A stretch of 43,474 nucleotides of DNA from the NCBI GenBank assembly GCA_002269645.1, contig NIVC01003663.1:1-43474 (forward strand), written 5' to 3'. The notes under the pieces are model-generated. The model saw nothing but the letters and a program-made list of their open reading frames with translations. It had not been told where the DNA came from and did no database searches. The translations under genes and the position numbers were made by a program. Below, one piece after another: positions 1 through 43,474 of this stretch. Each line of letters starts with the position of its first letter. Position 1 is the stretch's first letter. Source of the DNA: Macrostomum lignano. Its lineage: Eukaryota.

Positions 1-620
1 CATGACTGTGAGCTCTTTTGAAGTGTCATCCAGTAGAATCTGGTGATAAGCCTTCTCTAAGTCTGTAAATCTGGCTGCGGCCACAGTTGCAATTACTTCA
101 TCAGAAGCCGCATCGGATAAGAATCATGGACAAGATGTGGGTTTATTGTCACTCTGAATCCATGCAAATTCTCAACTTTTCAGAAGGTTTCTTGACCACG
201 ACGATTGGTGTAAGCCCATTCACTGAACTTGACTGATTTGATTATTCCTTCATTGAGCAGTTGATCGATTTCTTCCTTTACTCCATTTCTTAGTGCAAAG
301 GGCATTGGTTTTGGTTTGCAGTGAATCGGAGTGTCCCCTCTTTGATCTTTAAGAGTCACTCGTCGAAATTCACCTGACCTTGCTGCATACGCTTTTGATC
401 AACAGAATTGAGTGTGAAGTTTAGCAATTGTCCCAACCAACAAGAACAAATTAGTTTCTCTGAGATTCCACGATAGGACTCGCAACTGTACTCTAATTCG
501 GTTTCAAGAGCTCCAAAAACCTTCATCTGGGCATCGGCATCTGTTTTCAGTACCGTGTTAGTAGGCGTTAGTCTTTGGTGGCCGAGATCAACCGGTTGAT
601 TCCAATTCATTTCAGCTAAT
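1..620 (-). mobile_element. Decayed Ty3/Gypsy retrotransposon pol fragment (protease C-terminal half and start of RT)
   Basis: Minus-strand translation across frameshifts gives PIHCKPKPMPFALRNGVKEEIDQLLNEGIIKSVKFSEWA/TPIVVVKKPSEKLRICMD/RVTINPHL..DSYP..DLEKAYHQILLD, the Gypsy RT N-terminus. ORF 356-610 resembles the end of the protease. Several indels and a stop are present, and the fragment runs off the left edge. Confidence 0.85.
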
Positions 621-1151
621 GGCCACTTAAGAATTGTTGCAACAGTTCTACTACGAGATGGCGCTATCTCCCGTTTTGATTTTCAAAATGACATGTCGCA
701 CGAGATTGCGCGACGTGACATTAAGGTGCAGCTCCGGAAAATCTTCCGTAAAAAGACGCTTCGATCTGGCGGACCGGCTGGTGCGGTGACCAAGGCTCGC
801 GTCAACTGCCTCCTAGAAAGCCACGATGTAATAATGAGAAACAATCAACTGACTAAATAAAAATTTTAATATCGGATTTTTTTGCATACTGAGCCTGCTT
901 TGCTTTTATCTTCTTTTGGCAATCGAGCTAAGAAGCCGCATAAGTTTCTGGATTTGTCATTGTTATTCGGTATTGTGATTTACATTTAAAATTTGCTGAG
1001 CGTCTCTACTACTAACGCAATTGTCGAGAAAAATAGAAATAATATATCAGTCAGTCTCCTTAAAATCGTTGCTCATATTTTGACATCGACATTAGTTCTT
1101 TTAAATTTTCATAATGAGATACCCTTCAGTATTCTACGCTCGTACCTATGT

Positions 1152-1421
1152 TTTTGTTTAACTTCTACATGTAATTTTGTTTAACTTCTACATGTACTTT
1201 TGTTTAACTTCTACATGTAATTTTGTTTAACTTCTACATGTACTTTTGTTTAACTTCTACATGTACTTTTGTTTAACTTCTACATGTACTTTTGTTTAAC
1301 TTCTACATGTACTTTTGTTTAACTTCTACATGTACTTTTGTTTAACTTCTACATGTAATTTTGTTTAACTTCTACATGTACTTTTGTTTAACTTCTACAT
1401 GTACTTTTGTTTAACTTCTAC
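1152..1421. repeat. 23-bp minisatellite TTTTGTTTAACTTCTACATGTA(C/A), about 12 copies
   Basis: Read directly; each unit contains the palindrome TACATGTA. Confidence 0.97.
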
Positions 1422-1849
1422 CTGACGTGTTTTCAGCGCCACTGGGTAAACAGCTGTTACAAAACTGAGAGCTGCATGCTAGCTGTCTCACTGGGGTTTG
1501 AGTGACTCTCTTTGTCTAATGCGGAGTGCAGTCTGTCGTTTCTCCTCTGCTTTAAAACGTGGCTGCTTGAGCTCATGCGCTGCTACAGCAGTGGGTTTGA
1601 GCTGAGCTGCTCATTGTTCCTTGTTGATGGTTAATTTTTGACATTTTCCCACAGCCTGACAGCCATATTCGAGACTCCCGTTGGCCCACAGGCTGCAATT
1701 GTTTTACAGTCAAGATCGATCAGGCGATCCCTGCAGCGATTTTACTCAAAGTCATACATGTAGTTGTTCATTGAGCGAAGACTCCTGCGCAAAAGCAGTC
1801 AAGTAATAAATAGTTATTGATTAATCCAGCTCTCGTGAAAGCATCTCTC

Positions 1850-2105
1850 TGTTAAAGAAATAATCAAGTCTAATTGATCTGAGGGTTAGACTTTAACAAA
1901 AAAACAGGTAAATGAGCCCTGTGGCTAAATTATTGCTTATATATTAAATTAAATCGATGTTCTCTCTCTCCAACTCTCTAACTCATCAACGCCTCACGCA
2001 CATCAACCCCACCCCAACACACTCTGAGACGGGGACCGCCAAGTGTACACTGGCGACGCTACACATAGCAGAGGGTCGGTACGCAGGCACTCCAAATCCA
2101 ACACA
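1850..2105 (-). repeat. 3' LTR of the BEL/Pao element
   Basis: Same sequence as 7990-8245; preceded on the minus strand by the PPT TAGGGGGAG. Confidence 0.97.
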
Positions 2106-2114
2106 CTCCCCCTA
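2106..2114 (-). promoter_or_regulatory. Polypurine tract of the BEL/Pao element
   Basis: The minus strand reads TAGGGGGAG immediately before the TG of the 3' LTR. Confidence 0.85.
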
Positions 2115-2457
2115 ATGATGCTTCATCATTACAGTACTTAACATTGATATTCGAAAAAGGAAACTCGCTATTAACTTAAATGAAATTAAACGAAACGAAT
2201 AGCAAAAAACAAATGAACAACAAAAAACGCTCCAACATTACAACAGACTTGATGACTAAAAATGTGACACACCATCACCAGAGTACTGAGTTAACGAAAA
2301 AGTAGGAACAAAGGGAAAACGAAACTCAAAAAAATCCAATCAGCGCTAAGGAGCTCAAAAGGTAAGATTGAAAGGGAGTGAAAATTACTGCGAACTAAAA
2401 CTAAACAGAAACTCGAAACAACGATTAGAACAGTCATTGAAAGTCAGTTACTTAAGT

Positions 2458-5400
2458 TCATTCAGTCACAGCTTCCAGCAAAATCAGGTTCTCCACCGGT
2501 CGGCGAATCAAGCATCTCCTGGGACCGCGGCCAGGTCTGGGCGCGACTCGAACCGTTGCAGATCTCACCGCCCCGTCTCGGCCAGGATGCACCGACTCGA
2601 TGACACCGGTACACCAGGTAAGCCTCGGCTGCCCGGCCTCACCTTTCACCAGGACGATGTCGCCGGCCGTCGCTTCTCGAGTTACGCCATGCTTGGGACT
2701 TAGATTATGTTCTCGCAGGCTGGTCAGATACTGTCGCTCCCAGCAGTCCCAGAAGGCTTGCAGTCTGGCGCGCATTCGCCTCAGCAGTGTTGGCAACGGC
2801 AGCAGGAGCTCGGGCGTACCGCTAGAAGTTGGCTCCGCCGTCAGCCGTTGCAGGACCAGAAAGTGCGCCGGCGTCAGGACTTCTCCGTTGGTTTCGGCAT
2901 CCACGTAGAGTAGAGGCCGACTGTTGAGCACCGCTTCCACCTCCATTAGCACTGTCCGCAGTTCGTCCAGCGTCAGGGTTGCGTTGAGGATGGTCTTGCG
3001 CAAAGCCAGCTTGATGTCCCTCATCAGTCGCTCCCAGAAGCCTCCTTGCCACGGTGCGCGTTCGACGATGAATTGCCAGGTGATTTTCCTGGTGGCGCAG
3101 AAGTCTTGAACTTGTCGACTCTCCGACGCCTGAAGTATTTTGGCAGCCTTGGTGAATGTCTTGGCGTTGTCACTGATGAGATTGGGAATTCCTCTCCGAG
3201 CACAGAACCGTCGGAGGGCTCGCAGGAAGGTCTCGGTCGTCAAGTCGCTCACCAGTTCCAGGTGAAGGGCTCGCGTGGCCGCACAGGTGAAAACCAGGAT
3301 ATAGCCTTTCTCGATCTCTGTGTCCTCCATCAGTTTGACAGGTCCGCAGTAGTCGAGTCCGCACCACTCAAAGGCTCTCCCAGACTTCACGCGTGCTTCA
3401 GGTAAGGCTGGGATTTGCTTCACTGCATATGGTAGTCCTTGAAGACGTCTGCAGACAAAGCAACTTCTCAGGATCGACTTGACTCGCTGTCTTCCTCTGA
3501 TTAGCCAGAATCTCTCTCGCAGCTTACAAAGAGTGCTGGGCACTCCCCCGTGCAGAACCTTGGCGTGAGCGTCCCAGATGAGAAGAAGCTCCAGGTGTGA
3601 CTTGCTCGGGATCAGAATCGGACAGTCAACCTCGGCAGAGGCGTTGGACTCCTTCAATCGACCTTGGCTTCGGAGAATACTCTTGTTGTCGAGAAAAAGA
3701 TTCAACTGCCTGCTGAGATCTGTACTGGCCGCTGACTCCTGAATGTGAGCAATTTCGGCTTGAAAACTCCGTCTCTGCACTTCTCGCAGCCAGCGCTCTT
3801 CACTTCAAGGACTTCTGCTGCAGCCAGTGGTCCCACTCGCTCCTCCCCCGCTGCAGAAGTTCTAGCTTGCAGGTTTCTGACGAAGCGTAGGACATAGGCT
3901 GTCACCCGAATCAGCTTGATCCAGGATGAGAAGTTCGTGTCATTGAGAACTTCCTGTAGACTGATGTCAGGACCGGCTTCAGTTAGCAGAACAACTGGAC
4001 GGTTCACTTGTGTCTTTTGCTCCTCGGCAACTGCCGCTGTCGGTAAGCTGAGAAAGGATTGGTCGGGCCAATCGTCAGGAGGTCGTGCCAGCCAGTCTGG
4101 ACCGTGCCACCAGCTGTCGTCCGCCTTCAACTTGCTCGCTGATGTTCCTCGAGATGCAACGTCCGCCGGATTCTCCTCGCCTGGGACATGTCTCCAGGCA
4201 TCCTCTGGCACCAGGCGGCGGATCTCCGTCACCCGATTATGAACAAAGAGCTTCCAGGGTCTGTGCTGCCGGATCCAGTAGAGCGTGTCGGCACTGTCTG
4301 TCCAGCAAAACACCTGGCGAACCTGAGGATACTGACTCATGGATGATGTCAACAGTCTGGCGAGTATCAAGGCACCCAGGAGTTCGAGCCGAGGAATTGA
4401 AAGAACCGACAGTGGAGCCACTCTCGCCTTGGCGGCCACCAGGTTGCAGCTGACGGAACCATCGGTGTACTGCACTCGCAGGTAAAGACACGCCGCATAG
4501 CATTTGATTGACGCATCACAGAACCCATGCAGCTGTATCTCCTCGACCTCCTTCGTCGCCGAAAGCACCAACCTTGGAACTTGAAATCGACCTGCCAGCA
4601 TCTCCTGCAACCACTTCAGCCACTGCTGCTTAATCGGCTCCTTTAGCGGGCAGTCCCAAGCGATCTTTTCAACGCACAGCTTCTGGAACATCGATTTCGG
4701 CAACGTAAGCAGCGGAACCAGGAAGCCCAGAGGATCGTAGACACGGGCCAGCAGCTGTAGCACGACACGCTTGGAGGGCGACGCCTTGAGCAAATCTTCT
4801 GGCGGAGAAAACTGCAGCACGAACACGTCCGATCCTGTCTCCCATCGCAGCCCGAGGACTTTTGACGATACGCCATCTTCGCCCAAGGAGGCGGCTGAAT
4901 AGCTGGAGGGGTCCTCCGTGATGTCCTTTGTCACCGCCGACAACGCCGGAGCAAGAACATCACTGTCTAGTGTGCTGGCGCGAACCGCTTTCAATACATT
5001 CTTGCTGTTGGACTGCCAGTGTCGCAGATTCATTCCAGCCTGTTGGAATATGTGCCGGGATTTTTGGATGAGATCCAGGGCCTGCTGTTCATCCACGCAC
5101 CCAGAGATCAGGTTGTCCACATAGATTTCTTTGGACACCTTATCCACGAACTCTGCATGCTGGCCTCGGTGAGATGCCAAGTGGTGTTGAATGACAGTCT
5201 CCAGGACGGCAGGTGAGCAGGTGAGTCCGAACACCAGAGCAGCGTAGCGCAGAACAACGAGAGGTGAATCAGCTTGACTGGGATCCCGTGGCCAGAGGAA
5301 TCGTAGAGCATCGCGATCGTCTTCTGCAATTCGGATCTGCAAAAAAGCCTTCTCAATATCGGCAGTCAAGGCGATCGGATGAAGTCGAAATGCCTGAAGC

Positions 5401-7907
5401 AGTCGCGGAATCTCGGCCAACGAACAGGTTCCTGTTTCCAGACAGTCATTCAGCGATGGACTGCACTGATCTCGCTTGGCACTCGCGTCGAAAACCACTC
5501 GAACTTTGGTCGATTCAGCTTCAGGACGGATTACGGCTCGGTGGGGTAGGTAGTGGATGAGATCGCTGGTCCCATCTGGAGCTTCTTCGACTACGCCAGC
5601 TTCCTTCTGACTGGTCAGAATGCGGTGGTACTCCTGAAGTAGCGCAGGCTCACGACGCAGCCTCGTCAGATTGGTCTTTAGTCTCTTGAACGCTACCTCG
5701 AAGTTGTCGGGCAATCTTAATTCCTTTTTGGGAATCTTCCACGGCAGCTGAACTGAGTAGCGACCCTCTTGGAACTGGGCATTCAGAGTCAGTGGACGCT
5801 GATCAGGCTCGGCTGCACTTCTGATGCCGAGACCTTCTAAAGTCCAGAACGCCTCGATGGTGCTGCTGTCCAGACCTTTCTCCGCTCCTTGAGCACAGCA
5901 GAGAAGAACCTGCTCTGACCTGGTCTCTAGCTCACTTGCGGCGAACCCATCTGACAGTGACCCGCACAGCAACCAACCGAGCTGACTGGATACGGCAACT
6001 GGACCGGAGCCGACCTCTGAGCGAATCACTTGACCTGTGACGAGGTCGTAGAATTGGTCAGCTCCGATGAGGATACTGATCTCGGGATTCTGTTCACCAC
6101 CGATGTCCCAGTCTGCCATGTCGAGGTGTTGAAAGTGCTTCATGCACAAGCTGCTGACAACTGGCTGATGAGAGCAGATGTAAGGCACTGTGTTGGCGCG
6201 CACTGTGAACTGGGCGGTGCTGTCAGATTTCCGAAGCTTGAACTCGACCATCGCAGTCTGCAGCACCTTGGCCTCTGTGCCACCGAATGTTGTCACCTCC
6301 ATCGTCTCTCTGCCCATGACCTGGAGCCCCATCTTCTCAGCCAAGCTGGTCAAGATGAACGAACGGTTGCTTGCAGAGTCAAAGAGAATTCGCACCGGAG
6401 TCTCCTGATTGTTAACAGTCGAAATCAGTACAGCTCCCGCTGTTGGAAGGATCACTGTTTGAGCTTTTGTCACCATAGCCATGGTCTTCACTTCTTGACT
6501 CTTCACATTCTGTGCAGCAGCCTGCTCGGACTTCTTCCGGTCTTCTCCCACCTTTCCAAGTGTGGAGCCGGGTGCCTTCGGTCCATCCTTACCCAGCAGC
6601 TTCTCCATGCGTGCGCTACAGAGACTTGGGTGATGCTTCATCTGGCAGAATTCACATTGCTTCTTGTGGTAGCAGGTCTTGACGCTGTGTCCCTTGCAGA
6701 GACAGCTGAAGCAACGCCTCTGCTCCTTCAAAAACTGGAGTCGTGCCGCAACGTCTACCAGGCGAGTGCACTTCTCTGGAGCATGTTCAGTTTCGCAGAA
6801 GGGACAAGCCGTGCTGACCTTTTTGACCTTCGTGTGAAGCGCAGCCACTGTGCCGCCATCCCTTGTCTGTTTCTCACCAGCAGTCTTGGACGCTCCATTG
6901 GAACCGGACGTCTGCCCTCCAGCTCCAACGGCCGCCTCCTCCCGGACTAAAATCTCCATTTCCAAGACCTGCAGAAACTCCGTCACAGAATCTAAGCCAT
7001 TGCCATCCCTCATCTGCGACAAGCTGCTACCAAAGGAATAACCGACGGAAGCAATCCGAGCAGTTCTCAGCATCCCGAGACGAACGACTTCCGGCAGCTT
7101 CGCCAGCAAGTTGGGCAGCAACATGGACTCGTAAGATTCGACACTCACCCCGAGATTCGTCAGACTGCGGACATTTCCATTGACTTGGTCGTAGAAATTC
7201 CTCAGGTGCTGTGCCGACGAACTGGAGCAGGTCAGCACCGAGAACTTTGCCAGGTGCTCGCGCACGGCTCCGTTGCGGGATCCAAATCGTCGTTGCAGGT
7301 TGTCGATGGCGATATGGTAGTTGTCCTTCGTGATGTTGAGACCAGCGATCGAGTTTCGGGCTTCCCCAGACAGACACGACTGCAGGTAGCTGAATTTGTC
7401 GACGACACTCAGGCTCGGGTTGTCATGGATACTGGAGTTGAAGCGGTCCCAGAATTCCGTCCATTGGGTCCGATCGCCACTGAATGACGGTGGCGGCAGT
7501 TTTGGCAACCTGATGGCAGTCTGAGTCCTTGTCGTTGAAGAATTCTCTTCCGAAGACTTGGACGAAGTCGTCGTCTGTATGGCTGTATTCTGCAGCAGAT
7601 TTGTTGCCTGCGGCGTGCCGGTCCGCGCGGTCTGAAGCTCCTGGAGCCGTCTGGTGAGGTTCGAGATCAATTTGCCAGCCAGCAGGTCGTACTCCATTGT
7701 CGTCTCTGCTTCAGCCTGCACGTCCTTCTCGTCAACCTCCGCGGCGAGCTCTTCATCTGCTGCTTGGAGCTGCTGCTTCTTGAACCGTAGAGCCTCTAGA
7801 ACGCTGTCGATTTCATCTTCAGCAGCATCTGTTTTGAGCAGGTCTTCGGCTTTCTGTGCCAGTCTGGTGACCGTCGCTCGTAACACGCCTCTCTTCCTGG
7901 AGTCCAT
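2458..7907 (-). CDS. BEL/Pao Gag-Pol polyprotein, split by a 1-nt frameshift near 3801
   Basis: ORF 3702-7934 (first ATG 7907) plus ORF 2458-3780. Motifs: Gag core FSGDRTQWTEFWDRF; three Cys/His knuckles (CPFCETEHAPEKC, CFSCLCKGHSVKTC, CEFCQMKHHPSLC); protease LFDSASNRSFI; RT ADIEKAFLQI and YVDNL; RNase H HGFCDAS/ELLGAL/WTDS/NPADVASRG; integrase H-H-C-C, LDYCGP, SDNAKTF, GGFWERL. Confidence 0.97.
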
Positions 7908-7977
7908 GCTGTTGTTGAAAAATCGCTGAGTCACTGTAGCACTCTTGCGCTCACTGCTTGATTTTACTGTGATTTTG

Positions 7978-7989
7978 GTTCGGGCGCCA
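7978..7989 (-). promoter_or_regulatory. Primer-binding site complementary to a tRNA-Lys(UUU)-type 3' end
   Basis: The minus strand reads TGGCGCCCGAAC directly after the 5' LTR. This matches the first 12 nt of the known Lys3-type PBS TGGCGCCCGAACAGGGAC. Confidence 0.8.
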
Positions 7990-8245
7990 TGTTAAAGAAA
8001 TAATCAAGTCTAATTGATCTGAGGGTTAGACTTTAACAAAAAAACAGGTAAATGAGCCCTGTGGCTAAATTATTGCTTATATATTAAATTAAATCGATGT
8101 TCTCTCTCTCCAACTCTCTAACTCATCAACGCCTCACGCACATCAACCCCACCCCAACACACTCTGAGACGGGGACCGCCAAGTGTACACTGGCGACGCT
8201 ACACATAGCAGAGGGTCGGTACGCAGGCACTCCAAATCCAACACA
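7990..8245 (-). repeat. 5' LTR of the BEL/Pao element
   Basis: TG...CA termini, same sequence as 1850-2105, TATATAA-like box on the minus strand near 8077-8083. Confidence 0.97.
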
Positions 8246-8584
8246 CTCTCTAAGAGTTTGCTTAGGAAAAGTTCATTTTAATTTATATATTTTCCTATTA
8301 AAAAGAAGCGAGAAAGGTTTACACAGCCGCTCAGTTCAGAAAAGAGGGGGTTTTGAACAAAAAATATATTTTTGTATGCGAGTCTTCCAATTGAACTCTT
8401 TTATAAAATTTTTTCAGACATTTTAATAAATATAAGAAATATAAATTAAGGCAGACGATTTCAAAAAAGTAACTGAAGAGTCTGCTCTTATAGTGATAAC
8501 TGACCTAAAAAGGACACCGCTATCTTACCTGGACTTCTAAATTAACAGACATGCATTCATAAACTTACATTAATATAACTGTAT

Positions 8585-8811
8585 CTGTGAATGTCTGTGA
8601 ATGCATGTCTGTGAATGCATGTCTGTGAATGCATGTCTGTGAATGCATGTCTGTGAATGCATGTCTGTGAATGCATGTCTGTGAATGCATGTCTGTGAAT
8701 GCATGTCTGTGAATGCATGTCTGTGAATGCATGTCTGTGAATGCATGTCTGTGAATGCATGCCTGTGAATGCATGTCTGTGAATGCATGTCTGTGAATGC
8801 ATGTCTGTGAA
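8585..8811. repeat. 14-bp minisatellite (GAATGCATGTCTGT)n, about 16 copies
   Basis: Read directly; it explains the repetitive MHSQTCIHRHAFTD ORFs. Confidence 0.97.
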
Positions 8812-9082
8812 TAAAACAATTCTAATTTAGTTATCAATGCGCAGAGGCTCATACATAAAGAGAAAGACAGAAAATTATTGAGTAAAAGGACGGCTTATAA
8901 AAAACAGGTGAAAATTGGTATGGATAAACAAGGTAATTTAAACAGTAGTTTACCTTTTTATAATAAGCAACAACAATTTAAAAGGCTTGTCTTAAATTTT
9001 TAAATGACTCGATAAAATTAGTTTAGAATGAACTTCCAACTGAGTTAATCACGTGTTAATAATTAGTTCCTGCATTAATCAA

Positions 9083-10829
9083 TCACCCATTCCAATAGAG
9101 GCGTCGAAACGCATCATTGCTGTCGATCAGGGCACTGAAGCTGCTCGGGATGCTGGAAGAATTGAAGAACCAGCAGTCGTTCCTAGAGGCTTTGAAGAGA
9201 ACGTGCGAGCAGCTCGGCTGTATGAGGAATTTTGAGCACTTGATGATGCACTCAGTTTCCGAACGCATCTTCAATGGAGCAGTAGTCAGAAGGCTGTTTG
9301 ATGTCGAGGAGAAGCTGGGTTGGATCTCCGTAGCTACGACAGTGGTGGAATCCGGGTCTTCTGGAACGTTGTGGACAGCTCAGTAACTTTACAATTTAAC
9401 TACACCTAACTTTCATTATTCATAAATTGCTCAAACCTGCAAATATATCAATCTCGCAGAAATTGAGATAATAATTATTAGTGGAGATCCCAGTGATATT
9501 CCTGGAAACCGCCACGTATCGACCCGTCAGCGGTGTTGGGCAGGTGAAGTTAATCGGGTTGTCAGCATCTGTGATAGCGCCGGTCTTGTACGCACACAGA
9601 CTGAAGTTGCTCAATTTGAAGTCAGTCCACACTGACTCAACCGATGAAACGCCTGCAGGTGCGATCAGTTTTTATTGTCAAGGGCATTTTAATAAATCAA
9701 TTAGATTTTCAGCTACTAATGTCTTTATTTACTTATGCTGATCTGCGTGAATCGCGTCTCAAAACTGCTGTCCAGCCTGTTCCAGACTCGCACTCCAGCA
9801 ATGCGATAGTTCTGCAGCAGGTCCAGCATCCACCAGGGCAGCGGATCGGCCGCATTAGTGCAGATGCACTGCACGCCACTGATGTAGTTACCGTGGGTGT
9901 TGCCATCGTAAGCCAGAGCAGCTGGTCCGGATGAACTCCACTTTGTTGACATCTTTGCTGGCATACCTTTTTGAAGGCTATAGGTTTTTCCTAGAATGTA
10001 GGGATAGCTTGCTTCAACAATGATAACTACCACAAAGTGGTTTAGTTTGTAAAGGGAATTGGGCGACAATCAGGCACATTCCGCTGACTTCTGAGTGGTT
10101 ACACACGCTGGCACAGGCTCTCACAGGATACACAATTTATCCCAAAAGCCCAAAACAGCATGGAATCGAACCCAAGTTTCCTGGAGCGAGAGTCAGACGT
10201 GTTTACCGCATTTAGCATTTACGGACCCGTGTTATCAGAGATGTTTTAAACCGCGTATTCAATATATTTAATTTTTTATTGCAGGCTTGATTCAGGGGCA
10301 GAAATGCCAAAGGTTCAGATCGTGTGCACCTGTCTGACAACCAGAAAGTCAAAGGGCCATTTGCCTTTCCGTTGTGCGGGGTGCACTGACGCCCCTAACG
10401 GGCCAGGATGTGCAACCGACAGCTCAGCCGCAGCTATTGCGTGGGGCATCTGAAGGCTGCGTACGGCTGTTCAGTCCAAGGACTCGGGGGTCGCCACACA
10501 CACCCTCAATTACCCCAGCTAATGCTGGCACTCATTCAACTGCTGGGTGAACTGAAGCAATGCGGAGTCAAGTGGCTTGCTCAATAAGTCAAGAATCGAA
10601 CCCCCGATGATCTTTCAGCCGTGAGTCCGAAGCTCTAACCACTAGGATAACAAGATAAAGTCTTACATTGTACCAACTCTTTGTGTAAGTATCTTTGTGT
10701 AAATGCGGAGTTAAAGGACGCCATGAAAAAAAATAATTAAACTACTATAAAAGATGCACTGAACTCACCTTCAAGGCAGCGACAAAAAATACTCAGGAAA
10801 ATAGTGAAAAGCAGTTGTAGCTTCTCCAT
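9083..10829 (-). CDS. Secreted F-type lectin (fucolectin-like) + Ser/Thr linker + PAN/apple-like domain, 4 exons, about 270 aa
   Basis: Exons 10769-10829 (signal peptide MEKLQLLFTIFLSIFCRCLE, GTGAGT donor), 9733-9990, 9437-9652 and 9083-9360. All junctions are phase 1 with AG acceptors, 813 nt in total. FTL motifs: ALAYDGN, PWWMLDL, VRVWNRLD, GRYVAV, LNFCEIDIF. C-terminal SETECIIKC..CSHVLF..CWFF is PAN-like. The last exon is the least certain. Confidence 0.82.
10075..10225 (-). mobile_element. tRNA-derived SINE-like head remnant in lectin intron 1
   Basis: Minus-strand B box GGTTCGATTCC (10162-10172) with a degraded A-box-like segment about 40 nt upstream. Confidence 0.45.
10265..10650 (-). 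mobile_element. tRNA-derived SINE with a CORE-like central domain
   Basis: Minus strand: A box TAGTGGTTAG (about 10636-10645) and B box GGTTCGATTC (10593-10602). These are followed by TTGAGCAAGCCACTTGACTCCGCATTGCTTCAGTTCACCCAGCAGTTGAATG, which resembles the CORE consensus TTGGGCAAGTCACTTAACCTCTCTGAGCCTCAGTTTCCTCATCTGTAAAATG, and an A/T-rich tail. Confidence 0.65.
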
Positions 10830-11063
10830 TTCTTAGAATGTTGATCAATCTGAGACTGATGGTTAGAGGAACTGCAAATTGTGTAGAGAGCCGCTGGGCT
10901 GCTCAGGCGAAAAGATGATTCGAATGGGAATTTAAAAGCGTCCCAAACACCCAGCAAAAACTTCTTATTCCTTTGTTCAACAGCACCTTCTCTTCCTCAC
11001 TAGCTAGGCTAAACAATACCTGCGTTTGCTCAACCACTCTGCCTTTCTTTTTCTGTCTCTCTG

Positions 11064-11106
11064 TTTGGCCTGACGAATAACCCAGAGGCTTGAAACCGGT
11101 TGCAAA
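11064..11106 (+). ncRNA. Degenerate minimal hammerhead ribozyme motif (5' pLTR copy)
   Basis: CTGACGA (11070-76), GAAA (11092-95), palindromic ACCGGT, then GTT. Stems I and II carry mismatches. Confidence 0.55.
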
Positions 11107-13402
11107 GTCAATACGTCGTGACCTCTCTCTCTCTCTCTCTCTCTCTCCTCTCTCCCCCTTTACCGGGAAATCAGTGAAGGAGGTTCCCCAGACTTAGAAG
11201 TGATGAGTGCAACTTGTTTGTGCTTGAGAACCAAAAACTGGTGGAGGATTTGACAACGGTACAGGTCAAAGGCAACCTAGAGGTACCAGAGACCAGAGCG
11301 ATTCAGGGGCTCAAGCGAACAGCTCCGTCGTGATAAAAAAGGCGGACAAAGGTAACGCAGTGGTCATCATGCACCCTAGGGATTACGAATTTGCAGCCTA
11401 CAACCAATTGCTTGACACTAATGCCTATCAACAGCTGGACTAGCCACTGCAACCCGAGACTGCGGAAATGATTAGGGGGATCTTCCTCGATTTATGTAAC
11501 AGAAAGTTCATAACTAAGAAACAGTTTTCTTTTCTTTGCCTTGGAGAGAACTTCTGTCCCCGGCATTTCTACCTGCTCCCAAAAAATCACAAGGACCCGG
11601 CCACCTCGCTGATCCACTTCCGGGTCCCAGCAGACAGACCTATTGTTAGCCCAAGCGCAACCCACTTTCGTTAAGGACTCCTATGACTTCAAAGCACACC
11701 TTATGGATAAAAGCTGCACGGAAGGTCCTTGCTCTGGCAACTTTTGATGTCCAGAGTCTGTACTTCATGATCCCCACAGACCACGTCGTTGCAGCGATCC
11801 AGGAATTCTTTAATCGACTCCCAGATCCCATTGGACCGGATGCTGAGATAATAAAGCTACTGGAACTGTGTTTATACAGGAATGACTTTGAATTCGACAA
11901 AATGATTTTTTACAACTTAGAGGCACAGTCTCGGGGCGCATAATTGCGCCCAGCTATGCATGTCTCTTCATGAGCCTCTGGGAGGAAACTGCCCTGAGAA
12001 CTGCTCTTTATAAGCCGAGCATCTATTCTAGGTACATAGATGATCTTTATTCACTGGGACCACCTGACTGAAGCTCTGACAGAATTTGTTCGACACCTGA
12101 ATCCCATCAACCCCAACATTAAACTCACAGTCAGCTCCTCATCGACTGAGGCCAGTTTCCTTGACATGACCATCAAGAAAGCTGAAAACCGCTTCACAAC
12201 ACAACTGTTTTCGAAAGAAACAGACACTCACAGATTGTTGCACCGACAGCCCTTCCATCCGTCACACACCTTCAAGGGGGTAGTAAAATCCCAAGTCCTT
12301 CGGTACGCCCGTATCTGTGATGACTACAAGTCTTTCAACGATGCTTTCAATTCTTTAAAATCGGAACTCAAGCAATTAGGCTACTCGAAGATTTTTCTTA
12401 GAAACTGCAAAAAGGAGGTCCTCAAACTCATGAACTGGACTGCAGGACCAATGACCAATCTGGGTCTGCTTCCCAAAGGGTTCCATCCCTGTGGGTCATC
12501 CCGCTGCAAATGCTGCACCCACTCACTGCATGCTCTCTCCGCCCAGGGACTGGGACCGGCTTCCGGTTTTTTAATCTCCCAGAGCCTGTCCTGTGGCTCC
12601 AAGAACATCATCTATGGCATCTCCAGTAACCAGTGCCACCCTGGGAAAATCCTCTATGTAGGTATGACTAGAAGAACAATGAGAGATAGAATGAACCAGC
12701 ACAGGTCAAATATTAACAGGAGAGTCTTTACTTCGGGGTCAGAGCACTTTCTCACCCCCAATCACTCGATTTCAAACTTTGTCACTATTGCCATTGAACA
12801 GGTTCTTAATAACAACAAAATCGAACTAAGGGTAGAAATCTGGATTGAAAAAACTGGGGACTGACAAACCGCCGGGTACGAACATCAGGGTTGACAATCA
12901 GATCTTCTCCGACCCATCCCACTGGTCCTTCCTTTTCACCCATCTACGGTCTGGCTCGCCAACGAGATTGCTAAGAACTTTGATAAACTGCAACACAAAC
13001 CAGGCTCCCGCATTCTGCCCGCATTTACACGGCAACGAAATTTACAGAGCCTCCTGGCTCCCAATAAGTCTAAGTCTCAGCCAGGAAACCAATGAATCAT
13101 TTTACCTATGGAACTACAATATTTATTCACTTTGTCCTTTATTTTATTCAAATTTCTTGAATTCAAGACTTCAAAAAATTCTTCAATACCTGCATTTCAT
13201 TTAATCGTATAGTAACTTTGAAAAAACAATTTTTAATATACTGCCGCCTAAACTTACTGGTTGAAAAGCCTCTGGGACAAGATAGAGCTAAACTGAACAG
13301 GGTTTTTAATGTACATCCTTCATATGTACAGCTGCTCATCAATTTTATCAGACTGAGAAAAATGATACTTTAAAGGCCAACTTGCATTGCACATTGATTT
13401 TT

Positions 13403-13440
13403 GGCCTGACGAAGAGCCCAGAGGCTTGAAACCGGTAGCC
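13403..13440 (+). ncRNA. Minimal type I hammerhead ribozyme (3' pLTR copy)
   Basis: GGC-CTGACGA-A-GAGCC-CAGA-GGCTT-GAAA-CCGGTA-GCC. Catalytic core intact; stem I GGC/GCC; 5-bp stem II; palindromic loopless stem III ACCGGT; cleavage triplet GTA (13435-37). Matches the known PLE hammerhead type. Confidence 0.85.
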
Positions 13441-13482
13441 CATATCGCTCATACTATCTTTTTAACACGCCGTGACCTCTCT

Positions 13483-13499
<17 letters not shown>

Positions 13500-13516
<17 letters not shown>

Positions 13517-13800
13517 ACCCCTCTCTCTCTCTCTCACTCTCTCTGAGGGAGGCATTCACTTCAACTGATGCGGAGTATCGGCGGGCTGCAGTCTTAGAGA
13601 TACAATAGTTTTCATCTTGCAGAGGCCCTGCTTTAAAAACGTAGTCTTGAGGTTGCTTAAGTTTCGCGTGCAGAGCCTGGCCTTTTGTTTCCAAAAATTC
13701 TTTGCTCACCCGTGACGAGTGACGCGTGACGTGGCATTTTGTTGAAGCAGCACCATAAATAATTCATCTGGTGTTTCTACGCTTCTCACTCCGGGCACTC
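13500..13800 (-). pseudogene. Possible pogo/Tigger (CENP-B-type HTH) transposase remnant
   Basis: Across frames: DEL/YLW..LVTGE/EFLETKGQALHAKLKQPQDYVFKA, loosely like the Tc5 HTH consensus. Two or more frameshifts are needed. Confidence 0.3.
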
Positions 13801-13950
13801 CACCGCAGTCACTCTTCAGAGCTTGAACTGAAATCTTGAAGGCAGGCAGGGCAAGCACATGCTTTTATTCTGTACTTGTAGAAGCCAATCGAAATAAGTT
13901 GCAGTAAAAAAAATTACTAAATTGAGAAATTTCACAATTCAACAGATAGA

Positions 13951-14123
13951 CTAATAGACATCAGATGAGGCACAAGCGCTCACTAATAGACAACAGATGA
14001 GGCACAAGCGCTCACTAATAGACAACAGATGAGGCACAAGCGCTCACTAATAGACAACAGATGTGGCACAAGCGCTCACTAATAGACAACAGATGTGCCA
14101 CACAAGCGCTCATTTATAGACAA
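13951..14123. repeat. 32-bp minisatellite CAGATGAGGCACAAGCGCTCACTAATAGACAA, about 5 copies
   Basis: Read directly. Confidence 0.95.
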
Positions 14124-14246
14124 CATGGGAAAATATGCTCCGATGGGCAAAGCCTCATCCAGGAGTCAGCCTCACCTTCTTTCGGAAAAGTATACACCGC
14201 TTTTGTAGTTGCTGGTGCAGCCTGCAATGCAATACTTCGTCGGCAT
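14120..14246 (-). pseudogene. Frameshifted THAP zinc-finger-like remnant
   Basis: ATG at 14246: MPTKYCIAGCTSNYK, then a shift to AVYTFPKEGEADSWMRLCP-SEHIF. This carries the THAP pattern C-x-C...FP...W...P..xHF in shortened form. Confidence 0.5.
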
Positions 14247-15030
14247 CTTGTATAACTCGATTGAATTTGAAGCAAGAAAAGATTCAGATAACGCAGAAAA
14301 GTTAGCTGTTTGCTCTTAACTAGACTTGCAGGCTATCATGCTACGCTGCTATGCGAAATGACTAATGGGATTGGCCCTCATGGCTGTAAATCGCACGACA
14401 ATTCTGTAACCCTTCGATTTTCAGATGAACTGAAAGGCTCATTCGTTGCCATGGAGACGCAGCCCATCTTCTCGTCGACAGCTACAACCAGCCGTCTAAT
14501 CGCTGCTCCTTTAAAGCTTTCGGAAATCTATTGCAGCATAGAGTGCTCAAAAGTGCTCAAGTGCGCTTACTTTCTGTTTAATTACTCAATCAAAGAATGC
14601 TGGCTATTGTAAGTTTCCAGCATCCGTAGCAGCTTCATCGATGCGCTCAGCAGCAGCAACGAGGCGGAGTTTTTCGAAATAAACAGCGCCTATAGGAAGC
14701 GAGCACAATAAAAAACAAACTATTAGCGAAAACTACTGAAAGCATTTCTATGAATGGTCTTATTTTAAGGTTAAAATTTCTTTGTTGCCTTTTAGATGAA
14801 GTGGAAAAATTTCGCAACAACTTGAATATTTTCTAAGAATCGGCTTCTTTTTTAACAAAAATTATTTAAAGATTAGTTTTTCTCACTTGAACAACTCAAA
14901 AAAATAATATTTAATAATAATGCAGATTTATTGAAAATAAATAAACTGACTATCGATAAGTACGTATTGAAATTTTGGATTGGTTTTGAGTTTTTTCGCG
15001 TTGTTTTTAGACGTGTGCATTGAATGTGAA

Positions 15031-17708
15031 GAAATCTCAGGGTGAGGAGGGAATCTCAGGATGAGGGAATCTCAGGATGAGGAGGGAATCTCAGGGTGAG
15101 GGAATCTCAGGGTGAGGAGGGAATCCCAAGATGAGAAGGGAATCTCAAGGTGAGGAGGGAATCTCAAGATGAGGAGGGAATCTCAGGGTGAGGAGGGAAT
15201 CTCAGGATGAGAAGGGAATCTCAGGGTGAGGGAATCTCGGGGTGAGGAGGGAATCTCAAGATGAGAAGGGAATCTCAGGGTGTGGAGAAATCTCAGGATG
15301 AGGAGGGAATCTCAGGGTGAGGAGAGATGAGAAGGGAAGGGAAGGGAAGGATGAGAAGGGAAGGGAAGGGAAGGATGAGAAGGGAATCTCAGGGTGAGGG
15401 AATCTCGAGGTGAGGAGGGAATCTCGGGGTGAGGGAATCTCAGGGTGAGGGAATCTCAGGGTGAGGGAATCTCAGGGCGAGGGAATCTCGGGGTGTGGAG
15501 GGAATCTCAGGGTGAGGAGAGAATCTCTGGGTGAGGAGGGAATCTCAGGATGAGGAGGGAATCTCAGGGTGAAGGAATCTCAGGGTGAGGAGGGAATCCC
15601 AAGATGAGAAGGAAATCTCAAGGTGAGGAGGGAATCTCAAGATGAGGAGGGAATCTCAGGGTGAGGAGAAAATCTCAGGATGAGAAGGGAATCTCAGGGT
15701 GAGGGAATCTCGGGGTGAGGAGGGAATCTCAAGATGAGAAGGGAATCTCAGGGTGTGGAGAAATCTCAGGATGAGGAGGGAATCTCAGGGTGAGGAGAGA
15801 TGAGAAGGGAAGGGAAGGGAAGGATGAGAAGGGAAGGGAAGGGAAGGATGAGAAGGGAATCTCAGGGTGAGGGAATCTCGAGGTGAGGAGGGAATCTCGG
15901 GGTGAGGGAATCTCAGGGTGAGGGAATCTCAGGGTGAGGGAATCTCGGGGTGTGGAGGGAATCTCAGGGTGAGGAGAGAATCTCGGGGTGAGGAGGGAAT
16001 CTCAGGGTGAGGAGGGAATCTCAAGATGAGGAGGGAATCTCAAGGTGAGGAGGGAATCTCAAGATGAGGAGGGAATCTCAGAGTGAGGAGAAAATCTCAG
16101 GATGAGAAGGGAATCTCAGGGTGAGGGAATCTCAGTGTGAGGAGGGAATCTCAAGATGAGAAGGGAATCTCAGGGTGAGGAGAGAATCTCAGGATGAGAA
16201 GGGAATCACAGGTTGAGGAGGGAATCTCGGGGTGAGGAGGGAATCTCAGGATGAGGATGGAATCTCAGGGTGAGGAGGGAATCTCGGGGTGAGGAGGGAA
16301 TCTCAGGGTGAGGGAATCTCGGGGTGAGGGAATCTCAGGGTGAGGGAATCTCGGGTGAGGAGGGAATCTCAGGATGAGGATGGAATCTCAGGGTGAGGAG
16401 GGAATCTTGGGGTGAGGAGGGAATCTCAGGGTGAGGGAATCTCAGGGTGAGGGAATCTCAGGGTGAGGAGGGAATCCCAGGGTGAGGGAATCTCGGGGTG
16501 CGGAGGGAATCTCAGGGTGAGGAGAGAATCTCGGGGTGAGGAGGGAATCTCAGGGTGAGGAGGGAATCTCAGGATGAGGAGGGAATCTCAAGGTGAGGAG
16601 GGAATCTCAAGATGAGGAGGGAATCTCAAGGTGAGGAGGGAATCTCAAGATGAGGGAATCTCAAGGTGAGGAGGGAATCTCAAGATGAGGAGGGAATCTC
16701 AGAGTGAGGAGAAAATCTCAGGATGAGAAGGGAATCTCAGGGTGAGGGAATCTCGGGGTGAGGAGGGAATCTCAAGATGAGAAGGGAATCTCAGGGTGTG
16801 GAGGGAATCTCAGGGTGAGGAGGGAATCTCGGGGTGAGGAGGGAATCTCAGGGTGAGGAGAGAATCTCAGGATGAGAAGGGAATCTCAGGGTGAGGGAAT
16901 CTCGAGGTGAGGAGGGAATCTCAGGGTGAGGGAATCTCGGGGTGAGGAGGGAATCTCAGGGTGAGGGAATCTCGGGGTGAGGAGGGAATCTCATGATGAG
17001 GAGGGTATCTCAGGGTGTGGAAGGAATCTCAGGGTGAGGAGAAAATCTCGGGGTGAGGAGGGAATCTAAGGGTGAGGGAATCTCGGGGTGAGGAGGGAAT
17101 ATCATGATGAGGAGGGAATCTCAGGGTGTGGAGGGAATCTCAGGGTGAGGAGGGAATCTCGGGGTGAGGAGGGAATCTCAGGGTGAGGAGAGAATCTCAG
17201 GATGAGAAGGGAATCTCAGGGTGAGGGAATCTCGAGGTGAGGAGGGAATCTCAGGGTGAGGGAATCTCGGGGTGAGGAGGGAATCTCAGGGTGAGGGAAT
17301 CTCGGGGTGAGGAGGGAATCTCATGATGAGGAGGGTATCTCAGGGTGTGGAAGGAATCTCAGGGTGAGGAGAGAATCTCGGGGTGAGGAGGGAATCTAAG
17401 GGTGAGGGAATCTCAGGGTGAGGGAATCTCGGGTGAGGAGGGAATATCATGATGAGGAGGGTATCTCAGGGTGTGGAGGGAATCTCAGGGTGAGGGAATC
17501 TCGGGGTGAGGAGGGAATATCATGATGAGGAGGGTATCTCAGGGTGTGGAGGGAATCTCTGGGTGAGGAGAGATTCTCAGGATGAGGATGGAATCTCAGG
17601 GTGAGGAGGGAATCTCGGGGTGAGGAGGGAATCTCAGGGTGAGGGAATCTCGGGGTGAGGGAATCTCAGGGTGAGGAGGGAATCTCATGATGAGGAGGGT
17701 ATCTCAGG
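15031..17708. repeat. 2.7-kb G/A-rich satellite of 17-20-bp units (GAGGGAATCTCAGGGTGAG and variants)
   Basis: Read directly; internal block duplications with offsets of 473 bp and 330 bp. Confidence 0.98.
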
Positions 17709-17897
17709 CTGATTACCGAAGTAACATCCATTTCTTAAGTCTCAAGGCATTCGAAATAAAAAAGAGAATAGCTTCGCTCATTGAAACGATATTTTTCACT
17801 CATAAAGTGCATAACCGCAAAGTACATTTTGCGCTGACCTTTCTGTATTTTTTACGAACTTTTGCCACCACATGAATAATGTAATGCTTTAAAAATG

Positions 17898-20470
17898 CTA
17901 TTTAAACTTTTGCGACTTCACAAGGCCAGCCCGGATGCCAGACTTTTCACCCGAGTAGCGATTCACTTCCGGTCGAACTTCCGGCACCTGAGATCGACGT
18001 TTAATCATAGCTTTACGGAATTTGTCGCGCAGTTTCACGCGAGGATTGCTGTCACCCGGCTTGGCTTTCTTGCCGCCGCGAGGCCGGCGCTTGTGCAGAC
18101 GCACCGGCAGGTTCTTCTGCATCTCCCAGTAGATCGGGCGATGCTGCTGCTGCTGCTGCTGGCTCGTCTTGTCGTCGACGGCTTCTTCTTCTTCTTCTTC
18201 TTCAACAGCCGCCTCCAATTTAATTTTTCCAGATTTTTTCGATGACGATTTCTTATTAACACTACTGCTAGTAGTACTACTGGGGTTGGAGCTGATATCG
18301 ACTAAATTGCGTGTCGCATCTTCAGCTTGGCGAAGCAGTCGACGAATCGGATGCCGATGCAAGCCAGCCGACACAGTCGGATCTGCTCGCATTCTCAAAT
18401 AGGCGCACAACAATATATAGTGCCATTTGAGCACAGCCTGCTCATCTGTGAGCTCGGATTCCGCTAGGCCAACTAACGGTTTGAGTCTGTTCTCTAGTCG
18501 AGTCTTCTGCTCGTAGGCGCGTCGCATGTCGGGCCAACGGTTTGAGTCGCTTAGCAACAGGTGCTGCTCCAGAGACACACCCGGCGGCGGCCTCTCGTAG
18601 GCGGGCAGCTCAGTTGCCAGACGGACCAGCTGCTGCTGCTGCTGCGGTCGCTTTTTCAACGACTCTTTAGACGACAACGCTGTCGATGCGGCAGCAGTCG
18701 CCGATGTCGACGACACCGACGAAGGCAAATCCGACGGCAAACCGACGCCTAGTAAACGACGCCGCAGTCTCTCTCGTTCCTCGCGCATCAGCCTGGCCGT
18801 GCTGGCGTCTTCGCCACCTTCTATATCATCGTCTTCCTCTTCGCCGTCGGAGTCGCCTGCCGCGTAGCGATACCGTCGCGACGTCGACCACTGCCGGTTG
18901 GCCAGCTGCTCCTCGCTGTCTTCTTCTTTGTCTGCTTCGTCGTCGTCCACCAAATCTTCGGCGACCTCCTTGCGAAATTTTTGCAGCCGGGCTCGCTTCA
19001 AGATGTCGCGATACTGACCGACCATCTCGTCATCATCGTCTGCGGAGTTATCGGAGTCCAGGCCCACCGGGAGCAGCTCGGCGGCTGGCTGTTTGACTCG
19101 ACTTTTTCTGGACGCCTCCGCATGGCGGGACAGCTCGTCCAGCAGGATCTGGGCGGGTTTGGGGAATTGTGAATTTTGTTGGGTACTGAATCCTCCATCA
19201 GTGCTTGAGAATCTGGCTCTCCGCTCCCTCAGTGCTTGAGAATCTGCCTCTCCGCTCCTCCCTCAGTGCTTGAGAATCTGCCTCTCCGCTCCTCCCTCAG
19301 TGCTTGAGAATCTGCCTCTCCGCTCCTCCCTCAGTGCTTGAGAATCTGCCTCTCCGCTCCTCCCTCAGTGCTTGAGAATCTGCCTCTCCGCTCCTCCCTC
19401 AGTGCTTGAGAATCTGCCTCTCCGCTCCTCCATCAGTGCTTGAGAATCTGCCTCTCCGCTCCTCCATCAGTGCTTGAGAATCTGCCTCTCCAGTCAATCA
19501 GTGCTTGAGAATCTGCCTCTCCAGTCAATCAGTGCTTGAGAATCTGCCTCTCCAGTCAATCAGTGCTTGAGAATCTGCCTCTCCAGTCAATCAGTGCTTG
19601 GGAATCTGCCTCTCCACTCCTCCCTCAGTGCTTGAGAATCTGCGTCTCCAGTCAATCAGTGCTTGAGAATCTGCCTCTCCAGTCAATCAGTGCTTGGGAA
19701 TCTGCCTCTCCGCTCCCTCAGTGCTTGAGAATCTGCCTCTCCGCTCCCTCAGTGCTTGGGAATCTGCCTCTCCGCTCCCTCAGTGCTTGAGAATCTGCCT
19801 CTCCGCTCCCTCAGTGCTTGGGAATCTGCCTCTCCGCTCCCTCAGTGCTTGAGAATCTGCCTCTCCGCTCCCTCAGTGCTTGAGAATCTGCCTCTCCGCT
19901 CCCTCAGTGCTTGGGAATCTGCCTCTCCGCTCCCTCAGTGCTTGAGAATCTGCCTCTCCGCTCCCTCAGTGCTTGGGAATCTGCCTCTCCGCTCCCTCAG
20001 TGCTTGAGAATCTGCCTCTCCGCTCCCTCAGTGCTTGAGAATCTGCCTCTCCGCTCCTCCATCAGTGCTTGGGAATCTGCCTCTCCGCTCCCTCAGTGCT
20101 TGAGAATCTGCCTCTCCGCTCCCTCAGTGCTTGAGAATCTGCCTCTCCGCTCCTCCATCAGTGCTTGGGAATCTGCCTCTCCGCTCCCTCAGTGCTTGGG
20201 AATCTGCCTCTCCGCTCCCTCAGTGCTTGAGAATCTGCCTCTCCGCTCCCTCAGTGCTTGAGAATCTGCCTCTCCGCTCCTCCATCAGTGCTTGGGAATC
20301 TGCCTCTCCGCTCCCTCAGTGCTTGGGAATCTGCCTCTCCGCTCCCTCAGTGCTTGGGAATCTGCCTCTGTGCTCTAAAGGTGGGTAAATTAACATTACC
20401 AGCATGAAAAAAGAAGGCTCACCTTATCCTGATCCGCTTCAAAGTCGCGCTCAGAATCGCTTGAGTCGGC
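17898..20470 (-). CDS. UTP3: UTP3/SAS10 (SSU processome component), 2 identified exons, about 430 aa
   Basis: Exons 20423-20470 (ADSSDSERDFEADQDK; TTTTTCAG acceptor, GTGAG donor) and 17898-19148 (ILLDELS...), phase 0. Acidic N-terminus, central Sas10/Utp3/C1D-like region (..HRHPIRRLL), and C-terminal Sas10 domain NPRVKLRDKFRKAMIKRRSQVPEVRPEVNRYSGEKSGIRAGLVKSQKFK. The start is either ATG 20488 or a spliced-leader AUG. Confidence 0.92.
19199..20369. repeat. 31/34-bp minisatellite (CAGTGCTTGAGAATCTGCCTCTCCGCTCCCT) filling the UTP3 intron
   Basis: Read directly; it occupies about 1170 of the 1274-nt intron (19149-20422), with zoned unit variants. Confidence 0.98.
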
Positions 20471-21063
20471 CTGAAAAAATGATTTCATATACGGATATGC
20501 TCAAACAATACTTAAATACGAGTATCTCGTAGTTACATACTAAGCCATATAATATATCGATCTCAATGTTGTAAGGATATACCTAGTTTACTCAAACTAG
20601 AAAAAAATACTAAAAAGTCAGATTAACTTGAGTTATAAAAGTAGTAATTTCAATTTATTTTCTATTTAATTTAATATACACGTGCACAGGCAGTTCTAAA
20701 AGTAAGGTAAAGTGACTTTTACCTAGGTGACCCTAGCTCTACCTACCTAACTAATGATACTGTATCTGTCTACAATTGAAGGATAATGTATATGGTATTT
20801 AGCATGGTTATATATTCTATCTATTCTGAATTAATATCACAAATAGTAGTTGAGTAAGACGCAAAAAACCGATTGAAACGATGAAATTAAAGAACTACAG
20901 GAAATGAAAAAAATTGTAACTACAAATATTGTAAAATAGAAGCTACAGAAGTTTCAAATCGTCAACGGTTTTATCTAAACTGCGTAGCAACTAAAAACCA
21001 AGACTGGAAGTGAATCAACCAAACTTTGGAAACCGAATAAAAACTGGGGCAACAAAAAAGCAA

Positions 21064-21861
21064 TAAAGATCGGAAGCTGCTCAACACTAAGACCGGAAGC
21101 TATTCAAGACTAAGACCGAAAGCTGCTCAACACTAAAACCGGAAGCTATTCAAGACTAATACCGAAAGCGGCTCAACAATAAGACCGGAAGCTATTCAAG
21201 ACTAAGACCGGAAGCTGCTCAACACTAAGACCGGAAGCTATTCAAGACTAAGACCGGAAGCTGCTCAACACTAAGACCGGAAGCTATTCATGACTAAGAT
21301 CGGAACCTGCTCAACAATAAGACCGGAAGCTATTCATGACTAAGATCGAAACCTGCTCAACAATAAGACCGGAAGCTATTCATGACTAAGATCGAAACCT
21401 GCTCAACAATAAGACCGGAAGCTATTCATGACTAAGATCGGAGCCTGCTCAACAATAAGACCGGAAGCTATTCATGACTAAGATCGAAACCTGCTCAACA
21501 ATAAGACCGGAAGCTATTCATGACTAAGATCGAAACCTGCTCAACAATAAGACCGGAAGCTATTCATGACTAAGATCGGAACCTGCTCAACAATAAGACC
21601 GGAAGCAATTCATGACTAAGATCTGTACCTGCTCAACAATAAGACCGGAAGCTATTCATGACTAAGATCGGAACCTGCTCAACAATAAGACCGGAAGCTA
21701 TTCAACAGTAAGGCCGGAAGCTATTCAACAGTAAGACCGGAAGCTATTCAAGACTAAGACGGAAAGGTGTTCATGACTAAGACCGGAAGCTACTAAAACA
21801 AAGACCGGAAGCTATTCATGACCAAGAGCGGGAGCTATTTATGACTAAGACTAAGACTAAG
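21064..21861. repeat. 46-bp (2 x 23-bp) higher-order tandem repeat between the NAXD-like gene and UTP3
   Basis: TAAGACCGGAAGCTATTCA(A/T)GAC alternates with TAAGA(C/T)CGGAA(G/C)CTGCTCAACA(C/A). Confidence 0.96.
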
Positions 21862-21896
21862 TATTACAAATTATAATAGCTAATAGCAAACAGCAG

Positions 21897-22307
21897 TCAA
21901 TGCAGACAGTCGGCCTCAGGAAACAGCCGGCAGAACGCGGCTCCGATCTGTTCCACCGTGTCGGCCGCTATGGTTGCCCGCCTACGCGAAGCAAACGCTT
22001 GAGCTGCGCACCGTCTGGCCAGTGCGGCGGCTGCGTAAGCGGCTAGCAAAGCCGGATGACGCAGCATCGGCAAGTTCGCGCTACTACTCACAGTAGTATT
22101 ATTAGTAGTAGCAGTACGACCATCGGCGGCCGAGAAACACCAGTGAGAGAACACCAGCGCTAGGCCGGCTAGCAGGGCGCCCTGGCCTGAGCAGCGGCGG
22201 GAGCTGCCCTGCGTGTGGGGAGACGGGGGGCGGTTGCGGAGATTCGAACTCGCGACCTAACTAGGTGAAGAAGAGAACTCTGTCTACTTATCCATCTATC
22301 TATCTAC

Positions 22308-22346
<39 letters not shown>

Positions 22347-22404
22347 CCTACCTATCTATCTATCTATCTTTCTATCTATCTATCTATCTATCTTTCTAAT
22401 CTGC

Positions 22405-22451
<47 letters not shown>

Positions 22452-22481
22452 CCTATCTATCTATCTAATCTGCCTATCTGC

Positions 22482-22568
<87 letters not shown>

Positions 22569-22582
22569 ATCTGCCTATCTGC

Positions 22583-22656
<74 letters not shown>

Positions 22657-22665
22657 GTCTATCTT

Positions 22666-22721
<56 letters not shown>

Positions 22722-22841
22722 CCTATCTATCTATCTATCTAATCTGCTTATCTATCTATCTATCTATCTATCTACCTATCTATCTATCTATCTATCTAAT
22801 CTGCCTATCTGCCTATCTATCTATCTATCTATCTAATCTGC

Positions 22842-22888
<47 letters not shown>

Positions 22889-22889
22889 C

Positions 22890-22950
<61 letters not shown>

Positions 22951-24618
22951 CACCAATTTATCTATCATTCTACGATCTTGTATTTATATATTTATACAAT
23001 ATCTACCTTTGCCTATTTTAAGGTTAAGCACGGCTGGCAGCGGTTAGTACCTGTCTACGTAGGCTAAAAAACTCAAAACCTCAGGACTAGATTCGGATAA
23101 AGAAATAATCCTTAAGCTTAAGCACAAAGTTCCCCATCAGCTCACCTGCAGGGCGCATACTTCAGAATGATTATCAGACCCAGCCCCAGCAGCCACAACA
23201 TCTTCGCGACCTTTCAAAAGAATACAGACACCGCCAAGAGCTGCGGACAGTCGGCCAGCGGACGTCGGTGTCGAAGATGATGACGAAGCAATAGGTGGAG
23301 TCTGCGACTCGCAGAGCTGGCAGAATTCCAACCAGTTTGGCGTGAGAATGACGCGCTGGTTGCCACGGATAAGATTTGGATTCCGCGATACGGCTACCAG
23401 TGCGGACTGAAGGCGGCGTTTCAAATATGTCAATATTTCTATTTTTAAGCATCCATGACGTAACTAAACCAGCAGAAAAAAGGTCAACTCACCCCATCAA
23501 TTACAAGCGGCTGATTGAGAGCTTGAGCAGTTTCTATAGCCTGAATTAGACAGGGAAGATGGTGGGTGTTATTAAGGCATTGAGAACGGCGATTCTTGAG
23601 AAGGACTAGGGAGATTCTAAAGGGATTAAATGCAATTCAATAGAGGGGATAGGCAGTTCTAGAGAGGGGATTAAGGGAGATTCTATTGGGGGATTAAGGG
23701 CAATTCTAGAGGGATTAAGGGAGATTCTATAGAGGGGATCAGGGGAGATTCTAGAGAGGGGATTAAGGGCGATTCTAGAGACGAGGATTAAGGAAGATTT
23801 TAGAGACAGGGATTAAGGAAGATTTTAGAGAGGGATTAAGGGAGATTCTATAGAGAGGATAAGGGAGATTCTAGAGAAGGAATAAGGGAGATTCTAGAGA
23901 CGGGGATTAGGGAGATTCTATTGGGGGATTAAGGGCAATTCTAGAGGGATTAAGGGAGATTCTATAGAGGGGTTTAGGGGAGATTCTAGAGAGGGGATTA
24001 GGGGAGATTCTAGAGAGGGGATTAGGGGAGATTCTAGAGAGGGGATTAAGGGCGATTCTAGAGACGGGGATTAAGGAAGATTTTAGAGAGGGGTTAAGGG
24101 AGATTCTAGAGAGGGGATTAAGGGAGATTCTTGAGAGGGGATTAGGGGGATTTTAGAGAGAGGATTATGGGAGATTCTAGTGAGGGGATTATGGGAGATT
24201 CTAGTGAGAGGATTTTTGGAGATTCTAGATTGAAATTAAGGGCGATTCTCAAATCAGTCATTCAGCTACTCACATCAGTTGCCAACTGAATCGAATCCTC
24301 GCTGGAATCGAGCCCAGGACCAACCAATACAGCCTGGCAGCAGTCAGCCTGCAAGCATTGAATCAAGCGCTGCCGTCTTCGACCATTGTCGATGGCTCCT
24401 ACCTCCAACATCGCGGTCGGCTGCGGCCAGCAGCCGCGCAAAGCCGCCGCAGCCGCGGAGTCGGCGCAGACAACCTTCGCCTGATCAGCCCCAGCCCGCA
24501 GGGCAGCCAGCGCGGCCAGATGAGCAGGTCCCGGCTGACTGGCCGAGCCACCAACAATGCAGACGAGTCCGCCCGGATCGGACATGGCCGGGATGCACTG
24601 GGCAGCGGTGCCTACCAT
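21897..24618 (-). CDS. NAXD: Diverged NAXD/CARKD-like (YjeF C-terminal fold) protein, 4 exons, about 321 aa
   Basis: Exons 24274-24618, 23493-23540, 23146-23406 and 21897-22208, all phase 0 with AG/GTGAG sites. Motifs: [74 protein letters not shown]...[11 protein letters not shown]. Orthology versus paralogy is unresolved. Confidence 0.88.
22286..22951. repeat. (TATC)n / (GATA)n microsatellite filling the last NAXD-like intron
   Basis: Read directly; interrupted by TACC and AATCTGCC variants. Confidence 0.98.
23590..24250. repeat. Degenerate 24-26-bp minisatellite (GGGAGATTCTAGAGAGGGGATTAA) filling NAXD-like intron 1
   Basis: Read directly. Confidence 0.95.
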
Positions 24619-25284
24619 CGAATACTTGGACTACTGTGCTTAAGAAGTGAGTTTGTTGTCATCAAGCCAGATGCGAGTTCTACCCTGAAGTGCTCCGCAT
24701 TATGCAGCAGAGACCGGCGCTGTCAGGCGTTCAGCCTGGCTGACGGTCCGTGCCAGCTGTTCGTGTTCGACAAGTGCAGCAAGTCGGTGAGGAACTGCGG
24801 CTGCTCCAGGAGAGGCCGGGTGTTTGTGAAGCAGCAGCCGGGACTCGAGGCGGGCGCGCTGTGTCCGTCTGGCTACGGAGACGACCTGTGCGGAGTGAAG
24901 TACAAGCTGTTCAACGACTCAGGAAGTTGGAAGCAAAGCAGAGAAAAGTGCGAGTCGGAGAGCGGCCCGGTCATCATGGCAGATGTGGTGGACGCTACCG
25001 AGATGCACCATATTGAGATGCTTCATGCGAAGTACAGTTTTGGCAAGTCGTTCTGGCTCGGCGGTTTCCAGACTGAGGACAGTGCAGAGCCGCTCGAAGG
25101 CTGGCATTGGATTGCCTGCAATCTTGAGGTGGCCAGAACTCTTTGGAGTCAATCGGAGCCAAGCAACACGGGAAATGACGAGAATGTGATTTTGCGATGG
25201 TCAGCCAATCCGAATCTAAGTGACGGACGCATGGAAATGAATGAAGTGTCGGCCGGTCTGTGCGAATGCGTTTTTCCGTTTTAA
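24520..25284 (+). CDS. PAN/apple-like + C-type lectin-like protein; 5' end unresolved
   Basis: PAN-like STLKCSALCSRDRRCQAFSL..PCQL followed by CTLD CPSGY..YKLF..SWKQSREKCES..MADV..FWLGG..WHWI..WSQSEPSN..EN..LCEC. The only upstream in-frame ATG (24520) lies inside NAXD-like exon 1. Confidence 0.8.
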   Translation: MSRSRLTGRATNNADESARIGHGRDALGSGAYHRILGLLCLRSEFVVIKPDASSTLKCSALCSRDRRCQAFSLADGPCQLFVFDKCSKSVRNCGCSRRGRVFVKQQPGLEAGALCPSGYGDDLCGVKYKLFNDSGSWKQSREKCESESGPVIMADVVDATEMHHIEMLHAKYSFGKSFWLGGFQTEDSAEPLEGWHWIACNLEVARTLWSQSEPSNTGNDENVILRWSANPNLSDGRMEMNEVSAGLCECVFPF

Positions 25285-25646
25285 CGAATTAACTTTCCTA
25301 ACTACAAAAAAACGCTTGAGCAAACTACAGACAGATTATTGGCTGTTCGTTGAAATATAATGCAGACACATTTAACTAAACAAAGGTTTTGTGTAAAACC
25401 TCTTTTGCGCTGTTGTCGGACAGGAAAGTTTGCTTGATTTCTATTAAAAAAATATGTTGAGATGACTTGCAGCACTCTTGCTCGACGAACCGAATTAATT
25501 ACGCTAGTATTATTTGAGTTGCCGATGCATTTCGTCCATTTGCATTAGGACATCCTCAGGGTCTTTTTATTTAAGAAACAATTTGAACGAATATTCAGTA
25601 TATATAGATAGTTGAGAGTAACAAGAGTAGTTGAATTGAGTTTTTA

Positions 25647-26347
25647 ATTGATGGTTTAAAACTTGTACATAGTAATCAATTTTTTGATACAGTATTGGTT
25701 GGGCAAAGTGCATATCAGTTTCAAGCCAGTCCGGTCATTGACAAATCAGCTAAAAAATTCTGAGTTGACGGCTAGCCCCACCCATCGCAAGTTGGTTATT
25801 TAACGTGGGCTGTTTGGTCTTAATGTACAGGGCTTCTAATAGGCAGAGCATGTGATCTCTATTACAAAAATCAATAGCCTTTATCATTTCGTGTGGTTCA
25901 GCCTCACAACAAGAATTGCAGGTTAGCAGGTGTTCGTTAATAGCAGAGTTTTTTAGCCAGTGCTCTCTGACCCTCGTGTATAAGTGTCGTTTAGTTTTTC
26001 CTATGTAGGAGATGCTCTGGTCCTCAGAGCAAACAAATTTATACACGACACCAGCCGCGAGAGGACGTGGAACACTGGATTTCAACTTGCAGACAAACTT
26101 AGCAATCTTCTCGGTGCGAAACACAACACGGATTTGAGTGTTTAAGTCTTTACGGAGCAGCTTTTCTAACTTCTTTTTAAACTCTATAGCTCTATAAACC
26201 AACTTGCGATGGGTGGGGCTAGCCGTCAACTCAGAATTTTTTAGCTGATTTGTCAATGACCGGACTGGCTTGAAACTGATATGCACTTTGCCCAACCAAT
26301 ACTGTATCAAAAAATTGATTACTATGTACAAGTTTTAAACCATCAAT
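25647..26347 (-). mobile_element. 5'-truncated Penelope-like element (GIY-YIG end) with an inverted copy of its 3' end
   Basis: GIY-YIG GVVYKFVC..SYIGKTKRHLYTRVREH..INEH..LLEALYIKTKQPTLN. A 151-bp perfect inverted repeat spans 25647-25797 and 26197-26347. Confidence 0.92.
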
Positions 26348-26946
26348 CCTATATACTAAAAATGAAAATCTTGCTTGCTTGCTTGCTTGTAATCGATTAG
26401 AGAAAAAATAGCTTAACCGATTTTCATGAGACTTGCACTGTTCGATCAGAAATTTTCCTGGGACGGTACATGCATCTTGGCTAAGAAATTGCTCCATGTT
26501 AAAGGGATTAAATATTCGAAAAACATGCTTTTTTGCAAAGGTCAAGCAAACTTTTCGACTTGAAATGCATTGTAAGAATGCTAGAGAAAAAACTGACTGG
26601 TTGAATTCTGATTCTGAAATAGATTGCATCATAACTGAATTGTAACTCCGACTTGAATTGAAAATGCAGTGTGGAAGCGTAGCACCAGACTTGATTTAAA
26701 TTGCGTAACCATATTGTTAACTGATACTGACTGACTGAGAAACTGATTATGTCATAACTGCCTCGTGTGATTTACTCTATGCTTGGATTTTAAAGTGTTG
26801 AATTATATAAGTGCAAAATTTGATGTTATCAAAACGATGAGAACTAGCCTAGAGGTGAACAAACTGAACTGCCAAATGCAGCGACGATGGTTCGAATTTT
26901 TAGAGAGTTTTTTTAATTAAAGTTTTTTAACGCCAAGAAAACTAAA

Positions 26947-27140
26947 AAATCATGGAAGCGTCATGTAAAAATTATAGAAGCGTCATGTAAAAATTATAGA
27001 AGCGTCATATAAACAATCATAGAAGCGTCATGTAAAAATCATAGAAGCGTCATGTAAACAATCATTGAAGCGTCATCTAAAAAGTCATAGAAGCGTCATG
27101 TAAATAGTCATGGAAGCGTCATGTAAACAGTCATAGAAGC
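26947..27140. repeat. 22-23-bp minisatellite (ATAGAAGCGTCATGTAAAAATC), about 8 copies
   Basis: Read directly; it ends about 10 nt before a splice acceptor. Confidence 0.94.
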
Positions 27141-27149
27141 GAATTACAG

Positions 27150-28469
27150 TCGATCCTACATTGCTAGCCTGATCGTGCTACTTTTGGTTACGGCCTTGTG
27201 CATCTGCACAGTCGGATTCTTCGGTGTAGAGTCTAACAAATACCTGAGGATAAAGTGCAGCAAATCGACAAATGAGGTAGCATCGACGCCTTACGGACTA
27301 CTTAGCACTTTAATCTGCTGGATTACTTTCTCGCTTTTTTGTCTAGTGAGCACAGCTTTGGGCCTAGCTCGAAAGGAGATCTGGAGGTAAGCATGATAAT
27401 AGAGATATCATTACTCACATATTACATTTTCGGGGCAGATTACCTCAGCAGTTATGGCATCTGCCTCTCGTGCCTGTGCATGTATTTTTATGCTGCTCAA
27501 GGGTTAGCAAAATTAGCATAACGGCTTGCTCCTCGCTGGCTGCCGGTTTACTGTCACTTTTTCGATTTGCTGCAGTGCCCGAAGCCAGCTCCTGCAAGCA
27601 AACTGATGCGTGATGCAAACTTCTGTTTATTTAGGTACAAGCTCGGCTATCCCGCTTGGCCAAGAAGAAGCTACTCGGATCTAATTTCCTGGTTGGCCCC
27701 ATTAATTTTGGCGCTGCCAGTCTCGTGTTTTTTGTACTGGCTTCATCTAAATACAACTACAAGCTGCAATATGTTTGGCACCATGATCTATGCAACAAGT
27801 GGATGCTGCACCATTTTGCTGGTACTCTCCAGTCTAGCTTTCATTCTCTGCTACTTGCAAATGTGTTGGCCGATAACAACTATCACAACTAGCTTCTACA
27901 ACAGCATTGGCACTTTCACATTATTCTCACTTGTCTACATCATACTGACGGCTATTTTCACGCGATTGTTTCAAGCTAGTTCGACGTTCGCCGCGGCGCA
28001 AGCTGCTGCCAGTAGTAATTCTTCGGACAGCAGCAACACATTCTTCAGAGCTTATTACACCACCTTCTTGGTGTCACTGAACATCATTGATCCGACGGTA
28101 TTCAGGCCGGGCGAAGACAGAGCTGACCTGAGCCTGCTGCATATGGCCTACATTCTTGCGGTACCTGTATTGTTTATCAACTTTGTTGTCGGAATTTTAT
28201 CTTCAGTGGTGAATCGAGTCACGGAGAACAGTGTTGAGCACCGCTACTGGCTAATGCTTACTGTTGCGGAGTACTTCGAGCGAACCTTTGTCGTGCTCTT
28301 CCGACTGAGAACTGCGCTGTTCGGACGGAAAAAGCTCACTTTGACTGTGTGCAAGCCTTTAAGTCCGGACAGCAAGCTCATCGCGTTCAATAATTACACT
28401 CTCGACTCGGTTTGGCCGCCATGCGGACAGACAGAAGTCTGCGAACTCGAGTCTACAGAAGAAATTTGA
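27150..28469 (+). CDS. TRP-channel-like 6-TM pore module (last two exons; upstream exons not found)
   Basis: Exons 27150-27386 and 27635-28469 join in phase 2 (GTAAGC...TTTATTTAG). Six hydrophobic helices, a pore-helix-like FFRAYYTTFLVSLNI, and S6/TRP-helix-like LFINFVVGILSSVVNRVTENSVEHRYWLMLTVAEYFERTF, which resembles the TRPV5/6 S6-TRP helix. Confidence 0.68.
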
Positions 28470-31400
28470 TGCTTTATTGTGCTTGACGTGTCAAACATTT
28501 CGAGAAATCTTGAAACTATGACGTATCTGAGCGCTGATACTCCGAGCTTGTTTATAGACGACTAAGATAGAAGGACGTTCCCCTTGTCTGTCATTACAGA
28601 GGTCTCATTAGTGTATTAATAGACTGTTTTTGCACAGGGTATGGTATAGACTCCTCCCTTTTTTATTGGGTAGAAATATTTCATAGCAAAAAATTTTTTT
28701 CCATGGAGCTTGAATTTTACAAAGAATATTGACATCAATCCAAGGACAGCTATAAAATTAGGATAAGGCACTCGGTTTCATCTAGAACGTTGTGGCTTCA
28801 GTGTCTGAGATTCTTTGTCTTTTGTTTTAAACTTGATGAATAGAAACAAATGTTTTAACTCATTACAATATTTTATACTAACTGCGGATTCTCTATGGGT
28901 TCTGAATGTTTGTCTCTAACCTTTGCCAATCACTGTACTGTATACCGATTCCGATAACAAATATTTGTATCTAATCGATGGTTGAACTGAATGTCGCATG
29001 ACAACGCTTACGCGTTACCTTTAATTACCTTGGCGCAACGAAGTGTGTTGCTACTAGAGATAGAAGTCTTCAGTACGTATTTTTGAGGTCGCAGGGACGT
29101 CACAAAGACGAATCGATTCCATTATAAGATCAAACGTACAGATAAAATAGCCTCAAAGCATTATTGATTCTCTATGTTTTTAAATATCTGATAATAAAAT
29201 GAGTGCATTCGTCTCTGGGACGTCCCTTCAACATCAGAAAGCTTTCTAAAGACGTCTCACCCGCACAGCAATTGCACGTCGGCGTCGTCGAACAATGGGT
29301 TCGTCAGCGGACGTCGGAATGTTGCTTAATGGTAACTTTGGTCTGTAATCTTCGGGATTCGATAGCGCCATACAATCGTCTATCTCTATAGATTTTCGAC
29401 AACTAGCTAATTCACTTCGTTTTACGTTAAACATTTTTCTTATCGTTAAATCTTTCGCACAATTTTAACAAACGTCAATATACTACTAGCATATCGTCTA
29501 GTATCATGCATCAGGATCATACTTTTTTGAGAGTAGTTCTAGCTTCTGTCAGAAATCTGTTTGCATTGCTCTGGACAAAAATACGAGATCTACTGATTTA
29601 CTGAGCTAGTTGCTATTTGCCCAAAATTAATGAACCATGCCCAATAAAACTGACTATGTAGCCATATAACAGTTGTCAAAGTTTCTGCCCATGCGATCCA
29701 AGGTACGCAGAAAGCATTGACTTAAGCTTCATGGTGCAGTGTAGAGTTTGTTAAGTTGCTATCAGTTTGATTAAATGCAAGTCTAGCTAAGCAAATATAC
29801 GTAACTCCGACTAATTATCTACCGAATGAATATTTAGGGGCACACACTCATAGAAGCAATTTTCTATTTCGCGTTATTGGCTTAGATAAAACATTCTCCG
29901 ATTTAATCATGCACGGTAACAATCGTCAAGTGCAACGCATCTGATTATAGTTCCTATTATTTGCAAATCATCAGTATAGCTTTCTTTGATTGACAGCTAG
30001 CGGCTGCCGTCATAAAGCTTAATTTACACACGGGATGGACAATAGAAAAAATATTCGCTGGTGGCTTTTTTGGTTTTGCTATTTTGCAACGCAACCAGCC
30101 CGTGAGGCAATTCTGCTCATTCCGCTGACCCCTGAGCACCTTCAATACAAGCTGTACATGTACAGCGGCCCTGACTCTCTAATCATCAGGCATGCATGTG
30201 ATGGGGTTTCAAAATATTAATTTTTAAAGCGTATGCCATCGTTTACGAGAACGCTTACTTCAAATACGTATTGCTAGCTATAGCTATATTAGTAGGAAGG
30301 TAGAATTTAGCATTTGCATTTGCATTTTGCATATTTTAGTCTTTATATAGCAGTTATATTAGAATTAACATATATTTATGCGCACTCTAATTAAGGAAGT
30401 TACACGCATGCATGGAAAAACTGAATTGCAAATTCAGCCAACAATGAGTGCGCAAACTACTTTCCAGGATAAGTAGAGTAATTCAGTCATTGATAAAAAA
30501 TTATCTCGTGGTTTAAAATAACAACAGAGCGAGTAATTAGTTCGTACATGTAACAGCTGTATATTAATTATGAAAAATTTCGACACCAAGACTCAAGCTG
30601 ATTAAGAATATCATCGAAACTGAAAGAGTAGTGAAAAAAAGATTAATAATATGGTAGCTCGTAATATTGCAATAAATTAACAAAATAGTATACAGTATAT
30701 GGAAACTAAATGTGTCTGATTTTGTGTTTTTTTCAGCTGCGTTACTGTTTTTAGGCGGTTTAAATGGTAATGCAAGTTTTTCAAATTTGAAAAAATAAAT
30801 TGTACATCGAATATCATTACTTAGAGAATACTTCGACAAACCTGAAAGACAGTGGTAGTGTGATTAAACATACTATCATTCTTACATGTAGCTAATTAAA
30901 TGTACGTAAGTCATTACGACATGCTCCATGCAGAATATATAAATAAAAATGAGCAACTTTTAGTAACAACACATTGCATATAACCATGAGTATAGCCAAA
31001 AAATCATAAAATACTCAGCACGATGCTTTTGATTTGTTTATACATGTACATGTACGAGTACATGTATCTTTAATGGCTTGATATTTTTTATTAATTGCAA
31101 CTTTTATTATTTAAAAAATATTTTATATTTTGAAACTATCAGCATATTTACGTTTATTTATTTACTTAGCTACCTTAAAACGTTTTCCTTATTATAAGCT
31201 CATAAATTTTTGCGACAACGCGATCGACACAGCTGGAAACCGCGTTAAATCACTCAAACTAAAACAAATATCTCACAGTGTATGAAACAACTACAGTATA
31301 TTAGTTGCCAGAAAAATATTAATACATTATTAGACAGTGCAAGTCATTATTAGAGCTATGTATGCATAGATGGAAATAAGAATCCTAAAAATGAAGCTCT

Positions 31401-33671
31401 CGATCATCGCCCAGTCTCTGCTGAGCACTGCTCAACGTCGCGTCCATCGTCGGCCGAGTCCGCCGTCAGCAGCGTCGCTGCGCCGCCGAAGCCTTTCACA
31501 GCGAGCCTGGCGTCGACAATGCAAGCGTCCACTCCGGTTTCTTCACCTACGAATCCGCCCTGCATCAGCAGCGTGTCCGCGTTCTGGCCGCCTGCGCGTT
31601 TTGAAAAATTATTTTTTTGAGGCTTCACTAACTACTAAACTACGGAACGAGTATGCATACATATAAATAAGTTTGAATGCTTAATGACTGAGAATAATTG
31701 AAAAAAACAATAATAATTGATAGCTTCGCATCGAATTAACACATGTATTTAAGCAATAAATGTTGTTATTAGACCACTGCAGGGCTTCATGTCGTATTAA
31801 ACTATGGCAACTGCAGTACGAGCAAAAGGACTCAATTTTCTTATAAATTTTAGCTAGAGGCCAGTAAGGAACGCATATCGCTGGGGGTGCAGCAAGTATG
31901 GATCTCGAGAATGCATACATGTAGCACTGAATGGGGTTTCGACAAATTAAGACCAACTCGGTCGTGCAAAAACCCGCGCTAGAAAAATCCGATTTCTGGA
32001 GCTGCATTCTCGTTTGACTCTGCATGCAGGGTTGACAGAATTCTGCACGCTCAATCGTGCTGGGTTGCTTATGTCAACGGCTACTAGCTACTTTAAATGT
32101 ACTAGCAATAGGACAGATATATGACGTTCCTTACGGCCTACAACTTACTTCTTAGAAAATCTAAGAAGGATGAAGGAATAACATGGATTGCTCATCTGAA
32201 ACTTGAAATTTACCCCCGTAGGAAACTATTGACTGATGAAAGTTAAAAATTATCCCCCATAGGATTTGATTTGTTTTGAAGATGCATCTTTGGATTCCCA
32301 ACAGTTCTGCAGCGAGTGAAATTCCACGGGTGATTATTTTTAACTTTCATCAGCCAAAATTGACCATAGACGCATTTATTTACCAATCAAGTTGAGCACA
32401 GGGGAGCCCTGAATGGCGACAGACATTGAGTGCACATTTTGAAGATCATGGATCAGTGGTACAGTAGGCTGTTCTATTTTTAGAAACAACTTTCTTGCTG
32501 TACTATACTATATGCTGGAGTCTCATTAGATTATTAAAACTATCTTAGACTATTTAACATCAGCACAATTCAGACTTCCATTGCTGAAATTCGTGTAACT
32601 GAAATCCACACACGCGACTGAGGTAGAGCATTCGTTCGAACACGCATAGTTAGTTAAGTCAGTAAGCTCTTTTCCAAATCGATTTTCACTTTCAGCAGAG
32701 AAGAGGAGCTTATAAATGAATTTAATAGCCGTCCCTATGACTCAGCTTAGTGATGAGTACTCAAGGCGTTTGCTGTCAGACCGCTTAAGTGATCAATATT
32801 AGAAAACATCAAGTAGAGAACGTGGTTGCGTAACCGACATCTAAACAACTGTCGGTTACGAAAAAACGACTCTGGGGCCCGTGCTATAGAATCAGTAGTT
32901 AGGAGTTGGGAGCTAGGACTCAAGAGTACTCTTGACAAGGAGTGATTGAATTTTGTGTGCTATAGATTTCAGGAGTTTAGCCACCTAGGAGCTAGGAGCT
33001 AGGACACTTTAAGGATTTAGGAGTTAAGAGTATTCTATAGCATGGACCCCAGAGGGAGCGTTCTAGGAGTGACGATATTTCTTCTAGCTTAGACGTGGAA
33101 AAAATTAGAAAACGATTGTTATCGCAATTCTTTTCCTTCACTTTAACTGATTGGGAGGCTTGTCAATCATACACTCATACACATGCACATCTATCTTGGC
33201 AGAAAGGCAAAATTAAAATTGTAGAACACAGTGTCGGTTAAAAATAGTAGCGTTATACATGCATGGAGATTTATTAATTAACTGTTGAGGTTCAAAACCC
33301 AATAGCTAACTGGGATATGTGGTTATGCATATTAAAAATGAAATTAAATGCATGGATATGCATGTATACCGATCAGGTGATGTAATATATCAAAATCAAC
33401 AGGTGGAATGAGACTTCTGATAACTTCTGACAATATTCGAGATCTCTAAAGCCATTTTTTAAAGTCATGGGTTGGGTGAATCCATGGGTAAATATACTTG
33501 ATGATTGCAATAATATAGCCAGTAAAAACTCAAGTGAAAAAACACAGGCAAAGATATTTAAACAGGAACGGTTCTGCATGCCAGTTGTGAGACGTCTCTA
33601 AATTTAACGCGCTTCGACCCGCAATATACAGTTGCGAGTGTAAATCTATAACTTGCATCCTTTGCACCTAC

Positions 33672-36600
33672 CGATGAGTAGTTGAGAGAATTGCTCCTCA
33701 TCTGAGGCAGCCTCCTGCTCAACAATTGTATCCTTTGGCAGCCCGTCAACATACAGAATGTAGGAGCTTGGCATTCTTTAGATTGGGCGAGTTGGCGTTG
33801 GTTACAGTGAGTTAGTCTTAAATTGTAGCATTCTGTGAAGAGTTTCCCCACTTGCAATATGGGTTCCTATTTTCGTTTTTTTCTATAGCCGTCCTGCATC
33901 TACATTGGACGGTAGGCTGGCTGTTCGAGAATTCCCGAGGCTTAATAAACTAGTTAACTTTTTCAAAATTGTTTTTGAAGATTAGGAGCGTTCTTCCTAA
34001 TGCGAAAGAGTACCATTTTCTGTCAAGAGGTGGAGAGCACACTGGTCATGAGGAGGAGAGCACACTGTTTGGTCATGAGGAGGAGATCACACTGTTTGGT
34101 CATGAGGAGGAGATCACACTGTTTGGTCATGAGGAGGAGATCACACTGTTTGGTCATGAGGAGGAGATCACACTGTTTGGTCATGAGGAGGAGATCACGC
34201 TGTTTGGTCATGAGAAGGAGATCACACTGTTTGGTCATGAGGAGGAGATCACACTGTTTGGTCATGAGGAGGAGATCACACTGTTTGGTCATGAGGAGGA
34301 GATCACACTGTTTGGTCATGAGGAGGAGATCACACTGTTTGGTCATGAGGAGGAGATCACACTGTTTGGTCATGAGAAGGAGATCACACTGTTTGGTCAT
34401 GAGGAGGAGATCACACTGTTTGGTCATGAGGAGGAGATCACACTGTTTGGTCATGAGGAGGAGATCACACTGTTTGGTCATGAGGAGGAGATCACACTGT
34501 TTGGTCATGAGGAGGAGATCACACTGTTTGGTCATGAGGAGGAGAGTACACTGTTTGGTCATGAGGAGGAGATCACACTGTTTGGTCATGAGGAGGAGAT
34601 CACACTGTTTGGTCATGAGAAGGAGATCACACTGTTTGGTCATGAGGAGGAGATCACACTGTTTGGTCATGAGGAGGAGATCACACTGTTTGGTCATGAG
34701 GAGGAGATCACACTGTTTGGTCATGAGGAGGAGATCACACTGTTTGGTCATGAGGAGGAGATCACACTGTTTGGTCATGAGAAGGAGATCACACTGTTTT
34801 GGTCATGAGGAGGAGATCACACTGTTTGGTCATGAGGAGGAGATCACACTGTTTGGTCATGAGGAGGAGATCACACTGTTTGGTCATGAGGAGGAGATCA
34901 CACTGTTTGGTCATGAGGAGGAGATCACACTGTTTGGTCATGAGGAGGAGAGTACACTGTTTGGTCATGAGGAGGAGAGCACACTGTTTGGTCATGAGGA
35001 GGAGAGCACACTGTTTGGTCATGAGGAGGAGAGCACGCTGTTTGGTCAATAGGTGGACGCGTGTGCCATTGTGACTGATGTGTTAAGGGATCTGACCTAG
35101 AGTTTAATTTTGTCTATAACTCCAACTAATCTTGATACAACTAGCTGTCTCTGTACACAGAAAGCTGCAATTGGCAATCTGAAATTTACTTGCTAATGGA
35201 AACCGAGTGCCATCCGGTATCGAACTGGTAGAGCTGACGCCTCGACTGGACCACCTGACCGTCGCTGAACTCTACCGACAGGTGTCCGGAAAAGCGATCA
35301 ACGGTCAGGTGCAAATACCGGTCTCCATAGGAGCCCAGACCGGGCCCTCCGAGCAGCAGAAGAGTGGCCAATCTCGACGCGATACCATCAAAATTGGACG
35401 CCAGTTTTGCGTAGAAATGAACTCGGAATGACAATGAGAAATTTGATGTGCTCAAACTGGAACAAATCATATATATTAAATGGCTAAGGTGCATTTAGAG
35501 TCGAACATAAAATAGACTGTCAATTAGCTACAAAAGGCAGTTCACACGAATCAGCTTCCGTAATAAGAGGTCCCAAACCGTCTAATGATTAAGTTCTTCA
35601 TAAGTCGCAGGTGCGAGTTTTACAATGACGCGGTGAGAGAAACATGAAGCTTAAAAAAGAGGCTCTTCTACACTCAAAGGAGCAGCGCATATGGTTTTGC
35701 ACAATGGCTGACAGAAAGACGGCTGTTGTTAATAGTTAGAAAAAATGTAGCTAGCTATTATAGAATGGACGGCTTAAAACTTCCTTAAATAAAGTAAGAT
35801 TCTTGACTCTGCATTTGACTCAGCTCTGCTGCTGACAATGCAAACATGAGCACGTCGTATGGCGTTTTGTCTATTTTTTTAAATAGGCACACCAACTATT
35901 TTGTACTAAGCGTGTGTAGGTTGTGTGTAGATTGCTTCGCGCAGAAGTGGATCAAGACTTTGTGTTTAGTTCAGCATCATCCAGTGTCTCTCCATGCTGC
36001 TTTGTCATCCAGTTTCAAGCCCTGTTGTTGTTGAGTTAGCATCATAGCCAGCAAGGTGGCAAGCAGTCATGCCTATTCGGTTGTCCCTGAACACACACAG
36101 GAGCATATTACCCTTCCCAGGAGCATATTACCCTTCCCAGGAGCATATTACCCTTCCCAGGAGCATATTACCCTTCCCAGGAGCATATTACCTTTCCCAG
36201 GAGCATATTACCCTTCCCAGGAGCACACACATACGCTCACACGCACTGCAACATTTATTTGTTGATCTGGGGCTCTGTCTAGAAGGGTTTAATTTGTTGC
36301 TGCTCATAATTTTTCTGAATGTTTCTCGTGCTGCCAGTACAATTTTTTTCACTGCTTTTTCCGTTCGTCATTTGCAGTTGTTTCTCTTGCATCCTTCATA
36401 GTGCATCATTTTGTATTTTACAAAATCCTGAATCCCGATCTAGAATGGAACTCACCTGTTCATTAGCGCTGGACTCTTGTACAACAGGTAGCCTCGACCT
36501 CGAAATCTCGGCGCACTGATGTGGCGCTTGTCTCGGTCTGGGCGGAATGATGTGAGATCGAGTTCTTTTTCGACAAGTGCTCGAGTTCAATTATTTGTTT

Positions 36601-37876
36601 CAAACATTCGAAAGGTGCTCTCAGTTTTACTTAATCAGGCCTCACGAGAACGCGAGATTGCGTGTCATTATGTGGCGGTTCGATCTCTTTTAAGAACCCG
36701 GAAGCTAAAAGGACCGAGAAATCTCCTTGATTCGTTTCACTTTCCATTGCTTAGGGGAAGAAAAAGAAAATAGGGCGTCTGTAGGTCTGCAGTCGGTGGC
36801 CACTGCCCTGGTTTGTCGACTCAAGAAAGCAATTTGTAAACTAACCACTGGTAGAAACAACCTTCGAAAAGTAACTGGGGGTCACCAATGTGGAAAAAGT
36901 GACTGAGCGCCCATTCGAATGCCGTTTTATTCAAACAGGTCTGTCTTCGACTACTGCTCACATGATTTTTGATGGGATGCAACCCTTCCTAGGGTTTCCC
37001 AGAGATGACCCCAGTACTTCCTCAGATATTACTTTCCTGACATTCTCCTCTTGAGATTGCCATTAGCGATTCTGCGATTTCTCCTTGCAATTCTTGGCGA
37101 GATTTACTCCGAGATTCCCCAGATACTAATCTCGCGATTCGTCGAGATTGACATCCTCCCCTGAATTGTACTTAAATTTCTCTGAGATGCTTCCTGAGAT
37201 TTCCCACGAGATTTTCCCCAGATCCCTCAAGAAGAATTCTGAGATTTCCCATGAGATTTCCCATGAGATTTCCCATAAGATTTGCCTGAGATTTGCCTGA
37301 GATTTGTCTGAGATTTCCCTGAGATTTCCCTGAGATTTTCCTGAGATTTCCCATAAAAGTTCCCTGAGATTTCCCATGAGATTTCTCTGAGATTTCCTGA
37401 GATACTTCGTGGGATTTCCTACGAGATTTCCCCGAGATTCCGACCCGAGATGCCTTCCGAGATTTCCTATCAGCTTTCCCCCGAGATGCTTTTTAAAATT
37501 CCCAATGAGATCTCCCCAGGATTCTTCTTGAGATTCCCCTTGAAATTCCCGATTATTCCCGAGATGCTCCCTGAGATATCACTGAGATTCCACATAAGAT
37601 TCCCACGAGCCCAGCTCAGCGCAGGCCAGCTATCCCAACATATCCCACACCCGACACCTTCCCGAACTCACGTATCTGACATCGGTCGCCGCTGAAGCCC
37701 AATCGGCACATGCAGGTGTACCCGATGCCGTCTCCGCCTTCGTCCGGCACGCACTCGCCCCCCGGTCCGCAGGCGTCTCTCTCGTCCGAGCAGGTGTGAT
37801 TCCTGCACTGGCGCAGGTTCATGGCCAGTTTGACGTCCTGGGGAAATTCCACCTGGCCCAGCTGGCCGAGAGAAAT
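33672..37876 (-). CDS. Partial LamG-EGF-LamG extracellular protein (agrin/EYS/pikachurin-like architecture), 4 internal exons
   Basis: Exons 37672-37876 (NLRQC + EGF C..DACGPGGEC..YTCMCRLGFSGDRC), 36456-36537 (APRFRGRGYL), 35190-35456 (FSLSFR..DTGWHSVSIS) and 33672-33775 (SYILYVDG..LLIG). Phases 1, 2, 2 all match. The first exon's acceptor and both gene ends are unresolved. Confidence 0.85.
34032..35048. repeat. 27-bp minisatellite (GGTCATGAGGAGGAGATCACACTGTTT), about 37 copies, intronic
   Basis: Read directly; lies inside LamG intron 33776-35189. Confidence 0.98.
36098..36225. repeat. 20-bp minisatellite (CAGGAGCATATTACCCTTCC), about 6 copies, intronic
   Basis: Read directly. Confidence 0.95.
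37050..37600. repeat. Degenerate 10-12-bp repeat (GAGATTTCCCT-like) filling a LamG intron
   Basis: Read directly. Confidence 0.85.
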
Positions 37877-38007
37877 CTGGACACGGGTTGGGGCGCGTTT
37901 CCCAATGTCCACTCGGATTTAATCCCTGCTCTTTCAGTTTTAGCTCTACTCAAATTTGAGTAGGAACATCCATAGATTTATCAATGGCATCAACGGCTGT
38001 GGTCTTT

Positions 38008-38250
38008 CTGTGAGGAATTCCCTACGGAAACTGTAGTCTTACTGTGAGGAATTCCCTACGGAAACTGTAGTCTTACTGTGAGGAATTCCCTACGGAAACT
38101 GTAGTCTTACTGTGGGGAATTCCCCACGGAAACTGTAGTCTTACTGTGGGGAATTCCCTACGGAAGCTGTAGTCTTACTATGGGGAATTCCCTACGGAAA
38201 CTGTAGTCTTACTGTGGGGAATTCCCTACGGAAATTGTAGACTGTAGTCT
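38008..38250. repeat. 34-bp minisatellite (CTGTG(A/G)GGAATTCCCTACGGAAACTGTAGTCTTA), about 7 copies
   Basis: Read directly; each unit has a GGAATTCC palindromic core. Confidence 0.95.
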
Positions 38251-39183
38251 TCCTTAGGGTACAAACTAATAAATAGTAGAAATTCCCCAGCGAAACTCTG
38301 ATAATTTCTTAAGGACGATAGTTTGGTAGCAAACGTTCAACTTTAGAAGGAGAAAACTAAATGCAAACGGAAGGCGCACGCGCTCCCGTCACAATGCATC
38401 AGAGCTACCAGCTCAAACCGTTATAAAAAGCAAATTAATAAACTGGAATAGCTGCTGCTATACAAATAACTCCAAATCTAATTTTGCCCAGCAAAGACAT
38501 TCAATTAGAAGGAATGTGTCAGAGCCTGGCATGAGAGGAAGTTGGCGTCCATCTTCCTACATCCATTCTCCAGCTTCGAATTTGAGCCCCCGGTCCCTTC
38601 TAGCCGCTTCGTACCGCCGAGCTGGTCTATAATGCGATTTCTGGAGACCAATCGCTTTCAATTTATTTTCCTTCTGTTTGACAGTCTGCGCGAGTTGTGT
38701 GCTCAGATTCTGCTCAAATCCTACCGATTCCGGCTCGGGAGCCGGCAACTCCCGCGGCCGGGGGTCCGAAAATCCCCCAACCCTCCAGCTCGGAGGTACT
38801 TCTCTCCGCGAACCCCGCGGTTACTACCCTAAGTGGGGCTAATTCGACTCCCACTGTGTGGAGATTCTGGTTGACGACAACCACGTACCGCGACAGTGGG
38901 CTAACGCGGTGGTCCGCAAGAGGCAGCCAGCAGGACCGCACGCTTACCCCCCAGGACCCGCGCTCTAAGCAGGGGACAGCCGGCTCCTATGCCTGGCTGC
39001 TGAGCCCTCTCCATAAAATCTGCGTCTGCCCCTCGCTGAGTCCCCAGATGGAAAGTGCTGTAGCCCTCGTTGACGACTTCCTCTTAACGACTTCATCTCA
39101 TGTTGAGGTCTCAGTCAGATGTCGCCAACGGCAATCTCATCCTCGCTCTTCAAAAGTGAGGTCCATTCTGAGCACTGCCTCTA

Positions 39184-39586
39184 GCCAACCTGCCCAGCAT
39201 CTGGAGTACCTCCACGGCACAGCTCTCCGGAGCTGGTCGTTGAGAAGGCCCGTCCTCCGCCTCCATGTAAGAGGTATAGGGCCTTCTATTCCGGGCACAG
39301 GACGATCGAGGAGATCCGTGGTCGTCTTGTCGCCAAGCACCCCGAGTTGCCTGCGGACGGCCTCCGGGCCTACAAGGAGGTGCCGGCCAAGGACGGCAAC
39401 GGGAAGACCCTCTACATGGGCCTCTCCGCTGATTGGGAGCGCCACATGCAAGGCAAAGACCACGCCGCCTACGTTGGGGCATGGAAGTTAGTCTTCCACC
39501 TCATCCCTAGGAAGAAGCGCAACGCCGGCGGTGAGCAGCGCCGAGACGATCCCGAGAGCCCGGATAGCTCTGAGGGCGAGACTTAA
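39184..39586 (+). pseudogene. LINE ORF1 C-terminal part (DUF4780-like); upstream part broken by indels and stops
   Basis: [59 protein letters not shown] resembles, by eye, the ORF1 domain of LOA/R1-type elements. It stops 18 nt before the ORF2 ATG. Confidence 0.55.
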
Positions 39587-39603
39587 GCTGTTCTCGACCC
39601 GCC

Positions 39604-42600
39604 ATGCCCAGATCTTCGATGATGAGGCGTGACCGTCTGAGGACCAACCCGGCGGGTGGGTCCAATGATGATTTAACCACACTCACGCAAAACAGTGATC
39701 CTAACCTGCACATCGTGCAGATTAATCTGCACCACGCGGTCGCAGCCTCCAGCAGCCTCACCGACACCCTCGATGGCACCGGTGTTGACATCTACCTCAT
39801 CCAGGAGCCTTACACCGTGAGAGGTAAGCCCACCCTGCTGCCGAAAGGCTATCAGATCCTCTTCCTCTCTGGAGGGGAAACCCCTAGGGCCATTGCTCTG
39901 GTCAAGTACGAGCTCGCAGCCATGCTCATGCCGATGTTTTGCAATAAAGACATCTGTACCTTCACCGTGAACGGGATGATTTTCTCATCCGTGTACATGG
40001 ACATTCAGGATGAACTTCCGTCACCCCTCCTGCAGGATCTCGCAAACTTTTGTATCATCGAGAACCGGAACCTCATTATTGGTTGCGACGCTAATGCTCA
40101 CAACACTGCGTGGGCTAGCAGTAACACTAACCTCAGAGGTAGTATGCTTATTGATTTCATTAACACCTCGAATTTGCATATTTGCAACTTGGGGCGTAAA
40201 CCCACCTTTGCGAATGCTAGCAGGAAAGAGGTCATTGATCTCACCCTTGCGTCCAGTAGCATCCTTAATCGGATTCAAAATTGGAGGGTCAGAGACGACA
40301 TCCCCTCGCTCTCGGACCATTTCTACATCCATTTCAGCGTCACAGCTGGCGGCGCTCGCGTCACCAAGGCGAACCGTCCCAATTTAAAAAGGGCGGACTG
40401 GACTGGCTTCAGAAGGGACCTTGAGTCTCTGATCAGCAGAGAACCGGCCGATGACCTGGAAGGCTGCGATGATATTCCGAGCATTGAAGCACGCTGCAAC
40501 AAACTTGTCGAGCTGCTTAATGCGGCCACGATCAAGAACGCTCCTCCGATTGTCAGTAGAAAGAAGTACTCACCTTGGTGGAACAAGGAGCTCACCCGCT
40601 TAAAAAAGGCCTCCCGTCGGCTGCATCGGATTGCCAACCGGAACAACACCCAGAAGACTGGGAGAACTACCACTCTGCTTTGAGAATCTACAAGAGTTGC
40701 ATCCGGAAGGCCAAAAAGGACACCTGGAAGGCCTTCTGCGCCGGTTTAGAGGGCCAGCATCCTACTGCCCGGCTGGTCAAGTCCCTCAGGCATGACAACC
40801 TCGCCCAGTGTAACTCCCTCCTCCATTTGGATGGCAACTATTCCAGAACCGCCGAGGAATCCCTCAATCTGCTTTTCTCAGCTTGTTTCCCCACATGCGA
40901 GCATCCTGAGCAAATCGTTGCTGATCACAACCCAAGAGATCGACAGCTTTTCGAGCAGTGCGCCACCAAGAGCTTAATTCAGCTGGCCGTCAACACTTTT
41001 AAGCCTTTCAAAGCCCCCGGCATTGACAATATCGCCCCCTGTGTTCTCCAGGAAGCGGTTAAGCTGCAGAGCTTCTCTGCCTTTTTCTCTAAGCTCATCA
41101 TTGACTGTTTCACCACTGGGTACATTCCCACTATCTGGAGGACCGCTCGGGTGGTCTTCATCCCCAAGCCTGCCAAAGGCGACTATACTAATGTGAAATC
41201 TTTCCGCCCCATCAGCCTTACATCCTTCTGCATTAAGCTGATGGAGAGACTCATCTTGTGGAGGCTGCGCGACTGCGAGTTAAGGACGGCACCCATAAGT
41301 AAGCACCAATTCGCCTTCCAGCCAGGTAAAACCACCGAGCACGCTTTGCATGTTATTACCTCAGCCATTGAGAAAGCTATCCTGAGTAAGCAGATTGCCT
41401 GTGGGCTTTTCTGCGATATCGACGGGGCCTTCAATAACGTTTTGTTTGGCTCCTTCAGTGACTCCCTTTTGCAGAAAAAGGTCCGACCCAGCATTGTGCG
41501 TTGGATCGACTTTATGATCCGGAACAGGAAGGTGACTTCCTCCCTCATGGATGCCACCTGCACTCACACGGTTACTAAGGGCGGAGCCCAAGGTGGAGTG
41601 CTCACCCCGCTGCTCTGGAATCTCGTGATGGACGAGCTCCTGACGGCTGACGTCCCCAGCAGCATAGTCAAGGCTGGCTACGCTGATGATGTCGCTGCTA
41701 TTGTCAGTGGCCCTGACACCAGTACCCTCCGAAGCTTAATGCAGCAGTTCGCCGATAAGGCGCAAGCCTGGGCTACCCGGCACGGCCTAACCATTAGCAC
41801 CGCTAAGACGGTGTCCATTATCTTCACCAGGAAGCGGAAGTGGAGCATGCGGAACCTCACCATCTACGGTAAGGACATACCCTTAGTCAAGGAAACTAAG
41901 TATCTAGGTGTGACGCTCACCCACGATCTGCGTTGGACCAAGCACGCTGACAATGTCATCGGGCGCGCCAGGCGCTGCTTTGCGCAGGTGAGGAGAGCCA
42001 TCGGGCCTACTTGGGGTCTTTCTCCCAAGACGGTCAGATGGATTTACACCGGCATCGTTCGGCCCAGTATCACCTACGCGTGTGTTATCTGGTCCAGTGC
42101 GTTGGAGTTGAAGACTGTACGGGATCGGTTGTACCAGCTGCAGGGTAACATCTGCCGAGCCATCACCGGTGCGTATCCATCCACCCCTTACGAGGGGCTC
42201 AACACCATCCTCAGCATGCCTCCGCTGCATTTGTTCATTAGAGCTGAGGCGATGAAGGGCGCCGCGCGTCTCATCTGTGATAAATTTATTGCTAACACGC
42301 CCTCGGGCTTCATGCCTGAGAAGACTCTTTTCCCACATCTGGACTATATCCGTCGCGATCTTCAACGCATCCACCTCAATTTAGACGAGGTGGACTGCAG
42401 ATCCCCCACTCTCATCCTCAGGAGGGGCTTCAAGTGTACTCTTCCACCGAGAGGGAGTCACCCGCTAGACGTGGGCATCAACCGGAGAAGCCAGGGTATT
42501 CACTGCTTCACTGACGGATCCCTGCGTGACGGTCTCGCTGGTGCAGGCATTGCCATTTTCCACAAGGGTGAAGCGATCTTACAAGAGAGTCTTCATCTTG

Positions 42601-43432
42601 GTGAGAATGTCTCGGTTTTTCAATCCGAAGTTGTAGCTATCAACCAGTGCGCTGAGCATTTGCACAAAGCTGGCATCAGCAGCTTTGACATTTATTTTTA
42701 CTCTGACAGCCAGGCCGCTATTAAGGCCTTGTCTTCTATCAAGCTCTCAACCAAGTCAGTCTCAGACTGCCTCAAAAGCTTGCAGACCCTAGCGATTCTC
42801 AACAGGATCAATGTTATCTGGACACCAGGCCATAGCAACATCCTCGGCAACGAGCTTGTGGATCAGCTTGCCAAGCGGGGTTGCACCCCTGATGGAGCGC
42901 AACGCTCAGTCAAGTTACCTTCTCCGAAGTCATCAATCAACCGCGCCATTCAAGATTGGCTGAACCGCCAGCATCAGACTCACTGGGACAGCTGCTCCGA
43001 ATACCGGCAAGCACGAAAGCTATGCCTGCCATTAACCGGAAAGTATCCGAATATCTAATCTCCTTAAGTAAAACTGACCTGAGGGAGATGTGCATGGTCA
43101 TTACTGGCCATGGCTTCTTCCAGAGACATATTTCACTGCAAAGTGGCTGCTCCCCTATCTGCCCATTCTGTGATTTAGAGGAGGAAACCTCGACGCACCA
43201 CGTCACTTTCTGCCCGCACTTCAACGAGGCGCGGAGGCGTCACCTCGGTCACCCGCTAAGGCTTGACGAGCTCACCACTCCGGACCGTATCCGTGATCTA
43301 CGTGCATTCGTTCGGGATTCTGGGCGGATGAAAATCGCAGACGCCACTCTCGCGAGCTCTTCTGCCGGCGAGGGTGGGCGCAGCCCAAGGCTAACGCCTT
43401 TCTGTTTCTGTTTAGCTTGGGGTTGCGATAGG
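39604..43432 (+). CDS. LINE ORF2 (APE endonuclease, RT, RNase H, C-terminal Cys/His finger), with two 1-nt frameshifts
   Basis: APE: QINLHH, LIQEP, GCDANAH, IDLTL, SDHFYI. RT: KAPGID, FRPISL, DIDGAF, QGGVLTP, YADD, KYLGV. RNase H: [36 protein letters not shown]. The third frame continues TGHGFF..CPFC..E..HHVTFC to TAG 43430-32. Shifts at about 40650 and about 43035. Confidence 0.95.
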
Positions 43433-43474
43433 GGCCTCGCGGCCTGTTCGCGGCGCTCTGCCCCCGTCGGTAGG

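Follow-up and report, generated by a model that had tools for sequence, protein, structure and literature searches.

Where does the UTP3/Sas10 mRNA of the flatworm Macrostomum lignano obtain its 5' end and its start codon, and does it share a transcript with the gene upstream of it? The question is raised by contig NIVC01003663.1 of assembly Mlig_3_7 (GCA_002269645.1), which was analysed as a whole (43474 nt, hereafter the window). A preliminary description, made from the DNA letters, had proposed that an NAXD-like gene and UTP3 form an operon resolved by trans-splicing, with the AUG of a spliced leader (SL) possibly starting UTP3. All the sequence facts that it named are present at their coordinates on the minus strand, the strand to which every gene feature below belongs.

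Results

UTP3 exon 1 (20423-20470) comprises 16 codons, ADSSDSERDFEADQDK, is in phase 0 at both ends and closes at an AAG/GTGAGC donor. Intron 1 (19149-20422) runs from GTGAGC to CCCAG and consists nearly entirely of a 31-nt tandem array of about 37 copies (19193-20369). Exon 2 (17898-19148) has 416 codons before a TAG stop at 17900-17898 and encodes the Sas10 C-terminal domain (PF09368, E=1.6e-16 in Pfam), and the protein matches human UTP3 in 7MQ8 (E=8e-11); PF04000, the Sas10/Utp3/C1D domain, was not detected in it by Pfam at E<0.01. A conserved motif, DF..DKILL, straddles the junction of the two exons; its counterpart in other Sas10 proteins is D.FHA..DK.LL, with which it aligns. The gene is UTP3/Sas10 of M. 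lignano, and its GenBank protein on this contig is PAA50344.1 (BOX15_Mlig025692g6). The locus exists in three paralogous copies, the others on contigs NIVC01001426.1 and NIVC01001186.1, and the UTP3 copies are numbered g3, g4 and g6 within their respective name prefixes. From about 8846 to 24611 the window is 99.2% identical to NIVC01001426.1. Homology to both other copies ends at 24611, and this breakpoint (24611/24612) would be either the edge of a duplicated segment of about 15.8 kb or an assembly join.

Exon 1 is preceded by ATCATTTTTTCAG, whose G is position 20471. The expectation that the first UTP3 exon begins at this acceptor in phase 0 is borne out, as the exon runs from 20470 to 20423 with GCC as first codon. 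The acceptor TTTTTTCAG (20471-20479), in which TTTCAG at 20476-20471 follows a T6 tract, fits the SL acceptor motif of M. lignano, [T/C]TNCAG (PMC8629364). This motif occurs twice in the 1426 nt that separate UTP3 from its neighbour; the other match is at 21009-21004, and only the acceptor at 20471 adjoins coding sequence. The species has a single SL of 35 nt, CGGTCTCTTACTGCGAAGACTCAATTTATTGCATG, that ends in ATG (…TTGCATG) (PMC8629364). In GenBank the UTP3 CDS extends from 20470, the first base of exon 1, to 17898, is 5'-partial and begins ADSS…, with the same start in all three copies; by itself, this 5'-partial state tells no more than where the annotated transcript begins, namely at the acceptor. 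The annotation pipeline cut transcripts where trimmed SL-containing reads peak (PMC5730564), and all SL trans-spliced transcripts were annotated by this boundary method according to PMC8629364. The control genes from the same assembly behave alike, since their 5'-partial CDSs begin 0-2 nt past a TTGCAG or TTCCAG acceptor ([TC]TNCAG).

A further indication comes from the copy on NIVC01001186.1, where the acceptor reads …TTTTTTCATG before GCC in place of the …TTTTTTCAG of the other copies. CATG thus replaces CAG and matches the 3' end of the SL. The same change, from CCAG to CATG, is seen at one control acceptor in one of its copies (NIVC01001159.1). Mlig_3_7 was polished by Pilon with RNA-seq reads, and we read the CATG as a trace of SL-bearing reads that entered the polishing. 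That the variants on NIVC01001186.1 and NIVC01001159.1 are instead real germline alleles, in which the SL end was copied back by mRNA-templated conversion, is highly improbable. Together, the annotation method and the CATG trace make SL trans-splicing of UTP3 at 20470 very likely.

The SL would bring a start codon with it. Its terminal ATG falls in frame with the UTP3 ORF and has a strong Kozak context (G at -3, G at +4), in support of the earlier proposal that SL AUG and GCC together give MADSSDSERDF. On a trans-spliced mRNA the next Met belongs to …DDDDEMVGQY, about 40 residues downstream of DF..DKILL. A start there would delete the conserved N-terminal Sas10 motif; by the reading frame, the SL AUG is the sole AUG on the trans-spliced mRNA that retains it. 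Flatworm SLs end in an ATG from which translation can be initiated (Cheng et al. 2006, J Biol Chem 281:733, as cited in PMC12582326). We consider it likely that the SL AUG is the main start of UTP3. A genomic in-frame ATG at 20488-20486 (MKSFFQ-ADSS…), named beforehand as an alternative start, is indeed present and could be used only by RNA that escapes trans-splicing. With T at -3 and A at +4, its context is weak. Five codons upstream the genomic frame is closed by an in-frame TGA (20503-20501), and two minimal upstream ORFs immediately precede the ATG.

The neighbour of UTP3 is an NAXD-like gene with four exons, all in phase 0, that are joined through GTGAG donors and CAG acceptors. Exon 1 occupies 24274-24618 as it stands in this contig, with only the part up to 24611 homologous to the other copies; exons 2 and 3 lie at 23493-23540 and 23146-23406, and exon 4 (21897-22208) ends in a TGA stop at 21899-21897. 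The protein contains the Carb_kinase/YjeF_C fold (PF01256, E=4e-30 in Pfam) and is 40% identical to the canonical paralogue Mlig026390g2. The family motifs HKG..GR, EYTGAPYF, DADGL and GGQGD.L.G, conserved in the other four members aligned, are missing from it. It has a deletion, and exon 4 encodes SGQGALLAG in place of the last motif, so that Asp is replaced by Ala. Judged by these residues, it is probably not an active dehydratase. Since the catalytic motifs of the family are missing, the gene may be decaying or weakly expressed; none of its three copies is represented among the GenBank proteins.

In the window this gene is also truncated. The ATG at 24618 arises at the breakpoint junction and is ruled out as the native start, because homology to both paralogous copies stops at 24611. 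Those copies begin MSCTLLTSDLLLSTAAQC…, with the native start MSCTLL…, and retain the native 5' end. This start and its upstream region were found nowhere in the window, where the gene is without its first 13 native codons, its 5' UTR and its promoter. The copies on NIVC01001426.1 and NIVC01001186.1 are better examples of the operon arrangement than the window copy is.

The NAXD-like gene and UTP3 are direct neighbours in the same orientation, and no gene on the opposite strand intervenes. The distance of 1.4 kb given in the preliminary description corresponds to 1426 nt from stop codon to acceptor (20471-21896), which would form the outron or intercistronic region. No ORF of at least 90 aa was found in this gap, which holds only repeats and AT-rich sequence. 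A 46-nt tandem array (21066-21850) contributes about 17 copies and 785 nt; its copy number varies among the paralogous copies, and the gap measures 1844 nt on NIVC01001186.1. The repeat-adjusted gap is 641 nt from the stop codon, and shorter if measured from the true 3' end. In M. lignano, operons were called where the repeat-adjusted intergenic distance is below 1 kb and the downstream gene is SL trans-spliced (PMC8629364). The pair lies within this distance, with UTP3 taken as SL trans-spliced from the considerations above.

The unique part of the gap, a 595-nt AT-rich stretch (20471-21065), is more than 99% identical among the three copies, so that conservation there is uninformative. TATA-like strings were spotted in it by eye, and it could hold a promoter of UTP3 itself. 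It also contains the only canonical poly(A) hexamers of the gap (20654-20675), ATTAAA at 20675 and 20670 and AATAAA at 20659-20654. The AATAAA that had been reported about 185 nt before the acceptor is thus present, at 188 nt, but as a signal it does not stand out: chance predicts about 0.5 AATAAA and 0.7 ATTAAA for these 595 nt, and the cluster does not exceed it. If it were the poly(A) signal of the NAXD-like gene, the 3' UTR of the latter would be about 1.25 kb long and filled with repeats.

Two aspects of the annotation bear on a common transcript. An older chimeric ML2 model, P0003, fuses the last NAXD-like exon (at about 21908) to 20470, and PMC12582326 takes chimeric models of this kind to indicate polycistronic pre-mRNA. 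Moreover, adjacent genes cut from one transcriptional unit receive a common name prefix and consecutive g-numbers, as shown for Mlig022667g2 and g3. The numbers g3, g4 and g6 of the UTP3 copies suggest units with several genes, a hint that does not itself tell which genes own the missing numbers.

Discussion

We propose that the UTP3/Sas10 pre-mRNA is trans-spliced to the SL at TTTTTTCAG, the acceptor whose last base is 20471. The 35-nt SL would be joined to the GCC at 20470, giving the junction …TTGCATG/GCCGACTCAAGC, and its terminal AUG, in frame, would initiate translation to yield MADSSDSERDFEADQDKILL…. Everything upstream of 20471 would be discarded as outron, including the ATG at 20488 and the two minimal upstream ORFs. 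The outron would most likely derive from transcription initiated at the NAXD-like gene or farther upstream. The pair would then be a two-gene operon resolved by the SL, with a repeat-inflated spacer as is common in operons of this species (PMC8629364). Taken as a whole, SL maturation, SL AUG start and operon origin of the outron form a reasonably probable account. Its parts differ in strength: the gene anatomy, the frame, the annotated boundary and the conserved motif are observed, SL addition is deduced from the annotation method and the CATG trace, and use of the SL AUG and co-transcription are deduced as well. That the UTP3 mRNA takes its 5' end and start codon from the SL has good, if indirect, support, and this half of the preliminary description is upheld by the annotated boundary, the control genes, the ATG at the SL end and the conserved motif. 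The operon half is plausible. The distance, the fused model and the gene numbering speak for UTP3 as a downstream cistron, but the upstream gene has no native 5' end in the window, and we regard co-transcription of the two genes as an evenly balanced proposition.

The most serious competitor agrees on the SL and its AUG and differs in the origin of the outron. UTP3 might be monocistronic, with a promoter of its own in 20471-21065 or in the repeat array, a short outron and the NAXD-like gene as a mere neighbour. About 60% of those M. lignano genes that undergo SL trans-splicing fall outside assigned operons, and a gap of 1.4 kb is far above the operon spacer mode of roughly 100 nt (both PMC8629364). 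The TATA-like strings seen by eye would suit such a promoter, and an upstream gene that has neither a GenBank protein nor the catalytic motifs would suit the role of bystander. Furthermore, UTP3 is annotated in the window copy even though the 5' end and promoter of the NAXD-like gene were lost there. This last point is weakened by the fact that RNA-seq reads map to several 99%-identical copies, so that the annotation is no proof that the window copy is expressed. A repeat-adjusted distance of at most 641 nt, below the published cut-off, argues against independence of the two genes, as do the chimeric ML2 model that spans them and the numbers g3, g4 and g6, which imply further genes cut from the same transcriptional-unit clusters. 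On balance, we hold a monocistronic UTP3 to be possible but rather unlikely.

Much less probable is a conventional gene, transcribed from just upstream of 20488 without trans-splicing and translated from the genomic ATG into MKSFFQADSS…. This ATG is in frame in all three copies, including that on NIVC01001186.1, where two 1-nt changes compensate each other, and ML2 models begin with FFQADSS, 9 nt upstream of the acceptor. These models contain no Met, however, and hence lend no support to the ATG at 20488. KSFFQ is no more than what the polypyrimidine tract and the CAG encode when read in this frame, and the codon itself has a weak context and two ATGs ahead of it. A GenBank CDS that is 5'-partial from 20470 is expected only if the transcript was cut at an SL site, and the CATG trace is identical to the 3' end of the SL. 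That the acceptor serves mainly cis-splicing, from an unseen upstream UTP3 exon or from the last NAXD-like exon (GT donor at 21907), and so produces a longer N-terminus or a fusion transcript, is very improbable: the motif is preceded by only about 9 residues here, compared with 30-50 that include a basic stretch in most Sas10 homologues, P0003 has precisely the junction 21908/20470 and flatworm SL acceptors often double as cis-splicing sites (PMC12582326), but the 1426-nt gap has no consensus GT[GA]AG donor on the minus strand (weak GT donors such as 21907 are possible), the P0003 donor ACT/GTCTGC is weak in a model whose frame is shifted along its whole length and which may have been fused by ab initio prediction, and none of the three copies has an upstream exon in the Mlig_3_7 annotation, which is based on RNA-seq, in agreement with the initial observation that none could be found.

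The proposed SL-matured UTP3 finds its closest parallels in M. lignano itself (Wudarski et al. 2017, PMC5730564; Ustyantsev and Berezikov 2021, PMC8629364). Species, SL and acceptor motif are the same, SL targets are enriched for conserved housekeeping genes, the class that includes UTP3, and operon spacers are inflated by tandem repeats as in the present pair. The NAXD-like/UTP3 spacer is at the long end, however (1426 nt raw, at most 641 nt adjusted), and its upstream gene is a degenerate NAXD paralogue that is truncated in the window contig. Elsewhere in this genome, the canonical NAXD locus (Mlig022667 g1-g2-g3 and Mlig026390 g1-g2) has same-strand genes 640-960 nt apart, with gaps that are mostly tandem repeats, and each gene begins at a TTNCAG acceptor with a 5'-partial CDS, just as UTP3 does. 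There, AATAAA follows the stop by about 50 nt, compared with about 1.2 kb in the NAXD-like/UTP3 gap. In the flatworm SL-AUG initiators (Cheng, Cohen, Ndegwa and Davis 2006, as cited in PMC12582326; slORFfinder, PMC9851317), the AUG is likewise joined in phase with an ORF for which the mature mRNA has no genomic start codon. UTP3 differs in that use of the SL AUG is deduced and that an in-frame genomic ATG 18 nt upstream could serve transcripts that are not trans-spliced. With operons of C. elegans, Ciona and Schistosoma the locus shares a same-strand pair, an acceptor without an upstream consensus donor and a poly(A) cluster before the acceptor. In contrast to them, it has no specialised SL2-type leader, its spacer is much longer than 100 nt and contains satellite-like repeats, and its polycistronic RNA is hypothetical.

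The literature on M. lignano already covers SL trans-splicing, SL-AUG starts and repeat-inflated operons, and the present locus adds no new kind of phenomenon; the 5' end of UTP3 at the acceptor is in the public annotation and ordinary for the species. The value lies mainly in annotation. The apparent start of the NAXD-like gene in the window contig is a breakpoint artefact, and some acceptors in the assembly seem to have been overwritten with CATG from the SL, which can mislead analyses of splice sites and start codons. Should the CATG alleles be real after all, a trans-splice acceptor would have become a start codon encoded in cis, and genes would have a route out of SL dependence. For the organism at large, "partial" CDSs in Mlig_3_7 that start right after a TTNCAG would be complete once the AUG of the SL is added.

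A UTP3 acceptor in line with spliced-leader trans-splicing

The preliminary description of UTP3 (Sas10), the NAXD-like gene, the gap between them, the AATAAA and the ATG at 20488 is accurate, and all these features lie on the minus strand. UTP3 exon 1 (20470-20423, minus strand) follows ATCATTTTTTCAG, encodes ADSSDSERDFEADQDK and ends AAG/GTGAGC. It is separated from exon 2 (19148-17898, minus strand) by an intron of 1274 nt that is nearly all a 31-nt tandem array (37 units, 19193-20369). The product carries a Sas10 C-terminal domain (Pfam, E=1.6e-16) and its C-terminus matches human UTP3 from SSU processome structures; this PDB alignment is limited to the C-terminal domain and leaves the N-terminus uncovered. 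The spliced translation is 100% identical to Macrostomum lignano entries, including PAA50344.1 ("hypothetical protein BOX15_Mlig025692g6, partial") on NIVC01003663.1 of the Mlig_3_7 assembly (GCA_002269645.1), a contig that the window spans in full; the PAA50344.1 coding sequence at 10001-12573 of the reversed range 7898-30470 equals window 20470-17898. The UTP3 models in the protein collection are three from GenBank and three from UniRef, none of them transcriptome-derived, and no mention of Mlig025692 or Mlig008641 was found in the papers and supplements searched.

M. lignano has one spliced leader (SL) of 35 nt, CGGTCTCTTACTGCGAAGACTCAATTTATTGCATG, and [T/C]TNCAG is enriched at its acceptors (PMC8629364); the UTP3 acceptor TTTCAG matches this motif. 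For the Mlig_3_7 annotation, RNA-seq reads were SL-trimmed and mapped, transcriptional units were cut at peaks (TBONE) and ORFs were called via TransDecoder (PMC5730564). From an SL-spliced mRNA whose 5' end lies within an open reading frame, this procedure yields a 5'-partial CDS that begins at the first base past a consensus acceptor. The UTP3 annotation is 5'-partial from exactly this base, beginning ADSS…, in all three copies (window, NIVC01001426.1 and NIVC01001186.1). As a control, the canonical NAXD paralogue and adjacent genes were examined on two further contigs (loci L004 and L005), where the 5'-partial CDSs begin 0, 1 and 2 nt past TTGCAG, TTCCAG and TTCCAG. The 1426-nt gap holds no GT[GA]AG donor on the UTP3 strand, and its single additional acceptor-like motif (21009) stands apart from coding sequence. 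No SL RNA gene was found in the window and the three UTP3 loci with up to 5 mismatches tolerated, and no Rfam family scored above threshold in the window. The 8-mer GGCCGACT occurs twice on the minus strand, at 21913-21906, where the NAXD-like CDS ends (GAGGCCGACTGTCTG), and at 20471-20464 across the UTP3 acceptor and exon 1 (CAG/GCCGACTCAAG). This is probably a coincidence that could confuse spliced alignments.

The upstream NAXD-like gene and its sequence context

The NAXD-like gene (24618-21897, minus strand, TGA stop 21899-21897) consists of four exons, all in phase 0 and bounded by GTGAG/CAG splice sites. It encodes a Carb_kinase protein (Pfam, E=4e-30) that shares only 40% identity with the canonical NAXD of M. 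lignano (Mlig026390g2). It is devoid of HKG, EYTGAPYF, DADGL and the Asp of GGQGD, and none of the copies is represented among GenBank proteins. Despite this motif loss, frame and splice sites are intact in three copies, and the gene may therefore encode a pseudoenzyme or be a young pseudogene.

The NIVC01001426.1 copy shares 99.2% identity with the window from 24611 down to about 8846, where the homology ends. Upstream of the point corresponding to 24611, both other copies continue with ATGTCGTGCACT… (MSCTLLTSDLLLSTAAQC…), an acceptor-like site TTTTACAG about 100 nt higher and a 23-nt tandem array; these 5.8 kb have no match anywhere in the window, which is unrelated to the two copies above 24611. 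ATG 24618 arises at the junction, because the native upstream sequence is replaced at 24611/24612. In this contig the NAXD-like gene lacks its native promoter and 5' end, and the breakpoint within exon 1 marks either the edge of a true duplication or a chimeric join in the assembly. Head-to-head with the truncated exon 1 lies a cysteine-rich ORF (24690-25284, plus strand; …RCQAFSLADGPCQLFVFDKC…FWLGG…WHW…) without a Pfam match, which by eye resembles a PAN or C-type-lectin domain.

Very large tandem arrays occupy introns and intergenic DNA and explain the extreme GC-skew swings of the composition profile. Apart from the array in the UTP3 intron and one in the gap, these are a 19-nt unit repeated 147 times (15033-17712), (TATC)x168 (22289-22966), a 24-nt unit repeated 27 times (23608-24229) and a 27-nt unit repeated 37 times (34043-35048). 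Transposable elements lie on both sides of the gene pair: a BEL/Pao LTR retrotransposon (2458-7934, minus strand; Peptidase_A17, RVT_1, rve, DUF1759/1758/5641) and a LINE (39604-43058, plus strand; Exo_endo_phos_2, RVT_1, RNase_H). Two GIY-YIG ORF fragments (25750-26331, minus strand, and 12040-12864, plus strand) are possibly Penelope-like. In the NIVC01001426.1 locus (L002:2480-2785), an element of roughly 300 bp with terminal inverted repeats (CATACATGCGCAAC…GTTGCGCATGTATG) sits within a (GTCT)n microsatellite that separates a DUF1308 gene from the NAXD-like gene; the element resembles a MITE.

A candidate operon

Operons in M. lignano have been called where less than 1 kb of spacer is left after repeat subtraction and the second gene of the pair is SL-spliced (Ustyantsev and Berezikov, PMC8629364), and their spacers are inflated by repeats (PMC8629364). 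The canonical NAXD cluster (L005:1734-9985 and L004:1030-9091) is a textbook candidate: genes for a 488-aa protein, NAXD and a 71-aa protein follow each other on the same strand, with gaps of 640-960 nt that are largely tandem repeats and a TTNCAG acceptor at the start of every gene. NAXD-like and UTP3 are likewise neighbours on the minus strand. Two copies have a gap of 1426 nt and the third has one of 1844 nt; in the window, 785 nt of the gap are a 46-nt tandem array (17 units, 21066-21850) whose copy number differs among copies, and 641 nt remain after repeat subtraction, counted from the NAXD-like stop codon. Since the copies are >99% identical, conservation of the gap is uninformative. 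Extending the unit to the DUF1308 gene upstream, for which a name search gave no match, was rejected: of the gap of about 3.7 kb between DUF1308 and NAXD-like, about 1.9 kb are tandem repeats and the remaining >1 kb leaves this link unsupported by the published criterion.

An operon is also favoured by P0003, a protein model from the older ML2 assembly (UniRef A0A1I…) that maps to window 24665-18018. This frameshifted chimera begins in the NAXD-like 5' UTR, includes the NAXD-like exons, is joined from about 21908 (donor ACT/GTCTGC) to 20470 and extends to the UTP3 C-terminus. A recent flatworm-wide study interprets such chimeras as by-products that arise from polycistronic pre-mRNA, and reports that cis-splicing widely uses SL acceptors too (PMC12582326). 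The UniRef name of P0003, "Protein kinase domain-containing protein", has no sequence support. Gene-name prefixes in the annotation derive from transcriptional-unit clusters (PMC5730564), a rule confirmed by the adjacent Mlig022667g2 (NAXD) and Mlig022667g3 (71-aa protein) on L005. The UTP3 copies are named Mlig008641g3, Mlig025692g4 and Mlig025692g6; their clusters therefore include more genes than the UTP3 copies, consistent with multi-gene transcriptional units.

However, UTP3 could have its own promoter in the AT-rich 595 nt of the gap, and the majority of SL-spliced M. lignano genes are monocistronic (PMC8629364). The distance from the NAXD-like stop to the canonical poly(A) signals is 1.2 kb, compared with about 50 nt from stop to AATAAA at the control locus, and the lost catalytic-family motifs and missing GenBank proteins of NAXD-like also speak against an operon. 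The sole AATAAA of the gap (20659-20654), which had been counted as operon evidence, is preceded by two ATTAAA just upstream; about 0.5 AATAAA and 0.7 ATTAAA are expected by chance in 595 nt of 70% A+T, so that these hexamers weigh little. The NAXD-like/UTP3 pair is a reasonable operon candidate, of a type that is common in this species, with chances that are about even, and the intact copies represent it better than that of the window.

The spliced leader as probable source of the start codon

Joined to UTP3, the SL would read …TTGCATG/GCCGACTCAAGC and supply a start giving MADSS…. Across the join the sequence would be GCAUGG, which places a purine at -3 and a G at +4. The genomic ATG at 20488, also in frame, is flanked by T (-3) and A (+4) and would give MKSFFQADSS…; a TGA in the same frame stands five codons above it, and two minimal upstream ORFs, ATGGCTTAG and ATGTAA, precede it. 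In an alignment of 15 Sas10 proteins, the window motif DFEADQDKILL, which straddles exons 1 and 2, lines up with DAFHADRDKILL, DKFHANQDKLLL and like strings of other animals, and the preceding SSDSE aligns with an acidic Ser/Asp patch of these proteins. The next Met on the trans-spliced mRNA (…DDDDEMVGQY) lies about 40 residues beyond the motif, so that the SL AUG would be the sole start retaining it. Use of the SL AUG as initiator in flatworms is established (Cheng et al. 2006, cited in PMC12582326). About 9 residues precede the motif in the window, compared with 30-50 in most homologues. By homology a missed upstream exon is conceivable, but the RNA-based annotation has none. The SL-AUG start is very probably right. 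This half of the earlier interpretation has indirect support from the annotated start of three copies, the motif and the frame; its operon half stays a candidate. Public annotation and published work already imply the start, and neither it nor the operon candidate is novel in kind.

A probable trace of spliced-leader reads in the assembly

At the NIVC01001186.1 copy the acceptor reads …ATCTTTTTTCATG/GCCGAC instead of …ATCATTTTTTCAG/GCCGAC as in the window and NIVC01001426.1. The CATG (L003:9997-10000) is equivalent to window 20474-20471; elsewhere in the 595-nt unique gap the copies differ in only three more columns. Similarly, the gene upstream of canonical NAXD reads TTCCAG/A in L004 and TTCATG/A in L005 (L005:1729-1732). 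At both sites CAT occupies positions -4 to -2, which makes the final four bases equal to the SL 3' end. Pilon polishing of the assembly took RNA-seq reads besides DNA reads (PMC5730564), and most simply, reads that carried the SL replaced the acceptor sequence of one copy during polishing. An older ML2 model with the LPVYER variant of the NIVC01001186.1 type begins FFQADSS, i.e. TTTTTTCAG, which fits an artefact better than an allele. That the CATG sites are true alleles encoding an ATG in the genome is unlikely. If acceptors were overwritten in this way, the CATG would be sequence-level evidence for SL-GCCGAC junction reads at the UTP3 acceptor. Given the polishing with RNA-seq reads, the CATG is probably a systematic artefact, which could corrupt calls of acceptors and start codons genome-wide.

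Follow-up and report, generated by a model that had tools for sequence, protein, structure and literature searches.

On its minus strand, contig NIVC01003663.1 of Macrostomum lignano (43.5 kb, analysed here over its entire length and referred to as the window) hosts a NAXD-like gene that appears to be a fast-evolved NAXD paralogue under selection, which has lost the catalytic aspartate and probably encodes a non-catalytic protein. NAXD is extremely conserved and is normally a single-function repair enzyme, the loss of which leads to a lethal human encephalopathy. The gene described here, known from one species, is likely an NAXD-derived pseudoenzyme or a neofunctionalised paralogue.

Gene structure and fold of the NAXD-like protein

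The reading frame consists of four exons with GT-AG introns and comprises 966 nt (321 aa), ending with a TGA stop at 21899–21897; all of its elements lie on the minus strand. The protein sequence encoded by exon 1 (24274–24618, codons 1–115) is 100% identical to the UniProt fragment P0156. Intron 1 (23541–24273, GT-AG) is filled by a 24-bp minisatellite at 23608–24229. Exon 2 (23493–23540; 48 nt, 16 aa) has the size and phase of its counterpart in canonical M. lignano NAXD, and the positions of intron 1 and intron 2 (23407–23492; 86 nt, GT-AG) are common to both genes. Exon 3 (23146–23406) is followed by intron 3 (22209–23145, GT-AG), which contains a (TATC)n/(GATA)n microsatellite at 22289–22966, is missing from the canonical gene, and has grown to 4.8 kb at another locus of the NAXD-like gene (L004). 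Exon 4, together with the stop codon, occupies 21897–22208. The C-terminal LFPEAD is common to the NAXD-like protein and canonical M. lignano NAXD.

In the Pfam search, the protein matched PF01256 (Carb_kinase/YjeF_C) with 105.5 bits against a gathering cut-off of 27 (E = 4e-30), which places it in this domain family. Its best solved relative was 6efw, an ATP-dependent NAD(P)HX dehydratase (5e-24). The AF2 model, a check that had been proposed along with the initial sequence-only reading of this DNA, was confident (pLDDT 84.5, pTM 0.88), and Foldseek aligned it with the solved NAXD structures 6efw/6efx at a TM of 0.84–0.85 and with bacterial structures at 0.64–0.69. Two chains of plastid RNA polymerase (PEP), 9epc_S and 8qma_I, were weak fold matches. 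The protein is thus predicted to keep the ribokinase-like YjeF_C fold. That the gene is a NAXD homologue, as the sequence-only reading had it, is borne out by the Pfam match, the match to 6efw, and the shared introns.

Rfam and tRNA scans across the window gave no match. Two other open reading frames were also considered. The one antisense to exon 1, a candidate PAN and C-type-lectin protein, had only sub-threshold PAN matches (E = 0.01) and no lectin match, and the assignment of the frame at 27567–28469 as 'TRP-channel-like' was without Pfam support.

Copies of the gene in the genome

The downstream same-strand neighbour of the NAXD-like gene is Sas10/UTP3 (PAA50344.1; 17898–20470, minus strand), and further copies were located with the neighbouring Sas10 gene as the anchor. 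The same gene, with identical deviant motifs including the Ala of GQGA, was found at two more loci (L003 and L004), with intact copies on NIVC01001426.1 and NIVC01001186.1. The pairing with Sas10/UTP3 is kept at 3/3 loci, and none of the three copies has a stop, a frameshift, or a lost splice site. UniProt models from the older, independent ML2 assembly also encode GQGA. These models are fragmentary or frame-shifted; the frame shifts are absent from Mlig_3_7 and come from the error-prone older assembly.

The sequence-only reading had named a GAC at 22176–22178 as an observation that would overturn it, and the other loci address this point. Because L003, L004, and the ML2 UniProt models also encode GQGA, the GCC found at 22178–22176 is no assembly error. 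An assembly or annotation artefact, in which key codons would be wrong or the gene model chimeric, could be suspected since the window contig is small (43 kb) and repeat-rich and since the junction at 24611 described below could be a chimeric join. Such an artefact is extremely unlikely, as two further loci, on large contigs of 291 kb and 342 kb, and the models from an independent assembly have the same exons and all the deviant codons, and it could account for the 5' junction of the window copy only, not for the paralogue.

Homology to the intact copies at L003 and L004 ends at the junction 24611–24612. In the window copy, the first 13 native codons and the upstream region have been swapped for unrelated DNA. 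A TCC/TCG difference in a Ser codon lying 48 codons downstream of this junction is specific to individual copies. The N-terminal extension of the UniProt models (MSCTLLTSDLLLS), which represents the native start, was looked for in the window and was absent. Since the window DNA above 24611 is unrelated to the upstream regions of L003 and L004, the ATG at 24618–24616 (MVG) is fortuitous, and both the native start and the promoter have been lost. The window copy, being 5'-truncated, may itself be silent. Thus, the earlier description of the gene as intact holds for its frame and splice sites, but not for the 5' end of the window copy.

The GenBank annotation contains no called gene at any of the three NAXD-like loci. 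This is weak evidence, because the annotation had excluded repeat-overlapping transcripts and the introns of the NAXD-like gene are full of repeats. Exact look-up of the full-length NAXD-like products in the protein collection gave no match, and the orthologue search (word-index and exhaustive representative) returned only M. lignano copies closer than ~45% identity. Papers and supplements on CARKD/NAXD in Macrostomum yielded nothing.

The sequence-only reading had also asked whether the genome has a canonical NAXD. It does: at two loci (L001 and L005) there is a canonical NAXD in which every motif is in place. The NAXD-like gene is therefore a paralogue and, since it coexists with canonical NAXD, does not encode the repair enzyme of the worm.

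Motifs lost, altered, and retained

The NAXD-like protein was aligned with 147 canonical representatives, which served as the conservation reference. The division into ATP-side and substrate-side motifs is one that we take from the general features of the ribokinase fold and from UniProt/HAMAP annotation.

In the HKG region the protein reads IPAMSDPGG (24594–24568), without H, K, or R, and its first 30 residues contain none of these three at all; the K of HKG is 98% conserved in the relatives. The TGAP-type motif reads SQPGPAH (24540–24520), with Pro in place of an Ala that is 98% conserved among the relatives, just 1/131 of which has Pro. A rewritten 14-aa segment in exon 1 (24441–24400) stands where the canonical protein has IKSYSPELIVHP. 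Exon 1 also encodes GPGLDS (24321–24304), and IDGSA spans intron 2. On the nucleotide side, the NXXE motif (TPNWLE, 23343–23326) and the KGxxD motif (KGRED, 23214–23200), both in exon 3, are present with all of N155, E158, K196, G197, and D200 kept. The Gly-rich loop in exon 4 (22208–22176) ends with CSGQGA, in which Ala229 (GCC, 22178–22176) replaces the GXGD Asp, a residue found in 147/147 relatives. The same loop, which forms the anion hole, carries G225S (codon 22190–22188) at a position that is Gly in 95% of the relatives and Ser in 4/147.

Read on the minus strand, the motifs are those that the sequence-only reading had given (HKG absent, SQPGPAH, GPGLD, IDGSA, GQGA, KGRED). Its statement that the ATP-binding segments are preserved stands for KGRED, NXXE, and most of the Gly-rich loop with its G..RRC.GQG pattern, and fails at the Gly-to-Ser change G225S. 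It had also counted GPGLG and IDADG among the losses. Both do deviate from eukaryotic NAXDs, but the bacterial YjeF_C proteins have GPGLP/GPGLA and LDAGA/IDGSA. Since GPGLG and IDADG are conserved in eukaryotic NAXDs only, three losses are family-wide: that of HKG, that of the Asp, and the replacement of Ala by Pro in G-A.

The NAXD-like protein keeps 45/66 highly conserved columns. The losses are concentrated in the N-terminal 75 residues, where they affect 14/25 conserved columns, vs 7/41 elsewhere (P = 0.002), so that the proposed clustered, non-random loss is seen in the counts as well.

Predicted catalytic consequences

The Asp of GXGD is the catalytic base of the ribokinase superfamily (PMC6429617, PMC7948494), and its replacement in the Pfk-2 mutant D256N lowered kcat 15,000-fold and left Km unchanged (PMC6429617). 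The earlier description of this residue as a substrate-binding Asp consequently has to be replaced by that of a general base (PMC6429617). Given this role and the effect of D256N, Ala229 would be expected to remove phosphotransfer itself, by analogy with Pfk-2. With Ala in place of the general base, kinase activity, which had been listed among the functions to assay, is not likely to have been retained. ATP could at most be bound and not used, as judged from the motifs, the loop of which carries G225S.

The paralogue might still be a working NAD(P)HX dehydratase, for instance an isoform confined to one tissue or compartment and tolerant of the substitutions. This would agree with the automatic Pfam and UniProt naming, and the IDGSA and the GPGL followed by a non-Gly residue do resemble bacterial family members. 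We nevertheless consider it very unlikely, as the invariant Asp of GXGD, the Lys of HKG, and the Ala of G-A are missing simultaneously and as the analogous Asp mutant of Pfk-2 suffers the fall in kcat given above.

It is also rather unlikely that the paralogue is a neofunctionalised enzyme that is still catalytic, acts on another substrate or by another chemistry with non-Asp residues, and uses the rewritten N-terminal pocket as a new substrate site. The protein retains NXXE and KGxxD as its Mg-nucleotide motifs, change is clustered on the acceptor-substrate side rather than evenly spread, and both the purifying selection and the post-duplication branch acceleration reported below would fit a functional shift. 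However, Ala cannot serve as a base at a position where Asp is invariant and which is critical in the superfamily, and no candidate residue standing in for the GXGD Asp was identified in the sequence. The basic residues for a phosphorylated ligand, i.e. the K of HKG and R105 of GPGLGR, have been lost as well.

Origin and selection

In the neighbour-joining tree, the paralogue was sister to M. lignano NAXD with a bootstrap of 96/100. Its branch was 0.69 substitutions per site, compared with 0.20 for canonical M. lignano NAXD (3.4-fold), and it was the longer one against 100% of 126 outgroups. The worm's NAXD was duplicated at the DNA level to yield the paralogue, which is lineage-specific and fast-evolved and exists in at least three copies.

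The selection test, which was based on 20 substitutions between two homeologues with patchy divergence and one tract without differences, gave dN/dS = 0.15 (Sd = 14, Nd = 6, binomial P = 6e-5). The same ratio was 0.19 for the canonical M. lignano NAXD copies. The difference-free tract suggests gene conversion. When neutral evolution was simulated at the paralogue's divergence, with indels ignored, 5/1000 runs were stop-free. The value of dN/dS between the homeologues thus argues against decay, and the coding sequence is under purifying selection.

It could be argued that the paralogue is a decaying duplicate, i.e. a young unprocessed pseudogene in a redundant hidden-polyploid genome whose frame has stayed intact by luck. 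The catalytic and substrate motifs are gone, the window copy is without its native 5' end, GenBank has no gene at the three loci, and the older UniProt models are fragmentary or frame-shifted. The last of these points is weakened by the fact that the frame shifts trace to the older assembly. Moreover, dN/dS is close to that of the canonical gene, few of the simulated neutral runs stayed open, and 45/66 conserved columns as well as a confident fold are kept. The marks of an unprocessed pseudogene (stops, frameshifts, lost splice sites, dN/dS near 1) were found in none of the three copies. Decay is therefore unlikely, in agreement with the sequence-only reading, which had argued against it from the intact gene; this position now has behind it the dN/dS value, three copies with intact reading frames and splice sites, and the simulation.

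Possible role and relation to known systems

Homology to an active enzyme together with the loss of an essential catalytic residue, and maintenance by purifying selection, are features of a pseudoenzyme, and the paralogue displays both. We propose that the DNA-level duplication of the worm's NAXD gave rise to a lineage-specific paralogue with at least three copies, in which much of the substrate-side N-terminal conservation has been rewritten and the C-terminal nucleotide-side motifs have stayed. The product would have lost the ability to phosphorylate or dehydrate NAD(P)HX and would work as a pseudoenzyme, perhaps one with adenine nucleotide binding retained. It might regulate canonical NAXD as a 'prozyme-like' partner, or have taken on a new role as a nucleotide-binding protein; a partner role is conceivable because the NAXD family forms oligomers. 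More specifically, and only tentatively, the paralogue may be the first YjeF_C-fold pseudoenzyme, a maintained dead NAXD paralogue that binds adenine nucleotide and serves as a regulatory subunit of a hetero-oligomer or as a sensor of nucleotides or damaged cofactors. The literature search found no YjeF_C (NAXD-type) pseudoenzyme.

The closest known system is NAXD/CARKD itself (PF01256, EC 4.2.1.93; 6efw/6efx, YxkO 3rph). The paralogue resembles it in fold (TM 0.85) and Pfam domain, shares intron positions with canonical M. lignano NAXD, and keeps NXXE, KGxxD, GPGL, GG, most of the Gly-rich loop, and the C-terminal helix region. It differs in having Ala for the GXGD Asp, HKG deleted or replaced, G-P for G-A, G225S, a rewritten IKSYSPELIVHP, and the 3.4-fold longer branch.

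Ribokinase- and YjeF-type folds have been re-used without catalysis before. The plastid RNA polymerase chains 9epc_S/8qma_I are presumably the plant fructokinase-like proteins FLN1/FLN2 (PAP6), which are inactive, and the YjeF_N domain of Edc3 derives from NAXE, the partner repair enzyme of NAXD. Unlike the NAXD-like protein, FLN1/FLN2 and Edc3 belong to other subfamilies and have other partners. In trypanosomatids, the AdoMetDC prozyme and a deoxyhypusine synthase paralogue are dead partners of active relatives (PMC5201418, PMC3663545). The NAXD-like gene similarly arose in one lineage by duplication of an oligomeric metabolic enzyme, was stripped of catalytic residues, and has been kept by selection, so that prozymes offer a plausible model of how its product might work; the likeness is one of logic only.

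If the proposed reading is true, the NAXD fold can adopt a non-catalytic or new role, which would parallel the re-use of the YjeF_N fold in Edc3, and the paralogue is a natural experiment on the importance of individual residues. Its significance is limited in that the gene comes from one species, its expression is putative, and dead paralogues are common as a class. The NAXD-like copies are also an example of genes that are multiplied and rearranged through the hidden polyploidy of M. lignano. As a neutral yardstick their introns were of little use: the unique pieces differ by only ~1.3% between copies, and a stretch of 150 nt shows no difference at all, probably as a result of gene conversion.

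A NAXD-like paralogue beside canonical NAXD

The NAXD-like ORF of the window, read from the minus strand, comprises 966 nt (321 codons) in four exons (24618–24274, 23540–23493, 23406–23146, and 22208–21897) with canonical GT-AG introns, which are packed with repeats (a 24-bp minisatellite in intron 1 and (GATA)n in intron 3). The product matched Pfam PF01256 (Carb_kinase, NAD(P)H-hydrate dehydratase; E=4e-30), and its closest solved structure was the ATP-dependent NAD(P)HX dehydratase 6efw (E=5e-24). When the minus strand was re-read, all motifs of the sequence-only reading proved correct: HKG is absent in the segment IPAMSDPGG, EYTGAPY is replaced by SQPGPAH, GPGLGR by GPGLDS, and IDADG by IDGSA, TPNWLE and KGRED are still present, and an Ala codon (GCC, 22178–22176) lies in the Gly-rich segment (GQGA).

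That reading had left to be checked whether the genome has a canonical NAXD; two loci were found (PAA81138.1 and PAA71525.1), with HKG, EYTGAPY, GPGLGR, IDADG, and GGQGD all present. Since the window protein is only 40–45% identical to canonical M. lignano NAXD, the gene is a paralogue and not the sole NAXD. Introns 1 and 2 share positions and phases with the canonical gene and exon 2 is 48 nt in both, which points to a DNA-level duplication; intron 3 was found only in the paralogue. In a family alignment with 147 representatives, the p-distance of the paralogue was 0.535 to the worm's own NAXD and at least 0.593 to all others, and the two paired in 96 of 100 NJ bootstraps. The paralogue branch since the split was 3.4-fold longer than that of the canonical gene (0.69 vs 0.20 substitutions per site), and it was the longer one against 126/126 outgroups. 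The paralogue is a lineage-specific duplicate that evolved fast afterwards.

Loss of conserved residues and of the catalytic aspartate

Across the 66 columns with at least 80% conservation among canonical proteins, the paralogue kept 45 and changed 21. The changes included K and G of HKG, Y, T, A, and P of EYTGAPY, seven positions of IKSYSPELIVHP, G and R of GPGLGR, the second D of IDADG, R161, G210, G225, and D229, the last being Asp in all 147 relatives. The kept positions included GG, GAD, GPGL, LTPN..E (the NXXE motif), KG..D, G219, R222, R223, C224, G226, Q227, G228, L231, G233, W241, and positions of the C-terminal helix. Losses amounted to 14/25 columns in the N-terminal 75 residues vs 7/41 elsewhere (Fisher P=0.002, post-hoc cut). 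In the ribokinase fold generally, the N-terminal half is the substrate side and the C-terminal half the nucleotide side, a split with which the UniProt/HAMAP binding-site annotation presumably agrees.

Bacterial structure alignments showed that conservation of GPGLG and IDADG is eukaryote-specific, as the characterised ADP/ATP-dependent dehydratase YxkO of B. subtilis has GPGLP and LDAGA, and S. mutans SMU.573 has GPGLA and IDGSA. Among the motif losses originally listed, those of the HKG lysine, of Ala (now Pro) in G-A, and of the GXGD aspartate are family-wide, whereas GPGLG and IDADG count for eukaryotes only.

YjeF_C belongs to the ribokinase superfamily. In another member, E. coli Pfk-2, D256N lowered kcat 15,000-fold with the Km of either substrate unaltered (PMC6429617); by analogy, Ala at the GXGD position would abolish catalysis, beyond a mere substrate contact, and the residue previously termed the substrate-binding Asp is better described as catalytic. 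It is very unlikely that the paralogue is still an active dehydratase, as an Asp invariant in its relatives has become Ala. The proposal that the ATP site is kept holds for NXXE and KG..D; without the catalytic Asp, nucleotide binding is predicted at most, and even this is unproven, since the anion-hole loop is altered as well (G225S, with Ser in only 4/147 relatives).

Intact copies, selection, and structure

With Sas10 as an anchor, two more complete four-exon loci of the paralogue were recovered in Mlig_3_7, the assembly to which the window contig also belongs, each beside Sas10: L003 on NIVC01001426.1 and L004 on NIVC01001186.1. Both carry all the deviant motifs, which makes an artefact extremely improbable, and neither gene contained stops, frameshifts, or lost splice sites. 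Between L004 and the window copy there were 14 synonymous and 6 non-synonymous differences (dS 0.057, dN 0.0086; S=254, N=700 sites). The resulting dN/dS was 0.15, where the sequence-only reading had named a value near 1 in an untranscribed gene as refuting it; binomial P against neutrality was 6e-5, or ~1e-3 when the non-synonymous site share was set down to 0.65. Between the two canonical NAXD copies, dN/dS was 0.19. When the canonical CDS was evolved neutrally (substitutions only) until amino-acid identity had fallen to 50%, 5/1000 runs were stop-free. The structure model, also suggested earlier as a check, was confident (AlphaFold pLDDT 84.5, pTM 0.88), weak only at residues 66–69 and in the inserted loop 251–263, and superposed on 6efx/6efw with TM 0.84–0.85. 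Together, the intact ORFs in L003 and L004, dN/dS, the simulation, and the model argue strongly against decay, and a young pseudogene is quite unlikely on the same evidence.

L003 and L004 showed zero differences over codons ~166–241 and the first 150 nt of intron 3, whereas their flanking exon parts differ at dS ~0.06, a pattern suggestive of gene conversion. Repeat expansion has brought intron 3 to 4.8 kb in L004, compared with 0.94 kb in L003 and the window.

The 5′ end of the window copy

Identity of 99.2% to L003 sets in abruptly at 24611 and spans the window down to ~8846, so the window is an almost identical duplicate or haplotype of that region of NIVC01001426.1, a contig of 291 kb. 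The ORFs of L003 and L004 start 39 nt further upstream (MSCTLLTSDLLLS-TAAQC...), an in-frame TAA precedes the ATG in both, and their upstream regions are homologous to one another. Window DNA above 24611 resembled neither of these upstream regions, and native 5′ exon sequence was absent from the whole window. The junction at 24611–24612 is sharp, lies inside native codon 13, and sets the NAXD-like gene against unrelated DNA; the ATG at 24618 (MVG) sits in this foreign DNA and is in frame by chance. The edge of a segmental duplication, a rearrangement, or a chimeric join in the assembly may account for the junction; the window copy would be either a very recent duplicate or haplotype rearranged within codon 13 or a product of a chimeric small contig. 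It may well be silent, and the inferred biology applies to the paralogue family, whose intact members lie outside the window. Thus, of the earlier claim of a clustered loss in an intact gene, clustering and non-decay stood, but not the intactness of the window copy, with its replaced 5′ end.

A 308-aa antisense ORF (24358–25284, plus strand) crosses exon 1 and the junction. Past the junction it gave only sub-threshold PAN-domain matches (E=0.01), and it may be a head-to-head fragment of another gene or may have arisen by chance in GC-rich sequence.

Proposed role and database record

The paralogue is a maintained NAXD-derived protein that has the fold and nucleotide-side motifs and lacks the catalytic base, the HKG lysine, and the G-A position. 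We infer that it has no NAD(P)HX dehydratase activity and works non-catalytically, possibly with ATP/ADP bound. Because the NAXD family is oligomeric, the paralogue may pair with canonical NAXD. Trypanosomatid 'prozymes' would be the model for such partnering (PMC5201418, PMC3663545). Alternatively, it may have a new ligand; that it is a neofunctionalised enzyme with different chemistry is unlikely. A literature search found no paper that ties NAXD or YjeF_C to a pseudoenzyme, and no paper or supplement that mentions this gene. Non-catalytic re-use is known for YjeF_N, the fold of NAXD's partner, in Edc3, and for the plant FLN proteins of the ribokinase superfamily. The paralogue is a clean, testable case, confined to a single species whose genome is highly redundant, its expression being unproven.

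GenBank annotation has no called gene for the paralogue at any of the three loci, which is weak evidence because the Mlig_3_7 annotation purposely dropped transcripts overlapping repeat annotations (PMC5730564). The exact full-length product was not found in the protein collection. In UniProt, the paralogue is represented only by fragmentary or frame-shifted models built on the older ML2 assembly. These are auto-named as the active enzyme, and some are fused to Sas10; in A0A1I8F7T6 (P0002), frame-shifted NAXD-like pieces are joined to Sas10. The names of A0A1I8GF72, A0A1I8JBX3, A0A1I8HNG7, and A0A1I8FLL3 are probably wrong, since the catalytic Asp is missing.

Other features of the contig

The Sas10/UTP3 gene (PAA50344.1; 17898–20470, minus strand) lies directly downstream of the paralogue on the same strand at all three loci. 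Co-transcription is conceivable, as M. lignano has polycistronic trans-spliced units. A 31-bp minisatellite (37 copies, 19193–20369) lies within the Sas10/UTP3 span, and the Sas10 locus tags Mlig025692g4, g6 and Mlig008641g3 hint at further copies of the locus.

A BEL/Pao-type LTR retrotransposon (2458–7934, minus strand) has long open gag-pol ORFs with Peptidase_A17, RVT_1, rve, DUF1759/DUF1758, and DUF5641 domains and looks recently active. The two long ORFs of a non-LTR retrotransposon (39604–43058, plus strand) encode endonuclease, reverse transcriptase, and RNase H domains. Two GIY-YIG nuclease ORFs, at 12040–12864 (plus strand; E=0.0016, below Pfam's cut-off) and 25750–26331 (minus strand; E=2e-7), are possibly remnants of Penelope-like elements. 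A G-rich 19-bp satellite (~147 copies, 15033–17712) accounts for a strong GC-skew peak at 14–18 kb, and a 46-bp tandem repeat (17 copies, 21066–21851) begins ~45 nt past the paralogue stop codon. Another repeat, with a 27-bp unit (34043–35048; 37 copies at 97% identity), is open in several frames and gives spurious ORFs of 250–350 aa.
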